Source: Kiritimatiellia bacterium
Lineage (GTDB): Bacteria > Verrucomicrobiota > Kiritimatiellia > RFP12 > UBA1067
DNA: 64,000 bases
Assembly (NCBI GenBank): GCA_017406465.1
Contig: JAFQYM010000009.1
Location: 8,221-72,220, forward strand
Direction of reading: 5' to 3'
This document shows, piece after piece, positions 1-64,000 of this stretch. The notes under the pieces were generated by a model that was given only the letters and a program-made list of their open reading frames with translations, made no database searches and was not told the DNA's origin. The translations under genes and the position numbers were made by a program. Each line of letters begins with the position of its first letter. The stretch's first letter is position 1.

Positions 1-2083
1 CGCCCGAAACTTCCCACGAATACGGAAGCGAAACAGCCGATCCATTTTCAGACAATGTGCAATCCGGACCGGAAACCTTGCTGAGTTCCAACGCCCCCGG
101 CCGGTTTCCATTGTAGGCGCACGAAAGTGTCGAGGCGAGATTCGAAGAGGCCGGAACCCAGATTCCGTCCGTCCCGAGATGAGCGTCCTCGAACACGAGA
201 ACGCGCGGCGCGGCGCCGAATTCGACAAACTGCGTGAGGTTGGTATATTCCGTATTCGCCGCGACGGAAACCTCGCCCGTCGCGCAAAGATTCCACTTCC
301 CGCTCTGGCCGTTGCCCCACAAGCACCTAACGTGCCCGGAGTTTCCATCCTGCAAGAACACTCCGGCTCGGCTGCCGTTGGCGATCGGCACGACGTTTAT
401 ATTATCGCTTGCCTCCCATGAATAACTTCCGTTTCTCACTGGTGGCGTCATCACAGCGCGCGCCGTCGCGAAACTCGCGTTCGTGAACGCGACACCCTCC
501 ACGGCAAGATAGAGCTTGCGGTGAAAATTCACAGTGTGCTGTTCGTCGGCATAATCCCAGACGACCTTCTCTTCGCCATTGGTAATTTTAACGGTTGCGA
601 ACCCCCTGTCAGCATGGGCATCGTACACAAAACCGCTGCGGCAGGGAACGGTATACGAGCCTGTTGTATTTCCTCTCTGCGCCCATGTATTGATTAATTT
701 GTTGTTTTCCTTGAATTCCACTGTTGACCCGCGCGGCACTGCAAAAGCAAACCGCAAGTAGATATTAAAGCGTCCTGAAGAATAATTGCGAACCGGCAGA
801 GGGAAGTCATATTCATCCAAGCCAAAATCGCCCGATTCCGGTGGCGGTCCAATCTTGGCGACAACACGCGAATCGTCATGAATGATCCAATGAGTTATAT
901 TCGTGACCGTCCCGTTTTCATCCGCAAGAAATACGACATCTTCCGGCAAGACCCCTTCCGGCAATTCGTCGATAGCGCCACCCTGCATGCCTATGTACGG
1001 ACCATATTGCGCTTCCTGCATATCTATAAATTTATGCACGAGGTTGAAATCGTCATCATCGTATTCTGACAGCGGATTCCGTTTTTTTTCAACCATTATT
1101 GAATACTTTTCAATTCTCACAACGTCGTTTGACAGATTCTCTACCTTTTCCCAATATTCATCATGCGCCCGCTCATAGGCATCGTCCCTGAAAAAGCATT
1201 CGACGAAGCACCACTCGTTCGTGTCGTACTCGAAGACGAGATCGCCCGATGCGTCGAGGTGGCAGATTTCGGGATAGTTCTCAAGCCACCATTCCGCGTC
1301 CTGCTCGAGATTCTTCTCAAGTTTTACCGACTGCCCCTCCGCGACGAACGGCGTCATGTCCTGCGTTTCGGAACCAATCTTGACAAAAGAAGAGAAGCCC
1401 TCTTCGGGGATGTTACCGTATGTGAACTCTACATCGCCCCACTCGTATATCGTCGCCGCGAACGAAACGAGGTTGGACGGATCGCGGTTGAAGGCGAGAT
1501 CCTTCCACACGAACGTCTTCGAGCTTTCGTTCGTGACGGCCCAGAAGTCGCTCGTACCCAGTAGGAACGAATTCGTGGCGTAGAGCGGCGCGAGCGTCGT
1601 GTGCCCGTCCTCTATCGTCTCGGGCGAGTCGATTCCCCACGGCTGTGTCGTGACGACGCCGCAGATTCCGGCGACCCATCCAGGCACGGCGACCTGAAAG
1701 TCGTCCGAGACGTTGTGACGGGTCCACATGGACGGCGTGACGGCGTTCGTAGGACGAATGAAGACGTCCGCGCCAGCGGCGAAGTTCGTCGGCGCGAAGT
1801 AGCGGTGAAGCGAGGAGAGTCGATTGTTTGATTGTTTGATTGTTTGAATTGTTTGATTGCTTGAATCGACGTCCTTTGACTTTACATTCTCTCTGCCGCC
1901 CTTTCCTCCCGCCCAGAAGGCGACAGGCGCCGACAGGGCGACGAACAGCAGTGTCTTCGCGATGCCGCGCCGTCGGACTTCAGCTGCCGCGATGCGCCAC
2001 AATCCAACGACGACAAGAACCGCCGTAAGTGCGCCGACTGCGGACAAGATAACGCAAGCATCGTGTATGTCGAACAAAGTCAT
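1..2083 (-). CDS. Hypothetical N-terminally anchored secreted protein (3' end runs off the window; start ATG at complement 2081-2083). Contains a GATTGTTT microsatellite that encodes a SNQTIQTIKQSNN linker.
   Basis: Manual translation of the reverse strand gives an uninterrupted reading frame of more than 690 codons from the ATG at 2083 to the window edge. This was not in the ORF track because there is no stop in the window. RBS AGGAAG lies upstream. The N-terminus MTLFDIHDACVILSAVGALTAVLVVVGLW is hydrophobic. No recognisable catalytic motif. Confidence 0.6.
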   Translation of the reverse strand, partial: MTLFDIHDACVILSAVGALTAVLVVVGLWRIAAAEVRRRGIAKTLLFVALSAPVAFWAGGKGGRENVKSKDVDSSNQTIQTIKQSNNRLSSLHRYFAPTNFAAGADVFIRPTNAVTPSMWTRHNVSDDFQVAVPGWVAGICGVVTTQPWGIDSPETIEDGHTTLAPLYATNSFLLGTSDFWAVTNESSKTFVWKDLAFNRDPSNLVSFAATIYEWGDVEFTYGNIPEEGFSSFVKIGSETQDMTPFVAEGQSVKLEKNLEQDAEWWLENYPEICHLDASGDLVFEYDTNEWCFVECFFRDDAYERAHDEYWEKVENLSNDVVRIEKYSIMVEKKRNPLSEYDDDDFNLVHKFIDMQEAQYGPYIGMQGGAIDELPEGVLPEDVVFLADENGTVTNITHWIIHDDSRVVAKIGPPPESGDFGLDEYDFPLPVRNYSSGRFNIYLRFAFAVPRGSTVEFKENNKLINTWAQRGNTTGSYTVPCRSGFVYDAHADRGFATVKITNGEEKVVWDYADEQHTVNFHRKLYLAVEGVAFTNASFATARAVMTPPVRNGSYSWEASDNINVVPIANGSRAGVFLQDGNSGHVRCLWGNGQSGKWNLCATGEVSVAANTEYTNLTQFVEFGAAPRVLVFEDAHLGTDGIWVPASSNLASTLSCAYNGNRPGALELSKVSGPDCTLSENGSAVSLPYSWEVSG
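1820..1862. repeat. Microsatellite (GATTGTTT)n, about 5 copies with point variants, inside the first CDS
   Basis: Sequence gattgtttgattgtttgattgtttgaattgtttgattgcttgaatcg, read directly. Confidence 0.8.
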
Positions 2084-2084
2084 T

Positions 2085-2938
2085 TCACTTCCTCAAAAAA
2101 CCATATTCGTAGACCTTCGGCTCGATTTCCTTGGCGAGACGCTTCATCGCGGCGCGGAGACTGCCGATGAGTTCGGTGTATTTCGCGTCCTTTCGAACGT
2201 GATGTAGAAGTCATTGGCAACGCGGTCGTCGGCGATGTTGGTCGTCCCGTTGTCCTCGATGTTCATCTCGGCGAGATAGAAGTCCCGGTCGTAGATGTTG
2301 TACTTCTTCTTGAGGACGTCCCACGGCGCGTCGATATGCGGCATGACGATCTCTCGCCACTGACGGTAGATGTGCGTGAAGTTGTTCTTGTTGATGAGTA
2401 TCTTCGAGATGTCGCGGCGTCCCGACTTGAAGTTGGCCTTTATGAACCGACGCAGAATATCGCCGTCCTCTGCATATCTGAAGAGAAGCTTCTCGCGTTC
2501 GATGACGCCCTTTGCAAGCGTGTAGAGCTCCTTGAACTCCTTGGTTTCGTGGTCGCTCGGCGTGACGGTCCAGTCGAAGTCGTTCTTTCCGAGGACGCCC
2601 AGCACGGCATTGTACGGGAGAAATGCGATCTTCTCCGCGTCAAATGCGCCGAGGAAGTGAGGAGGAAGGTTCTTGTCGGCTGCGCGCTGACCTCCGATTG
2701 TCAGAATAAGCTGTACAAAACTCGCGACGATGTCCTTCTTGTTCCCCGCCTTCGCCTCGGCCCACAATACCGGCTCCGCCTCGAATCCAAGAGCGAGTTC
2801 CGTCGCCGGGATATCGACGCAGAAGTCGATGTCCCCGATTATGCGCGTGCAGTCGAACGCGCCGAACCAGTCGGCCGCGACCTTGTTCTTCAGCTCCTCC
2901 TCGCGGAGCGACATAGGATATGCGCTTGGGTGTCCCAT
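2085..2938 (-). CDS. Hypothetical protein with an apparent frameshift near 2180-2195 (track ORF 2144-2938). The alternative frame continues as ...RKDAKYTELIGSLRAAMKRLAKEIEPKVYEYGFLRK to a stop at 2085-2087.
   Basis: The track ORF ends in a low-complexity tail (…NSSAVSAPR). The adjacent frame encodes a protein-like C-terminus and stops 1 nt before the next gene's ATG. Confidence 0.45.
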
Positions 2939-2987
2939 GTCAAATATTATAGCAAAATTGCCACCTTGCCGACATACCCTGTATACT

Positions 2988-3731
2988 TCATGACAGTGCC
3001 TCTTTCACGAGCTGCGACACCTGCTCGGTTGTCTTTCTGCCGCCCTCGCCGTGGTCGTCGCGCATGATCTTTCCGTCGCGCATCACGACATGCCGCTTCG
3101 CGTACGCCGCTATGTCGTCCTCGTGCGTCACCATGACGATCGTGATGCCCTCCTCGGAAAGCTCGGTGAAGAGGTTCATTATCTCGATCGAGCTCTTCGT
3201 GTCGAGGTTGCCGGTGGGCTCGTCTGCGAACACAACCGGCGGATTGTTCATGAGCGCCCGCGCTATCGCGACGCGCTGCTGCTGTCCGCCCGACAGCTGC
3301 GCGGGAGTGTGCGACTCGCGCCCCTTCAGTCCGACGCGCTCAAGGAGCTGCATCGCGCGCGACCTGCGCTCGCGGCGGGAGAGGCGGCCCATGTAGAGGT
3401 CCGGAAGCTCCACGTTCTCGAGCGCGCTCGTCCGAGGCAGGAGGTTGAAGTTCTGGAAGACGAAGCCGAGCTTCATGCAGCGGATGCGCGCAAGCTCCGC
3501 GCGCGAACGCGCCGCGACCTCGATTCCGTCGAGGAGGTACGAGCCCTTCGTCGGCACGTCGAGGCAGCCGAGGATGTTGAGCATCGTGGACTTGCCCGAT
3601 CCCGACGAACCCATTATCGCGACAAACTCGCCGTCGTCCACCGAGAGCGACACGCCGTCGAGCGCATGCACCGGCTCGTCGCCGATGGCGTAGATCTTGT
3701 ACATGTCGCGAATCTCGATAAGATGGGCCAT
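2988..3731 (-). CDS. ABC transporter ATP-binding protein, MacB/LolD family
   Basis: Walker [13 protein letters not shown] signature [15 protein letters not shown], Walker [14 protein letters not shown]-terminus resembles the MacB/LolD ATPase. Confidence 0.85.
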
Positions 3732-3734
3732 GGG

Positions 3735-5045
3735 CTACTTCTTTGGTTCGGGCGCGGTTCCTTTGTTGTTGTTGCGCTTCGGGAACTTCGGCATGAAGGG
3801 ATTCGTCGAGTCCTTGCCGTCCATCGCGGCCATGTTCGCCGTCTGGTAGCCAACGACCGCCTCGCGGCCCTCGAGCGCATCCACGCCCTCGCAGACGATG
3901 GACGTGAACGAATCGTCCGTGACGCCTTCTTCAACTCGGATATACTCAAGCGGATCGCCCTCCTTTTGCGGCTTAAGCCATATCTTGCGCCCACGCGGAA
4001 TTTCGCCGGCGATGCGGTCGCGATCCTCGTCCTTCGGGCGAAACCTGAACGCTGCCGCCGCGACGGCAAGCACGTTCTCGGCGCGCGCCGTCTCAATGGA
4101 GAGCGTTGCTGTCATCCCGGGGAAAAGCTTTTGGTCTGGGTTCTCGGCCTCGACGATTACTGGGAACGTCACGACGTTGCTTGTCGTCGTCGACGCCTTC
4201 CTAATCTGCTTCACCTTGCCCTTGAACCGCGTGCGGTACGCGTCGACGGTGAACGTGACATCCTGGCCAACCTGAATGCCGCCGATGTCGGCCTCGGGAA
4301 TGTCGGCCGCGACCCATATCGTGTCGAGGTCCTCTGCGATTGTAAGGACAGGCACAGCGTTCATCGACGAGACGACAGTCTCTCCCTCCTCGACCTTGCG
4401 GTCGATCACGATGCCATCGACAGGAGAGACGATCGTGCAGTAGTCGAGGTCGGCTTTCGCCTTGCTGGCCGAGGCCTCGGACTGCTCGACCGAGGCGTTG
4501 GCGCTGTTCAGACTCGCTTTCGCGCTTTCGAGCCCGGCCTTTGCACGTTCAAGCGCCTCCTCGGCGCTGTCGAGGTCGGCGACGGGAGCCACCTTCTTCT
4601 CCACAAGCGCCTTCTTGCGGTCGTATGTCTTCTGCGCAAGGGCGAGCTCGGCCTCGGACGAGCGGACGGCCGCTTCTCGAACGGCGACGTTCGCCTTGTT
4701 CACGTGCAGCTGCGCGACGGCGCTTTTGTAGTTGGCGTCATAGACCTGCGGGTCGATGAGCGCGACGACCTGCCCGTTGGTCACGATGTCGTTGTAGTCA
4801 ACGTAAAGCTTTATCAACTTGCCGTTGACCTGCGCACCCACGGGAATTCCCTTCGAGGAATTGCGAGGCGTGACGGAGCCAGTCGCAGAGACCGTGCGAA
4901 CGATATCCGTGCGTGCTATGGAGGCGGTGCGGTAGGACGGCGCCTTGCGGCTCGGGACGAGCGACTTGCCTTCGCCGCAGCCCGCGACGAGCGCAAGGCA
5001 ACCAAGCAGCAACGCGGCGCAAGCCGCCTCATTTTTCGTCTTCAC
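3735..5045 (-). CDS. HlyD/MacA-family periplasmic adaptor (membrane fusion protein) of a tripartite efflux pump
   Basis: Coiled-coil-rich middle and beta-barrel C-terminal region typical of MFPs. Probable GTG start at 5043-5045 preceded by GGAGGAG. N-terminus CAALLLGCLALVAGC is a lipoprotein-like signal. Confidence 0.75.
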   Translation of the reverse strand: MKTKNEAACAALLLGCLALVAGCGEGKSLVPSRKAPSYRTASIARTDIVRTVSATGSVTPRNSSKGIPVGAQVNGKLIKLYVDYNDIVTNGQVVALIDPQVYDANYKSAVAQLHVNKANVAVREAAVRSSEAELALAQKTYDRKKALVEKKVAPVADLDSAEEALERAKAGLESAKASLNSANASVEQSEASASKAKADLDYCTIVSPVDGIVIDRKVEEGETVVSSMNAVPVLTIAEDLDTIWVAADIPEADIGGIQVGQDVTFTVDAYRTRFKGKVKQIRKASTTTSNVVTFPVIVEAENPDQKLFPGMTATLSIETARAENVLAVAAAAFRFRPKDEDRDRIAGEIPRGRKIWLKPQKEGDPLEYIRVEEGVTDDSFTSIVCEGVDALEGREAVVGYQTANMAAMDGKDSTNPFMPKFPKRNNNKGTAPEPKK

Positions 5046-6459
5046 TGATCGTCTCCTCCGTGTATTCGGGCCAGCGGCCCACAACCCTGAAAAGCTTTGC
5101 CTCGGCAATCTGGCCGCGGTAGAACGCGCGTACGCGATCGCCAAGCGACGAGGCGTAGCCCGCCACGGCGTCGGCGAATTCGATGCGGCTCACGTCGCCA
5201 ACCTGGTACTGCTCGCGCACCGTGTCGAGATTCTCCTTGCCGCTCCTGACGCTCGAGCGGGCGGCCTCAAGCGCTTCAAGGGCGTTGTCGCGCTCGGCGA
5301 CGGCGAGCTCTATGTCACGCGAGAGCTCGAGTTCGGCGGCATCTACGCCGTACGCGGCGGCATCAAGCGCGACTGTCGCGCGCTCGACTGCGGCAGTCTT
5401 GCGCCAACCAGTGAAGAGCGACATCGCGCCGTTCACGCCCCAGCGCCAATACCAAAGGGGATCGGTCCAGTTAAGCGCGAGACTTGCGCTGAGAGTCGGG
5501 TAGAGATTTGCCACCGCCGCGTCAACCTCATGCGATGCGGCCTTGAGGTGCGCACGGGCGGCCTGCACCGACGGCGCGTTCGTGCATGCAGTGCCATAGA
5601 GCTCCGAGGCGCCGACGGAAGTGTCCGCAAGCGAGCGGAACATCTGCGCAAGACCGGCGTCGCGCGAGCCGAGAACAGTCCTGAAGTCGCCAGACGCGGC
5701 GTCAACCCCAAGCGCCGCCATAAGCTCGGCACCGGCGGTCACGACGTCGTTCGACGCCGCGACGACGTTCTGCACGGCCTTTGCGAGGTCGAGTTTCGCC
5801 TTGAGGACGTCGAGTTCCTTTGCCTCGCCATGCTCCTTCCTTAGCTCCGCCTGTTCGAGATGCTCGGCGTACTCGGCTTCGTTCGTGAGCGCGACTTCGA
5901 AAAGCGCCTCGTTCCTTAGGAGAGTGAAATACCCGCTCGCCACTTCCTCGAAGACTGAATATCCAGTGCTGATAAGCGTCGTTTCGGCGGCAATGACTTC
6001 CTCCGAGAGAGCTCGTGCTTCCGCAGCGTTGCGACCGAAGTCGTAGATGAGAATATCGAGAGAGAGCGACCCCGATGCGGAGCCATCGGTCCTCCCGTGA
6101 AGACTGCGTCCGGACTTGGACGCCTCCGAGCGACCAATAGAGGCCGCGGCATCCAGTGCGCCCCACGGCGTAGATGAAAGAAGCGGCGCATCTGCCGCGA
6201 CTTGCCTTAGGGCTATGCGTGCATCCTCTACCGCGAGACGCGCACGAACCATAGAAGGACGGTTTGCGAGCGCAAAGTCGACAAGCTGCGCGAGATTGCA
6301 CCCCTTGAGATCGACCTTCTCGGCTTTGGTTTCGACCCCCATGCCGCGGGCGGCATACGTCTTCTGGGCGCTCCGCGCCTCTCGAACGGCATGGAATGTG
6401 CCGCATCCCGCAAAAACGGCGGCAAGCGCAAGGACCTGAAAAATCCGCATCGTGCTCAT
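5029..6459 (-). CDS. TolC-family outer membrane efflux protein
   Basis: Two repeated halves with OEP-type coiled-coil/beta segments. Lipoprotein signal MRIFQVLALAAVFAGC, so the likely start is the internal Met at about 6459. Stop overlaps the MFP start. Confidence 0.75.
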   Translation of the reverse strand: MSTMRIFQVLALAAVFAGCGTFHAVREARSAQKTYAARGMGVETKAEKVDLKGCNLAQLVDFALANRPSMVRARLAVEDARIALRQVAADAPLLSSTPWGALDAAASIGRSEASKSGRSLHGRTDGSASGSLSLDILIYDFGRNAAEARALSEEVIAAETTLISTGYSVFEEVASGYFTLLRNEALFEVALTNEAEYAEHLEQAELRKEHGEAKELDVLKAKLDLAKAVQNVVAASNDVVTAGAELMAALGVDAASGDFRTVLGSRDAGLAQMFRSLADTSVGASELYGTACTNAPSVQAARAHLKAASHEVDAAVANLYPTLSASLALNWTDPLWYWRWGVNGAMSLFTGWRKTAAVERATVALDAAAYGVDAAELELSRDIELAVAERDNALEALEAARSSVRSGKENLDTVREQYQVGDVSRIEFADAVAGYASSLGDRVRAFYRGQIAEAKLFRVVGRWPEYTEETISEDEK

Positions 6460-6518
6460 TGGCGATATTTTACCAAAATCGTGCACTCCCGCCAATACGG
6501 CCCGCGAGAAAGCGACGG

Positions 6519-6905
6519 TCAACTCATGGTTTCTCCCATACAACGTTCAAATGCATCAAGTGTTTCGATGAAATCGGGGACAAGGAATGCATGAGCCTTA
6601 GCGCAGATATCCTGTGGAACGCCGTAGTAAGCCCCAGCCACAGCTCCGCAGATTGCGCCAATGGTATCAGAATCGCCGCCAATCGAGATTGCGTTGCGAA
6701 TCGCAAGCGTCATCACGGTGTCGTCAGTAAAGCAGCATGGCTTCGCCCCCTCGTGCTGCTCCACCAGCAACGTGAAGTCCTTTGACTTGCAGTTGCGCCA
6801 CTCAAACCGCGAGCCGGCGATGTCGCCAACTATTGCGCCTATAAGATGTGGCCTGGATCCGCAGTGTACGGCCACGCTTTTTATTCGCTCGTAGGTCTTA
6901 CTCAT
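6519..6905 (-). CDS. ADP-ribosylglycohydrolase-family protein, internally collapsed (128 aa against the usual roughly 300 aa)
   Basis: Three family motifs are present: N-terminal GAIVGDIAGSRFEW, central FTDDTVMTLA, C-terminal GGDSDTIGAICGAVAGAYYG. They sit only about 60 residues apart. RBS AAGGAGG lies 8 nt upstream of the ATG at 6905. Confidence 0.55.
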   Translation of the reverse strand: MSKTYERIKSVAVHCGSRPHLIGAIVGDIAGSRFEWRNCKSKDFTLLVEQHEGAKPCCFTDDTVMTLAIRNAISIGGDSDTIGAICGAVAGAYYGVPQDICAKAHAFLVPDFIETLDAFERCMGETMS

Positions 6906-6909
6906 AGCG

Positions 6910-7359
6910 TCACCCTCCTTTCGCAAGTTCCTGTACTTTGACGATTTCCTCGTCGGACAGGCGCTTGAACGAATGAGGAACATAGTCCTCCCCGAATACC
7001 GATGCGACCGTTTTGTCAACAGACAGAGGCCGAGGATTCAGAACCTCAAACGCGACCGCCTGCGGCTCGCTCTCATAGTAACCCGTGAGAAAGGCGTCGC
7101 GCTTCACACCATCTGCCTTGCACGTCTGTTCCCATACCTCTTCGGGCGTACCAGTGATGATTTTGCCGACTTCAAACACGGCCAGCAATACGGCGGGCTC
7201 GTCTGAACTGCACAACACCATTTCGCTTCCAGGCACAATCCATTCTGGGCAACGCTTGCGGTATTCGTACGTCTTCTCTCCTGACAGTATCTTGTCGCAA
7301 TACTTTTGATGGATCTTCAGAAGACAGGTTGGCCTTGGTCTGTCGATTACATCGCCCAC
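6910..7359 (-). CDS. ASCH (PUA-like) domain protein
   Basis: N-terminal LLKIHQKYCDKILSGEKTYEYRK matches the ASCH core. Stop lies 4 nt from the next start. Confidence 0.65.
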   Translation of the reverse strand: MGDVIDRPRPTCLLKIHQKYCDKILSGEKTYEYRKRCPEWIVPGSEMVLCSSDEPAVLLAVFEVGKIITGTPEEVWEQTCKADGVKRDAFLTGYYESEPQAVAFEVLNPRPLSVDKTVASVFGEDYVPHSFKRLSDEEIVKVQELAKGG

Positions 7360-7371
7360 AGGTTTACCCCC

Positions 7372-8634
7372 TCATTTGAAGGATTCGAGTTCTTCCCACT
7401 TGATAAATACCGACGGCGTACCGTAGCATCCCGGAAGAATCGAATATGCACCCCAAGTCCACTTTACGCCATCCTTGGATACCAGCATGTACGCTTCATC
7501 AAGATCAAGCGGATGTTTAGACATCTCTTTCGCTTCGTCCCCTTCCAGCAGTTCCTTGCAAAGCCGCTTCGTGACAAACGCCGACAGCTTCTTCAACTTT
7601 CTAGCCGCAAAATAGTCCTTCAAATCCAGTTCAATGCCATCTGGCAGACTGTACACCTTTGAGCAGTATTTTGAATGGCATCCATTACCGCCGTCATTGT
7701 CGTATCCATCGACCCAGACGCTGAGGACCGGGTGCTCGTACCACTTGGAATTCTCCTTGGTTGTAAGACCAAACGGCATGTCAATATGCTGATCTACATC
7801 GTAAGACCATTGGCTGCAACAATGCCACCAACTGTCATCCATCTTTTCCGGGAGCTCGCATTTGTAGCATGCCTGCGCATGCGCCTTAATATCAGCAAGT
7901 CCCAATTCAAGCGACTTAGTTGTAACGCGTCCGTCATCTTTTGCCGGGAGCCGCCCCGTTTCATACGACAGCGCACCACAACACAATGTTGCCCAGTCGG
8001 CAGGCTGGAGGCCAAAACCTTCCAAATCCCTGTCCTCGCCTTCCTCTGCCCATAATTCCTTGTTGCGCTTTTCAAGCGTCTCCTGAGTTTCGCCAAGTGC
8101 CTCCGGACTGACATACGGGCATGGCATTGGCACGAGTACAAAATTCATCCAAAGAATTGCTTTCCGCACCTTGGCGAGCGCATCCTTTGTCAGGCCAGAA
8201 CGCTCTTCTGGCCATTCGATGTGTACTTTGACAGACACATCAGATCCGCGACTCCCAGTATGATCCAGCCCGTATTTCCTGACGTCTGACATCTTATGCG
8301 CCGGCCCTTTGCCATTGAACTCATAAGAATACACAGAATACCGACCCTCATGCAGAACATCCGGCTCGAAACTCTCGGCGATTTGCTGTCCTATCTTGTC
8401 ATTCGGATTGGCGTATGGGTCTTTATAGAGGTCGTCTGGTCCCTCAGAATCCTGTCCATCTTGCTGGTCAACGGAATCGGAGTTTCCCGATGCCTGCGCG
8501 ACCGCATCTTCCTGATCTGCGCATAGTGCCTGATCGATTTCTTCCTGCTCTCGCGAACACGCGGCACACAACAGCAGAATAACACAGGAACAAATCCTGC
8601 CAATACGAATCTTTAGCGATGTCCTTCCTTTCAT
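7372..8634 (-). CDS. Hypothetical lipoprotein
   Basis: Lipobox LLLCAACS. Acidic low-complexity linker followed by a Cys/Trp-rich globular part. RBS AAGGAGG. Confidence 0.6.
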   Translation of the reverse strand: MKGRTSLKIRIGRICSCVILLLCAACSREQEEIDQALCADQEDAVAQASGNSDSVDQQDGQDSEGPDDLYKDPYANPNDKIGQQIAESFEPDVLHEGRYSVYSYEFNGKGPAHKMSDVRKYGLDHTGSRGSDVSVKVHIEWPEERSGLTKDALAKVRKAILWMNFVLVPMPCPYVSPEALGETQETLEKRNKELWAEEGEDRDLEGFGLQPADWATLCCGALSYETGRLPAKDDGRVTTKSLELGLADIKAHAQACYKCELPEKMDDSWWHCCSQWSYDVDQHIDMPFGLTTKENSKWYEHPVLSVWVDGYDNDGGNGCHSKYCSKVYSLPDGIELDLKDYFAARKLKKLSAFVTKRLCKELLEGDEAKEMSKHPLDLDEAYMLVSKDGVKWTWGAYSILPGCYGTPSVFIKWEELESFK

Positions 8635-8645
8635 AGTTACCCTCC

Positions 8646-9413
8646 TTATCTTTTGCGAGTTACAAAATCCTCAAGCCATATCGGCACGTCTGCATTCGCA
8701 GCCCAAAGTGAGTCCCTATAGCCAAGATAGTCGAATGAGAGCTTGCGCAGTTCAACATCAACAGCACCATCTTCTTTTACATCCACGACGGCATACGAGG
8801 CGAACGACACACTCCTAGGACAGCCGACTGTCCCGACGTTTATGACGCACCTATCGGATTCCGTCGCGCTCATTCGGTTCTCCTTGATCATCTCAACACT
8901 GCCATCGTTGCCAAGCCGCCAAAAAGCAGGCTCATGCGTATGGCCTACGAACACGATGTTCACCCCTGCGCCATCCACGGCCGACAGCGCACGCTTCACA
9001 TCGTCCGGGCGGAACATGTATCCGAATCCTGGCTTAATTGCACCTCCATCGCAACACACGTCTCCATGCGCGAACAACATCGAACCTTCCCTTAGCAAAG
9101 ACGGACACGCTCCAAGCCAATCAAAGTTCTCCTCCCCGACCATGCAACGTTGCGCGATAATAGACTTCCGAGCACGATGCGAAAAAGAGTCCATAGACAT
9201 TTCACGCAGCAGCGCAGCATCATGGTTCCCGAGTACGACGTGATTTCCGAACACCTTTCTTGAAAGCATTATCGCCTCGTCCGGAGATGGTCCGTAGCCG
9301 ACGATGTCGCCAAGGCAGAAATAGGCATCGACGCCGCACGCTTGTGCGTCGTCAACCGCCTTTGCGAGCGCCAACGGGTTGGCGTGCACATCAGACATGA
9401 CTGCATATTTCAT
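8646..9413 (-). CDS. Metallophosphoesterase (calcineurin-like, YfcE-type)
   Basis: Motifs MSDVHAN, GDIVGYGP, GNHD, GHTH. TATAAT -10 about 35 nt upstream. Confidence 0.8.
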   Translation of the reverse strand: MKYAVMSDVHANPLALAKAVDDAQACGVDAYFCLGDIVGYGPSPDEAIMLSRKVFGNHVVLGNHDAALLREMSMDSFSHRARKSIIAQRCMVGEENFDWLGACPSLLREGSMLFAHGDVCCDGGAIKPGFGYMFRPDDVKRALSAVDGAGVNIVFVGHTHEPAFWRLGNDGSVEMIKENRMSATESDRCVINVGTVGCPRSVSFASYAVVDVKEDGAVDVELRKLSFDYLGYRDSLWAANADVPIWLEDFVTRKR

Positions 9414-9615
9414 TTCGACACCTCGGTTCCTTGAACGCCGCTATTATACAATATAACAAGCCCGACAACAATGCGTCTCGCGCTCGCACTTCCATGCACG
9501 CACGGCAAAAAATTGGTCCTTTAAAACGTGCAAGACCGTGTAGAGGTTATCCGTATTGCCTTTGTGAAAAACTCATGGGAAAATATAACACGAAACGCAC
9601 AGATAAGGAGAGTCT

Positions 9616-11343
9616 ATGAACACTAACACAAAGCTGATGGCTGCTATGATCGCGCTGGCCGGGATGTGCGGTCTTATCGGAATGACAACAATCCATGCTG
9701 CAGCGCCCGCACTGACGACGAGCCACGCCATCGCATTGACGGCAGGCGTGGCGATACTTGCCTTGATAATTACAGTGGGGCAGAGGCGGCTCTCTTCAGT
9801 GGGACTTACTGCAGCACTGTGCGTAGCCGTGCTCTGCCTCTGTTGCTTCATCGAGGAATCCGATTACGGCTTCAACCGGAAACTCGTGGCGTTCGGATGG
9901 CAAGTGATGGAACCGTCGTTCTTTATAACGCCGTCACTCGTATTGCTATTCGCATGGGCGCGGCGCAGCCATCAGGGGACGATTTTCTTTGCCACCACCA
10001 CAATCGCGGCCCTTCTCCTCGCGGTATACATGCCGAGACTTTCCGAAGCGACGCTCGTGCTTGTCCTCGCCGCCACCGTGTATGGCTTCGTTGTCCGCAT
10101 CCAGAGACACAAGCGCGTTCGTTGCCTGATTGCTGCCGCAATCGCTCTCTCGCCGTTTGTGGTCCGCGAGGTTCAGATGCAGATGTCTGGGCGCAGTTGG
10201 TTCAGCCCCAATTCGCTTATTGGCAGCTACACCGAATTTTCGTGGTACATGGTTGCCAATTCCCCGTGGATTAGGACATCGGAGCTTTCACGTACACTTC
10301 CTCCTATTGGCAGCATTAACGGAAATGTTCTCGGCTTCGCATCGTATTATTGCGGAAAGTGGACGCTCGTTACTCTCGCCTGTATCCTACCACTTCTTGC
10401 GATTTGCCTCATTGTCGCAGTTCGTCGCGCACGCACATCCTCGCAAAAGATCCTTGCCGTCGGCGGAGCGGTTGCTCTTATTGCGGAAATGATCTTGGGC
10501 GCTCTTCACTTCTTCTTCCTCATCCCACGCCACACGAGCTATGTGCCTTTCGTATCCCCGGACAACAGCTATACAGTCGCGTGTTTCGCGCTGCTTGGCC
10601 TTGTCCTCGCGACATTGCGCAAGGATTTGGGCAGCTCCGAGCGAATCAGGCACAAACGCAGATTCGACGCTATCGCATTCGGGACGATCCTTGTGGCAAT
10701 CACCATGGCCGGGGCAATGCTGCTTATTCACAACGAGTCACTTCCCCAGACAAAAATTGCCCGCAGGCTACCGGAAAGCGCGTCCGGTTTCTCATTCGAT
10801 GTCAAAAACGGCATACTGACAGACGACCTCGCAATTGTCCCTGTCAAGAAGTCCACTGGCATTGGAGAACCATCAATCGTCACTGCACTCGCGACCTTTC
10901 GTGACGGCAAGCGGATTTGGAATGAAGACATCAGCCACGAGCCGCCCATAGTCAATGCCAGATGCAGAATCCGCCCTGATGGTTGCATGGCGCTAGACTG
11001 CCGCGACCTTTATGAAGACGAATTCACACTTGTCTTCAAGCCACCGACTGGCGGCAGCACCACACCAGAATCATCAGTTACTGGCGAGCGATGGAGAATC
11101 TCCCTCGATCCGCAAGGGCACCTTGGGTGCACAAATCTCTGGACAGCCGCCCGCGTCACGCAAGCCATCTCCAAAAAACTAAACCTCGACTACGGCTTTG
11201 TCAGCAATGCGATGTCACGAGCCGACTCTCGCTACATAAAGCTGAAAATAACATCCGACCCTGACGAGGTAGCTTGCGCAAGGCGAAACCGACGCTTTTG
11301 GCGCCTCGTCATCGAAAAGGAATCTGCAATAGAGAATCAATAG
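9616..11343 (+). CDS. Polytopic membrane protein with a soluble C-terminal domain, hypothetical
   Basis: About 9-10 hydrophobic segments in the first 370 aa. RBS AAGGAGAG. No recognisable motif in the C-terminal 200 aa. Confidence 0.6.
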   Translation: MNTNTKLMAAMIALAGMCGLIGMTTIHAAAPALTTSHAIALTAGVAILALIITVGQRRLSSVGLTAALCVAVLCLCCFIEESDYGFNRKLVAFGWQVMEPSFFITPSLVLLFAWARRSHQGTIFFATTTIAALLLAVYMPRLSEATLVLVLAATVYGFVVRIQRHKRVRCLIAAAIALSPFVVREVQMQMSGRSWFSPNSLIGSYTEFSWYMVANSPWIRTSELSRTLPPIGSINGNVLGFASYYCGKWTLVTLACILPLLAICLIVAVRRARTSSQKILAVGGAVALIAEMILGALHFFFLIPRHTSYVPFVSPDNSYTVACFALLGLVLATLRKDLGSSERIRHKRRFDAIAFGTILVAITMAGAMLLIHNESLPQTKIARRLPESASGFSFDVKNGILTDDLAIVPVKKSTGIGEPSIVTALATFRDGKRIWNEDISHEPPIVNARCRIRPDGCMALDCRDLYEDEFTLVFKPPTGGSTTPESSVTGERWRISLDPQGHLGCTNLWTAARVTQAISKKLNLDYGFVSNAMSRADSRYIKLKITSDPDEVACARRNRRFWRLVIEKESAIENQ

Positions 11344-11378
11344 ACGACAAAACACCCGAGAAAGAATAAAAGACAGAA

Positions 11379-14348
11379 ATGAGAAAAATCATGTGCGAAG
11401 TGCAACCATTGTATTCAGAGGCCTACTCAAAAATCCTCGCTCTCGCGACTCGCTATGCAGCGGGGACTGACGACAACGTCCTCCGCCTCAAGCACCTTCT
11501 TGCGGCATTTCTCGACACTGATGCGGACATCTTTCGCGAGATACTCGGCGTCAAGCGGCTTATACGCCCGGAGAGCCTTTTATTCGAACCGAGAGAGCAA
11601 GACGGTGAGATCTTTCTCTCTTCTCAAGTCAACCGCATCCTCTCGCTGCACGGCGGGAGAATGGACGACGTCTCAGACGCGCTCGGACCCGTAATCGAGC
11701 TGGGGCTCCCGCACCTCGCGGCGGCAATGCTGATCAAACCCCGCGGCCCCGTACTCGAACTTCTCCAGCTAAATGCCATAGTGTCGGACAACGCTTCGTA
11801 CGTTGACGCCGTAATGGCCAGGGCACAAGAACTCGCCGACACGGAGTTTCAGAAGTCCTGCGCAAAGGAACGCGCAGACAGGATGAGGACGCTCAAGCAG
11901 ATAAAGACCGATCTCTCCAAAACTTGCCGCGGGCAGGACAAGGCCATCGAGGCGCTTATTGCCCATGTCGCAACAGCGATGATCGAACCGCCGTCGGCAC
12001 GAGGCTTCCGCCCCATCTCTGCGGCCTTTATTGGCGGCTCGGGAACGGGCAAGTCCATGATGGCCACGGCCTTCCGCGACGCATGGGCGCATGCGTTCGG
12101 CGGCGGAAAGCCAGACATCGTCGATATGAGCCGCTTCTCTGTCGAACAGCTCATAACTGAGATATGCGGACGCGACCCCTGCTGGAAAGACGGCGGGAAG
12201 GAAGGACAAGTCACCAGGCTCGCCGCTAAGTTCCCGCATGGCGTCATCATCCTCGAAAACATAGACAAGGCCCATCCAGGAGCCCTCGTGCCAATAGCGA
12301 ACATGCTAACCACGGGAAGGCTTGTTGATGAATTTACAGCAAAGGAGGTCTCGTTTGCAAGGAACATCGTAATCCTGACAACCAATCAGGGAACAACCTA
12401 CATCGAATCTGGGAAGTTCGCCCATCTCTGCTCGCGCAATGGCGGGACGATTCCACGGGAAAAGCTCGTCGAGGGCATAACCGCCGCGCTTGAGACGGAA
12501 ACGCCCGAGAAGGCCGGCATCCTCGCCGAAATCCTCAAGAAGGCGGACGTCCCCATCCTCTTCAAGCGCCATGACGTCCGTTCGATGTCTGCAATCATCG
12601 GCGACGCCATCGACAATACGCTCGCGCAAGTGAAGTCACTGTTCAAGGCGGAAATCGAGGCCGACCGAGAGAAGCTCATCGCCTTCTTCATCGAGACGCT
12701 CCAGAATCTTGATTCGGCGCACGGCATTGCACAGGTGATAGAGGACACCCTCGTCACGCGCCTTGAAAGGGAACTGCTGGACACGTCAGACCCAAAAGAC
12801 CTCGACGGTGCGCGAATCTCCATTGTCGTTGACGACCTTCCCGAGCTCGACATCCCGCCCGCGCTGAAATCCAATGGCGCGCTCTCGACGCTGGAGAAGC
12901 GCACGTGGGCCAGACTTCGGCAAGCACTGCAGCTCGAATACGACATCAAAGTGACCTTCGCCGACGGCGCAACTACATTGCGCATCACAAACCTCAGGCA
13001 CACTGTCATGCCGGCCATTGAAGATGCCGGCTGGTTCAGCGTCTGTCCGCCAAACACACGGCCAGAAGACCTCGTAGGGCTGGAAGCCGCATGGGCGCGC
13101 GTACGGAAGTTCCTGGCAAGCACACACAACAACAAAGCCGAGGGTTTCAAGCCCGACCACATTCTCCTGTATGGCCCCCCAGGCACAGGCAAGACCGCCT
13201 TTGCCAAGGCAATCGCCCACACGCTCAACCGCAGCTTCATCTGCGTCAATGCGGCAAAGTTCACGACATCCCGCAACGACAACCGTGCCGTCAGGTGGAT
13301 ACAGAACCTTTTCGCAACGGCGGAAAGAACGCAGTCCATAATCTTCATAGATGAATGCGACGCCATTGGCTCGCGGGAACATTCAAATGCCTCGCAGGCC
13401 CCTGTCATCAACACGCTTCTAACTCTGCTGGACGGGTTTGAGGACAGCAATGTACTCGTAATCGGCGCAACCAATCGGCCCGACATGCTCGACCCCGCCC
13501 TGACGCGCCCAGGACGCCTCCATACCCGAATCAAGGTTGATGTCCTGCGCAGCCCCGACGACCGCCTGAAGCTCATCGACATCTTCTGTCGAAAGGCAAA
13601 GCGCACTATGCCAGAAAAGCTAAAGACCCTTATCGCGCTGGCCACGGACGGATGGGCGCCGGCAAACATCCTGAGCGTCCTGCGCGAGATGTTCGACATC
13701 GCGGGCGACGAAACGCCAACGCGCCGCATGTTCGCGCAGGCCAGGAACACGGAATTTGCAGGCGAGGAAACGCAGCGCCCGCAGCTGACGGACGAGGAAA
13801 AGCTGCATGTGGCAACCCATGAGGCGGGCCACGCGCTCGTCGCCACCCTCCGCAAGCAAAACTGGTTTCAGGTAACGATAAACGGCTTTGCAGACACCCT
13901 CGGATTCCTCGAGCACCTGGACGACGGTTGCATCGGAAAATCCATGGAGAAACTCAAGGAGAAGATTGACGTCGCTCTTGCGGGGAACGCCGCAGAACGA
14001 ATTCTCGGAACGGTCTCAGAGGGGAGCAAAAGCGACTTCGTGTCCGCGACCGGCTACGCAAGGAGGATCGTCTGCGGCGGCTTCTGCGAAGGCGACGAAC
14101 TTGCCGTGACGCCAAACTTCGCCGAAGGAGGCCGTTACTGGGAGCGCATACGCCCCAAGGTAAACGCAATCCTCGCAGACCGGATGAAGATCGTGTCCTC
14201 TCTTCTCACAAAGCACAAGACCGCGCTGAAGATCGTCGCCAACGACCTCGTCCAGTGCGGGACTCTCTTCCAGGAAGACGTTGAAGCTGCACTTCACCGC
14301 AGGAGAGGCACCGTCGTCAAAGGGAAAGGAAGTCACGGCAATGAATAA
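11379..14348 (+). CDS. Chimeric soluble AAA+ protease with four domains and no transmembrane segment: Clp_N-like N-domain, ClpA/B D2-type AAA module, FtsH-type AAA module, M41 zinc-peptidase domain
   Basis: First domain: Clp_N-like LKHLLAAFL. Second: LKQIKTDLSKTCRGQDKAIEALIAHV…FIGGSGTGKSM…VIILENIDKAHPGALVPIANMLTTGRL…NIVILTTNQG, the ClpA/B D2 signature. Third: LLYGPPGTGKTAFAKAIA…IIFIDECDAIG…ATNRPDMLDPALTRPGRLHTRI, the FtsH AAA with SRH. Fourth: THEAGHALVA, the M41 HEXXH. Confidence 0.7.
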   Translation: MRKIMCEVQPLYSEAYSKILALATRYAAGTDDNVLRLKHLLAAFLDTDADIFREILGVKRLIRPESLLFEPREQDGEIFLSSQVNRILSLHGGRMDDVSDALGPVIELGLPHLAAAMLIKPRGPVLELLQLNAIVSDNASYVDAVMARAQELADTEFQKSCAKERADRMRTLKQIKTDLSKTCRGQDKAIEALIAHVATAMIEPPSARGFRPISAAFIGGSGTGKSMMATAFRDAWAHAFGGGKPDIVDMSRFSVEQLITEICGRDPCWKDGGKEGQVTRLAAKFPHGVIILENIDKAHPGALVPIANMLTTGRLVDEFTAKEVSFARNIVILTTNQGTTYIESGKFAHLCSRNGGTIPREKLVEGITAALETETPEKAGILAEILKKADVPILFKRHDVRSMSAIIGDAIDNTLAQVKSLFKAEIEADREKLIAFFIETLQNLDSAHGIAQVIEDTLVTRLERELLDTSDPKDLDGARISIVVDDLPELDIPPALKSNGALSTLEKRTWARLRQALQLEYDIKVTFADGATTLRITNLRHTVMPAIEDAGWFSVCPPNTRPEDLVGLEAAWARVRKFLASTHNNKAEGFKPDHILLYGPPGTGKTAFAKAIAHTLNRSFICVNAAKFTTSRNDNRAVRWIQNLFATAERTQSIIFIDECDAIGSREHSNASQAPVINTLLTLLDGFEDSNVLVIGATNRPDMLDPALTRPGRLHTRIKVDVLRSPDDRLKLIDIFCRKAKRTMPEKLKTLIALATDGWAPANILSVLREMFDIAGDETPTRRMFAQARNTEFAGEETQRPQLTDEEKLHVATHEAGHALVATLRKQNWFQVTINGFADTLGFLEHLDDGCIGKSMEKLKEKIDVALAGNAAERILGTVSEGSKSDFVSATGYARRIVCGGFCEGDELAVTPNFAEGGRYWERIRPKVNAILADRMKIVSSLLTKHKTALKIVANDLVQCGTLFQEDVEAALHRRRGTVVKGKGSHGNE

Positions 14349-14787
14349 AATGTGGGAACCAGAATTCGAGGACTGGTCAGAGGGCAGGGTCTTCCTGTCG
14401 TCATGCGAACTGTCGACGCAATGCTCGGCGCGGAACGAATACGGCGTCATGATGCAGGTGGGAACGGACGACAATCCGTATCCAGTGGATGCCGCGATAT
14501 TCTGGATAGACGAAATGCACCTCTATCTCCGCTATGACTGGGGTCTGTGGTACAAGATTTCCAACGACGACCCGGACAACTGCGCCAACCTCTGCAAAAG
14601 GACCTCCGCGACGCTTCTCCTATGCACAACCTCGTCAATCAAGCACCACGCAGTAAAGGTCTATCACATCGACAGACTCCCCAAAGAGCTGTTCGGGCAG
14701 GAGGAAAGTGACGCCTCAGCCGGACTCGAGGCGATCCAGCTCGACCTTGACTTTATTTCGTCGCCGGGAGACGGCGAAATCCCTTAG
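14341..14787 (+). CDS. Small hypothetical protein translationally coupled to the chimeric AAA protease
   Basis: ATG overlaps the upstream stop (aATGAATAAAATG). Trp/Cys-rich, with no known motif. Confidence 0.45.
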   Translation: MNKMWEPEFEDWSEGRVFLSSCELSTQCSARNEYGVMMQVGTDDNPYPVDAAIFWIDEMHLYLRYDWGLWYKISNDDPDNCANLCKRTSATLLLCTTSSIKHHAVKVYHIDRLPKELFGQEESDASAGLEAIQLDLDFISSPGDGEIP

Positions 14788-14921
14788 GATGCTTTTGCGC
14801 AAGAGAAGGATCCTTCGTCCAATGTCTCGCTCGTTAAACACGACAGGGCGAGCCTGCGCGGCAGCGCGAACACGCGAACGCCATTCCAGCGGAGTGGTCG
14901 AAACTGTCGTTCTGTCGCCCA

Positions 14922-17381
14922 TCAAGGAATTCCGTCGAAGTGGGTTTTAAGGAATTTGACGCGGCGCTTGGCCAAATCCGTATCGTGATCCGCGAAATAA
15001 GCCGTCATATGGGGGCTCGAGAGGATCGCTTCGAGAATACCGCTCGCATCCGCCCGCCCAGCGAGATAGTGGGCGACGAAGGCGATGAAAAGCGCCCTTT
15101 CAGACTCGTCGAAAAACGCCCCGCCGACGATGTCGTCGACAACGTTCGTCTGTCGCGCATGGGTGCGCCCGGTGCGAAGATAGCTCGCGGACGCAATATC
15201 CAGATGCCAGGGGAACGGGAAGTCAAAATCGTGATTAGAGGCGATGAGGATGTGCGTGAAGAATGCGAAGAGGTCTGCTTTCCTCTCCCAGAGCGCGGCG
15301 TGCGCCACGGCAGTATGCACCATGAGGCGCGCGAACACGGCAATCATGACAAGAATCCGCGACTCGCCGGAAAGCTGGTTGTCTATCGTGCATGGGGGCT
15401 CAGATTTGAGCTTCGCCTTGAGTTCGTCCAGGTTGTCCGGCCAGAGTTCACGCTCTACGAGCTCCGCCTTTTCGGCCTCAAGTCGGGCAATCAATCCGCT
15501 GCGCATCTCTGGCGCACACGTCCAGGTGAGATTGGCGGCGAAGGCATGCTTGACATAGCGATTGGCGTCCATGTCGTGCAGGATTTCAAGCGCCTTGGCC
15601 ATAGACATGATCCAGCGTCCGAGGCAGATATCATCTCTCGTAAAGTAGAGATCCCAGAGCACGTCTGCCTTGTCGCAGACTTCCTTGAAATCAATGCCCT
15701 TGTACGAAATCGAGCTTACGGACGGGAATGGGGTTCGCTTCGGCGCCGCAAGAGCACCGTTCTTCTTCCGCCAGTTCTGCAGCCATTCTTCGCGTTCCAC
15801 CTGAAGTCCAGAGTTCCTTTCTTCAGCGCATTTTGCTGAAAGGCCTGCAAGATATCGCACTATCCAGTCGCGGAACTGCGGCGTCTCTTCGCCGGAGAAA
15901 GGCATCCGTTCCGGCAAGACGCGCACAGCACAGCGTTCCTCGTTCAAGAATGAAACTCGAGACATCGAGGCCTTTTTGTTCCCCGTAAGCACCTTGTCCA
16001 TCACCGCGTACTGGAGTGACGCAGCCCCCTCCAGCATAAGGGTCATCAGCGCATCGCGCACACCTGTCTTGCCGACCGATCCGGGCAGATCGGAGATGTT
16101 GCCCCTGTCGAGCACGCCACGCACGAACTGCACAGTCGAGCTCGCGTCATTGAAGGCTTCGCGGCGCTGCTGTTCCGTGTACTTTGCAACGACACAGTCG
16201 CGGTTGACATCACAAGCATAGACAAGTTCACGGAAAATCGGCATAACCGCCTCCCAAAATGCAGAAGCGTTGGCGAAGCCGCTCTTGTCAAGGTAGAAGC
16301 GGCTTTCAACAGGGCGTTCGCAGACGCCGATCTCCTTTAGCAACTTCTCCTCCTCGACTTGTGCGAATTCATCAGGGCGCGAAACGACCCAGTCGTAAAT
16401 CACATTTGCCGCCTTGAGTATCTTCTTGTGCGTCCCCAGCTTGCGAAGCTTGTTCTTGATCCGCACCATGCACTGGGCCACGGACTCCAGCATAACGCGC
16501 GTCGCGGCGGCATTTGTCGAATGTGCATCCGACTCCTTGAGTATAACGTCAGAGAGAACCGCCATCGCGACCCACTGGCGCTCGAAGCGCATATGCGTCC
16601 CAGTCACGTTCGGATCCATCGCGAATTCGTGTTCACGGGCGAATGAGAGCTGCGTAAAGCGGTCGTAGTGGTAGTACTTCAGGAGCGGATTGCGCTTTCG
16701 ATAGTCGTTATGGACATTGGAGAACCCCGAGAGCGGGAGCGTGACGTCGTCGCGTTCCTCGACGTACAGCCCAAGCTCGCCTGCGGCTACCGCTCGGGCG
16801 GCAAGCGCTAGCGCGGCAATTCGGCGGAGAGCGCCCTGTTCATCAGACTTGAGCGCCTCGTAGATGCGCAACTGGAGAAAGCGGTTCATTTCCCAGTCCA
16901 TTGCCCCCCAGACGCCACCCCCAGCGCGTTCGTAGAGGAACCTCTCGAACGCTAGCCGCAGCCCATGACCACGGCTGCGGATGTCTCTCGACGACACATT
17001 CCTCTTCGCCGCAAACCAGAAATCTGGCAGAAACGCAAGTGGTTCGAAAGTGCGCGCGAACGTCGTGAATCCGTTGGGGTTCTTCCTTATCTCGCCGTCG
17101 TTCGACTTCTTCGCCCGACTCAGAATGTAGATGTCGCGAAAGACTTCATACCACCGCATCAACGCGGTTGGCCGCCCGACCGACCTCCCGCCTTTGCCCA
17201 CACATGCAATATATTCTTCATGCGCAACCTCATTGAGCACCTCCACCTCCTGCGCGAGCGCCAATCGGCCACGAGAGGACTCAAACTTCTGGAAGAACGC
17301 CGCGACCTCGTCAGGGATGCTGTCGACAATCTCCTGGAAGCGAAGATGCGGTCTGCTACGCGATTTCAAAGTTTTTCCCAT
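14922..17381 (-). CDS. Hypothetical 819-aa protein, last gene of the giant minus-strand operon
   Basis: Long clean ORF, 24 nt after the upstream gene. No recognisable motif. Confidence 0.6.
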   Translation of the reverse strand: MGKTLKSRSRPHLRFQEIVDSIPDEVAAFFQKFESSRGRLALAQEVEVLNEVAHEEYIACVGKGGRSVGRPTALMRWYEVFRDIYILSRAKKSNDGEIRKNPNGFTTFARTFEPLAFLPDFWFAAKRNVSSRDIRSRGHGLRLAFERFLYERAGGGVWGAMDWEMNRFLQLRIYEALKSDEQGALRRIAALALAARAVAAGELGLYVEERDDVTLPLSGFSNVHNDYRKRNPLLKYYHYDRFTQLSFAREHEFAMDPNVTGTHMRFERQWVAMAVLSDVILKESDAHSTNAAATRVMLESVAQCMVRIKNKLRKLGTHKKILKAANVIYDWVVSRPDEFAQVEEEKLLKEIGVCERPVESRFYLDKSGFANASAFWEAVMPIFRELVYACDVNRDCVVAKYTEQQRREAFNDASSTVQFVRGVLDRGNISDLPGSVGKTGVRDALMTLMLEGAASLQYAVMDKVLTGNKKASMSRVSFLNEERCAVRVLPERMPFSGEETPQFRDWIVRYLAGLSAKCAEERNSGLQVEREEWLQNWRKKNGALAAPKRTPFPSVSSISYKGIDFKEVCDKADVLWDLYFTRDDICLGRWIMSMAKALEILHDMDANRYVKHAFAANLTWTCAPEMRSGLIARLEAEKAELVERELWPDNLDELKAKLKSEPPCTIDNQLSGESRILVMIAVFARLMVHTAVAHAALWERKADLFAFFTHILIASNHDFDFPFPWHLDIASASYLRTGRTHARQTNVVDDIVGGAFFDESERALFIAFVAHYLAGRADASGILEAILSSPHMTAYFADHDTDLAKRRVKFLKTHFDGIP

Positions 17382-17405
17382 GACTCTCGCATTTACGTAG
17401 AATAT

Positions 17406-19928
17406 CTATGTCAAGAACAGCGGGAACAAGTCACGTGCTTTCAGGAGCAAATCGTCCAATGCCTTGCCGTTCATATCCTTTGCTCCATGATCGACAAGCC
17501 AATCGATGAAATCGCGCCAATGCACCTTCAGGGCATCATAGGCTTCTTTGGACTCGTCTTTGGCAAGCCCCTTGGCGGCAACATAGCGATCCTTGACGAT
17601 CTGCGGCAGCTTCGCAGACATTCCGGCGATGCTTTTGTATGAATTCTCCGCCTGGATGTTCCACGTAAGCTCGATTTCGCCTTCGGCCCATGATTTATGA
17701 ACGATCTGCTTCGTGTGCTGGATGTAGTTTGTTCCGCCCTCATCGATGAACTTGCACTTGATCTCCTCGCCATTCGCCGTCGCGCGGTCGACAAGCACCT
17801 TCTGCGCCGCATCGATATTCCGTCTTGTCGCCCCGTCGTCCCAATCTCCGGGGACAAGGAGGCGCAGGTCGATGTCGAACCCACCTTTCAGCACGGCATC
17901 GTAGCCAAGCGACCCGCCGACGAAATACTCCGCTCCCGCGATGCCGCAGTCCTTCACGAGCCGTTCGCCCTCCTCCCGTGCAAGCGCCAGCAGCGCCGGC
18001 GTCTTCGGGTTGCGGAACTTCACCGCCATCCCCGCCGGATCGGCAACCGCATACTTCTTGTAGAATTCTTCAGGTGTCATAGTTATCTTATATGCTATTT
18101 GTTCTAGGAATGTCGGAGCCTCGGCAATCTGCGCCCTGTCTTTCTCCTGCGCTTCATCGTTGAAACGGTTGTTATAGTTCGCCAACTCGGGACGTATCGG
18201 ATTTGAATTGCAGTTCATCTTCACCTCGGCGATCCAACGGCGATGCGTAGCCTTTGCAAGAATCTCGCCGACAGCGCTCCCGATTGGCACGCCAAGCCCC
18301 ATTCCGCATCCATCGGCGACATCTACAAATTCCAACCCAACTGAATGGAAAAGCTCTTTGAATGAATCGACCCTCTGTTTGAATTTCTCTTTGCGGTAAA
18401 TCGACGTATATTCATTGTTGCCGACATCCCACTCCTCGCGATTCTTGAAAATTGCCCTTGCAAGCCTTTCCCTGCGCCAGGCATTGTATGCGGCGCCATT
18501 CTTAAAGCCGAAATAATACACGCTGTCGCATTCCGGCAAATCAAGGAAGTCTTCGTTGGGGCGGTTCACGCCGAATGTCTCGATATCCTGCCTGACATAT
18601 ATCCTGAAATCCGCCTTGCTCCCGTCAAGGAGGTCAAGGAGGTCTTTCATTATCTCCAATGCGGCCGTCGCATCCGTAATCGAGATCACGACGCTTGTCT
18701 GTGCGTCATCCGATACCAGGGCCTTTATTTTGTCCAAGAAGGCGGAACTGTAATATCCTTCTTTCACATCCTCGATTGACAGCTCGAGATGTGTGGTGGG
18801 CGCCTTAATCTCCGGATACTCGCGCAAGAACGCACGGCTTGGGGCCTCCGTGTTTTCTCCAATGACGCGGATTTCCGTTTTCACTTCGTCGCCGTAGTGG
18901 GCGACCCTGGCCGCTTCGACAGCCAATGCCTGCCCCATCTGCGAGAAGCCGACAATCACGACACGCACTGTTTTCTTGCAGTCATGATGCATAAACCGCA
19001 ATGCAGGATATGCCGCGCGGTCTTTTGTCGGCAACATCGCCCACAGCCGCTTGCTCCAATTGTCATAGAAGTTGAAGTAGTCAAGCAGCAACGGATAACT
19101 GTTGCTCGCCTTGCGGCTTCGCTTGAGACGACTGAATAAAAGGAAGGATGCAATCTTCACATGGGCAACAATCTGAGAATTCGGATCCGTGCATTTGCCT
19201 CCGAGCCGCTTGTTGAGCCTCGCCACGAGGTTCAACATGCGGGCATCATGCCCAGACTCCTCCGACTCGCCTACCAGATATATCTCTCGCGCCGCATCAA
19301 GGGAATAATTGGCAATGATGTCGTCCACATCATCGTAATGACCGCGGCAGACGGAAACATAGAGCTTTTCGTCCTTGCCGCAGGCCCTTATTAGCTTTCG
19401 GATTTCCGGCACGTCCTGCACGGTCACGACGGCCACTCGGCGCTCCAAGCCAAGCCGCCCCATGAATTTGTCGTACTCGCTGATTTCCTTTATCAACGTG
19501 GGGACATTGTCATCCCATCCCAGTATGATCGTATGCCCGCCCTCGCTTCGAAAGTCGTGATGTATCAGCCCGTTCCTTCTCCGTCTGCTGTAGTCCAGGC
19601 ATCGCGTCACAAGCGCCGAAAACAGCGCGCCGCTGCCGAGAAACCACGTAAAGGCAAACAGCAACGCACTCGCAAAAGCCGACACTCCGCCAGTCGCAAT
19701 CACCGTGTTTATGTCAAACAAGCTGGTGAATATCCATTTGAACACCCCCTGTTGACCATTTCTGCCAAAGGCAAACCCTAAAATGACCGCCAATATGGCA
19801 ATGCCCGCCAAGACCCACCAGAGATATTTGACAGGATTCCTCTCACCAGCCACCAAGAATCCAAGGAACCTACGGAGATTCCTTATCCTGGGCATTTCCT
19901 TAATAAAATCATTTAATTTGAAACGCAT
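17406..19928 (-). CDS. Membrane protein with a 2-TM pore-like N-terminus, two RCK (TrkA_N-like) Rossmann domains and a C-terminal Pol-beta-type nucleotidyltransferase domain
   Basis: TM1 LWWVLAGIAILAVILGFAF. Re-entrant and filter-like segment FTSLFDINTVIATGGVS. TM2 AFASALLFAFTWFLGSGALFSALV. RCK1 HTIILGWDDNVPTLIKEI. RCK2 RVVIVGFSQMGQALAVE. NTase hG[GS]x11DhDh: VGGSLGYDAVLKGGFDIDL. Confidence 0.6.
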   Translation of the reverse strand: MRFKLNDFIKEMPRIRNLRRFLGFLVAGERNPVKYLWWVLAGIAILAVILGFAFGRNGQQGVFKWIFTSLFDINTVIATGGVSAFASALLFAFTWFLGSGALFSALVTRCLDYSRRRRNGLIHHDFRSEGGHTIILGWDDNVPTLIKEISEYDKFMGRLGLERRVAVVTVQDVPEIRKLIRACGKDEKLYVSVCRGHYDDVDDIIANYSLDAAREIYLVGESEESGHDARMLNLVARLNKRLGGKCTDPNSQIVAHVKIASFLLFSRLKRSRKASNSYPLLLDYFNFYDNWSKRLWAMLPTKDRAAYPALRFMHHDCKKTVRVVIVGFSQMGQALAVEAARVAHYGDEVKTEIRVIGENTEAPSRAFLREYPEIKAPTTHLELSIEDVKEGYYSSAFLDKIKALVSDDAQTSVVISITDATAALEIMKDLLDLLDGSKADFRIYVRQDIETFGVNRPNEDFLDLPECDSVYYFGFKNGAAYNAWRRERLARAIFKNREEWDVGNNEYTSIYRKEKFKQRVDSFKELFHSVGLEFVDVADGCGMGLGVPIGSAVGEILAKATHRRWIAEVKMNCNSNPIRPELANYNNRFNDEAQEKDRAQIAEAPTFLEQIAYKITMTPEEFYKKYAVADPAGMAVKFRNPKTPALLALAREEGERLVKDCGIAGAEYFVGGSLGYDAVLKGGFDIDLRLLVPGDWDDGATRRNIDAAQKVLVDRATANGEEIKCKFIDEGGTNYIQHTKQIVHKSWAEGEIELTWNIQAENSYKSIAGMSAKLPQIVKDRYVAAKGLAKDESKEAYDALKVHWRDFIDWLVDHGAKDMNGKALDDLLLKARDLFPLFLT

Positions 19929-19958
19929 AACGACCCCTATCGCACATGCACTATCTTC

Positions 19959-21986
19959 TTAGGTTTCTTTATATGTGAGTATCATTTGTGCAACGTACTG
20001 CGAAATGTTGCCATTTGACGCAACATGCTTTAGCGTGTAAAGAAGATTTGCCCAATCCTCGCAGAATGCATTCGCCTCCTGCCGCGTCTTGGCAAGGAGC
20101 AAAAATGGCGTCGCCGTTTTGTCATTATCACAGGCAAACAGCTTAAGGTCTTTCCACTCATCGCTATTGTTGCAGTACTTCTTGATACTATAGCTGAATG
20201 ACGTCACTTCCACATCCGAATGCCTCTTGCGCAGCCAATCAAACTGCGCGGACAGCACATTGCTTGTAAATGGATCGTCTTGCGTGAAGAAATCTTCCCC
20301 ACCCTTCAAAAACACATAGAACAAATTCAATCCTGGCGAAAGCCTGCAATCTTTGCGCATAGGGCTGGAATTGCCTGTAAATTGCGCATAATCTTGAATG
20401 AAAGCCGCAACGACGGCATTCGAGTTAAGCCCCTTCAATTCTCGTGCCCAATCGTTCCCATTTCCATCTTCACTCAATGACAGTTCCTTGTTCTCCAACT
20501 CGCGCCGCTTGTCATAGAACTTGAGAAATGCCAGTTCCTCCGCCCTCGCAAGCAGGGCAGATTCGTTCGTCCCCGGCGCGGGGCCACGCGAACTCCCCCT
20601 CTTGTCGGCAAAGATGGCATTGCGCAATGCCGAATTTTTCGCGCTCCATATCTTTATGATCCGCAAGAGCGCGATTCCAATGACAAGCGCAAAAGCCATG
20701 ACAATCGATAGTATGCTTACAAAACTAGTCTGGCCGAAAGCACTATTCAACTTGGCACTTTTGGCGGCGAGATATGGCACCAGCGTACAGCCGACAATCA
20801 CGACAAACATCGGCTCAAATCCCCCGCATACGACAAGCCAGTCTCCACCGGAGAGGCCAAATTTCTCCATGTGCTTCTTCTTCATCACTGCATCATGTAG
20901 CGAAACGCCAGCCAATTGACAAACTGGCGCGACAATGGTGCCTAACACAACGACAATCCAAACCAGCCAAAAACCGTTCGACAAGAAAAACGCCCTGAAT
21001 CCCTCGGCCTTCCCAAGCCAACCATCCATATACAAAACCCATAGATCGTCAAACTCTAGAACCTTCCCTGTCGCAGTGCCCACATGCCCAGCAAGCCAAT
21101 GAGAGCCAGACCAAAACAGATATGCCAAGGCCGCAGCCCCTGAGCACATAATCAAATTCATGACAAGAGCAGCAGTAAGCGCGGCCCGGAATTGCCTTCC
21201 TGCCATGATTTTATCATCCTCGGCCGACACAAGCAGATTGCCGTTTATCTTTGCAAAAGTGTACACGGCACAAATGAAGGCGACTAATGCAGCCCAAACG
21301 GTTATTCCGCCAAGATGCTCCCAAACCCCAACTGGACAACGGGCAGACAAATTCAATATGCCACTTGCAAACACCATGAGGAGCGAGCAAATCCAGACGA
21401 GCGCTTCCACTAACGAGAAATCCTTCGGAGATTTCTTCGGAAAAAGAATAATCAAAAGCAACCCCATATAATAGCCATAGCTGCGAAGCGCTTTTGCCGC
21501 TGTTTCGGATATCACGCTATTGTCAACGGCATCTTGCGCGTAATGCAAGATGAACTTCATCTCAAAGAATCTGGCAAAAAAATATCCAGTCGGCAAAGCA
21601 ATCAACCACCACTTATATTTCCAAATCTTGCGACACGTCACCTTTAGCATTATCCAAATCCATTTCGCATCCCCCTTCATCGCACCCCAAAGGAAAAGCA
21701 CTAACAGCCAAACACCCAGCAACCCAAGTGACACTATAGACGCTAGCAGCGTTCGCATGAAGACCGTGAATATCCGTTCGGCATCAATGATGGGATTGCT
21801 GTTCAGAACATCATACCCCAATGGGAGAAGCCCCCACAGAAGCGGCGCGACAATCGCGAGACAGAGCCATCCCAACCGGCTGAATGCCGCATGCCCCAGC
21901 ACCTTGATCAAGGCGCACAGATCAACTAAACCACCCCACACGTTGACACTTGGCGGCAGACGCAGCAAAGACATTTTCTTACTCAT
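19959..21986 (-). CDS. Polytopic membrane protein with a cytoplasmic C-terminal domain, hypothetical
   Basis: More than 10 hydrophobic helices. Start chosen at the Met whose ATG overlaps the phosphatase stop (ATGAGTAAG); the track start at 22022 is also possible. Confidence 0.55.
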   Translation of the reverse strand: MSKKMSLLRLPPSVNVWGGLVDLCALIKVLGHAAFSRLGWLCLAIVAPLLWGLLPLGYDVLNSNPIIDAERIFTVFMRTLLASIVSLGLLGVWLLVLFLWGAMKGDAKWIWIMLKVTCRKIWKYKWWLIALPTGYFFARFFEMKFILHYAQDAVDNSVISETAAKALRSYGYYMGLLLIILFPKKSPKDFSLVEALVWICSLLMVFASGILNLSARCPVGVWEHLGGITVWAALVAFICAVYTFAKINGNLLVSAEDDKIMAGRQFRAALTAALVMNLIMCSGAAALAYLFWSGSHWLAGHVGTATGKVLEFDDLWVLYMDGWLGKAEGFRAFFLSNGFWLVWIVVVLGTIVAPVCQLAGVSLHDAVMKKKHMEKFGLSGGDWLVVCGGFEPMFVVIVGCTLVPYLAAKSAKLNSAFGQTSFVSILSIVMAFALVIGIALLRIIKIWSAKNSALRNAIFADKRGSSRGPAPGTNESALLARAEELAFLKFYDKRRELENKELSLSEDGNGNDWARELKGLNSNAVVAAFIQDYAQFTGNSSPMRKDCRLSPGLNLFYVFLKGGEDFFTQDDPFTSNVLSAQFDWLRKRHSDVEVTSFSYSIKKYCNNSDEWKDLKLFACDNDKTATPFLLLAKTRQEANAFCEDWANLLYTLKHVASNGNISQYVAQMILTYKET

Positions 21987-22641
21987 AGATGCTCCTTTCC
22001 GTATAAGGTTCCGTGAGAACAAAATCGTTGTCGCAAGACATTTGCCCGCTACAGCTGTTCAACATTAGTGAAATATGGCAGTTCGGCAACTGTCCCATCA
22101 CGTCAAACCACCTGACATCCCAGTGATACCACCTTGCCAAGAAGCACTTGATCGCCGTGCCGTGGGAAACGATAATGATGTTTTCAGGGCAGTCGGCGCG
22201 ATCGAAGCGGCGAAACAACGAATCCATGAACAGCGCCATGCGATCATAGACATCCGCACACGATTCGCCGTCGGGGAAGCGGTAGAAGAAATATCCGAAC
22301 TGCTCACGGAAAGCTCGATTCGCATCGTTCTCGTCCGTCGGTGGCATATTGCCGTATTCCTGCTCGCGCAATTCTGGATCTTGATAGTCAAATACCGGCT
22401 CTCGCCCTATTCCCTCCAACATCGCATTCTTGGTCTGCTCCGCCCGCACATACGGCGAACTGAACACCCCGAACGCCCCATCGCCAATCAACCCCGCAAT
22501 ACGCCGCCCCGCCTCTCGCGCCTGCGCAACGCCCGTGTCCGTCAACGCAATCTTCCAATCCGGAATCTTCGCATAGACCTCATGATCTACGTTCGCTTCC
22601 GACTCGCCGTGCCGGAGAAGTATGATGCGCTTAGGGGTCAT
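21979..22641 (-). CDS. Histidine phosphatase (phosphoglycerate-mutase-like) family protein
   Basis: N-terminal LLRHGESEAN catalytic motif and a C-terminal His (SHG). ATGA overlap with the upstream gene. Confidence 0.8.
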   Translation of the reverse strand: MTPKRIILLRHGESEANVDHEVYAKIPDWKIALTDTGVAQAREAGRRIAGLIGDGAFGVFSSPYVRAEQTKNAMLEGIGREPVFDYQDPELREQEYGNMPPTDENDANRAFREQFGYFFYRFPDGESCADVYDRMALFMDSLFRRFDRADCPENIIIVSHGTAIKCFLARWYHWDVRWFDVMGQLPNCHISLMLNSCSGQMSCDNDFVLTEPYTERSIYE

Positions 22642-25600
22642 GAGGGGTTGTCTCCACCTGATTCAAGGCGCTCTATACAAATGTGAGCAATAGCCAAGAA
22701 ACACGCCGCTGCTTGGATATTATGATCATGCTTTAAATATATTTTAAAAGTATATAGACAACAAAGCGCCGTCGTAAGAGTATACATGTCCGGTGTCATT
22801 TGTTTGTCTTTGAGCGCCGCCCTCCGTATTCGTCTCAATATCTTATAAACCAACGTAAACCGTCTATCGTTGGCAATGTAATCAGGCTCATCTTCATTAA
22901 CAGAAAACATCGCGTCGCATATGTATTTTCTGAATATGCGCACAAGGCGTGCCGCATATCGCGCACTACCACCAACACCTTCATCATTCCATAGGTCATT
23001 ATCAAACAACAAACTGATCGTCGCAGAAAACATGACATTAAAATCATGTGCGATATAGTCGCGTCTTGTCCTTGCAAAATCAATCAACCACACATCCTTC
23101 TCAGGGTTGCCATTCTTCTCATCAAGCATTATATTGGCATAATTCATATCTCCGTGAATAATACCCTGCTGACAATTAAATCGTTCTCCTGTGGTATCCG
23201 CTTGTACCAATTTATCAATCCGACCTTTTTCATCAAGCACTAATTTTCCATACCCAGAGATGTTGACAACTCCATTCCGACCTCCTTTCAACAGATTCTC
23301 GATTAACGTAATTATGCATTGTTTACATCGATTATCAGGATCTCTATTGTCGGATGAATATTTAAATTTATTATCATCGCTCGTCCTATTCTGTTCATCT
23401 CCGTTATAAAACACAACGATACTTTTACTATCGGGATAGAGTCGTTCTTTAATTGACTTCAAGATTGCACCATCTAATTTAGGCTCCACCTCGCTATTCT
23501 TGACAATCGCATATAGCGTTTGCCCTGGCATCGGATGTCGATATTTAGCCACATGCTCGGCTACTACACCTTTTAAAACAACTGTAATCTTGGAATAATC
23601 ATTCACTCCTTGTTTATTCTGTATCTCGTATGCCTCAATTGCATGGCGGCCAACATCATCCTTGCACAAACCATGAAATTCAAAGGCCTTAATCTTTGGG
23701 GCCCTACGAACACAAGCCTCTTCCTGCGAAACAAAGCACTCTACATCATAATACTTTGCGATTGGCATTCGAGACAAATAGTTGCCGACAAAACCATTTT
23801 TCGACAGCACCTTTTCCCCTAATATATGGTTGGGGAAAGACGACATGGCTTTCTCAATCTCAAGATCAAATGAAATGCCATGTATCTTTGGCAATATATC
23901 GTCAAATATTGAATCAAATACACTCGCATACTTTTCATAGTCGCAACGCGCGAAAAACTTTATGTCATTAGAAAGCTTTTCTTTCATCGTTGACAAATTA
24001 TGCGAAGGGTCGTTCTTCCCCGCGAAGGAGTACACGATAGCCGAATTGTCTTTATCGACGACTTTGTTCTTCGTCTCGATTCTTCCACATTCATTTGCTA
24101 TATATGGCCGAATAAAACGGAAGTACCGTTCGAACTCGGTCATAGTATTAAATGCCGAATCAATCTTAACGATTACAGGACTTTGCAATGGTTTTTCATG
24201 GCCCTCAATTGTTTTCCATGCCTTGAATGTCACAGCGGAACTCATGCCGCCGCCCATTGGCTTGATATGTATTCTCTTTCCGGGCAGTTTCTCTAGTACT
24301 TTATAAGTGAGATACATGCGTTCCTGCTCATGTTCGCTACAAAAACTTGCACTCCGTCCAGTCTCAATGGAAAACATGTCTCGATCACACAATCCAAGCC
24401 GTCCCAATGAATCCCATTCCTTTCCCCATTTCTGAAACGAAAGCAATGAAATCATATGACGGGGCAACTTTTCAACATCCTCTTTCCTAATAAACCAATC
24501 TGCCCCAGCTGCAAACGCACGTGAAATATGCCCCATATCATCATATCTCGAATAGATGACAACAGGGATTTGCGGAAAGAACTGCTTAATATATTTTATC
24601 AATTGATACCCAGAAGGATCGTGGCCCGGGTGATCGGCAAGTCTTAGATCCAACAATACAAAATCATAAGATTTATGTGAATCACTTATTTGCCTGAACT
24701 GAGATATAGCCTGTCGAACAACGGTATTGTCACCAGGTATATCCGCCCGAACGGAGATTGGCTCAATAGCCATCACAGGTTTTGTCCTGGCCTCAATATC
24801 TTTCTTTGCATTCTCCGCATCATCATCAATTAACAATCCTGAGAATCTGATTACTGGCGAGAAATACGCGACTTGCGAACCGCCCGGTTCATAAATCACT
24901 TCCTCGCTGAATTTCTTACCACAGTCCTCGTCGTTCAAGTTGTTGCCTTTGACGAATAGACTTGATAATGACGCCATTTCACTCTCGAAAACGACTTCCC
25001 TAAGTCGCTTGAACAACGACTTACTTTCATAGCGTCTTCTCAACTGTTCCTTGTACTTTTTCCAAACACCACCCGGATCATCCTTCAGATTCTTAACATC
25101 GATTGTCCCGTCCGTTCCATGAACATCTTCATCCAGCATGCAAAACCGCCTAAATGCACCAGCCATCCAGTCTTTTATGTCTTCAGCTGACAATCCTTCT
25201 TTCAATTTCTCATCCGACCTCCACGCTTTCATGCGCAATAGCATATCCCGCACAAGGTCGACAGTCAATGCGCCATCCGTTTTATTCGCTTTTCCCTTCT
25301 CAAACCGCAGGACAAATTCATTAGGAATCGAGAAACCAGCCCCATCTATGACACGGACTCGCTTTCCATTGCCCATCGCATATTCAAAATCAACGAAGAG
25401 CGGATAAAATTTCTCAACGCCAGAAAGCTTATCTATTTCAAGAGGGCCGTACCCAAGGCCACGACAGGCCTCTTTAATAACTTCAGCAAGCTTACCAACA
25501 GTTGATGCCGCCGTAACTGGAATAATTAACAATGGCACTATAGTAGCCACCTGTCCATCATTCGTAAGGCTTGCAAAATCTTGTGCATCATATGAGTACT

Positions 25601-26225
25601 GATACACTCGGTTGCTATGTTTTTTACTTTCCGCAGCCAATTTATCAGACAACTCCTTAACTTCAGCTTCACTACTTGGTAATTTCTTCAATCTCCATTT
25701 CGCCCCCGTCTCAACATCCGTCACATTGAAGATTTCCTTACGCATTGAACTAATTGCTTGAACATCCCATTTGACGTAATCATTATTAGCTTGTTTCCAC
25801 CTAGCGAAAACTTCTTGAAAAGCATTGTCCATATCAGAGACGCCGCCAGCATCACCCCCATCTCCCCAGTGGCAAAAAACATGGACAACATTGTCATGCG
25901 TGGGCTCGCCAACGACAACTTCCGTGATATTCTTTTCGATATAATCTTTGACAAAGGTTGTCAGACAATTATCAGCAACTCTTCCAGTGCGAATTACATC
26001 TTTTAGCTCATCAACGTCAGTACTCCTCTTAAGAATGATACAAACACTATCAATATCATCACTCCATTCCACCTTAATAGAAGCAGTGTCCCCTATGCTG
26101 TCTATGAGATCATCAGCACCATCATCACTACTATCAGAATCAAAACCCGATGACGCATCATATGGCATGCCATCATAAGCGTCAAACTCATCTTGATCTT
26201 TGGCAATAAAAACGGCGATTGTCAT
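22638..26225 (-). CDS. 1195-aa multidomain protein: acidic N-terminus, response-regulator receiver (REC) domain, RIO/Kdo-like atypical protein-kinase domain
   Basis: REC: LLIDDD acidic pocket, phospho-acceptor DFVLLDLRL, PVVIYS, FIRKE. Kinase: Gly-rich PMGGGMSSAVTFKAW, VIVKID Lys, catalytic IIHGDMNYANIML, WLIDFARTR DFG-like. Low GC. Confidence 0.65.
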   Translation of the reverse strand: MTIAVFIAKDQDEFDAYDGMPYDASSGFDSDSSDDGADDLIDSIGDTASIKVEWSDDIDSVCIILKRSTDVDELKDVIRTGRVADNCLTTFVKDYIEKNITEVVVGEPTHDNVVHVFCHWGDGGDAGGVSDMDNAFQEVFARWKQANNDYVKWDVQAISSMRKEIFNVTDVETGAKWRLKKLPSSEAEVKELSDKLAAESKKHSNRVYQYSYDAQDFASLTNDGQVATIVPLLIIPVTAASTVGKLAEVIKEACRGLGYGPLEIDKLSGVEKFYPLFVDFEYAMGNGKRVRVIDGAGFSIPNEFVLRFEKGKANKTDGALTVDLVRDMLLRMKAWRSDEKLKEGLSAEDIKDWMAGAFRRFCMLDEDVHGTDGTIDVKNLKDDPGGVWKKYKEQLRRRYESKSLFKRLREVVFESEMASLSSLFVKGNNLNDEDCGKKFSEEVIYEPGGSQVAYFSPVIRFSGLLIDDDAENAKKDIEARTKPVMAIEPISVRADIPGDNTVVRQAISQFRQISDSHKSYDFVLLDLRLADHPGHDPSGYQLIKYIKQFFPQIPVVIYSRYDDMGHISRAFAAGADWFIRKEDVEKLPRHMISLLSFQKWGKEWDSLGRLGLCDRDMFSIETGRSASFCSEHEQERMYLTYKVLEKLPGKRIHIKPMGGGMSSAVTFKAWKTIEGHEKPLQSPVIVKIDSAFNTMTEFERYFRFIRPYIANECGRIETKNKVVDKDNSAIVYSFAGKNDPSHNLSTMKEKLSNDIKFFARCDYEKYASVFDSIFDDILPKIHGISFDLEIEKAMSSFPNHILGEKVLSKNGFVGNYLSRMPIAKYYDVECFVSQEEACVRRAPKIKAFEFHGLCKDDVGRHAIEAYEIQNKQGVNDYSKITVVLKGVVAEHVAKYRHPMPGQTLYAIVKNSEVEPKLDGAILKSIKERLYPDSKSIVVFYNGDEQNRTSDDNKFKYSSDNRDPDNRCKQCIITLIENLLKGGRNGVVNISGYGKLVLDEKGRIDKLVQADTTGERFNCQQGIIHGDMNYANIMLDEKNGNPEKDVWLIDFARTRRDYIAHDFNVMFSATISLLFDNDLWNDEGVGGSARYAARLVRIFRKYICDAMFSVNEDEPDYIANDRRFTLVYKILRRIRRAALKDKQMTPDMYTLTTALCCLYTFKIYLKHDHNIQAAACFLAIAHICIERLESGGDNPS

Positions 26226-29200
26226 TTGTGTTCTCCTATTGGTAAAATGTTCATAATCGTATCGACCAGCACCATTTTCTCTGGGTATTTCTTAAAGAGC
26301 GCAGTCTCCACTACGGAAAATGGCAGTATCCGCGCTGAATCTGGAATGTTCGCAGGAGTGCCACGACCTGTCGTAATCACAACATACGGGACGAACTCTT
26401 TAAGCCTCTTGATAAAAGACTCAACCTTGCCACAATCCGTCCCCACGTGCGGCAACCACTTATCTATCAATCCTTGGTGGATAATCAAGATATCAAAACG
26501 CCAGTCGCGCAATGGGAGCTCCTCACAATTGGTCGCCGAAGACCCATTGACTATCGCATATCTCAGGAAGGCGTCGAATCTCCCTTTGTCTAATGTTATG
26601 AGCGAATCCAACCCAATCTTCTCTTCGCCAAACTTGGTCTCGTCAACGCACCAAATACCCATGCGACAAAATGTCTTGATCTCATCGGACCGATTTCGCA
26701 AAAACTTTGAAACCCGTTCGTCAACTATTAAAATACGCGAGAGCCCCGTCTCATACATCTTAGCAATAAGATGGTAATTGGTTAGTCGTTGATAGACGGA
26801 TTCATTCTGTCCAAGCATCATCATATCATTAAGATATGATTGTGTTCCGCTCAAAGGCTCCAAATACAACATTTTGTCTTGATTAAAATCATCGGATGTT
26901 GCATGCCGCATAAACGCAATGGATTTCCCTTCATTCCATTCCGCGTCTTTTTCATTATATACCAAAGATATTCCCAGTTCTTGCACAATCTTATTATCTA
27001 CACCATCTACGCCCTCCCCGCCGCTATTCCCTTTTATTTCATCATTCAAATCTTCTCCAAAACAACAAGGAAGCGTTATGATTCTCTCTTCATACTTCCG
27101 CAACATGACATCAGATTCTCTGTATGCCGAGCATAGATCCTTAACAAACATAGGCATCCCATTTGATTTATTCACTGCATTGCCTTGATACAAAGGATTG
27201 CCCTGCCTTATCTTAAAATCTGATGCATTGTTTCCAAGTGCTTCTGAAACTTTCGCGTGGTATTTCAATGCAATTGCGTAAACTGCTTCCAATCCCTTTT
27301 TATTGTCAACTGCCGCCATTCTTCTCAATTTGTATTTTTCAGCAAAGGCCGCGAACCCTTGTAAAAGACCATCCGGCGTGTCTCTTAAAATGCCCTGCAA
27401 CACAGAAAACCATCCATCCAATACCTTAAAAATCAATTCCCGTTCTGAATAATCAGCATCAGCTTTGACATCATTAATTTTTTTCCGTAATATCTCATTT
27501 TCACCAACAAAACCAAACACATTCCCATTTATATCAAGCGTTTTCGGCATAGCAACTATCAACGCCAAATACCAATAAACCTCATCTGCAATTATATTTG
27601 GGCGAAGCTCTCCATCTTTCAGTAAATTACCCACAATAGAACGGAACATTTCCTTAAAAACGAAATTCCACACATCCAGATTGCTCACCAACCCCTGCCC
27701 AGGATTCCCCGACGAACCTACTTCCGTCGTCAACACTCTCAACGCAGGCAAGCCAGAATCAAATCTCCTTCTCGTCTCACTCCAATAAGTTATCCACGCT
27801 TTAATCGCCTTGACTTTCAATTTCTTTGCGACAGCCTCTGCCGAAATCGTCCCATTCTGCAAGTCTTTCAACACATCATCATAAAATCCAGACGCATTCG
27901 GAACCATATCAACTTTGCCACTATTATCATTTGCCAAGACGCGGAATGGCAAATGAGGGTCTGCCTGTGAAGGGAACTTCGGCAAAACAACGAACGAATA
28001 GTTCCAATCCTCTTCGCTGTCATTCTTTGGCTTAACAAATCGACCGTCTTTTGGTGGTGGCACAACGAACACGCCTAATGTCCGCAGCTCTTTAATTATG
28101 TCCACATTGACACCAGTCGTATCACAGACAAAGGCAATATCTCTTGGACGAGGAATCGTGAAATGATACCCAAGATGATCTTCATTAGCACGTATTGGTG
28201 TTATTATAGGAATCCCTTTCGACATCCCTCCTATATCGGAGATAGAGCGCTTATTAAGATAACCAGCCGATATCTTCATCTCAGCAAGCCCCCAGTTCTC
28301 TCGCCGCAAAGACCCTGTCTCATCTATAAATGGCTTCTCTATCCTAATCTGCTGACAATGGTGCAATGGCATCCAAAGGCGATTGCCTAAACGTCCATCG
28401 CCAGGCACATCACCAATAAGTCGTCCCGCAATCCGCTTCAATTCATTTTCATTATATTTTAACAGACATGCATATTGCTCTTGATAAAAGACTGGCAACT
28501 GAGCCACAGAGCATTTCCCCGATAAAAACTCTGCAATGCATTCTTGCTCCGACGGTAGTAAAGAAGTCTGCAAGGCTTCTTTATACGTCTCATACCATCT
28601 TTTAAGCGACTCATCAGTTGTATGTGAAGTCCAAAGTCGTTTGCCTATGCCGCCATCGCTTGACGCCTCGCCCACAAGCCAACGCTCAATCTTCTCAATG
28701 GCATCCTTGTCCCGATTCTTTAGCAATAAATACTGTTTCTTGTAACATTCAGGCAAGGAGTCCACCGCCCCCTTCCCAGAGAGAAACTTTGAAATCTGCA
28801 TCCTTTCATCTCGCGTCAATCTCTGCAGGACATCTCTACACTCCTCGAACCACTTCAAAAGATCTTTATCAACCATCCAATAGTCATCGAACGTCGCAAA
28901 CACATTTGATATACCATCATAAACATCAACCAAAACCGCCCTTCCGTCATCGTCTGCGGCGAAATCGACATAAACATCCAGATTTGTCTTTTCTCCTTTA
29001 AACTTTGACCAACCATGCTTTGCTGCGTTTCGAATTACATTCTCAAGAATAGTAAAGAATGCATGAGAGCCGACAATGCCACCCGGCAATGCAACTGCTA
29101 AATCGCTTGAAAATTTATCATTGTCTCTCACACTCTTTTTAGCATTCGCGACATTGGATGCATTTTCAACAATAGGATCATCGCTATAGGTAATAAATTC

Positions 29201-31258
29201 AACAGACTTGCGTCCATCATTGAATCGCCTTGAGACATGCAGCTTTATAGTGTTTTCTTGGCTCCACCTAGCAGGACCTGAGACATTAGGGTCTTGGAAC
29301 TTAAATGCGTGAAGGCCTTCGCTACTTGCTATATATTCCAAGAGATGTCGTTGAGAAAGAAAGCGACGTGTCAAATCATTTACTAGTTTTGCGCTGCCAG
29401 CCCATGTAGGGAAATCTGTTGTTGCCGTCGCAGTATAATCCATTCTGTGCTGTATGTACTGATACAAAACTCTGTCATCCGGCATCGTCCCTATATTATG
29501 AGACAACGCCGCCAATACATGACTACCAATATTATGGGAACCATTGCGAGACATTATTGAGCCAATGGCAGACTTTGTATTTGCTATCTTAAGCTTATTC
29601 GTCGCTATTGCATTTCGAACTCCATCAAATACCCGATTAACTGAATTCGACACTAGTTGCAATGCTATTAAATCCAATTTCCTTTTACAACTAAAGACAA
29701 TGCAGCCCTTATCCAACGCATTAGAAGTCTCTGGAACAAGATACACCCATCTATCGTCCCCCTTTAAATAATCTTTTGTCCAATTAGTCAACGCCTCTCC
29801 TCGCTTACGCATTTTGGAAATCGCTTCTCTACTACTATTTTTAAACTTAATAGCAGCATCTTCCTGCGACCATGCCGCTACTACTGGAAATCTTTTCTCG
29901 ATTGATTGGCAATATGGTACCGCGAACTTCCTGAGATTGGAGTCGTCTGAGCACTTAAGAAATAACCTATACGAATCATTGTCACATAAATCATATTCTC
30001 GCAAATTCACTTGAATAGGCTTATCCTCTAACGCACTTAGTAGCCCCTTCTGAAATATATCGACTTCAGCAGACGTGTCAGAAAAAAGAGCCTTCTCTCC
30101 CGAAAATATCATTACATGATTAAGATCAAAGTACTGACCTAAAAGTGAATGCCTCAAAACTTCCCAAACGAAAGAACGAAGAGAACAATCTGAAATATCA
30201 ACAACTTGGATCTTCGCGCATTTATCAACAAGTGCTTCAGTATCTTTCATGAAATTAACTTGCGCAATTGGCGTTAAACGGCAAACTAGATTATCAACTC
30301 CCGCCCTCCAATTCTCATCTATGGCCGGATAGCCAAATTCATTAACGATTTTACCTACTAGACACGGTGCTAGCGACCCACCTTTTCGCAAAACTATTGA
30401 ATCCTTTTCTCCCAACAAATAAACGCCTTTGTGCAACGGCTCTTCACAAAAGACACCCGCAGAAAAACAATCAGCAATCCTATCTCTCGAAAACTTAACA
30501 AATACTTGAAATAAATTCTTCGAGTCAATATCATTGACAAGAGACAAATAGCGAACACTTTTAAATTCAGGTGGGAAATGAACCTCATTATTACCCATGT
30601 CTGTACAAAGAATTGGCAATGCAATATCAGTAAACACAACTGCCGAATTGCTTACCGCGTATTTTAATATATATTCGTAATTGTCACCGTATCCTGTTAC
30701 ATATACAAAATCTCCTTTGCTAAGTATACTTTTTATAGATGTGTTTACCGAGGTGTCCTGATATGCGCAGGGCTTATATTTATACGCAATATGCGGTATC
30801 AATTCCCTGGACAAGGTTTCAAAATGCAACTTAAAAGCATTCTGCATATCTACCTGAGACGAACTGTAAAATATCCTCACAGTAATTTCATTCTCATCAT
30901 TATTACCACTCGTATACATCCTATGTATTTCGCCAATCATTCTTCGTGCAACTAAATACGTTTGATCCGTTGCCGATATCCACCAGCGATAATACTTTAT
31001 CCCAGCGGAAAGAATGATGTCCTCGTTTGTCTGAACAGTCCCCGTGCAGAAAAGAGGGATTCTCTGCGCTTTTGCAATCTTCAAGAGTGCTTCACTCGGC
31101 GTGCCAATTGAAAGAATGCCAGACCAAGATTCACCTAAGATATCACTGCGCAGTGAAGCATCAACGAAACTCTCCCCCTTGTATTTGCCAATTATTACTT
31201 TAGATGAATTATCCAACTCATCATCAGCCATTCCCCTGTAAACCAAAATCTTATTCAT
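26222..31258 (-). CDS. 1678-aa giant protein: PBP1-like N-terminal region, doubled SHNIG His motif, GHKL/HATPase_c-like N-box, internal duplicated roughly 60-aa module, receiver-like C-terminus
   Basis: N-terminus IGTPSEALLKIAKAQRIPLF…GDFVYVTGYGDNYEYILKYA is periplasmic-binding-protein-type-I-like. RNGSHNIGSHVLAALSHNIG at residues 572-590. ENVIRNAAKHG…VDVYDGISNV at residues 738-786. Repeats FLSGKGAVDSLPECYKKQY…GIGKRLW and FLSGKCSVAQLPVFYQEQY…RLGNRLW. C-terminus ILIVDER…FDILIIHQG. ATGA-coupled to the next gene. Confidence 0.6.
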   Translation of the reverse strand: MNKILVYRGMADDELDNSSKVIIGKYKGESFVDASLRSDILGESWSGILSIGTPSEALLKIAKAQRIPLFCTGTVQTNEDIILSAGIKYYRWWISATDQTYLVARRMIGEIHRMYTSGNNDENEITVRIFYSSSQVDMQNAFKLHFETLSRELIPHIAYKYKPCAYQDTSVNTSIKSILSKGDFVYVTGYGDNYEYILKYAVSNSAVVFTDIALPILCTDMGNNEVHFPPEFKSVRYLSLVNDIDSKNLFQVFVKFSRDRIADCFSAGVFCEEPLHKGVYLLGEKDSIVLRKGGSLAPCLVGKIVNEFGYPAIDENWRAGVDNLVCRLTPIAQVNFMKDTEALVDKCAKIQVVDISDCSLRSFVWEVLRHSLLGQYFDLNHVMIFSGEKALFSDTSAEVDIFQKGLLSALEDKPIQVNLREYDLCDNDSYRLFLKCSDDSNLRKFAVPYCQSIEKRFPVVAAWSQEDAAIKFKNSSREAISKMRKRGEALTNWTKDYLKGDDRWVYLVPETSNALDKGCIVFSCKRKLDLIALQLVSNSVNRVFDGVRNAIATNKLKIANTKSAIGSIMSRNGSHNIGSHVLAALSHNIGTMPDDRVLYQYIQHRMDYTATATTDFPTWAGSAKLVNDLTRRFLSQRHLLEYIASSEGLHAFKFQDPNVSGPARWSQENTIKLHVSRRFNDGRKSVEFITYSDDPIVENASNVANAKKSVRDNDKFSSDLAVALPGGIVGSHAFFTILENVIRNAAKHGWSKFKGEKTNLDVYVDFAADDDGRAVLVDVYDGISNVFATFDDYWMVDKDLLKWFEECRDVLQRLTRDERMQISKFLSGKGAVDSLPECYKKQYLLLKNRDKDAIEKIERWLVGEASSDGGIGKRLWTSHTTDESLKRWYETYKEALQTSLLPSEQECIAEFLSGKCSVAQLPVFYQEQYACLLKYNENELKRIAGRLIGDVPGDGRLGNRLWMPLHHCQQIRIEKPFIDETGSLRRENWGLAEMKISAGYLNKRSISDIGGMSKGIPIITPIRANEDHLGYHFTIPRPRDIAFVCDTTGVNVDIIKELRTLGVFVVPPPKDGRFVKPKNDSEEDWNYSFVVLPKFPSQADPHLPFRVLANDNSGKVDMVPNASGFYDDVLKDLQNGTISAEAVAKKLKVKAIKAWITYWSETRRRFDSGLPALRVLTTEVGSSGNPGQGLVSNLDVWNFVFKEMFRSIVGNLLKDGELRPNIIADEVYWYLALIVAMPKTLDINGNVFGFVGENEILRKKINDVKADADYSERELIFKVLDGWFSVLQGILRDTPDGLLQGFAAFAEKYKLRRMAAVDNKKGLEAVYAIALKYHAKVSEALGNNASDFKIRQGNPLYQGNAVNKSNGMPMFVKDLCSAYRESDVMLRKYEERIITLPCCFGEDLNDEIKGNSGGEGVDGVDNKIVQELGISLVYNEKDAEWNEGKSIAFMRHATSDDFNQDKMLYLEPLSGTQSYLNDMMMLGQNESVYQRLTNYHLIAKMYETGLSRILIVDERVSKFLRNRSDEIKTFCRMGIWCVDETKFGEEKIGLDSLITLDKGRFDAFLRYAIVNGSSATNCEELPLRDWRFDILIIHQGLIDKWLPHVGTDCGKVESFIKRLKEFVPYVVITTGRGTPANIPDSARILPFSVVETALFKKYPEKMVLVDTIMNILPIGEHK

Positions 31259-31278
31259 AGTAAATCATCCACGCTTAC

Positions 31279-32430
31279 TTATTTGATATTTTGGCCAATT
31301 TCTTCATCCAAAACAACTTCTTGTCCATTAGAATCAAATCCAACAACTATTAATGGAAAGAAAATCTCTCCCTGAGAATCATATGAAATTTCACCCACGA
31401 TAGAATGATATTTGCTTATACGCCGAAATCCTTCTATCAATTTATCACTAGATTTGGCATTTTTATACGCCTCATTATACAACATCAGTGCTTCATATGC
31501 AAAAGCGCCAACAATTGTAGGTTCTCTCCCATAAGCACGGGAATATTCATTTACAAACGCTATCCGCTCCGGAGTATTTATTTTCACGCCAAATTCTGTA
31601 TCAAGAAAGATGATATTAGATAAATCTTTTACATGAGAACGCTGATCAGAAGCAACCAATGATATTTCTGTCAAGATCTTACCACTAAACCGACACTCCT
31701 TTAAATAGTTCAAAGAAGATATATAAGCTGGACCAAAACCTGTTATAAAAATGGCATCAGGCTTTGAATCTACCAATTTCATAATTTGAGCCTTGACATC
31801 AACATCACTAATATCAAAGCGTTCTATGGGATACACAACACCATCTTTCCCATATTGAGATTTAAATATTGAAATCGCATCATCTCCACTTTGATCATTG
31901 ATTGCGAAGACTGCAATTCTATTAATTTTCAATATGTCATGTGCATATTTAGCCATAACTTTTGCCTGAAGAGCTACAGGAATCCACGCACGAAAAACCA
32001 AATCACTTAATTTCGTTACATCAGACGCACCAGTACCAAAGGCAACCAACGGCATATGCTCCTCATTCAACCGTGGAATAAACTGCGATACAGGCGTATT
32101 CCCGAAAGCCAGAACCCCCTTTAGCCGCTTCATTTGCAAAAGGCGAGCAAATGCCAACACAGTATCTTTGGAGGTGTATCTTCCATCCTCTACAATCAGC
32201 TCAAACGGTTGTTCATTACCAAACCGTCCTTCTAATTTCTGCTCTGCTATCTTTATGGAATTAAATATTTCCTGCCCCATTACAGAAACAGAACCCGTCA
32301 ATGGCAGGATCGCTCCAATCCGAATTACATCATCTGGTGCGGACTTATTCGTTGCCTTGTACGCCAGTAACGACACAATGCCAATCAGCACGACTGCGCC
32401 AATCGCAATCAGCAACTTATTTTTCTTCAT
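31279..32430 (-). CDS. Periplasmic binding protein, type I (LivK/LivJ-like ligand-binding protein), N-terminally anchored
   Basis: Signal/anchor MKKNKLLIAIGAVVLIGIVSLLAY. PBP1 core RIGAILPLTGSVSVMGQE…GVLAFGNTPV…IAVFAINDQSGDD. RBS AAAGGAAAAC. Very AT-rich. Confidence 0.75.
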   Translation of the reverse strand: MKKNKLLIAIGAVVLIGIVSLLAYKATNKSAPDDVIRIGAILPLTGSVSVMGQEIFNSIKIAEQKLEGRFGNEQPFELIVEDGRYTSKDTVLAFARLLQMKRLKGVLAFGNTPVSQFIPRLNEEHMPLVAFGTGASDVTKLSDLVFRAWIPVALQAKVMAKYAHDILKINRIAVFAINDQSGDDAISIFKSQYGKDGVVYPIERFDISDVDVKAQIMKLVDSKPDAIFITGFGPAYISSLNYLKECRFSGKILTEISLVASDQRSHVKDLSNIIFLDTEFGVKINTPERIAFVNEYSRAYGREPTIVGAFAYEALMLYNEAYKNAKSSDKLIEGFRRISKYHSIVGEISYDSQGEIFFPLIVVGFDSNGQEVVLDEEIGQNIK

Positions 32431-32452
32431 TTTTTGTTTTCCTTTCTTGTGT

Positions 32453-32719
32453 TCAAATGATTCCCAGCGCCTTTGCGCGCCACTCGCGGGCTTTGGACAG
32501 ATCCTGCGGGACGCCGCAACCAGATTCATAGCAGGATGCAAGCTGTCGCATGCAGTTCGCGTTTCCCAATTGCGCACCACGCATGAAGCACTCAATGGCC
32601 TTCTGCACGTCGACGACATTCTCGTTGGCGTCATCAAACAGGTATCGCATACCCGCCGCCCATTCGGCATCTCCATCGGTTTTGGGCGTGAAGTTCTTAA
32701 CCCAGTTCGTATCACCCAT
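32453..32719 (-). CDS. Sel1-repeat protein (88 aa)
   Basis: Two Sel1-like repeats: AAGMRYLFDDANENVVDVQKAIECFMRGAQLGN and MRQLASCYESGCGVPQDLSKAREWRAKA. RBS GGGAGG. Confidence 0.6.
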   Translation of the reverse strand: MGDTNWVKNFTPKTDGDAEWAAGMRYLFDDANENVVDVQKAIECFMRGAQLGNANCMRQLASCYESGCGVPQDLSKAREWRAKALGII

Positions 32720-32844
32720 TGGAGGCCTCCCTCTTTTTGGAGGTCAGACAGGCCTTAAGTCCACGGCACTCAGCCATGAACTCACCCAGCACGCTTGATA
32801 TGAAGATTCGGTATTTCATCACAAGGCATTATATCCTTTTCCCC

Positions 32845-34227
32845 TTACGTCCGCCATTCTTCCTGAACCTCCTTAAGGCATCGACCCTCCGCCGTCTTCC
32901 AATCGAGACGCCCGTTAGACGGACGGCCCGAAACAACCGAGGATGCCGCAGACGGGGATGCGAATTCATAATCTCGCGCAAAAATTCTATCAACAATCAC
33001 ACCCTCCGCCTCCAATTGCTTGCGTAACCGATAATAGCTGGGCGTATGATTCCTCAACGATGGCACAGCCCTGATAGACACTCGCGATCCTGCGACAACG
33101 ATGAATCCAGACTCGCTAATCCGCCCTCGCGCCTTAGCACCGGAAATGTCGCAAGTAAAGTCCCCAGGCTGGATTTTCTTGTCGCCATCAAAAAAACGCT
33201 CCCGCACCGTATTGCAGACTTTTTCCACAGATTGAACCATGTCTCTAAACTCCACAGGAAGACGTCGCGTCGTATAGCGAGCAATCCCTATTGGTGCGCT
33301 TTCGCCTTGCAAAGCATATTTTGCCACGACAGCATCGCGCTCCTTGCATAGCAACAGCCCTATCGTCTGCCCATCCCACTCATGCTTCAACTGGTTGTCC
33401 ACAGCCGTCATGTAAAAACGCAACTGACTCAAGTTTTCTGGCTGGAACTCGCCAACCTTCAATTCAATAACAAGATAACGACGCAACCCCAAATGATAGA
33501 AAATCAGGTCGGGATAAAACTCGCGCTCTCCCACCTGGAATCGGACTTGATGGCCCACATAGGCAAAACCTTGACCAAGCTCCATTAATGTTTCCGAGAT
33601 ATGTGAGATTAGCGCCCGCTCAATGTCGCGCTCCTGTGCGGTCTCCGCTATCTCCGCAAATGCAAAATGATATGGGTCTCGTATGGTTTCGCGTATCAAG
33701 TCACTGTCGTTAGGCGGCATCGTCAATGCAAAGTTGTTTATCCCTCGCCCATACCGTTCGAAAAGATTCGTGTCCAAATGGTTCAAAAGCGCATTGCGAC
33801 TCCACCCGTGTTCAAGCGTCTTTTGAACGTAAAACAACGCCTTTGCGCTATTCCCACCGCATCTGTCGATTATGAATCTATGATGCCCCCACGGAACCTT
33901 AATCAAAATTTCCACAACTTGTGGAAGATTTGGCTGCTCGAAATACAATTCATAAAACCGCTGGCAATATCGCAGGTTTATAGGCGAAAGTCCGCTTGCA
34001 TTCTGAAGTTCCGATTGCAAATCCCTGCTTAACGTAACAAAGAAACGCGACCCATAGTACGCCGTGCCGACATAACGCTCACGAATATCCTTCCCCAACC
34101 TCCAATAAAACTCCATCAAAGCACCATTAACAGAAACTGCCGCACGAATCTGCAGCTGCCGATAGCAAGATTTCAAATCTGCTATCCAAGTTCGATATGC
34201 GTCATCCATTGCAATCAATTCACCCAT
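32845..34227 (-). CDS. YhcG-like PD-(D/E)XK nuclease (DUF1016) with a C-terminal DUF4357-like domain
   Basis: Core FYPDLIFYHLGLRRYLVIELKVGEF. C-terminal GFIVVAGSRVSIRAVPSL…YRLRKQLEAEGVI. Start at the internal Met with GAGGAGA RBS. Confidence 0.7.
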   Translation of the reverse strand: MGELIAMDDAYRTWIADLKSCYRQLQIRAAVSVNGALMEFYWRLGKDIRERYVGTAYYGSRFFVTLSRDLQSELQNASGLSPINLRYCQRFYELYFEQPNLPQVVEILIKVPWGHHRFIIDRCGGNSAKALFYVQKTLEHGWSRNALLNHLDTNLFERYGRGINNFALTMPPNDSDLIRETIRDPYHFAFAEIAETAQERDIERALISHISETLMELGQGFAYVGHQVRFQVGEREFYPDLIFYHLGLRRYLVIELKVGEFQPENLSQLRFYMTAVDNQLKHEWDGQTIGLLLCKERDAVVAKYALQGESAPIGIARYTTRRLPVEFRDMVQSVEKVCNTVRERFFDGDKKIQPGDFTCDISGAKARGRISESGFIVVAGSRVSIRAVPSLRNHTPSYYRLRKQLEAEGVIVDRIFARDYEFASPSAASSVVSGRPSNGRLDWKTAEGRCLKEVQEEWRT

Positions 34228-34240
34228 CGCTTCGGTCTCC

Positions 34241-34954
34241 TCACTCGAAATAGTTCTTTGACAGCCAGTTCGGATCGAGGAACTGGCGGGAATCGGATGT
34301 CTCGGCCTTGACCTCGCCCTGCGACAGGAACACGGCACGATCAATCCATGAAAGCAGGTCAAGGCGGTGCTCAACCATCACAATCGCGCGTTTCGCATCC
34401 TCCTTCGCGAAGCGGCGGACGCGCTCGATGATGTCCTGCGCAGACTTGGGCGAAAGCCCTGCGGACGGCTCGTCCAAGAGGTAGAGTCGTTGTGGACGCA
34501 TGAACACCATCGCGAGCGCAAGCGCCTGACGCTGCCCGCCAGAAAGAGAACCTGCACGCTGTCCGAGCTTCGGCACAAGGAAGTCGAATAGCGCGAGCAT
34601 CTCGTCCCTTGCAGCGGCGTATACCGTCTTAGGAAGTGACATCCCAGCAAGCTGCAAATTTTCCTCTACAGTCTGTCCAGGAAAGATGTTGTCCGTCTGG
34701 CGCAGATAGCCGAGTCCAAGGCGTACACGCTCCTCTACCGACTTGCCCATCAGCGATTCACCGCCCAATGCAATATCGCCCGCCGTAAGCGGCAACGCAC
34801 CTACCGTCGCCTTGAGGAGCGTCGATTTCCCGCAACCGTTCGGTCCCGCGATCAGCACAGCGTCCCCCTCGCGCACCGTAAGACTCACGTCATTCAGCAC
34901 CGGCCTCTCGCCATAGCCGCAGGAGAGATGGTCTATCTTGAGCAGTTCACTCAT
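34241..34954 (-). CDS. livF: Branched-chain amino acid ABC transporter ATP-binding protein LivF
   Basis: Walker A GPNGCGKST, LSGGQRQALALA, DEPSAGL. Typical LivF length. Operon order H-M-G-F. Confidence 0.85.
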   Translation of the reverse strand: MSELLKIDHLSCGYGERPVLNDVSLTVREGDAVLIAGPNGCGKSTLLKATVGALPLTAGDIALGGESLMGKSVEERVRLGLGYLRQTDNIFPGQTVEENLQLAGMSLPKTVYAAARDEMLALFDFLVPKLGQRAGSLSGGQRQALALAMVFMRPQRLYLLDEPSAGLSPKSAQDIIERVRRFAKEDAKRAIVMVEHRLDLLSWIDRAVFLSQGEVKAETSDSRQFLDPNWLSKNYFE

Positions 34955-35763
34955 ATCGCCATCCCTCCCGACAAGCCCATGTAGAGTTCACGCACGGCAG
35001 GGTTCTCCAGAACCTCCTTCTGCGTGCCGTGCGTATGGACGGTTCCCTCGTGCAAAAAGTAGATGTAATCCGCGAGATCGCGCACCACGCCCATGTTGTG
35101 CTCGATAAGTGCAATAGTCAGCTTCTGCTCCGCGACAAGGCTGCGGATCAAATCAACCATCTTCTTCGTCATCGCCGGCGAAAGCGCCGCCGTCGGCTCG
35201 TCCAAGAGAAGAAGCGCAGGGCGCAGCGCGACGATACGCGCAAGCGCGAGAAGCTTCTGCTGTCCGTAGGAAAGCTCGCCAGCCGGCTCGTCCGCCTTGT
35301 CCGCAAGCCCCACGAACTCCAGCCACTTCATCGCGCGTTCACGGCGATCCTTCTCGCGCGCCTCTGCACGCCACCACGCAAGCGTCGTCGCAAGCGAGTA
35401 GTCGCTACGGTGCAGGAACGCGACTTCAATGTTCTCGGCGACGGAGAGTGCGGGAAACACACGCACGTCCTGGAATAGCCGCCCGACATGCCTCCGCGCA
35501 ATCTTGTAAGGCGGCAAGCCCGTGACGTCCATACCGTTCAGAAAAACCCTGCCGGAATCCGGCGCGAGGTTCCCGCCGATTACATGGAAAAGCGTTGTCT
35601 TGCCCGCACCGTTCGGGCCAACGAGCGCTGTGACCTGTCCGACCTTGCACGTCAGATTGACGTTTTGAAGCGCGACAAAAGAGCCAAAGCTCTTCGCCAC
35701 GTTCTCGACCCGCAGTTCGACGGGCTGGATGATGCGCGGATCGCTATTTGATTGCATACGCAC
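34951..35763 (-). CDS. livG: Branched-chain amino acid ABC transporter ATP-binding protein LivG
   Basis: Walker A GPNGAGKTT, LSYGQQKLLALARIV, LLLDEPTAAL. Confidence 0.85.
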   Translation of the reverse strand: MRMQSNSDPRIIQPVELRVENVAKSFGSFVALQNVNLTCKVGQVTALVGPNGAGKTTLFHVIGGNLAPDSGRVFLNGMDVTGLPPYKIARRHVGRLFQDVRVFPALSVAENIEVAFLHRSDYSLATTLAWWRAEAREKDRRERAMKWLEFVGLADKADEPAGELSYGQQKLLALARIVALRPALLLLDEPTAALSPAMTKKMVDLIRSLVAEQKLTIALIEHNMGVVRDLADYIYFLHEGTVHTHGTQKEVLENPAVRELYMGLSGGMAI

Positions 35764-36613
35764 CTGCCAGTCCTTTGGGTTTCATGTAGATGAGAACGAT
35801 CAGCAACACGCCGTAGATGATCTCGCGAAGATTCGCCGCAATGGCGTCCGGCAGCCCCACAAACCGCAAAAGCTCGGGCAGGATGACCATGAACGCAACG
35901 CCCGCCATCGGCCCTTTCAAGTTGCCAGATCCGCCTACGAGCAGAATACAGGCAATAAAGATGGACTCTGTGAGCGTAAAGCTCGTCGGGTCGATATAAG
36001 TGATGTAGCTTGCAAAGCACACGCCAGGCACGGCCGCCACCGCCGCCGAAAAGACCATTGCGCGGATGTACTGCCCCTTCGGGCATATCGCCAGCGTCTG
36101 CGCCGCCGCCTCATCGTCGCGGAGCGCCTTGAGAGAAAGCGCGAACGGGCTATTGCAGACGAGGTGCATGAAACCCAGCACAAGCACGAAGAGAACGAGC
36201 GTAAAAAGGAAGTAGGCAGGCACCGACTCTATACCAATACCAAAGAACAACGGACGCGGAATGCCAGAAATACCATACGGCCCACGCGTTAGGTCTGTCC
36301 AGTTGTAGAGCGTGACATAAACGATCATCTGGAAACCGATGGTCGCCAGTACGAACGCTTCGTTTCTGAAGCGGAGCGCAGCATGACCGAATAGCCAGCC
36401 GACAAGCGCACAAAGCGCGATGGCCGCAGGAAGCGTCACGAAAAATGGCAAACCAAGCTTAAGCGACAGAAGTGCGTATGTGTAAGCACCAAGTCCATAA
36501 AACGCCGCCTGTGCCATCGTGAGGAGCCCACCGAATCCAATGAGCAGATTTGCCGAGAGGGCCAGCATCCCGTAGATACCCAGCATCACGCCGATGTGGA
36601 GAAGATAGTTCAT
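35744..36613 (-). CDS. livM: Branched-chain amino acid ABC transporter permease LivM
   Basis: Polytopic permease, overlapping neighbours in the H-M-G-F arrangement. Confidence 0.8.
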   Translation of the reverse strand: MNYLLHIGVMLGIYGMLALSANLLIGFGGLLTMAQAAFYGLGAYTYALLSLKLGLPFFVTLPAAIALCALVGWLFGHAALRFRNEAFVLATIGFQMIVYVTLYNWTDLTRGPYGISGIPRPLFFGIGIESVPAYFLFTLVLFVLVLGFMHLVCNSPFALSLKALRDDEAAAQTLAICPKGQYIRAMVFSAAVAAVPGVCFASYITYIDPTSFTLTESIFIACILLVGGSGNLKGPMAGVAFMVILPELLRFVGLPDAIAANLREIIYGVLLIVLIYMKPKGLAGAYAIK

Positions 36614-37494
36614 TTCGCCTCCTCCAATCGCTTGCTGACACCAAAGAGCCCCTGCGGACGAAAGAGTAGCACAAAGATCAGAACACCAAATGTGACGAGA
36701 TCAGTCCAGCGAGCCGAGAACTTCCATACGGCAAGACTCTGCAACACCGAGAGTAGCATCGCCCCTGCGCCCCACGCCCAATAGCGATCGGTTCCGCCAA
36801 AGAACACGGCGACCGAACCAAGCAGAAGATAGTGCATGCCGACATGCGGATCCATGCCGATGTCCCAAGAGATCAACATCGCGGCAATCGCGACCAGAAT
36901 TCCGCCAATGGACATCACAAGAAGACGAAGCCGCATAAGCGGCAAACCAAGGACGGGCAGCAACTCGGGCTGGTCGCCCATTGCCCACAACGCCTTGAAC
37001 CACTTGCCAAAGCGTACAGCCACACCCACGGCAGCGAACACACCGATCCCGACGAAGAACTGCAAGAGCTGGATGCGCGTAAATCTGAGCCCCGAAAATA
37101 CGATGGACGGTTCCAACTGGTTGGAGATCGTCTTCACCTCGTTTCCGAAAGCAAGAGCAATTAAGTTTTCCACGACGATCATCACGCCAAGCGAAGCAAT
37201 CATCACCACGCCTGACGAACAGCCCTTGTGGAAGAACGGACGGTACACCGCCCATTCAATCGCCGCCGCAAACAGGACCGAGAGCGCCAGCGTTCCGCAT
37301 ACGGCGAGCGCCAGCGGCAGTCTCAGCATTGTTGCGCACAGATAGAAGGCGTAGCATGAAAAGACGAACTGTGCCCCCATCGCGATGTGAAACACTCGGA
37401 ACGACCTATAGACGAAACCGAACCCGGCTGCGTAGAGCATCGCAACCGCGCCCTGCACGATCCCGTTTCCTAGTAGCTGGGCAAAAAGATTCAT
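36610..37494 (-). CDS. livH: Branched-chain amino acid ABC transporter permease LivH
   Basis: Polytopic permease, first gene of the operon. TGGTATAAT -10 about 20 nt upstream. Confidence 0.8.
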   Translation of the reverse strand: MNLFAQLLGNGIVQGAVAMLYAAGFGFVYRSFRVFHIAMGAQFVFSCYAFYLCATMLRLPLALAVCGTLALSVLFAAAIEWAVYRPFFHKGCSSGVVMIASLGVMIVVENLIALAFGNEVKTISNQLEPSIVFSGLRFTRIQLLQFFVGIGVFAAVGVAVRFGKWFKALWAMGDQPELLPVLGLPLMRLRLLVMSIGGILVAIAAMLISWDIGMDPHVGMHYLLLGSVAVFFGGTDRYWAWGAGAMLLSVLQSLAVWKFSARWTDLVTFGVLIFVLLFRPQGLFGVSKRLEEAK

Positions 37495-37511
37495 AATGCC
37501 AATGTGGTGAC

Positions 37512-37522
37512 ATTATACCATA
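37512..37522 (-). promoter_or_regulatory. Extended -10 element TATGGTATAAT upstream of livH
   Basis: Reverse complement of attataccata. About 20 nt upstream of the livH ATG. Confidence 0.5.
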
Positions 37523-37572
37523 TATATAGTTTCCGATGGTAGTAAACGAAAAACCTAATATTGCCACGGGAA

Positions 37573-37649
<77 letters not shown>

Positions 37650-37668
37650 TGTCGAAAAGACGGGTGAT

Positions 37669-37679
37669 ATTATACCATA
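37669..37679 (-). promoter_or_regulatory. Extended -10 element TATGGTATAAT upstream of tRNA-Pro
   Basis: Same 11-mer, 20 nt upstream of the mature tRNA 5' end. Confidence 0.5.
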
Positions 37680-37682
37680 AAT

Positions 37683-38087
37683 TCAGTCGTCGCTCGGAAT
37701 TGTCCTGCGAAGACGCTTGACTTCCGAATGTGCGTGCTTGTCGTCGAGCATCTTCTGCTTCTGGCGACGGCTCCTGCGGCGCTTCTGGCGACGAATTTTC
37801 TCGGCGGCCTGCCGCGCGGCGGACTTGCGGCCTTTCTCGCGCTCGAGAATGAGCTCGGCGAGCATGCGCCGCGCGAGCCAGCGGTTAGTTTCGCGGCTCC
37901 TCGTCTCACCACAGCGCACCATGAGGCCGCTCGGCTCGTGCGAAAGCCGCACGACGTTCGACGTCTTGTTCGTCTTCTGCCCTCCCGGACCGCCGCCGAG
38001 GATGAAGCTCTCCGCAAGGTCTTCCTCAAAGACCGATGCCTCTTCCATCAGCGCCTTGATGCGCTCTATCGTCTCAGGGGAGATCAT
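37683..38087 (-). CDS. arfB: Peptidyl-tRNA hydrolase ArfB (alternative ribosome-rescue factor, RF-1 domain)
   Basis: GGQ motif GGPGGQKTNKTSNVVRL and a basic C-terminal tail. Start at the internal Met (MISPETIERIK) that overlaps the upstream stop. Confidence 0.8.
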   Translation of the reverse strand: MISPETIERIKALMEEASVFEEDLAESFILGGGPGGQKTNKTSNVVRLSHEPSGLMVRCGETRSRETNRWLARRMLAELILEREKGRKSAARQAAEKIRRQKRRRSRRQKQKMLDDKHAHSEVKRLRRTIPSDD

Positions 38088-38596
38088 GGCGCGGCAGTCC
38101 CCGAAGGCGCAGCAGCAGCCTTCTCCGCCCTGCGCGCGGCACGTCTGGCACGGAACGCGCGGGCGCGAACCACAAGGCGCCTGACTATGAAGTACGCAAT
38201 CGGCGTCATAACGATTGCAAGGAGAAAGCCCCCAAGGAAGAACGACGCCATCGCCTCTGCGCCAAGACGCCGAACGGCCGCCCACGTCCACTCTGTCTCC
38301 GCAAGCCGAGAATACGTGAGCGAGCCGTCAAACAGAAGCTTGTTCACGACGAACGTCTGCGCGGGATAGATGAAGAAGATGGTAACCGGGTTCGTGATGA
38401 ACGTGCCGAGCGTCGCGCCTATCTTCGAGACACGCATCATCATGGCGAGCGGAATCGAGATGATGAGCTGTAGCCCAAACGGAATCGCGCACCCGACGAA
38501 AACGCCAAGGGCCCATCCGGCGGCTATGTCCTCAGGCGGAAGAGGGTCGCGGACCATCTTCTCGCGAAGTCGCCGGAAATAGCCGCGGACGTCCAT
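38084..38596 (-). CDS. DUF2062-family membrane protein
   Basis: MDVRGYFRRLREKMVRDPLPPEDIAAGWALGVFVGCAIPFGLQ followed by 3 TM segments. ATGA coupling with arfB. Confidence 0.6.
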   Translation of the reverse strand: MDVRGYFRRLREKMVRDPLPPEDIAAGWALGVFVGCAIPFGLQLIISIPLAMMMRVSKIGATLGTFITNPVTIFFIYPAQTFVVNKLLFDGSLTYSRLAETEWTWAAVRRLGAEAMASFFLGGFLLAIVMTPIAYFIVRRLVVRARAFRARRAARRAEKAAAAPSGTAAP

Positions 38597-38598
38597 CG

Positions 38599-39792
38599 TC
38601 AGACGGTGTGCACGAAGAGCCCCGAACGGAGCTTCGGCTCGAACCACGTGGACTTTGGCGGCATTATCGCCCCCGCGTCGGCTATCGCCATCATCTCCTC
38701 GACCGTGACCGGCTCCATCGCGAAAGCGACAGCGGCTTCGCCCGAGTCGACCTTCGCCGCAAGCGCCGCGTCGCCGCGGATCCCGCCCATGAAGGAAATC
38801 CTCTTGTCGGTGCGCGGATCCCCGATTCCGAGAACCGGCGCGAGAAGCTTGTCCTGCAAATAACTCACGTCGAGCGACGAGACAACGTCCGCGCCGGACG
38901 GAATGTCCCACGAAAGATCGGTCCAGCTGCCGTTGATGTACATGCGGCAGTTGCGCGAGCCCTTCTGCCCAATAGTGAAGTTCTCGCTGATGCGCGACAT
39001 GAATTCATACGGCGAGAGTCCGTTCAAGTCGGCGACGAGGCGGTTGTAGGCGAGGATCTTGAGCTGGCTCGCGGGGAAGGCGACGGCGAGGAACCAGCGG
39101 CTCTCGCCCTCGAAGCCGTGCTCCTTCGCGTAGCGCGACGCCGCCGCGCTGCGGTGGTGTCCGTCGGCGATGTAGGCGACGGGGATGCGCGCAAAGAGCT
39201 CCTGAAGCTCATCGGCCGCGCATGAAGAAGCGGCCGCGATCTCCCAGACCGTGTGCCCAATGCCGTCGGGCGCGACGAAGTCGTACAGGGGCTCGCGGCG
39301 ACAGGCATCGGCGACGATGAGGTCTATCGCCTTGTCGTCGCGGTATGTGAGAAACGCCGGACCCGTGTGCGCAGAAAGCGTCTCGATGTGGCGCGTGCGG
39401 TCGTCTTCCTTGTCCTTGCGCGTCTTCTCGTGCTGCTTCAGGACGCCGGCGAGATAGTCCTGGGTGTCGAACGTCGCAACGATGCCCGTCTGCGAGTGCG
39501 AGCCCATCGTCTGCCGGTAGGCGTAGAACTTCGGCTCCGCGTCGCGCACGAGGACACCGTCGGCGATAAGCTTGTCGAGGGCCTTGCGCGCCTGCGCGTA
39601 CGCCTCGGGAGACGAGCAGTCCGTTCCCTCGGGGAGGTCTATCTCGGGGCGCGAGACGTGCAGGAAGCTCTTGGGGTTGCCCGTGGCGAGGGCCTTCGCC
39701 TCGGCCGTATCGACTACATCATAAGGAACGGACGCGACAAGAGCCGCGTCCTCCCTGTTCGGCCTGACGGCCGCAAATGGCTGTATCTTCAT
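38599..39792 (-). CDS. DUF1015-family protein
   Basis: N-terminal MKIQPFAAVRPN… and overall length are typical of the conserved DUF1015 family. Confidence 0.6.
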   Translation of the reverse strand: MKIQPFAAVRPNREDAALVASVPYDVVDTAEAKALATGNPKSFLHVSRPEIDLPEGTDCSSPEAYAQARKALDKLIADGVLVRDAEPKFYAYRQTMGSHSQTGIVATFDTQDYLAGVLKQHEKTRKDKEDDRTRHIETLSAHTGPAFLTYRDDKAIDLIVADACRREPLYDFVAPDGIGHTVWEIAAASSCAADELQELFARIPVAYIADGHHRSAAASRYAKEHGFEGESRWFLAVAFPASQLKILAYNRLVADLNGLSPYEFMSRISENFTIGQKGSRNCRMYINGSWTDLSWDIPSGADVVSSLDVSYLQDKLLAPVLGIGDPRTDKRISFMGGIRGDAALAAKVDSGEAAVAFAMEPVTVEEMMAIADAGAIMPPKSTWFEPKLRSGLFVHTV

Positions 39793-39798
39793 TTTGTA

Positions 39799-40410
39799 TC
39801 AGAAGCCGATGTTGACAATCGGCATGAACTGGAATTCCGCGTCGCGGATTATGTTGATGAGGCCGATCTGGAAACCATACATCGTCTCACTGCGGTTGAT
39901 GAGGCCGATCTGGACTCCCTGCGAGTCGCCAGAGACGTTGATCGCGCCGAACTGGGCGCCACGATGGCTCTGAGACTCGTTCCACAGGCCGACCTGGATA
40001 CCGAAGAGGTCCCCGCGGGCGACCGAGTTGTAGCAGCCAAACTGGATGCCGGCGCAGGAATCCCTGACGTCGTTCCTGAGCACGTTGAACTGGACGCCCT
40101 CGAAATACTCAGACCTGCCCCAGAGGCCGAAGTCGACGCCCGTCACGTTCTCCTGCTTGGTGGAGTAGGGGACGGTAATGCGCAGGCCCACGAGATCGGG
40201 CGTCTCGGGGAAGTCCCAGATCGCGATGAAAGCCGGCCACAGCGCGACGTTCTTGCGCGGCGCGTCGACCTTGACTTCGAGCCCGTTGTCCTCGTCGACC
40301 GAGAGGTCGTCGGCGACGTCGTCGACAGTAACCATGTCAGACGACGCAGTCGCAGCACATAAGGGAAGCGCGAAAACGGCGATTGCCGCTATTGCGATAA
40401 GTTTCTTCAT
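39799..40410 (-). CDS. Secreted protein with short Gly/Gln-rich repeats (GxQxGLxN)
   Basis: Signal peptide MKKLIAIAAIAVFALPLCA. Repeats GVQFNV/GIQFGC/GIQVGLWN/GAQFGAIN/GVQIGLIN/GFQIGLIN. TTTATAAT -10 and AGGAGTG RBS upstream. Confidence 0.6.
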   Translation of the reverse strand: MKKLIAIAAIAVFALPLCAATASSDMVTVDDVADDLSVDEDNGLEVKVDAPRKNVALWPAFIAIWDFPETPDLVGLRITVPYSTKQENVTGVDFGLWGRSEYFEGVQFNVLRNDVRDSCAGIQFGCYNSVARGDLFGIQVGLWNESQSHRGAQFGAINVSGDSQGVQIGLINRSETMYGFQIGLINIIRDAEFQFMPIVNIGF

Positions 40411-40475
40411 TTGTCACTCCTGGATATTGGTGGTATGGTGGTTATTATAAACTTTCCCAGCCGACTTGGCAACCG

Positions 40476-40970
40476 TCAATCTACGACAACCTTGCGTATC
40501 ACGACGGCTTCCTCCGGCACATTCTCATAGGGGCCTACCGATCTCGTGCGCGACTTCGCGATGGCGTCGACCACGTCGAGCCCGTCGGTCACGCGGCCAA
40601 ACACGGCGTATCCGTACCCCTGTGCGGTGGGCGCCGTGAAGTCGAGGAAGCCGTTGTCCACGAGGTTGATGAAGAACTGGCTCGTCGCAGAGTTCGGGTT
40701 CATCGTGCGGGCCATGGCAATCGTACCGCGCACGTTTGAAAGCCCGTTCATCGACTCGATCATTATCGGCTCGCGCGTCTCCTTCTGGTTCATGTCGCGG
40801 GTGAAGCCGCCGCCCTGGATCATGAACCCGTCAATGACGCGGTGGAAGATGGTCCCATCGTAGAAACCGCTTTTCGCGTATTCCGCGAAGTTCGCCACAG
40901 TCGCCGGGGCCTTCTCACCGTCAAGTTCAAGGGTTATCGTGCCCTTTGAAGTCTCGATAGTAGCTTTCAT
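40476..40970 (-). CDS. ppiB: Peptidyl-prolyl cis-trans isomerase, cyclophilin type
   Basis: Cyclophilin motifs [14 protein letters not shown] and NGSQFFI-like [10 protein letters not shown]. Confidence 0.9.
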
Positions 40971-40977
40971 GGCCGAG

Positions 40978-40988
40978 ATTATACCAAA
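40978..40988 (-). promoter_or_regulatory. Extended -10 element TTTGGTATAAT placed 7 nt before the ppiB ATG (predicts a leaderless mRNA); overlaps the gatA stop codon
   Basis: Reverse strand reads ggaagTTTGGTATAATctcggccATG. Confidence 0.45.
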
Positions 40989-42394
40989 CTTCCCCGCAGT
41001 TCTTCAAATGCTTTTGATATTTTCAGGAGCTTCGCCTCCTCGAACGCGCCGCAGATGAACTGGACGCCGACCGGCATCTTCGTATCGCGAGAGAAGCCGG
41101 CGGGGATCGACGAGGCGCAGACGCCCGCGAGCGCCGACGGAATCGTGAAGAGGTCGTTAAGGTACATCGTAAGCGGGTCTTGGAGCTCCTTGAACTTGAA
41201 CGCCGGCGTCGGGGCGCAGGGCGAGAGAAGCGCGTCGCACTTCCCGAAGGCCTCGGCAAAGTCGCGCGTTATGAGCGTACGGACCTTCTGGGCGCGCCCG
41301 TAGTAGGCGTCGTAATAACCGCTCGAAAGAACATACGTTCCCATGATTATACGACGCTTCACCTCGGGACCGAAGCCCTCGGCGCGGCTCTTCGTGTAGA
41401 GGGAAAAGACATCCTTCGCCTCGGCGGAACGGTGCCCGTAGCGGACGCCGTCGAACCTTGCGAGGTTTGCGCTCGCCTCGGCCGGCGCGATGATGTAGTA
41501 GACGGCCATCGCGTACTCGGTGTGCGGGAGCGACACCTCGACGAGCTCCGCGCCCGCCTTCTCGCACTTCGAAATCGCCTCTTCGGTAATGCGCTTCACC
41601 TCGGGATCGAGCCCCTTGACGTCGAAATACTCCTTCGCGACGCCGAGCCGGACACCCTTCATCGACGCACCCTCAAGCGCAGATGCGTAGTCCGGGACGG
41701 GATCCTTTGGCGTCGTACCGTCCATCTCGTCGTGGCCTGCGAGCGCGCCAAGGAGTATCGCCGCATCCTCGACGGACTTCGTCATCGGGCCCACCTGGTC
41801 GAGCGAGCTCGCGAACGCCGTGACGCCATAGCGGCTCACGCGACCGTAGCTTGGCTTGACGCCAACGCAGTTGCAGAAGCTCGCCGGCTGGCGAATGGAG
41901 CCGCCCGTATCGGTGCCAAGCGCCGCGATGCAGAGATTCCCGCCCACCGCCGCCGCGCTGCCGCCGGAGCTACCGCCGGGGACTCGCCCGAGGTCATAGG
42001 GATTGCGCGTCACGCCAAGACCGGAGTTCTCGGTCGACGAGCCCATCGCGAATTCGTCCATGTTGACGCGCCCAGCGGGAATGAACCCATGCGCCTTCAT
42101 GTTCTTGATAACGGTCGCATCATAGGGCGATACATACCCTTTCAATATCTTCGACGCGCACGTGCAGGGCTGACCTGCGACGTTGATCAAGTCCTTAACC
42201 GCGATCGGCACCGACTTCGGGTTCTCGCGCGCGAGCGCAAGCGCCTGGTCCTCGTCGAACGTAAGGTACGCGCCAATCTCGGCGTTCTTCGCGTGGTAGC
42301 GGTCGATGATCGCCTGCGTCAGCTCGACCGACGAGAACTCGCCCTTCGCGATTCCGTCCTGCGCCGCCTTGATTCCAAGTTCGTAGAGTTCCAT
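40979..42394 (-). CDS. gatA: Glutamyl-tRNA(Gln)/aspartyl-tRNA(Asn) amidotransferase subunit A
   Basis: Amidase signature [11 protein letters not shown]. Classic GatA length. Immediately follows gatC. Confidence 0.9.
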
Positions 42395-42395
42395 G

Positions 42396-42686
42396 TCAGC
42401 TCTCCGCTCCTTCGACGATCTTGGGGAGGAGGAATTCGTCGCCCACGCGCTTGGGCGCGTTGGCTAGCGCGGTTTCGACCGCAAGCGACGGGCGCACCAC
42501 GTCTTCGCGGAACGCGTTGACGAGCGTACGGCCGTGCATCATCGGCTCCACGCCCTCGACATCGACCTCCGAAATCTTCTCGACGTACTTGACGATGTTC
42601 TCAAGCTGCGGCTGGAACACCGACTTTTCCTCGTCGGTGAGCTCGAGCCGCGCCAGCTCCGCTACATATCCCACATCGATTTTCAT
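42396..42686 (-). CDS. gatC: Glu/Asp-tRNA amidotransferase subunit C
   Basis: 96-aa protein MKIDVGYVAELARLELTDEEK… typical of GatC, 1 nt upstream of gatA. Confidence 0.85.
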   Translation of the reverse strand: MKIDVGYVAELARLELTDEEKSVFQPQLENIVKYVEKISEVDVEGVEPMMHGRTLVNAFREDVVRPSLAVETALANAPKRVGDEFLLPKIVEGAES

Positions 42687-42760
42687 TCCTGACTCCTGAC
42701 TACTGACCCCTGACTCCTGAGTACTGACTCCTGACCCCTAACTCCTGACCCCTAACTCCT
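42687..42760. repeat. Degenerate tandem repeat (units about CTGACYCCTGA / CTCCTGACCCCTAA, 5-6 copies) filling the TolB-like/gatC intergenic region
   Basis: Read directly. On the coding (minus) strand it reads TTAGGGGTCAGGAGTTAGGGGTCAGGAGTCAGTACTCAGGAGTCAGGGGTCAGTAGTCAGGAGTCAG immediately 5' of the gatC ATG. Confidence 0.7.
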
Positions 42761-43922
42761 ACCTAATCCATGTCGGAGTGATCCAGTTTCCATCGGCGCG
42801 GAACATCTGCCGCGGCTCGTCGCCGCCCTCCGAGGGCTCTACGGAGTCAACGACGAAAAGCGCCTTGTCGCGTCCCGCGACGAGGTGGCGGCTGTCGCGC
42901 GACCACACGGGATGCTCCCAGCTGCCTGGCGACGTCACGAGCTTCGCAGTGGAGTCGCCCGTCTTGGGATCCATGACAGCCACCTGGGCAAGCCCGCCGC
43001 GCTTAGTGATGTACGCGATGCGGCCGTCGGCGCCCCAGTCGGGGTCGACGTTCTGCGAGCCCTTCGCCGTGAGGCGGCGCTTGGCCTTCGTCGCGACATC
43101 GACGACGTAGATCTGCGGATGGCGGGTTTCGTCAGAGACGTACGCTATCTGCGTGCCGTCGGGGCTCCACGTCGGCTGGCCCTCGCTCGCGGTCTTGGTG
43201 TTCGTGAGCCGAGTGTAGCGCCCGCCGGATAGGATGTAAAGCTCGGGATTGCCCTGGAAGGACGCCGCAATCGCTACCTTGGTGCCGTCAGGCGAAATCG
43301 CCGCGGGGGACGATATCCCCTTCAGGTTGAACGCAACCTTGCGATCCCCGGTCTCGACGTTGTGCTCGAAAATCTGCTGGCCGCCGTTCAGGTAGCCGAT
43401 GTAGTAGACGGTCTTCGCGTCTTTCCAGCGAGGGCCGACCGCCGCCTTGCCGTCGCTCGTAAGCTGGCGGACGTCCTGTCCGTCTGGATAGCACATGCAG
43501 AGTTCGGATGACTGCGGACTCTTGCGCAACACGCACACGACGCGGTCGCACGCAAAGCCCTTCTGCCCGTTCTCGGACATCGCGGCGACCATGGCGTCAC
43601 TCATCCTGCGCGCGGCCATCCTTATCGCCTTTGCGTCGCCCGCCGGGGTCGGCGCGCTCAGAGACTTGCCGGCGCCGGACGCCGTGACGGTGCCGCCAAT
43701 CGTGCCAGACACCTTGATCGCACCGCCGTTCTCGATCTTGAAGCATCCGGAGAGCTCGAGGTTGCGCTTAAGCGTCTTCATATAAGTATCGGCGCCATTG
43801 CCGCCGACGTTGACCGAGACGGACTTCTTGTCGTGCGCACCTATGCCGGTGACGTCGACGACGGTAGCGCAGTTCCCCGCAATCGCCGCCGCGACCGCGC
43901 ATGCAAATATCCAGTTCTTCAT
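42759..43922 (-). CDS. TolB-like periplasmic beta-propeller protein
   Basis: Signal peptide followed by repeated PxWSPDG blades (AISPDGTKVA, PTWSPDGTQIAYVSD, DPDWGADGRIAYI). Confidence 0.7.
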   Translation of the reverse strand: MKNWIFACAVAAAIAGNCATVVDVTGIGAHDKKSVSVNVGGNGADTYMKTLKRNLELSGCFKIENGGAIKVSGTIGGTVTASGAGKSLSAPTPAGDAKAIRMAARRMSDAMVAAMSENGQKGFACDRVVCVLRKSPQSSELCMCYPDGQDVRQLTSDGKAAVGPRWKDAKTVYYIGYLNGGQQIFEHNVETGDRKVAFNLKGISSPAAISPDGTKVAIAASFQGNPELYILSGGRYTRLTNTKTASEGQPTWSPDGTQIAYVSDETRHPQIYVVDVATKAKRRLTAKGSQNVDPDWGADGRIAYITKRGGLAQVAVMDPKTGDSTAKLVTSPGSWEHPVWSRDSRHLVAGRDKALFVVDSVEPSEGGDEPRQMFRADGNWITPTWIR

Positions 43923-43972
43923 TTTATTGTCCTCCTTAAAGTTAACTCACAAACTTACAACTCACCAACTTC

Positions 43973-45193
43973 TCACGTCGTATAGTCGGCGTTGATGTGT
44001 ACATAGTCGAGCGAGAAGTCGCAAGTGTAGATCGTGCTCTCGGCCGAACCGAGGTGCAGATCTACGACGACCGAGAAGGCGTCCTTCTCCATGACCTTCG
44101 CGAGCCGTGCAAGTTGCTTCTCGTCCGCGACCTTCCCGAAGCGGAACGCCCATACGCCGTCGTAGAAGACTTCCGACTTCATATCTACGACTTCCGCGCC
44201 CGAGTAGCCGACGGCCGCGAGGACGCGGCCCCAGTTGGGATCCTTGCCGAACCAGCTCGTCTTTGCAAGCGGCGACTTCGCGACGGCACGAGCGGCGCGC
44301 TCGGCGTCGCGCTCCGTCTTCGCGCCCTTCACGGTGACGGTCACGAATTTCGTCGCGCCCTCGCCGTCCGTCGCCATCTGGCGGGCGAGCGAGACACATA
44401 CCGTCTCGAGCGCGGCGCGGAAAGCATCAAAGTCCTTGCCAGGCGCGTCGATTTCGCGGTTCCCCGCCTTACCCGACGCGAGGATGAAAAGAGAGTCGTT
44501 CGTCGATTCGTCGCCGTCGACGACGAGGCGGTTGAAACTGCGCCCAACGGCGAGCTGGAGGGCGCGCTTCAGCATCCGCGGCGAAACTGCCGCATCGGTC
44601 GTGAGAAAGCCGAGCATCGTCGCCATATTGGGCTCGATCATCCCGGAGCCCTTCGACATGCCGCCGACAGTCACCTTCTTGCCGCCAATAGTTACAGTCG
44701 CGCACGCCTCTTTCGAGCGCGTGTCGGTAGTCATGATTGCTTTCGCCGCCGCGAGCCCATGAGCGCCGGTGCGTCCGAGCGCTTTGGTAGCCGCTTTCAT
44801 GCCAGCAAGAAGCCGATCGACTGGAAGACGACGGCCGATAACGCCGGTAGACGCGACGAGCACGTGGTGCGGGTCAAGCCCGAGTTCGCCCGCGGTGACG
44901 AGCGCAGAGAGACGCGCGTCCTCGAGCCCCTGCTCGCCGGTGCATGCGTTCGCACAACCGGAATTGGCGAGGATCGCCTGCACCTTGCCGCCCTTCACGA
45001 CCGAGCGGTCGTAGACGACTGGCGCAGCAGCGACCTTGTTCGTCGTGAAGACTGCGGCCGCCGAGCACGGCGCGTCGGCTACGATCAGCGCGACGTCGTT
45101 GCGCCCCTTGTACTTGATCTCCGCCGCGACACCCGCCGCGCGGAATCCCTTTGCGGAACATACGCCGCCCTTTACTTTCCTGCAAACTGCCAT
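43973..45193 (-). CDS. argJ: Bifunctional glutamate N-acetyltransferase / amino-acid acetyltransferase ArgJ
   Basis: ArgJ-family sequence, including the autoproteolytic ATMLGFLTTDAA region. Confidence 0.85.
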   Translation of the reverse strand: MAVCRKVKGGVCSAKGFRAAGVAAEIKYKGRNDVALIVADAPCSAAAVFTTNKVAAAPVVYDRSVVKGGKVQAILANSGCANACTGEQGLEDARLSALVTAGELGLDPHHVLVASTGVIGRRLPVDRLLAGMKAATKALGRTGAHGLAAAKAIMTTDTRSKEACATVTIGGKKVTVGGMSKGSGMIEPNMATMLGFLTTDAAVSPRMLKRALQLAVGRSFNRLVVDGDESTNDSLFILASGKAGNREIDAPGKDFDAFRAALETVCVSLARQMATDGEGATKFVTVTVKGAKTERDAERAARAVAKSPLAKTSWFGKDPNWGRVLAAVGYSGAEVVDMKSEVFYDGVWAFRFGKVADEKQLARLAKVMEKDAFSVVVDLHLGSAESTIYTCDFSLDYVHINADYTT

Positions 45194-45214
45194 TGGTGCT
45201 ATTATATCAAAAAC

Positions 45215-46594
45215 TCACTTGCTTAGAAGACCGAGAAAGCCCTTCCTGTCGGAAAGCTTCACGTACTTGCGCGGCCTGTAGATCGGCTTGTAGGCGGGAC
45301 GGATGATCGGACCTTCGTTCACGAGTTCCTCCATCCGGTGCGCGCACCAGCTCACGCAGCGCGCGACGGCGAAGATTGGCGTGTAGAGGTCCTTCGGGAT
45401 GCCGAGCATGTCGTAGACGAGCCCCGAGTAGAGGTCGACGTTGGCGCAGATGTCCTCGGCGCGCGGATGGCGCGCCTTGATTATCGCGGGGCCGACTTCC
45501 TCGACGGTCTCGAATAGCTTCATGTCCTCCGTGCGCCCGGCCTCCTTCGCGAGCGCTCTCGCTTTCTCCTTAAGGAGTTGCGCACGCGGGTCGGAGATCG
45601 TGTAGACCGCATGGCCGAGGCCGTAGATGAGCCCCGTTCCGTCGCCGGCCTTCTTGTCGGCGATGCGCTCCAGGTAGCGGGCGACCTGCTCGGTCTTTGT
45701 CCAGTCCTTGACGTTCGCCTTGATCTCCTCCATCTGGCGCATGACGCGCAGGTTGGCGCCGCCGTGACGCGAGCCCTTCAGCGAGAGGATCGACGCCGCG
45801 ACAGACGAATAGATGTCGGAGTGGGAAGAGGTGACGACGTGCGTCGTGAACGACGAGTTGTTGCCGCCGCCGTGCTCGGCGTGGATGATGAGAGAGAGGT
45901 CAAGCGTCTCGGCCTCGAGCTTCGTGTACCTCCCATCCTCGCGCATGAGCATGAGCAGCGTCTCGGCCGTCGACTTGGCGGGGTCGGGGTTGCGGATCAT
46001 CAGCGACCCGCCGTCGTGGTAGTGGGCTTTCGCCTGGTAGGCGTAGGCGGCAATCGTCGGGATCGAGCCGATGAGATCCATCGACTGCTCGAGGCACTTG
46101 TCCAAGGACAGGTCGTCGGGAGTCCCCTCGGGATCGTACGCGTAGGCGAAGAGGACGGCGCGGGCGAGAGCGTTCATGATGTCCTTCGAGGGATGCTTCA
46201 TGATCGCGTTTTCCTTGAACCCGTCGGAAAGCTTCCTGTACGCGCCGATGCGCTGCTTCCAGTCAACGAGCTGCCGCGCGGTGGGTAGTTCTCCGAAAAG
46301 AAGGAGGTAAGCCGTCTCCTCGTATCCGAAGCGGTGCTCGCGCTTGTCGGCCTGCACGATGTCCTTGACGTTGATGCCGCGGTAGTAGAGTTCGCCAGGG
46401 ATGGCCTTGCGCTCGCCTTCGTCCATGACGTAGCCGTGGACGTTGCCTATCGTCGTGAGTCCGACGAGCACGCCCGAACCATTGTCGTTTCTAAGCCCCC
46501 GCTTGACGCCATACTTAGCGTAGAGCGCAGGGTCGATGTAGTCGGCCGCACGCGCCTTTTCCGCCTGTTTCTTGAGCCATTTCCTGTCTATTGT
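45215..46594 (-). CDS. gltA: Citrate synthase
   Basis: GLGHAVYT (GHxVY) and HGGGNN/HAEHGG motifs. Start at the internal Met MTIDRKW with GAGGAAA RBS. TGGTATAAT -10 upstream. Confidence 0.8.
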   Translation of the reverse strand, partial: TIDRKWLKKQAEKARAADYIDPALYAKYGVKRGLRNDNGSGVLVGLTTIGNVHGYVMDEGERKAIPGELYYRGINVKDIVQADKREHRFGYEETAYLLLFGELPTARQLVDWKQRIGAYRKLSDGFKENAIMKHPSKDIMNALARAVLFAYAYDPEGTPDDLSLDKCLEQSMDLIGSIPTIAAYAYQAKAHYHDGGSLMIRNPDPAKSTAETLLMLMREDGRYTKLEAETLDLSLIIHAEHGGGNNSSFTTHVVTSSHSDIYSSVAASILSLKGSRHGGANLRVMRQMEEIKANVKDWTKTEQVARYLERIADKKAGDGTGLIYGLGHAVYTISDPRAQLLKEKARALAKEAGRTEDMKLFETVEEVGPAIIKARHPRAEDICANVDLYSGLVYDMLGIPKDLYTPIFAVARCVSWCAHRMEELVNEGPIIRPAYKPIYRPRKYVKLSDRKGFLGLLSK

Positions 46595-46624
46595 CATCTG
46601 GACATTTCCTCGCTTAAAGAGGAA

Positions 46625-46635
46625 ATTATACCATA
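46625..46635 (-). promoter_or_regulatory. Extended -10 element TATGGTATAAT upstream of citrate synthase, just downstream of a murG-terminator-like hairpin
   Basis: Reverse strand reads aatccgccataggcgcgcggatTTATGGTATAATttcctctttaagcgaggaaatgtccagATG. Confidence 0.5.
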
Positions 46636-46670
46636 AATCCGCGCGCCTATGGCGGATTGAATGCGTCACC

Positions 46671-47750
46671 TTACTTTGCTGCGAGTTCGACGAGGTCGGC
46701 GACGCGGGAGGCGGCGTCGGGGGTCGCGAGGGTGCGCATCTTCGTGGACATCTCCGCAAGGCGCTCAGGGCGGTCGTAGCAGCCCATGAGATAGAGGTAA
46801 AGCTGCTTCGCCGTCAGACTGGACTGGATGCCCTCGTCGGCAGCGCCCTTCGCGACAAATGCCTCGGCATTGAAGTGCTGGTGGTTGCGCATCGCCGAGG
46901 GAAGCGGTATCAGCATCGCCGCCTTGCCGCAAGCCGCAAGCTCGAAGCACGTCGACGCTCCCGCGCGGGCAATCACAACATCCGCGGAGGCAAAGGCGTT
47001 CGCCATCTCGCGCTCAAACGCCTGGACGCGCGACTGAAGCGCCGCATGCGCGTAGGCCGCCATCACCGCCCCCTCGTCGGCTGCGCCGGTCTGGTGAATG
47101 ACGTAAAGCGGACGGACTTCCCGCCCGGAAGCCGCCCTGCGGTCTATCTCGCCCTTCATCATCGAAATCGCCTCGCTCGCGAGACGGTTCACCATGTGCG
47201 CACCCTGCGAGCCACCGGTGACAAACACGACAAAAGAGCCCGCGGGTATGAAACCGAAGCGAGTTCCAGACGCGATGTCGGCGCGGACGGGGAGCCCCGT
47301 CTTCACGGTGTCGCAGCCCGGCAAGTGCTTGGCAGTCACGTCGAAGCTGATCGCGACTTTCTTCGCAAAGCGGGAAAGAAACTCGACCGCGCGACCAGGA
47401 ATGGTGTTCGCCTCGTGAAGGACGACTGGCACGCCGCACCCTTTCGCCGCGAGAACCGGCGGAAGCGACGAATAGCTCCCCATCGCAAGCAAGACATCCG
47501 GCTTCGCGCGCCTCATCTCCTTTCGGCAGCGCAGAATCGAGCGCAGGATGGAAAAGGCGTTGCGCGCGGCGAGCTGCTTCGCGCCAGTCGAGAAGACCGC
47601 CCCCTTCCAGTTACGCATGACGCTCGACTCTATGTCGCGCCCCGAGTCCCACACCGTCACGTCGTGTCCGCGATTCTTGAGCTCCTCCGCCACCGCGAGC
47701 CCCGGAAACGCATGTCCACCGGTTCCACCACAAGCTACTACGATCTTCAT
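46671..47750 (-). CDS. murG: UDP-N-acetylglucosamine--N-acetylmuramyl-(pentapeptide) pyrophosphoryl-undecaprenol N-acetylglucosamine transferase MurG
   Basis: N-terminal MKIVVACGGTGGHAFPGL motif. RBS AAGGAG. Confidence 0.85.
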   Translation of the reverse strand: MKIVVACGGTGGHAFPGLAVAEELKNRGHDVTVWDSGRDIESSVMRNWKGAVFSTGAKQLAARNAFSILRSILRCRKEMRRAKPDVLLAMGSYSSLPPVLAAKGCGVPVVLHEANTIPGRAVEFLSRFAKKVAISFDVTAKHLPGCDTVKTGLPVRADIASGTRFGFIPAGSFVVFVTGGSQGAHMVNRLASEAISMMKGEIDRRAASGREVRPLYVIHQTGAADEGAVMAAYAHAALQSRVQAFEREMANAFASADVVIARAGASTCFELAACGKAAMLIPLPSAMRNHQHFNAEAFVAKGAADEGIQSSLTAKQLYLYLMGCYDRPERLAEMSTKMRTLATPDAASRVADLVELAAK

Positions 47751-47791
47751 TTACTGTTTGCTCCTTTATTTTTTCAAGTATCACTAAGGTG

Positions 47792-48007
47792 TCATGACTG
47801 AATATATCGTATTGTATTTGTCCACAAAACGGCCGCCACACTCGCATCTGGCACCGGAGCTCCCGCGTCATCGTGAACTTTCAGGCAAATCTTTGTCTCC
47901 GCGCCATATGCCATGGCACGTTCGACTTCGGGAGCAAGTTTTCGCGCGAACACGGCACCAGGAATCACGGCAACAACAATCAACAACAGTTTTATCTTGC
48001 GTTTCAT
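47792..48007 (-). pseudogene. Truncated 5' fragment (71 codons) of a member of the secreted paralog family
   Basis: MKRKIKLLLIVVAVIPGAVFARKLAPEVERAMAYGAETKICLKVHDDAGAPVPDASVAAVLW matches the N-termini of paralogs C and D, then diverges and stops. Confidence 0.6.
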
Positions 48008-48135
48008 TTTAGGTTTCCTTTCTCAATTGCCTTGTCGTAGAACTTGAAGTTATAGAAATACGCTACATCTTTCATATCCGAATGGCACCAACGCCCAGAA
48101 TAGTTAGGATGGTCGGGCCAACCATTGGGCAGCAA
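48008..48135 (-). other. Duplicated scar of the 3' end of gene 51235-55653. It is read in frame through the stop of paralog B and ends GNLK* overlapping the next ATG.
   Basis: Reverse-strand translation …LLPNGWPDHPNYSGRWCHSDMKDVAYFYNFKFYDKAIEKGNLK*. Compare the giant protein C-terminus …RPNGWPTRSDYQGQWCHSDLKDVAYFYAFKFYEKAIEKGNLK*. Confidence 0.65.
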
Positions 48136-49110
48136 TTACTTTGCCCCTCCAATATGTTTTGGCTCGAGATTCGTATCATTCGGAGTAGGGTTCATCGCAC
48201 CCGTTAGACGAAAACATCCAGCACCATCAGGTTCACAGGCAAAATCGACATTATGCACTATTGAATAATTAGCTTCTACAAGCAAACCATCTGAATTAAC
48301 TTTGCATCTGCTTCTGACAACCCAGCACTTGCACTTGTCAAACCAATGTCGAATCCGTTTATTGTCGCTTGATACCTCTTCATAGAATCTTGCTTCCTTC
48401 TGGAATTCTGCTTGTGGATTGGCTTTGTAAGGTCCCTTGAACTCGCTTTCTGTATTAATAGCACTGATATAATACCCAGAATAAGGCTCAACAAACCGTA
48501 TGCGCAACCCCATCCCCCTGTACTCCGGCAGCCATTTTCCATTCCAATCTATTGCCACTTGAAAATCCGTTTCTTTTCCTTTCCCGTATGGAGCAACAAA
48601 GTCATTCTTTTCGACATCGTACCCTATCCATTCGTTCAAACATTTCGTATTAACAAATCGCCCATCTATTGCAACGTCCATCTGATGCTTTATCTTCCGT
48701 AGCCTGATTTTCTCTTCCACGTCATACGGCTGCCACTTGCCGTCCTTCACGTCGCGCTCCTCGCCCATCTTGGCATAGCGGTACATCACATGCGAACCAT
48801 AGTATCCATCTTTTGCGACGAAAACCTCAATCTCGTCGCCGCAGGTCTTCCCCTCCAAAACAAACACGCCATTTGTGTCGGTCGTTCCATTGATCCAGGT
48901 TCCCAGCGGACGGAAATTCATGCCGAGGTACGCCTTTATCTTGGCGTCCGGCACAGGCGTCCCGTCATCATCCTGGATGTGCAACTCTATCTTCGTCTGC
49001 GCACCGTTGCGACGCGCGTCACGATAGACAGGGTCTTTCTTCAACGTCACCAGGGCCACGACCTGCAATGCAGACAGCGAAATCATAACAGCCATGATAT
49101 ACTTTTTCAT
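48136..49110 (-). CDS. Secreted paralog B (324 aa): signal peptide, transthyretin/CarbopepD_reg-like N-domain, conserved C-terminal NPTPNDTNLE motif
   Basis: Shares KWQPYD…WIGYD…NPTPNDTNLE blocks with paralogs C and D. ATGA overlap with the upstream mini-ORF. Confidence 0.7.
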   Translation of the reverse strand: MKKYIMAVMISLSALQVVALVTLKKDPVYRDARRNGAQTKIELHIQDDDGTPVPDAKIKAYLGMNFRPLGTWINGTTDTNGVFVLEGKTCGDEIEVFVAKDGYYGSHVMYRYAKMGEERDVKDGKWQPYDVEEKIRLRKIKHQMDVAIDGRFVNTKCLNEWIGYDVEKNDFVAPYGKGKETDFQVAIDWNGKWLPEYRGMGLRIRFVEPYSGYYISAINTESEFKGPYKANPQAEFQKEARFYEEVSSDNKRIRHWFDKCKCWVVRSRCKVNSDGLLVEANYSIVHNVDFACEPDGAGCFRLTGAMNPTPNDTNLEPKHIGGAK

Positions 49111-49199
49111 TTAAGGTTTCCTTTCTCCACCGCCTTGTCGTAGAATTTGAAGTTGTAGAAATACGCGACGTCCTTCATGTCAGTGTCTGGCCTCGGCCT
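49111..49199 (-). other. Second duplicated scar of the giant gene 3' end, forming a 23-codon mini-ORF (MKDVAYFYNFKFYDKAVEKGNLK) between paralogs C and B
   Basis: In frame after the stop of C. Its own stop overlaps the ATG of B (cttaaATGAaaaag). Confidence 0.6.
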
Positions 49200-50210
49200 T
49201 TACTCCCTCTGAGGCTCGCAGTTGCGAATGAAATGCCGCGATTGCTTGGCAATCTCCGCGTCTTCGAGATTCGTGTCGTTGGGCGTGGGGTTAAACACAT
49301 ATGAAATGCTCAATGTTGCCTGTCCTCGACTGGCTGGACTAATTCGGAAGTCATTTATCCTTGCATAGTTCGCTTGTTTCAGTTCCCCGGACTCATCAAG
49401 CACGCAGCGAGTGCGGATTACAAATGACGAATTAGGGCGAAACGGTATTTTTGTCGCCGACAAATTCGGCGGCTTCCCATTTCTATTGACTATGCGAACA
49501 TTTGTCTCCGTATATGCAGAAGTGATTTCTGCCTCATACGGATATGGAAATTCGCTGCCAGAAACATTGTCAACATAATAACCGCCGCAAGGAACACCTC
49601 TCACCCGCATTTCCCCTAGACAAAAACAACTCTTCCATGGTGGTAGTCCATCCCATTCGACATATATCTCAATGTCAGAAGTGTCCCCTTCCCCAAATGG
49701 CTGGACAAATGACTTTTTCTCCATATCAAATCCAACCCAAGAATTTGTCGAGGGGATTTTAAAGAATGTTCCGCATGACACCAGATTCTTAGGATTGTGT
49801 ATCTTCCGAAGTTCCACGGCCTCCTCTGCCCCGTACGGTTGCCATTTTCCGTCCTTAACGTCATGCTCTGCATTCATGGGAACATACGACAATTCCTTTT
49901 GGGAACCATAATATCCTTCTTTCCCGACGAGAAACCTTACCTTGTTTCCATTTGTCTTACCTATGGCGACACATACGCCATTTGCATCAGTCTTCCCATA
50001 GACCGAGTGCGGACTTGGCAACATGTCAAAAACTACCGCCACGCTCGCATTTGAAACAGGCTGTCCAAGGTCATCGTGGACTTTCAGGCAGATTTTTGCT
50101 TCTGCACCATACGCCATTGCGTGCTCTACCTCAGGTTTAATCCGCCCCGCGAACAAGGAGCCCGGGATCACAACAGCAACAGTCAACAATGTTTTTAACT
50201 TGCGATTCAT
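49200..50210 (-). CDS. Secreted paralog C (336 aa)
   Basis: MNRKLKTLLTVAVVIPGSLFA signal peptide, then KPEVEHAMAYGAEAKICLKVHDD… The 3' 100 nt are about 90% identical to the 3' end of D. ATGA overlap with D. Confidence 0.7.
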   Translation of the reverse strand: MNRKLKTLLTVAVVIPGSLFAGRIKPEVEHAMAYGAEAKICLKVHDDLGQPVSNASVAVVFDMLPSPHSVYGKTDANGVCVAIGKTNGNKVRFLVGKEGYYGSQKELSYVPMNAEHDVKDGKWQPYGAEEAVELRKIHNPKNLVSCGTFFKIPSTNSWVGFDMEKKSFVQPFGEGDTSDIEIYVEWDGLPPWKSCFCLGEMRVRGVPCGGYYVDNVSGSEFPYPYEAEITSAYTETNVRIVNRNGKPPNLSATKIPFRPNSSFVIRTRCVLDESGELKQANYARINDFRISPASRGQATLSISYVFNPTPNDTNLEDAEIAKQSRHFIRNCEPQRE

Positions 50211-51238
50211 TTCAGATTGCCTTTCCCCGGCGGCTCGCAGTGACGAATGAAATGCCGCGACTGCTTGGCGATCTCCTCGTCTTCGAGGTTCGTGTCGTTG
50301 GGCGAGGGATTGAAAGCACCTGTAACGCAAATACATGCGATACCACCTTTGTCACAGCCGAACGCAATATTATTGATAACTGAATAATGTGCAGACACAA
50401 GGTTGCCTTCAGCATCCACTTTGCATCGACTGCGAACAACCCAACACTTGTTCTTGTCAAAAACCTTTCGTTCATATCGTCGCCCATATGCATCAGGGTC
50501 AATTATAACACGTTCATAGAAATCGGCAGCTTGCTGGTATGTAGCATCAGGCAATGCAGAATATGGCCCTTTGAATTCACTAACTGCGTTGACCGCGCAT
50601 TGATAATAGCCGGAATACTTATCGGCAAATCTAATCTTCTTTCCCATCCCAGTATAATCGGGCAACCATTTCCCATCCCAGTCGAAGAATATTTCAAAAT
50701 CCACTATTTCCCCTTTTCCATGCGGTTGAACGAAATCGCGTTTCTCTAAATCAAACCCTACCCAAGCGTTAATGGCCTTTGTACTGTTGAATTCGCGCAT
50801 ATATGCGACTGCCAAATGAGCAGGGTTGCGTATCTTCCGTAATTCAATGTTCTCTATAGCACCGTATGGCTGCCATTTCCCGTCCTTGACGTCATGCTCC
50901 TCATTCATGGGAACATACGACAATTCCTTTTGGGAACCATAGTATCCTTCTTTCCCGACGAGAAACCTAATCTTGTTCCCATTTGTCTTCCCTTCGGCGA
51001 CACAGATGCCATTCGAGTCGGTCTTCACATAGACCGAGTGTGGCCTTGGCAACATGTCAAAAACGACCGCCACACTCGCATTTGTAACCGGCTGCCCCAC
51101 GTCATCGCAGACTTTCAAGCAAATCTTTGCCTCCGCGCCATACGCCATGGCGTGTTCAACTTCGGGCGCAAGTTTTCGCGCGAACACGGCAGATGGCAGC
51201 GTCAACAGCAGAAAAACAAAAGCGCTCTTTGTTTTCAT
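50207..51238 (-). CDS. Secreted paralog D (343 aa)
   Basis: MKTKSAFVFLLLTLPSAVFA signal peptide. Same domain blocks. ATG overlaps the stop of the giant upstream gene. Confidence 0.7.
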   Translation of the reverse strand: MKTKSAFVFLLLTLPSAVFARKLAPEVEHAMAYGAEAKICLKVCDDVGQPVTNASVAVVFDMLPRPHSVYVKTDSNGICVAEGKTNGNKIRFLVGKEGYYGSQKELSYVPMNEEHDVKDGKWQPYGAIENIELRKIRNPAHLAVAYMREFNSTKAINAWVGFDLEKRDFVQPHGKGEIVDFEIFFDWDGKWLPDYTGMGKKIRFADKYSGYYQCAVNAVSEFKGPYSALPDATYQQAADFYERVIIDPDAYGRRYERKVFDKNKCWVVRSRCKVDAEGNLVSAHYSVINNIAFGCDKGGIACICVTGAFNPSPNDTNLEDEEIAKQSRHFIRHCEPPGKGNLK

Positions 51239-54200
51239 TTCAGATTTCCTTTCTCAATTGCTTTCTCATAAAACTTGAACGCGTAAAAATACGCGACATC
51301 CTTCAAATCAGAATGACACCATTGTCCTTGATAGTCCGATCGTGTCGGCCAGCCATTTGGACGCTCTATTTGAACATGACAATTGCAAGATTTCTGTTCC
51401 ATCGGTTCTCCTCCAAATGCCACTCGTCCTGCCGCCGGCGACAACGCAGGGATTCCTTGAGCAAGGTGTGCGCCGCGCACAAGCAATGGGATTGTCGACT
51501 GATTCATGCTTGACGGATAGCAATAAAACACGGTGTTGGTCTTGAGGTCCGCTTCGGACATCTGCAAAGCTTGCGCAACGGAAATCTTGTTTATACCCAA
51601 TATATTTTCTTCAATATTCCAACCCGACCAATTTGTGCCACCGACCCCGCCCCGACCTTTAAACAGCTCCTGCTTGTGCCAACTGTAGTGGCCCCATGAA
51701 CTCCCGACGCCAGTCCAAGTATGCACATTATTGTTTGCAGCAAGCTCCAAAATCTCGTCACCAGTCGAGTAGAAGTTAACCGCATACTGCGAGACATTGG
51801 CGAAACGCCCCGGCCAACCAAGGAACTTCCGGTCATCGTTGGAATCGTTACGGAAGAGCCAATGCCATGTCGAGGCCCATGAATTTGTTGGGTACTCCGC
51901 CCACTCTGGATGAACAAGCTGTGGAACCCGTAGCGCCTCGTCGGTGTCATACGCCTCAGCTGGAACTGCGGAGTTGCACATTAGATAGCAATCAACATTC
52001 AGCTCGTAGTCTTGAATCATCGACGAGCAAACCATGTTGCCAAGCGAGTGGGCCATCAGGACCTTTGTGCCAGGGAGAGCCGAAACCTGTGGGGCCAGCA
52101 CGCTTGCCGTGAAGAAAGCATTCGACACGTTCTCATGGTAGTTTGCGTCGCTACCGATGTCGCTCCTCCACGTCACGCCAGTAAACTTCGCCGTCATGCC
52201 AGACTGCCACATCCGCTTGAACACCTCCGCCGACCATCCCCGCGCACGCGACTGCGTCACGTTCGCTCCATGGAGGAAAACAAGATGCTTGTCTGACGTC
52301 TCCAGGTCTGGCCTGTTCATTGGATCGCCGACTGATGGATTCCATGTCACCGTCTCGCCGGACAACCCACGCATATTCAGATGGCGATACATGTCCTCGA
52401 CACTGGAAACGCTGATATTCGCCTCGCCAGAGACGATCTTCCGACCCTCGTTGCCCGCCGTCCAACCTTCGACTACGAGATTGTCCCCCGCCGCGCATCC
52501 CTCAATCAGAAACACACCGCAATCCTGCGAACCACGAATCGCGGAAAGAATTTGCGCAGGCATCGCAGCTCCGTCAGATGCATTCGTCACCGTTGCGTTT
52601 ACCATCTCTAACACGGCGTAGGTTCCAAAATGAAAACCGAGAGATGTGCGGTGGAACAAACCAGCTTGAGTTCTCGATATGTCCGTCCACATGACATTCG
52701 CACAATCTGAACGCACCTTCCAAGTCACCGCTTCGCGGATAGCAAGTGGAGTTGTCGGCGGGAAGACGGTTGTCGTGTCAATCCAGACTGGTGTGAAGTC
52801 AAGGATGTCCCCTTTCCCGTTTACATGATTGTCGGCATAATCTGTCCCAGCGCCCGGGATGTCGTCATCCGGGCCATTGATGTTTCCAGAGTCGCTATCG
52901 TCATTCACCCAGAACCGGAAGGTTTTCGTGCCCGCCCGTGCGATTGCAGCTTCGGCGTCGGTAATCGACCCGTCGCGGTCGTAGTCGAATACGAGGACAG
53001 GGTCGCCAAGGACATATAGGTCAGCGACCTTCCCAGCCCCAGCAAAGTATGTGCTTTCCGTGTGTGTTCCGAAGAGCGACGATGGATCGTCTAAAATGAC
53101 ATTATCGGGCATGGGGGCGGCAATCGCCAGTTCGTAGTCGTAGTCTGGCCTTGGCGTATCGCCATAATTCGGACTCGTCCCTGCATGGCGAAGTCGGACT
53201 TCGTACTTCCAACCAGGCTTCAGCATCCCGGTTTTCGTCTCGCACTCGCCGTAACGCTCGTTGACCCACGAAAATGTCCTCGATGCGCCACCGACGCCAT
53301 TGACGGGGCGTATCTCAAGCTGGTATTTCTCTGAAACACTGCCGCTTGGATCACCAAAGGTGAACGGCACGGGAATGCGGCTGTTCGGCAAACCACCATC
53401 TTCGGCATCGTTCGGATCGCTATTCTGCGTGACCTCTGCACCATCGCTCACATCATCACCATCCGTATCGTAACCATCCGCAATGCCATCGTTATCCCCG
53501 TCCTGCCCACTCGGATTCGTATTCCAGTCGCACTCCTGTCCGTTCGTGAGCCCGTCGCCATCTGGATCGGCATTTATGTCGTTGTCAGCGTTAGCGTCCG
53601 TAGCATTGTCAACCAGAGGATTGAATCCTGCGGGAAAATGCCGATACTCCCATCCGTCGTTCATTCCATCCATATCCGTATCAGGCTGAAGCGGATTCGT
53701 GTGAATAACATTCTCTTCCCCATCCGAAATCCCGTCATAGTCCGAGTCTGAGTTGCAAGGGTCTGTGCCGGAAACGATCTCATCCTCGTCTTCAACCCCA
53801 TCATCGTCGGTATCCGCGAGACAAGGATTCGTCCCGAGCGAGAGTTCCTCCGAATCGGAAAGTCCATCACCGTCGGTGTCGGCGAGGCGCGGATTTGTGC
53901 CATTCCTGTATTCCTGCCAGTTCGCCAGCCCATCGTTGTCGATGTCGCCGAGCCGCCCGTTGTCGCCTTCGGCCGAGAGCGGGTTGAGCGCATATAGAAT
54001 CTCCCATCCATCTGGCAGGAGGTCGCCGTCGCTGTCGGATAGCTTTGGATTCGTGCCAATGGCATATTCCTGTACATCCGTCAGGCCATCCCCGTCACCG
54101 TCTATGCTCAGCGGATCGCTATGCGACAAACCTATTTCAAAATCATCCGACAATCCGTCACCATCGGTGTCCGACGATATCGGATTTGTAGCATAGCCAA

Positions 54201-55653
54201 GACGATACTCCCATGTCGTCTGCGGCAGAATCGGACCGAACTTCGCGAAGTCAAACGTCAAGTTGTAGTAGCCATTTGTCGTCACGATGTCCTTGTTCTG
54301 GACTCCCACGACTGCACCGTCTCCATCCAACCAGAAATCAGAGCAGAGATAGCTTATCCTCACCGTCCGGTTGCTGTCCGTCGGCACGATGACCTGCATC
54401 GTGACGCCAAGATCGGTGCCGTACTTCTTCAAGTTGCGGTATTCGACCACGTGGACGCCATTGCTCGCGACGTATCCTACACGCATGAAGGAGTTCGTGT
54501 TGCCTATCTCCAGTTCGGAAGCCATCCAATACGGGACTACGAGAAATGTACCGCAGTTGCTCGCCCATCCGCTCAGAGGGCTAGGGTCCAGGGGATCAAA
54601 ATTGTATGCAGAGCTACCAGCGCTAAAAAAGGATGCGTATCCACAATGATAGGCAAAAAGCCATGTGAGGCTCGTATCGTAAAATGAAACTGTCGGGGAC
54701 AAGGAACGATAGATCGAAGGGTACATCGGCGATCCGATTCCATTGCCGCCAAGCCATGCGTATGGATCAACGCCATACGCCGTCGTCCAGCCCGTGCTGT
54801 CATACCACTCAAAGCCATCGGTTTTTCGAATCCAGCCCACCTCGTCGCCATCGCAAAGTGCATCGCCGTCCGTGTCCGCCGAAAGAGGGCTTGTACATTG
54901 CGCGACCTCCTCACCATCGGAAAGCAAATCCCCGTCCGTGTCGTAGGCGCAAGGATCCGTCCCGTATACAAAGCGCTCGTCGGAGTCAGGGAGCCCGTCG
55001 CCGTCAGAGTCGGTCGCATCGCCGACAGAGAAGAATGCCTGCGCGTTTCCGTTTGTGCCGGAGACGGATTCGTCGGCTATCGCCACAAATGCGTTGCTGA
55101 CGCACTGCGATACGTCGAGCGTAAACAGTTTCGAGAGCTCAAGAAGGTTAGTCCCCGCGTAGAGGTCAACAAGGTCGCTTGCCGGGCGAACAGACGGCGG
55201 CCACGCGACGACGGAATACGTCGCGTTGCTACCACGCAGAATCGCGGCGACCATCAGATTCGTGGCAATGGGCATTCCGCCGAAGCCCTCGCCATCGCCA
55301 ACGTCGCAGACATCGGGCTGCAGGACGGGAGAACTGCGTAGATGAGGATGCAGGGCTTCGGCAACGCTGCGCGACCCACTTCCCGCCTCCCATTGCCCAA
55401 CTCCAATCTGCACACCAGTGCGGTCAAGGCCATTCGTGTTCTTAGTGGCTCCTGCACGGACAAAACCAAACACAATTACCGCAAGAACAGCAATCTCGCA
55501 GATTGGGCGGCGAAGGACGGACAGGTATCTGCGAACCGGAATGAAATCATACTCAAATGCAAGCACCGCAAGCCACGCCACAAGCAGGATTGCTGCGACT
55601 GCAAGAATCAAATATGCGTCACGCAAGCCAAACAGGGTTACAGCCGCCATCAC
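51235..55653 (-). CDS. 1472-aa secreted/anchored protein with an array of thrombospondin-type-3-like Ca-binding repeats and a C-terminal alpha/beta-hydrolase (lipase/esterase-like) domain
   Basis: Two N-terminal hydrophobic helices. More than 15 D-x-D-x-DG-x-x-D repeats (DTDGDGLSD, DSDGDLLPD, DTDDDGVEDEDE…). VFLHGANVT…LMAHSLGNMV nucleophile-elbow GxSxG motif. Starts with ATGA overlap on the upstream TPR gene. Confidence 0.7.
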   Translation of the reverse strand: MMAAVTLFGLRDAYLILAVAAILLVAWLAVLAFEYDFIPVRRYLSVLRRPICEIAVLAVIVFGFVRAGATKNTNGLDRTGVQIGVGQWEAGSGSRSVAEALHPHLRSSPVLQPDVCDVGDGEGFGGMPIATNLMVAAILRGSNATYSVVAWPPSVRPASDLVDLYAGTNLLELSKLFTLDVSQCVSNAFVAIADESVSGTNGNAQAFFSVGDATDSDGDGLPDSDERFVYGTDPCAYDTDGDLLSDGEEVAQCTSPLSADTDGDALCDGDEVGWIRKTDGFEWYDSTGWTTAYGVDPYAWLGGNGIGSPMYPSIYRSLSPTVSFYDTSLTWLFAYHCGYASFFSAGSSAYNFDPLDPSPLSGWASNCGTFLVVPYWMASELEIGNTNSFMRVGYVASNGVHVVEYRNLKKYGTDLGVTMQVIVPTDSNRTVRISYLCSDFWLDGDGAVVGVQNKDIVTTNGYYNLTFDFAKFGPILPQTTWEYRLGYATNPISSDTDGDGLSDDFEIGLSHSDPLSIDGDGDGLTDVQEYAIGTNPKLSDSDGDLLPDGWEILYALNPLSAEGDNGRLGDIDNDGLANWQEYRNGTNPRLADTDGDGLSDSEELSLGTNPCLADTDDDGVEDEDEIVSGTDPCNSDSDYDGISDGEENVIHTNPLQPDTDMDGMNDGWEYRHFPAGFNPLVDNATDANADNDINADPDGDGLTNGQECDWNTNPSGQDGDNDGIADGYDTDGDDVSDGAEVTQNSDPNDAEDGGLPNSRIPVPFTFGDPSGSVSEKYQLEIRPVNGVGGASRTFSWVNERYGECETKTGMLKPGWKYEVRLRHAGTSPNYGDTPRPDYDYELAIAAPMPDNVILDDPSSLFGTHTESTYFAGAGKVADLYVLGDPVLVFDYDRDGSITDAEAAIARAGTKTFRFWVNDDSDSGNINGPDDDIPGAGTDYADNHVNGKGDILDFTPVWIDTTTVFPPTTPLAIREAVTWKVRSDCANVMWTDISRTQAGLFHRTSLGFHFGTYAVLEMVNATVTNASDGAAMPAQILSAIRGSQDCGVFLIEGCAAGDNLVVEGWTAGNEGRKIVSGEANISVSSVEDMYRHLNMRGLSGETVTWNPSVGDPMNRPDLETSDKHLVFLHGANVTQSRARGWSAEVFKRMWQSGMTAKFTGVTWRSDIGSDANYHENVSNAFFTASVLAPQVSALPGTKVLMAHSLGNMVCSSMIQDYELNVDCYLMCNSAVPAEAYDTDEALRVPQLVHPEWAEYPTNSWASTWHWLFRNDSNDDRKFLGWPGRFANVSQYAVNFYSTGDEILELAANNNVHTWTGVGSSWGHYSWHKQELFKGRGGVGGTNWSGWNIEENILGINKISVAQALQMSEADLKTNTVFYCYPSSMNQSTIPLLVRGAHLAQGIPALSPAAGRVAFGGEPMEQKSCNCHVQIERPNGWPTRSDYQGQWCHSDLKDVAYFYAFKFYEKAIEKGNLK

Positions 55654-56993
55654 CAGTCCCTTTCATTGGGTGGCAATGGGGCTTTTCTCATCCGCGCCTT
55701 CTTCTCCGCCTCGTGCTCGTCGCTGCGTTCCTGCGCTTTTTTCAAAACGGCTTCGACCTCCTGATCCTCGGCGTCCTGCTGGTCGCCCTCGTCGGGCTCT
55801 TCCTTGGCCTTGTCATCCTCGCCCTCGGGCTGTTGCTGGTCCTGATTCTGTTGCTGCTGATCCTGGTTCTGCTGTTGGTCCTGATTTTGCTGATTCTGCT
55901 GTTGGTTCTGGTCGTTCTTCTGCTGCTGGTCGTTTTTCTGCTGTTGCTGCCCGCCGCCGTTCTGATCCTTCGGCAGAAGCTCGCGTATCTCGTTTATGAT
56001 GCGGACCGCCTCTTCCTGGCTCGGCGGAAGCGACTTCTCCACGCACTCCATCTGAAGCTTTTCAAGCTCCGTCGCGAGAGCCGATATCTTCGCCTGGTCC
56101 TCGGCCGTGAACGGCGGCTTGTTGGTGTCGCTCTGCGCCTGCTGCTCGTAGGCCCGCGCCCACGCCGGGAACTTCGCACGGAAGGCGCGCGTGTAGTCGA
56201 GCGCGTCCTGCTGCCAGCTGCGACCGTTGAACTGCTCGACGTCCATCCACGCGTTCGACTGCGCGACAAGGTCTTCGTCCATCGCCGCGGGCGGCATAAC
56301 CGTGAGTTTCACAAATCTCGTGAAGTCGTGCTCCACGTCAGAGAGAAGCGGATATGCCTCGGCGTCGAAGTCGGAGAGCTTCGTCGCCGCGTCCTTCGTC
56401 TTCTTCCGCGCGGCGTCGATCTGCGCGGAGATTGTCGCCGCCTGCTCCTCGTTCGTGACAGACTGCGCAATCAGTTCGCGGACGGGAATCCACGAATCGG
56501 AAAGCCGCTCCGCTCGCTTCGAAAGAGCGTCTGCGAGCGCGACCGCCTTTTCAGCGCGGTTCGTGCGGTAAACGCCCGACTCTGACATAAGAGCGCGGCA
56601 ATCCTTCGTCGCGGCGAGGAGCAAGGAACCGGGATCCTTCCCTTCCGCTGCCTTGAGGACCGACTTTAAATGCTCCTCCTCGCGGATCGCAGGCAGGCGG
56701 TCGGTCGCACGCGTGAAATTGCGATTCGCCTTCGCGTCCTCGGGTGCGGCCCTAAGTGCGATCTGCGCTGCGTTCGCCGCCTCTTCAAGATTCCCCTTTT
56801 CGTATTCGAGCTTGGCGATGACCTCGGCCGCGCGCGCGCCGTGCGTCTTGGAAAGAAGCAGTGGACGCAGCGTCTTAAGGGCGTTCGTCACATCGCCATC
56901 GCGGTAGAACGACACACCCTCGTTCCAGACCTCGCCGTCGGTCATCGCCGGCTCGGTCGCGGCAAGCAAAAATGCTGCCAGAGCCAAAATCAC
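55650..56993 (-). CDS. TPR-like protein with a Q/N-rich low-complexity segment and an acidic/basic C-terminus (BatC-like architecture)
   Basis: Signal-like N-terminus. TPR-like helices (EGVSFYRDGDVTNALKTLRPLL). Low-complexity GGGQQQQKNDQQQKNDQNQQQNQQNQDQQQNQDQQQQNQDQQQ. ATGA-coupled to pyrF upstream and to the giant gene downstream. Confidence 0.55.
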   Translation of the reverse strand: MILALAAFLLAATEPAMTDGEVWNEGVSFYRDGDVTNALKTLRPLLLSKTHGARAAEVIAKLEYEKGNLEEAANAAQIALRAAPEDAKANRNFTRATDRLPAIREEEHLKSVLKAAEGKDPGSLLLAATKDCRALMSESGVYRTNRAEKAVALADALSKRAERLSDSWIPVRELIAQSVTNEEQAATISAQIDAARKKTKDAATKLSDFDAEAYPLLSDVEHDFTRFVKLTVMPPAAMDEDLVAQSNAWMDVEQFNGRSWQQDALDYTRAFRAKFPAWARAYEQQAQSDTNKPPFTAEDQAKISALATELEKLQMECVEKSLPPSQEEAVRIINEIRELLPKDQNGGGQQQQKNDQQQKNDQNQQQNQQNQDQQQNQDQQQQNQDQQQPEGEDDKAKEEPDEGDQQDAEDQEVEAVLKKAQERSDEHEAEKKARMRKAPLPPNERDW

Positions 56994-57685
56994 AGCGCCA
57001 TCTCCGCGAGAATCGCCGCGGCCGCCGCCACAGGATCGTCAGCAGCGAGGATCGGGCGCCCAACGACAAGATGGGTCGCGCCGTCGCGCACCGCGTCTGC
57101 GGGCGTCGCAACGCGCTTCTGGTCGCCGACCGCGGCGCCAGCGGGCCTGACCCCAGGAGTCACGAAAATGGTTCCAGCGGCGAGAGACTTCGAAAGCGAG
57201 CCGACTTCCTTCGGGCTGCACACGAGCCCGTTCGCACCATTCTCGACGGCGAACTTCGCCATCGCTGCGACTTGCTCGGCTGGAGTGCGGCCAACGATTC
57301 CGACGTCAGCGAGATCGGCGCCGTCCATCGAGGTGAGCACAGTAACGGCGAGGATCTTCGGCGCGGCCGCGCCGAACTCGGCTGCGGCGTCCGCTGCGGC
57401 GCGAATCATCGCCTTGCCACCGACGGAGTGAATCGTCATGAGGTCTACGCCGAGCTTTCCGCCCGAGCGGACAGCGCGTTCGACTGTACGAGGGATATCG
57501 TGAAACTTGAGGTCGAGAAAGACCTTCTTGCCAAGATCCTTCACTGCCTTCACGACATCGGGACCCTCGGCCGTGTAAAGCTCAAGCCCGATTTTGTAGA
57601 AGCCGACGCCGTCGCCGATGGCCTTCACCTTGGCGACCGCCTCTTCTCTCGTCTGCACGTCAAGCGCAACAATCAGTTCTGCCAT
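56990..57685 (-). CDS. pyrF: Orotidine-5'-phosphate decarboxylase
   Basis: MAELIVALDV… with the FLDLKFHDIP catalytic Lys motif. TGGTATAAT -10 and AAAGGG RBS upstream. Confidence 0.9.
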   Translation of the reverse strand: MAELIVALDVQTREEAVAKVKAIGDGVGFYKIGLELYTAEGPDVVKAVKDLGKKVFLDLKFHDIPRTVERAVRSGGKLGVDLMTIHSVGGKAMIRAAADAAAEFGAAAPKILAVTVLTSMDGADLADVGIVGRTPAEQVAAMAKFAVENGANGLVCSPKEVGSLSKSLAAGTIFVTPGVRPAGAAVGDQKRVATPADAVRDGATHLVVGRPILAADDPVAAAAAILAEMAL

Positions 57686-57705
57686 TTTAAAGCCCTTTCT
57701 GCTGT

Positions 57706-57716
57706 ATTATACCATA
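57706..57716 (-). promoter_or_regulatory. Extended -10 element TATGGTATAAT upstream of pyrF
   Basis: Reverse strand reads ggagaaTATGGTATAATacagcagaaagggctttaaaATG. Confidence 0.5.
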
Positions 57717-57751
57717 TTCTCCGTTCGCCACGACACCCGTCGTCTATGCAC

Positions 57752-59335
57752 TCACGTCTGCGAGTACAGTACCTGCGAAGTGGCCGCGTCCAAAATCGAG
57801 AACGCCTCTGGATGGCGGTGAAGCTCCGAAACGAAGGTGAGCCGCGTGTTGAACTGCTTCTGCATCTGCGCGAGGATGTCGGCGTCCTCGGTCCTGAGGC
57901 GCTGCATCACCTGCGGCGCGATGACGATCTTCGGCTCGAACGGCTTCTTGTCGGCCTCGGCCTTGCGGAGAAGCGAGACGAGCTTACGCTGAAGCTCTAT
58001 CGAGACGGACATCGGAGACTTGACGAGCCCGTGGCCCGAGCAGTAGGGGCACTTCGACGTGAGCATCGAGAGGATCGAGCGGTCCTGGCGCTGGCGCGAC
58101 ATCTCGAGAAGTCCGAGCTCGGAAATCTCGAGGACGTTCGTGCGGGCGCGGTCGCGCTTAAGCGCATCCTTTAGCGCGCGGTACACCTGCTTTTGGTGCT
58201 TACGGGACTTCATGTCGATGAGGTCGAGGACTACGAGCCCGCCGATATTCCTGAGCCGGAGCTGGCGCGCGACTTCCTCGACGGCCTCGAGGTTCACTTC
58301 GAGAATCGCTTCCTCCTGGCTGCCCTTGCCCTTGTGGTGGCCGGTGTTGACGTCGACTGCGATAAGCGCCTCGGTCTCGTCGATGACAAGATACCCGCCC
58401 GACTTAAGCGGCACCTGGCGCGAGAACGCCTCGGCAAGCTGACGCTCGAGACCGTAGTGCTCAAAGACGTTGGTGACGCCGTCGTAGCGGCGAATCTTTC
58501 CCTTGGCGCGGCGCGATATGCGACCCGTCACCTCGCGCATAGACTCGTAGCTCGCCTCGTCGTCGATGACGATCGCGTCGACATCCTCTGTAAGCCAGTC
58601 GCGGACGACGCGCTCGCAGAGGTCTGGCTCCTGGAAGATGCAGCACGGCGTCCTAAGGCGCTTCGTGTTCGACTGCATCTCGCTCCAGACGGAGAGCAGG
58701 TTCCTGAGGTCGCGAGCGAACGCGCGGGAACTCGCGCCTGCGCCGACGGTGCGAACGACGAGGCCGACGTTCTCGGGAAGCGGAAGCTTGTCGAGTATCT
58801 TCTTTAGGCGCAGACGCTCCTTCGCGTCGCCGATCTTCTTTGAGACGCCGCGGATACGCGTACCAGGCATCATGACGAGATACCGCCCGGGGATCGAGAG
58901 GTTCGCGGTGACGCGAGGGCCCTTAGTCGAGATCGGGCCCTTCGTAACCTGGACGATGATCTCGCTCCCGGGAGGGAAGCGCTTCGCAATCTCGGCATCC
59001 GAGAGGCGGTTCGACTTCCTGCCGCCCTTCTGCCCCTTCTTCGGCTCGTCGTCTTCGTCCAGGAGCGCATCCGCATCGGGCGTCATGTCCCAGTAGTGCA
59101 GAAACGCGTTCTTCTTGAGCCCGATGTCGACGAACGCCGCCTGAAGGTCGTTCTCGAGGTTCTGGACGCGCCCCTTGAATATGCTCCCTACGAGGCGCTC
59201 GGCCTCGGGATGCTCGACCATGAACTCCTCGAGGCGGCCGTTTTCAAGGACCGCGACGCGGGTTTCAAGTTTTTCCACGTTTACTATTATCTCGCGCTTC
59301 AGCTTTGAGCGCTTTAGCCATCCGAACAGGTTCAT
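57752..59335 (-). CDS. rng: Ribonuclease G (RNase E/G family, S1 domain plus catalytic domain)
   Basis: N-terminal S1 domain. DNase-I-like and Mg-site region VIDETEALIAVDVNTG. 527 aa fits RNase G. ATGA-coupled to rodA. Confidence 0.8.
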   Translation of the reverse strand: MNLFGWLKRSKLKREIIVNVEKLETRVAVLENGRLEEFMVEHPEAERLVGSIFKGRVQNLENDLQAAFVDIGLKKNAFLHYWDMTPDADALLDEDDEPKKGQKGGRKSNRLSDAEIAKRFPPGSEIIVQVTKGPISTKGPRVTANLSIPGRYLVMMPGTRIRGVSKKIGDAKERLRLKKILDKLPLPENVGLVVRTVGAGASSRAFARDLRNLLSVWSEMQSNTKRLRTPCCIFQEPDLCERVVRDWLTEDVDAIVIDDEASYESMREVTGRISRRAKGKIRRYDGVTNVFEHYGLERQLAEAFSRQVPLKSGGYLVIDETEALIAVDVNTGHHKGKGSQEEAILEVNLEAVEEVARQLRLRNIGGLVVLDLIDMKSRKHQKQVYRALKDALKRDRARTNVLEISELGLLEMSRQRQDRSILSMLTSKCPYCSGHGLVKSPMSVSIELQRKLVSLLRKAEADKKPFEPKIVIAPQVMQRLRTEDADILAQMQKQFNTRLTFVSELHRHPEAFSILDAATSQVLYSQT

Positions 59336-60501
59336 CTGTCATTCTCCCTTCTATGTATTGATACGCTTTGTACGATGCCGAGGCCGGCCATCACCGTCAC
59401 GAGGAACGTCCGCCCTGCCGATATGAACGGCAGCGGCAGCCCCGTGATCGGGACGAGCCCTATCGACATCGCTATGTTTATGAAAACGTGCGCGAACACA
59501 AGGGTCGAGACGCCGATCGAAACCAACCGTCCCCTTCCATCCGCGGCGACATACGCCGTCCACACGCACGGAACGAGAAGCGTTCCGAAAAGTGCGAGCA
59601 GCACGACCGATCCGACGAACCCCGCCTCCTCCGCGTACACGCAGAAGATGAAGTCGTTCATCGAAATTGACTGCGGCAGGTACTTCAGGTGGTTCGTCTC
59701 GCCCTTGCGGAACCCCTTGCCGGAGAAACCGCCGGAGCCGATCGATATCATCGCCTGCCTTAAAGTGTATCCCGCGGCGTGAGGATCCTCGTCGGGGAAC
59801 AGGAAAATCTTGACCCGCTTCACCTGGTGCGGCCTTAGGGGCACGAACTTCAGTATCGTCGCCTTCCTTGCCTCGGTGACGCCAGGCCTCTCCGCCTCGT
59901 ATACCGCCGCGAGAACGGCCGACACGACGATTGCCGCGATGCATGCCGCCGTAAGAATCCCACGCCGCCAGACGCGCGCGACAAAGAGCATCACGAGCGT
60001 CGCGGGAAGGAGCGCGAGCATAGTGCCGAGGTCCGGCTCGAGAAGTATGAGCAGCGCAGGAACTCCTATCACCGCCAGCGCGACGAGGAAACCGTAGAAC
60101 TTCCGCAGCCACGGCCGCTCGTCGGCAGATCCGTATATCCACGCGAGCGCCGCGATAACGCAAAGCTTCGCCACCTCGCTCGGCTGGAAGAACCAGAGCC
60201 ACCGCCGCCCGCCGTAGGTCGAGGTTCCGACGATAAGGACGGCTACGAGAAGGACGAGCGAGAAGAGATACGACGGCGCGGCGAGAAGGTTCAGGTAACG
60301 GCGGTAGTCGAAGAAGGCAAGCACGAAATAGATGGCGAGCCCAAACACCGCCGTCGAGAGGTTCGCTTTCCACATTGAGTGGAACAGCTCCTCCGTCCTG
60401 GCGTTGCCAGCCGAGTATATCGCGGCCGTGCCGAGCGCCACGAGCGCCAGCATCGCCACGAACATCAGCCAGTTGAACCTCTTGAGCTTATCGATCATCA
60501 C
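59332..60501 (-). CDS. rodA: SEDS-family peptidoglycan glycosyltransferase RodA
   Basis: 10-TM SEDS protein. ATGA-coupled downstream of mrdA in the mreBCD cluster. Confidence 0.8.
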   Translation of the reverse strand: MMIDKLKRFNWLMFVAMLALVALGTAAIYSAGNARTEELFHSMWKANLSTAVFGLAIYFVLAFFDYRRYLNLLAAPSYLFSLVLLVAVLIVGTSTYGGRRWLWFFQPSEVAKLCVIAALAWIYGSADERPWLRKFYGFLVALAVIGVPALLILLEPDLGTMLALLPATLVMLFVARVWRRGILTAACIAAIVVSAVLAAVYEAERPGVTEARKATILKFVPLRPHQVKRVKIFLFPDEDPHAAGYTLRQAMISIGSGGFSGKGFRKGETNHLKYLPQSISMNDFIFCVYAEEAGFVGSVVLLALFGTLLVPCVWTAYVAADGRGRLVSIGVSTLVFAHVFINIAMSIGLVPITGLPLPFISAGRTFLVTVMAGLGIVQSVSIHRRENDR

Positions 60502-62270
60502 CTATTCCCGTTCCCCGTTTCCCGTTCCCCGAATATCGCCTTGAGCACGGCGTTCACCTTCGGCGCGGTAGTTGTGCCGCCCGACTCTCCATTCTCGATC
60601 ACCATCGCAATCGCCACCGTCGGTTTCTCTGCCGGCGCGTAGGCGATGAACCACGTGTTCTTGCGCCTCGTCGCGCCAAGGCCGACCTCGGCCGTTCCCG
60701 TCTTGCCCGCGACTGCGACTGCGACACCGTCTCCGGCAAGACGCCCGGTGCCGCCGTCCACCACCATCCTCATGCCCTCCCTAATGACGGCGAGATTCTT
60801 CGCGGAAAACGGCAGCGGAGTACGCTCGACCGGCGAATCTGCCCTCAGTCGCGGCCTCGTGAGGAAGCCTGTTCCTATCGCACCCGCGAGACGCGCCATC
60901 TGGAGAGGCGTCACGAGCAGCTGCCCCTGGCCAATCGATGCATGCGCCAGATCGCTCGCATACCACGGCAGGTCGTAGTGGCTGCGCTTGTATTCCTCCG
61001 ACGGTACTACGCCCGCGGAATCCTGCGGGAAGTCAATCCCCGTCTTCGCGCCGAGCCCCATCGCGCGCGCGGCGGAGAAAAGCGCATTCGTGCCGATGTC
61101 GCAACCAAGGTTACTGAAATACGTATTGCAGCTCTCCTTGATCGCGTGCTTCATGTCTATCGGGCCGTGCCCCCAGCGGCGCGCGCAGTGAAGCTTCATG
61201 CCGCCAAGCTCGAAAACTCCAGTGCATTCGTAGGAAACCTCTGGCGGGACACCAGCCGCAAGCCCCGCGAGAGCTGTCACTGGCTTGAACGTCGATCCCG
61301 GCGCATACGTCTCGAAGCAGGCACGGTTGCGGTAGTCATTCCTTGGATTCCTGAAGAGCCGGTCGTTTATCTCTGGCGTTAGCTGCGGGACGAGGAGGTT
61401 CAGGTCGTATGCGGGAGCGCTCGCAAGCGCAAGCACCGCGCCATTGCGCGGATCGATGACAGCGCATGCGCCGCGCTCTCCGCGAAGCTGGCGCTCGACC
61501 GCACGCTGCATCGCGACATCAAGCGAAAGCCGGAGATCCGGGCCTCGCCTCGCCTCGACGAGCACCGTCTTCTCGACGGCGAAGCCGCGCGCATCGACCG
61601 TTACCTGAAGCTCTCCCGAAGAGCCGCGCAGATAGCTGTCGTAGAACGCCTCGAGCCCTTCGCGTCCGCACATCTCCTTGTCGCGGAAGTTGAACTTCTC
61701 GCTACCCGCAGACTCCGTCTCGCGGCGGCCTACGAAGCCAATCACGTGCGCTGCAAGACGTCCCTCGGGATAGACGCGCTCTTCCGTCTCGATACAGGTG
61801 AAGCCGGGGAACTCCGCCGCGCGCTCCGCGAAGCGGGCTATTGGCTCGTCGCCGACGTCGCGCCAGACGATAAGAGGCCTCGCGAGCTGCTGGCGGACAT
61901 GGCGCGCTATCGCGTTCGTCGTGAGGGAGGAAGGAATGTCGATTGTCGCCGCCACGGCGTCCACGGCGTTCGAGATCGCGAGCACCGTGTCGTTCCACGA
62001 ACGGCGCTGGAAGCCCTCGGGGTTCACGGCGATGGACACCGACGCGCGGTTGTCGGCAAGCACCGTCCCGTCGCGCGCGAGGATTCGCCCGCGCGGACCG
62101 GCGGTCTGGACGGCGCGTATCGCCTGCCTCGCGCCGTCGTACGAGTGCTTCGCGGCGTCGACAAGCTGGACCTGCGCGAGACGGAAGCCGAGCGCCACGA
62201 GCCCGGCAACGAAGATGACGCCGACTGCGAGGACGGAGAGATCGCTCGCGATGGATGCTTCGCTACGCAT
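60498..62270 (-). CDS. mrdA: Penicillin-binding protein 2 (elongasome transpeptidase)
   Basis: N-terminal TM then transpeptidase motifs (SxxK in PGSTFKPVTALAGL, SxN, KTGT: GKTGTAEV). Start at the internal Met MRSEAS (62270) rather than the track start. Confidence 0.8.
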   Translation of the reverse strand: MRSEASIASDLSVLAVGVIFVAGLVALGFRLAQVQLVDAAKHSYDGARQAIRAVQTAGPRGRILARDGTVLADNRASVSIAVNPEGFQRRSWNDTVLAISNAVDAVAATIDIPSSLTTNAIARHVRQQLARPLIVWRDVGDEPIARFAERAAEFPGFTCIETEERVYPEGRLAAHVIGFVGRRETESAGSEKFNFRDKEMCGREGLEAFYDSYLRGSSGELQVTVDARGFAVEKTVLVEARRGPDLRLSLDVAMQRAVERQLRGERGACAVIDPRNGAVLALASAPAYDLNLLVPQLTPEINDRLFRNPRNDYRNRACFETYAPGSTFKPVTALAGLAAGVPPEVSYECTGVFELGGMKLHCARRWGHGPIDMKHAIKESCNTYFSNLGCDIGTNALFSAARAMGLGAKTGIDFPQDSAGVVPSEEYKRSHYDLPWYASDLAHASIGQGQLLVTPLQMARLAGAIGTGFLTRPRLRADSPVERTPLPFSAKNLAVIREGMRMVVDGGTGRLAGDGVAVAVAGKTGTAEVGLGATRRKNTWFIAYAPAEKPTVAIAMVIENGESGGTTTAPKVNAVLKAIFGERETGNGNR

Positions 62271-62709
62271 CGGCGCCCGCCTTTCTCCAGAGTCGCGGCA
62301 GAATCGCAAACGCCATTGCCAGGCACACGGCGCCGACCGGCACAGAAAGGAGGATGCGACCAGATGCGCCGGCAACGTCCGACACGAGCGCGAGCCATAC
62401 CTGGTACGACGGATAGGCGACGGCAATCCAGACAACCGGCTCGCGGAAGAACCTTATCGCCACGGCGATTGCGGCAAAGAACACCATAGCAGAGCCGGGG
62501 GGCAGCGAGCATATCGCCTCCTCGAAAGCGCCTGCGGCCACTGCCGCCATGATCCATATCGGCATCCGCGTCTCGACTGCAAAGAACACGGCGAGCGACA
62601 GAAGTATCGGGAACCCAAGCGAACCAATCGACGGCAACATGTCCTCCAGCGCCCCTCCGAGGACGATGGCGACGACGATGAACACAAACTGGACGATATT
62701 ATTTTTCAC
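62263..62709 (-). CDS. mreD: Rod shape-determining protein MreD
   Basis: Small 5-TM protein between mreC and mrdA. Confidence 0.7.
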   Translation of the reverse strand: MKNNIVQFVFIVVAIVLGGALEDMLPSIGSLGFPILLSLAVFFAVETRMPIWIMAAVAAGAFEEAICSLPPGSAMVFFAAIAVAIRFFREPVVWIAVAYPSYQVWLALVSDVAGASGRILLSVPVGAVCLAMAFAILPRLWRKAGADA

Positions 62710-63484
62710 GGCGGATGAAGACGTCCCTCAGCGTCGCAAAGTCGACAGCCGGCAGCACTTCACCCTCTCTTCTCGGCGAATCAGAGTCGTTTCTGACTTC
62801 GAGCAAAGTGCCAACGGCGATCCCCTTGGGATATATCCCTCCGAGACCCGACGTAAAAACCGAACTGCGCGGCGGGACCTCCGCCGCGGACAAGATGTGT
62901 TTCATGACAAGCCGCTCGTCAGTGCCGCCGGCGAGAGTACCACGAAGAACCCCGCCTCCCGGAAGCGACACTTCGCAGCCGACGCCGAGCGACGGATCGG
63001 TGACGAGACGGATTTCCGATGTGTGGGGCGTCACGGACTCGACCCGCCCGACAAGTCCTTCGGGAACGACGACTATCGCCCCTTCTCGCACACCGGCAAG
63101 AGAGCCCCTGTCGACCCTGAGCGCTCCGCGCGGCCCCGAGCCGCCGCCGACAAGCACTGCGGCAGCGAGCCACGTTTCCGGCTCCCTATCCCTGTATTCA
63201 AGAACACGCCTAAGCCGTGCGTTCTCGGCCTCGAGCCGCGCTACGTCCTCGCGCGCCAGCGCGAGCGCCGCGACCTCGCGCCTTAGGGCCACGTTTTCCG
63301 CAGAGGCCGCCGCTCCCCTGCAGGCGCCTTTCACGCGAGACCAGACATTGTCGGAAAACGCGCGGCGCGCGCGCTCGATCGGGAAAACCACCTCAAGGGC
63401 CGTTCCCCGAGAAAAAGCGACGACCGCCACGGCCATCGCCCCGAGGGCGATGAGCACGTATGCACCGGTCGTTCTTGCTTTCAT
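62699..63484 (-). CDS. mreC: Rod shape-determining protein MreC
   Basis: N-terminal TM, coiled-coil (ALALAREDVARLEAENARLRRVL), beta-rich C-domain. Confidence 0.8.
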   Translation of the reverse strand: MKARTTGAYVLIALGAMAVAVVAFSRGTALEVVFPIERARRAFSDNVWSRVKGACRGAAASAENVALRREVAALALAREDVARLEAENARLRRVLEYRDREPETWLAAAVLVGGGSGPRGALRVDRGSLAGVREGAIVVVPEGLVGRVESVTPHTSEIRLVTDPSLGVGCEVSLPGGGVLRGTLAGGTDERLVMKHILSAAEVPPRSSVFTSGLGGIYPKGIAVGTLLEVRNDSDSPRREGEVLPAVDFATLRDVFIRREK

Positions 63485-63522
63485 TCTGGCAAGTCCTCCT
63501 AAAAGCGGACTTGCCGAAGACT

Positions 63523-64000
63523 CTACGCACGCTTATTCTTCGAGAGGAAGTCGAGCTCGTTCATCACGACGCCCGTGCCCTCAGCAACAGCCGAAAGCGG
63601 ATCGTCCGCCACCGTGACGGGAAGCCCCGTCTGCTGCGCGAGAAGCTTGTCGAGGCCGCGAAGCTGCGAGCTTCCGCCCGACAGCACAAGGCCCCTGTCC
63701 ACAAGGTCAGCCGCAAGTTCCGGTTCGCACTTGTCCAGAGTGGACCTCACTGCGTCCACGATCTGGCCGACCGGCTCCTTCAGGGCTCCCCTGATTTCCT
63801 CGGAGGTTATCGTCAAAGTCTTCGGCAACCCCGCCACTATGTCTCTGCCCTTGATTTCGAGCGTCTTCTCCTCACCAGTCGGGAAGGCACTCCCTATCTC
63901 AATCTTTATCATCTCGGCCATGCGCTCGCCGATCAGCAGGTTGTAGACCCGCTGGATGTACTTCATTATGCACTCGTCCATCGCGTCGCCGCCCGCCTGG
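63523..64000 (-). CDS. mreB: Rod shape-determining protein MreB (C-terminal part only; gene continues beyond the window end)
   Basis: Actin-fold C-terminal sequence LVLSGGSSQLRGLDKLLAQQTGLPVTVADDPLSAVAEGTG. Confidence 0.85.
   Translation of the reverse strand, partial: QAGGDAMDECIMKYIQRVYNLLIGERMAEMIKIEIGSAFPTGEEKTLEIKGRDIVAGLPKTLTITSEEIRGALKEPVGQIVDAVRSTLDKCEPELAADLVDRGLVLSGGSSQLRGLDKLLAQQTGLPVTVADDPLSAVAEGTGVVMNELDFLSKNKRA

Follow-up and report, generated by a model that had tools for sequence, protein, structure and literature searches.

The gene array downstream of the giant gene G is best explained as a row of orphan immunity cassettes with toxin tails at their joints, within what is probably a polymorphic toxin-immunity locus. 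The leftovers between the paralogs would be traces of swapped-out toxin versions, and the array would probably reflect gene shuffling in bacterial warfare rather than simple duplication. The window, i.e., the whole 64,000-nucleotide stretch of DNA analysed here, comes from a rumen or gut Kiritimatiellae bacterium. All features of the array are on the minus strand: G is followed downstream by the paralogs D, C and B and by the stump A (Table 1). As an earlier note on this DNA had it, three paralogs are full-length and A has 71 codons, although only 61 of these are family-like, and the intergenic segments have exactly the stated lengths, 89 nt from the C stop to the B ATG and 128 nt from the B stop to the A ATG. 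The same note described every junction as an ATGA overlap; this holds for G/D, D/C, scar/B and scar/A but not for the C-to-scar joint (TAA, 21 nt, then ATG) or the B-to-scar joint (TAA, then TTG immediately). The C start was taken as the ATG of the ATGA at 50207-50210, the 378-aa version of the ORF finder beginning inside D. The GC content is 0.47-0.49 across 48-52 kb versus 0.60 and above in the flanks, and stump A is cut off at the island boundary, adjoining murG (46671-47750). No recombinase or integrase was seen next to the array within the window.

Table 1. Coordinates of the giant gene, the paralogs and the intervening scars in the window.
Feature	Position	Strand	Size or residues	Description	Basis
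G	51235-55653	minus	1472 aa	giant gene	ORF calling, Pfam
Junction motif of G	52882-53034	minus	aa ~874-924	conserved motif, LYVLGDPVLVFDYDRDGSITDAEAAIARAGTKTFRFWVNDDSDSG	
Domain T of G	51238-52326	minus	aa ~1110-1472	predicted hydrolase domain	
D	50207-51238	minus	343 aa	paralog coupled directly to G by ATGA	
C	49200-50210	minus	336 aa	paralog	
Scar C/B	49107-49199	minus	89 nt	intergenic segment + ATGA start of B	
B	48136-49110	minus	324 aa	paralog	
Scar B/A	48004-48135	minus	128 nt	intergenic segment + ATGA	
A	47792-48007	minus	71 codons	truncated paralog (stump)	

As the source consists of short-read metagenome assemblies and the array holds internal repeats of up to 345 nt at 84% identity, we asked whether the four copies might be an artefact of assembly expansion or collapse. 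This is extremely improbable. Independent metagenome assemblies from different samples, three with the complete array and two with part of it, show it at 100% identity over 3.8-3.9 kb, and the same architecture was found in dozens of species. Moreover, the repeats are too short and divergent to fool assemblers and the encoded paralogs, 34-56% identical in protein, are too divergent to have been collapsed. The copy number is thus genuine.

From its comparative signature, G is probably a polymorphic toxin. Its N-terminal part comprises hydrophobic helices followed by TSP3 calcium-binding repeats at residues ~200-750 (Pfam TSP3_bac, E=1.8e-38; a match to Abhydrolase_1 was weak), and its last ~590 residues constitute an exchangeable C-terminal (CT) module with the hydrolase at its end. 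Sequence alignments place the 5' boundary of this module at the junction motif: among four giants, the motif is 92-96% identical in every pair, versus 10-50% on its N-terminal side and 15-75% on its C-terminal side. High-identity blastn blocks from loci L005, L009, L014 and L093 all begin at window position 53019, and in 55 loci with distant giants the homology to G is found only from residue ~884 onward. In sliding-identity comparisons, the giants of L005, L009 and L014 match one another at ~100% for ~870 N-terminal residues and then fall to 45-75% or 15-48% past the motif. G and the L005 giant are 10-50% identical in the N-terminus and 100% identical in the CT, and the G CT and D are shared with L005 as one unit at 98%.

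Domain T is predicted to carry a catalytic triad made of Ser1203 (AHSLGN), Asp1299 (STGDE) and His1447 (WCHSD), the latter located 25 residues before the C-terminus; the three residues are invariant in 37 homologs. T homologs bear PF12697 and the name alpha/beta hydrolase, with marginal matches to DUF900/Abhydrolase_6. The AF2 model of T is of moderate quality (pLDDT 71, below 50 in the tail); in Foldseek, its neighbours at E~1e-4 were PlaB, esterases and lipases of bacteria, the matches spanning about a third of the model with TMq ~0.2, and a PDB profile search with T retrieved a pancreatic lipase-related protein (E=0.003). These data suggest that T is a lipase/esterase-like alpha/beta-hydrolase with a Ser-Asp-His triad. 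Pfam and NCBIfam searches of six giants yielded just TSP3_bac and weak alpha/beta-hydrolase matches, and none of the delivery domains PAAR, VgrG, Rhs-YD, LXG, TPS/FHA or MafB; no secretion system was seen among the neighbours examined near the locus. Neither T nor the paralogs (family P) matched a curated toxin, Tle, Tli or Imm family in Pfam, NCBIfam and PDB searches.

The P proteins are predicted to be exported two-domain all-beta proteins with a putative signal peptide. The AF2 model of D (pLDDT 93) is all-beta apart from the signal helix and, as judged by eye, the P N-terminus is signal-peptide-like (MK/MR, a hydrophobic helix at residues 2-19, and the AxA-like VFA). The transthyretin-like N-domain proposed earlier, a beta-sandwich, is backed by this model and by Foldseek, which paired it at probability 1.0 and TMt 0.64-0.72 with domains of the CarboxypepD_reg-like, CnaB, SusC-NTE and carboxypeptidase N TTR types; the Pfam match lies below threshold (PF13620 in B, 19.6 vs 32.3 bits; precomputed on two homologs). 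The C-terminal motif is also present in D, C and B, as NP(T/S)PNDTNLE, and 66 homologs share its residues N310, P313, D315, N317, L318 and E319 without exception. Searches of the PDB with P, by sequence and by profile, returned no match, and the family, which is unannotated, counts at least 2700 clusters at 50% identity. D is a mosaic, its N-domain being C-like (80-95% aa) and its C-domain closer to B; in blastn comparisons D and C share 89% identity across 83 nt at the 3' end and 84% across 345 nt at the 5' end. The similarity of their ends does point to recombination or, as proposed earlier, conversion.

We compared the array with 94 fetched Kiritimatiellae loci carrying the hydrolase. In most of them, the hydrolase is at the extreme C-terminus (last ~370 aa) of TSP3 proteins of 1100-2400 aa. 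A P-family gene, in 1-4 tandem copies, is located directly 3' of the hydrolase gene, and 5'-truncated hydrolase fragments that keep their 3' end sit between P copies in many species. Adjacency and ATGA coupling are near-universal (103/113 P starts). The distances between toxins and between their adjacent P proteins are correlated (Mantel r=0.78, p<=0.001, 38 pairs); shared ancestry by itself would produce part of this co-variation. Across 16 arrays, the first P correlates with the toxin at 0.76 and the second P at 0.36.

These comparisons bear on another reading of the locus, in which G serves nutrition or host interaction as a lipase or esterase, secreted or at the cell surface, and the paralogs are a Lif-like foldase or chaperone, a secretion partner or a substrate-binding subunit. 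Family I lipases, which depend on a foldase encoded downstream, are indeed among the closest structural neighbours of T; the translational coupling is tight, the P N-domain fold (CarboxypepD_reg/transthyretin-like) is common in surface and carbohydrate-active proteins, and the lack of a toxin-delivery domain match in Pfam and NCBIfam would be expected. However, such an accessory role leaves unexplained the arrays of divergent orphan copies with toxin-gene remnants, the swapping of CT plus partner between unrelated N-termini, the movement of partner-only blocks between loci at 99% identity and the co-variation specific to the first copy. In addition, Pfam searches of D, C and B returned neither Lipase_chap nor any other match, and the model is all-beta, not helical. 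We therefore regard this reading as improbable. Within the proposed toxin-immunity locus, the paralogs would have distinct roles: D is proposed to be the cognate periplasmic immunity protein of the G hydrolase. C, which has orthologs at 95-99% in other arrays behind unrelated toxins (L009, L014 and L015; P0056, 98.8%), would be an orphan immunity-type cassette. B, whose ortholog (~96% nt) is directly 3' of an intact P0136-type toxin in L085-L087 (P0096, 98.5%), is presumed to be the cognate immunity of a toxin since deleted here. In stump A, the first 61 codons are P0047-like (95% aa) and are followed by 10 unrelated codons and a stop, the homology ending at 47826.

The segments between the paralogs had been described as in-frame homologs of the 3' end of G, and re-alignment upheld this: both align to the G tail without gaps. 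Over the last 23 codons, scar C/B matches the G tail at 53/69 nt and 19/23 aa, and scar B/A at 55/69 nt and 20/23 aa; over the last 42 codons, 91/126 nt are identical. The blastn matches of the scars to the G tail have E values of 4.8e-14 and 1.2e-59, the latter covering the tail and the paralog 5' end (79% over 266 nt). Both scars are kept in frame, ending in the TGA of the next ATGA, and the C and B stops are also in that frame. The homology therefore stands, but not the supposed origin, as the P0136 allele matches better: scars B/A and C/B are identical to the P0136 tail at 41/43 and 23/23 aa, versus 32/43 and 19/23 for G. On this alignment evidence, the scars come from a different toxin allele (P0136), not from the present G tail. 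In scar C/B the tail homology (49107-49181) corresponds to the last ~25 codons of a P0136-type toxin and contains a 23-codon mini-ORF, MKDVAYFYNFKFYDKAVEKGNLK (49107-49178), the Shine-Dalgarno (SD)-like AAAGGA and the ATGA start of B. Scar B/A contains the last 43 codons of a P0136-type tail (LLPNGWPDHPNYSGRWCHSDMKDVAYFYNFKFYDKAIEKGNLK), catalytic-His motif included, directly after the B TAA. A third scar of 18-21 nt, absent from the earlier note, was found at the end of D: the ORF ends in CEPPGKGNLK and a stop, so that the final GKGNLK (6 codons, about 50207-50227) represents the shortest form of toxin-tail scar and carries the start region of C. The tails differ from one another mostly by synonymous changes (ratios of synonymous to non-synonymous changes of 7 to 1 and 9 to 3-4), which fits divergence inside functional toxin genes before truncation.

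Larger blocks follow the same joints. The block from scar C/B through B to scar B/A is 96.1% identical over 1180 nt to L085, where the P0136-type toxin is intact; its left edge is at 49181, and scar B/A is collinear with the scar 3' of the B ortholog in L085. Similarly, RUG12088 has a block made of a 38-nt G-tail scar, D and C at 99.1% identity, where it follows a toxin of 60% identity and has unrelated flanks; as judged from this locus, the D-C block is itself an orphan elsewhere. The edges of the high-identity blocks (53019, 51276, 50228, 49213, 49181 and 48003) are all at joints.

Could the array instead have arisen in place, by unequal crossing-over of a unit made of the present G tail and a paralog, with the mini-ORFs selected as translational-coupling relays? 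The unit does include the tail: the tail and the beginning of A can be aligned, without gaps, to the G tail and the beginning of D. The scars keep the frame and end at ATGA after the in-frame stops of C and B; many scars elsewhere are open over their whole homologous length, and the 23-codon ATG-initiated ORF recurs. However, in-place amplification is at odds with the P0136 origin of the scars, with the near-identity of the B block to a locus retaining an intact P0136-type toxin, and with the divergence of paralogs that each have 95-99% orthologs in other arrays and near-identical ones in other genomic settings. Relays are not needed either: the Met opening the mini-ORF is an ancestral toxin residue (HSD-M-KDV), in L007, L009, L015, L016 and L017 the scars contain in-frame stops or lack an ATG, and no mini-ORF takes part in the coupling of D to C. 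Conservation at every junction is limited to the final ~20 nt, GAGAAAGGAAAyCTGAnATGA, and at 23 P-P junctions just these ~20 nt with the SD-like motif are retained; they comprise an SD-like AAAGGA site and the start codon. In-place duplication with relays is therefore unlikely to account for the locus. The repeat unit of toxin 3' tail plus paralog and recombination at the joints hold, but not recent in-situ amplification or the present G tail as its source. The divergent paralogs and their near-identical orthologs elsewhere rather point to an array built by cassette exchange and toxin displacement.

We propose the following mechanism for such a toxin-immunity locus. G would be a TSP3-repeat carrier whose exchangeable module ends in a hydrolase, presumably a lipase or esterase acting on the cell envelope, and D, C, B and A would form one Sec-exported family that binds the hydrolase in the periplasm and blocks it. 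The present toxin would have D as its cognate partner, and C, B and A would be orphans that were retained from other toxin alleles or arrived with them. The scars would be the 3' ends of other toxin genes, the bulk of each toxin having been deleted or displaced by recombination. Two reasons may explain why tails are retained: (i) the last ~20 nt would provide the next immunity gene with its ribosome-binding site and its ATGA start, so that a deletion preserving immunity expression had to keep the tail end, and (ii) the tail encodes the catalytic-His loop and terminal helix, which are conserved among alleles, so that it may serve as a homology patch where cassettes recombine. Tentatively, Kiritimatiellae might possess an undescribed interbacterial antagonism system made of a TSP3 carrier with an exchangeable lipase-type toxin, exported beta-protein immunity and the toxin tail as cassette adaptor. 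If so, the toxin 3' tail would be a portable adaptor, supplying recombination homology and a ribosome-binding site with start codon to capture, stack and express immunity genes, and the array would be a homology-driven analogue of an integron cassette array. The toxin would then be presented by a TSP3 surface carrier devoid of known secretion or delivery domains.

The pattern of the locus matches published orphan rhs-CT/rhsI modules and periplasmic Tli immunity. In orphan rhs-CT/rhsI and cdiA-CT/cdiI modules, which occur in Enterobacteria and others, downstream immunity genes are preceded by 5'-truncated toxin fragments, and the orphan of one strain is the main toxin of another (PMC3967940). 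As in Rhs/CDI systems, G is a large carrier with the hydrolase at the extreme C-terminus, a conserved motif precedes an abrupt switch to a CT that varies between strains, a candidate immunity gene lies immediately 3' of the toxin, and downstream orphans are main pairs elsewhere (the P0136 toxin and B ortholog in L085). Unlike these systems, the carrier lacks Rhs/YD, FHA/TPS, PAAR and VENN/DPxGL and has only TSP3 repeats and N-terminal hydrophobic helices. Most orphan toxin fragments here have been shortened to 3'-terminal pieces of 6-130 codons and so could not be re-armed by upstream recombination; classical Rhs/CDI orphans, by contrast, hold the whole CT together with some of the conserved sequence before it. 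Rhs/CDI immunity is cytoplasmic, in contrast to the immunity-type proteins described here, which are predicted to be exported.

Since the periplasm is where Tle toxins act, Tli immunity proteins reside there or are lipoproteins (PMC9860674). As in pairs of T6SS lipase effectors and their immunity proteins (Tle1-4/Tli), a GxSxG-type alpha/beta-hydrolase, with an AHSLG nucleophile elbow and the predicted triad, is encoded next to a beta-rich, family-specific partner of signal-peptide type. No Pfam/NCBIfam match beyond the generic Abhydrolase_1/6 and DUF900, and no Tle/Tli structure match in PDB searches, assigned the pair to Tle1-4/Tli. VgrG, PAAR and Hcp were not seen among Pfam-labelled neighbours in L001-L008, L085-L092 or the window flanks, and the hydrolase is the C-terminal domain of a TSP3 protein, unlike the stand-alone Tle cargo effectors. 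In orphan immunity gene arrays, such as those reported for T6SS/Rhs in Serratia (PMC10539506), immunity genes build up without a cognate toxin. Here too, protection against toxins of neighbouring strains is plausible, but each cassette, unlike in those arrays, keeps a recognisable toxin-tail remnant supplying its ribosome-binding site. All toxin alleles have a single hydrolase fold, so that their diversity is allelic, unlike the mix of unrelated toxins in classical polymorphic systems such as Rhs/CDI.

The giant gene G, which encodes a protein with TSP3 repeats, is followed on its 3' side by three full paralogs (D, C and B) and a stump (A). ATGA overlaps were found at the G/D and D/C joints, and gaps of 89 nt and 128 nt separate C from B and B from A, respectively. 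Both gap segments match the end of G codon for codon (…WCHSD(L/M)KDVAYFY(A/N)FKFY(E/D)KA(I/V)EKGNLK*), and each of these two scars finishes on the ATGA at which the next gene starts; C and B stop in the frame of the scar that follows them. A third scar, overlooked in the earlier note, consists of the last six tail codons fused onto the ORF of D, which ends …CEPPGKGNLK*. By self-blastn, the G tail with the 5' end of D aligned to scar B/A with A (79% over 266 nt, E=1e-59), scar C/B to scar B/A (87% over 77 nt), and D to C at both their 5' ends (84% over 345 nt) and their 3' ends (89% over 83 nt). Alignments, self-blastn and independent assemblies agree that the paralog array with in-frame, G-tail-like scars, first reported from sequence inspection, is real. 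A collapse or expansion during assembly, which would make the four copies an artefact, is excluded for practical purposes because independent metagenome assemblies, three complete and two partial, carry the array with 100% identity.

Genes of the G locus and its neighbours (window positions)
Feature	Positions	Strand	Description
G	51235-55653	-	1472 aa, first of the gene row
D	50207-51238	-	343 aa
C	49200-50210	-	336 aa
B	48136-49110	-	324 aa
A	47792-48007	-	71 codons, 61 homologous to the paralog family
murG	46671-47750		adjoins A
TPR gene	55650-56993	-	447 aa

G combines hydrophobic helices at its N-terminus and TSP3 calcium-binding repeats (Pfam E=1.8e-38) with a weak alpha/beta-hydrolase match at its C-terminus. 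The last ~400 residues have homologs in Kiritimatiellae MAGs, many carrying PF12697 and some named 'alpha/beta hydrolase', with marginal DUF900 and Abhydrolase_6 scores. Ser1203 (AHSLGN), Asp1299 (STGDE) and His1447 (HSD) were invariant among 37 aligned homologs, which places the predicted catalytic His inside the very tail that makes up the scars. The fold evidence is modest: the AF2 model of the hydrolase domain (pLDDT 71, tail poorly modelled) matched bacterial lipases, the phospholipase PlaB and esterases in Foldseek at E~1e-4, and a PDB profile search returned a pancreatic lipase-related protein at a marginal E=0.003. PDB profile searches using the hydrolase or D as query yielded nothing beyond this match, and single-sequence searches with either gave chance matches only. 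The NCBIfam models CglD and MtsD scored far under cutoff for G, the TSP3 repeats alone accounting for both. The TPR gene was dismissed as a part of the system since it does not accompany the giants at other loci; its product bears a long Q/N/D-rich low-complexity stretch, and the gene, which shares 4 nt with the GTG start of G, was seen only in assemblies of the same strain.

Pfam and NCBIfam searches found a family for none of D, C, B and A, which belong to a family of 2714 representatives at 50% identity (E<=1e-3; 1863 at E<=1e-10) that bears no annotation and whose most conserved element is NPTPNDTNLE. D was modelled confidently (AF2, pLDDT 93) with a signal-like helix at residues 2-19, then a sandwich of the transthyretin/CarboxypepD_reg-like kind, then a beta domain of ~200 residues; in a Foldseek search against the PDB only the N-terminal sandwich was matched, the C-domain having no solved relative. 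The domains of D have a mosaic make-up, C-like in the signal and N-domain (80–95% at the amino-acid level) and closer to B in the C-domain; between them, C and B share only 34% identity. As the N-domain is conserved and the C-domain variable, these comparisons suggest that the C-domain carries toxin specificity.

The earlier note took the scars for copies of the present G tail. However, both fit better the tail of P0136, a different toxin allele that is 64% identical to the exchangeable C-terminal module (CT) of G: scar B/A matches at 41/43 residues (32/43 for G) and scar C/B at 23/23 (19/23 for G). Differences between the tails are mainly synonymous (ratios to non-synonymous changes of 7 to 1 and of 9 to 3–4), as expected if divergence occurred inside working toxin genes. 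In three related loci (L085-L087) the P0136 toxin is intact and is followed by a B ortholog and then a scar, and window positions 49181-48003 (scar C/B, B and scar B/A) match this stretch at 96.1% over 1180 nt; because of this match, B is best read as the partner of a toxin that deletion has reduced here to 25 codons. The other cassettes recur elsewhere too. RUG12088 (L009) carries a 38-nt G-tail remnant, D and C (99.1% over 2064 nt) 3' of a different toxin (60% at the amino-acid level) and that toxin's partner, with flanks unrelated to the window; C orthologs (95–96%) lie behind other toxins in L014 and L015; and A shares 95% identity with the beginning of P0047, a paralog that comes after a G-like toxin in L093 and L094. 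The edges of the high-identity blocks (53019, 51276, 50228, 49213, 49181 and 48003) all fall at joints. The array thus appears to be a pile of exchanged cassettes rather than the product of recent local amplification, and its 'duplication scars' to be remnants of displaced alleles, not local duplications. Simple tandem duplication was rejected because of the allele of origin of the scars, P0136-type and not G; the mechanism first proposed, duplication of a G tail with its paralog, is only partly right.

Three unrelated signal-peptide proteins (255, 303 and 195 aa; L009 12048-14435), none with a Pfam match, are encoded after the C ortholog of RUG12088. The first is ATGA-coupled and starts MNRKIKLL, as do C and A. 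Possibly the three represent immunity-type cassettes from other families that were joined where the signal peptide begins.

ATGA was present at 103 of 113 distinct starts of the paralog family, preceded over ~20 nt by GAGAAAGGAAAyCTGAnATGA. These ~20 nt are kept (60–90% conserved positions) at 23 paralog-paralog junctions with no detectable toxin remnant, where the sequence farther upstream is random. Given this retention, and as AAGGAG- or GGAGG-type Shine-Dalgarno sites serve other genes of the window, the core is most simply read as the ribosome-binding site and start of the partner gene, lying within the last codons of the toxin (EKGNLK*). As a special coupling device, ATGA was discounted: it is in part a by-product of signal peptides opening MK, MR or MN, which put A first in the second codon. 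The short ORFs within the scars had been proposed as coupling relays. They are less consistent than the ~20-nt core: their Met is an ancestral toxin residue (HSD-M-KDV), the scars of L007, L009, L015, L016 and L017 have in-frame stops or no ATG, and D is coupled to C without any mini-ORF. A relay role is conceivable, but nothing requires it. Duplication in situ with selected relay mini-ORFs, which would also have to explain scars closer to the P0136 tail than to that of G, is accordingly an unlikely account.

Loci were collected from GTDB species genomes (76, nearly all from Kiritimatiellae or Lentisphaerae-binned gut/rumen MAGs), and metagenome contigs brought the total to 94. At nearly every locus the hydrolase forms the extreme C-terminus of a 1100–2400-aa TSP3 protein, with one to four paralog-family genes directly 3' of it, and individual genomes hold more than one such locus. 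Many loci have hydrolase fragments between paralogs, truncated at the 5' end with the 3' end kept; as some 'scars' of 150 codons or more are in fact toxin genes interrupted by a contig end, only internal ones between paralogs were used. Toxins vary together with their adjacent partners (Mantel r=0.78, p<=0.001), and in arrays the toxin correlates at 0.76 with the first partner versus 0.36 with the second. An enzyme accompanied by a foldase or accessory protein would be another way to read such a pair; we consider it improbable, and favour a toxin with its immunity protein.

CT swapping after a conserved motif typifies polymorphic toxins whose C-terminal modules can be exchanged. Here, L005, L009 and L014 have giants that agree at ~100% over ~870 residues, up to the motif LYVLGDPVLVFDYDRDGSITDAEAAIARAGTKTFRFWVNDDSDSG (G residues ~874-924; 92–96% identity among giants), past which identity falls to 45–75% or 15–48%. 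Window G has an N-terminus only 10–50% identical, yet its CT is 100% identical to that of L005, and in distant species homology to G starts at residue ~884. By alignment, then, the CTs have been swapped behind the motif.

In L085-L092, which carry the P0136-type toxin, the 'giant' is split (e.g. L085 4899-11686) into a TSP3 ORF of 1234–1255 aa, ORFs of 183–191 aa (plus one of 195 aa in some) and a 561-aa hydrolase ORF; the split may reflect breakage of one gene or a variant built from several genes. The 561-aa ORF is probably real, its product being indexed in 36 collection blocks (24 contigs read). Toxin-partner contigs binned as Limosilactobacillus, Paludibacteraceae, Bacteroidales and Rikenellaceae (L026, L052, L067, L071, L078) are short and so probably mis-binned Kiritimatiellae DNA, with cross-phylum cassette transfer as the alternative. 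In GCA_045537795.1 (L007/L011 11086-11952), an EcoRI-methylase-family gene sits within the toxin-immunity array, with the first partner gene on one side and a toxin remnant of 128 codons on the other.

Orphan toxin/immunity modules are a well-known phenomenon. The G-D-C-B-A locus follows the same logic as orphan rhs-CT/rhsI and cdiA-CT/cdiI modules, a known polymorphic-toxin arrangement (PMC3967940), although its orphans are unusually short and consist of 3' ends only. A lipase acting in the periplasm and neutralised there by an exported partner, as proposed for G and D, likewise recalls Tle lipases, which act in the periplasm, and their exported Tli immunity proteins (PMC9860674). Membership of either group fails by sequence and by delivery domains: Pfam and NCBIfam detected no Rhs, PAAR, VgrG, TPS or LXG domain in six giants, and Pfam, NCBIfam and PDB sequence and profile searches gave no Tle, Tli or Imm match for the hydrolase or the paralogs. 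The system would therefore work like a polymorphic toxin locus, with uncharacterised families on a TSP3 carrier. Sequence comparison shows its architecture, the swapping, the origin of the scars and the co-variation; toxicity, substrate, periplasmic neutralisation and delivery route are inferred. G is probably a TSP3 carrier with a lipase-type toxin at its C-terminus, D the immunity protein cognate to that toxin, and C, B and A orphan immunity cassettes joined through toxin-tail remnants, which would persist because they carry the translation start of the next gene and homology for cassette exchange. This account is built entirely on comparative inference.

Kiritimatiellae are abundant and mostly uncultured in rumen and gut communities. 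A literature search for their toxin-immunity systems returned nothing relevant, only unrelated microbiome papers, and the present account offers a coherent, testable first description of a probable one. If correct, it would add a toxin family and an immunity family, both now annotated 'hypothetical', point to strain-level warfare and immunity hoarding within Kiritimatiellae, and serve as a clear case from nature of why toxin remnants stay in immunity arrays. It would also yield a rule for annotation, by which a toxin-immunity junction is recognised from a TSP3 giant that ends ...HSDxKDVAYFYxFKFYxKxxEKGxLK* and has ATGA directly after it.

At 19900-34400 on the minus strand lies a second island of low GC (0.37–0.49), which appears to be a conflict or defence-type island in its own right. 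Its products include a histidine phosphatase, a Peripla_BP_6 protein, a YhcG/DUF1016 PDDEXK nuclease and two large proteins, one of 1678 aa that has no Pfam match and one of 1195 aa that combines TCAD9 (ternary-complex-associated domain 9, E=8e-22) with receiver and kinase-like domains.
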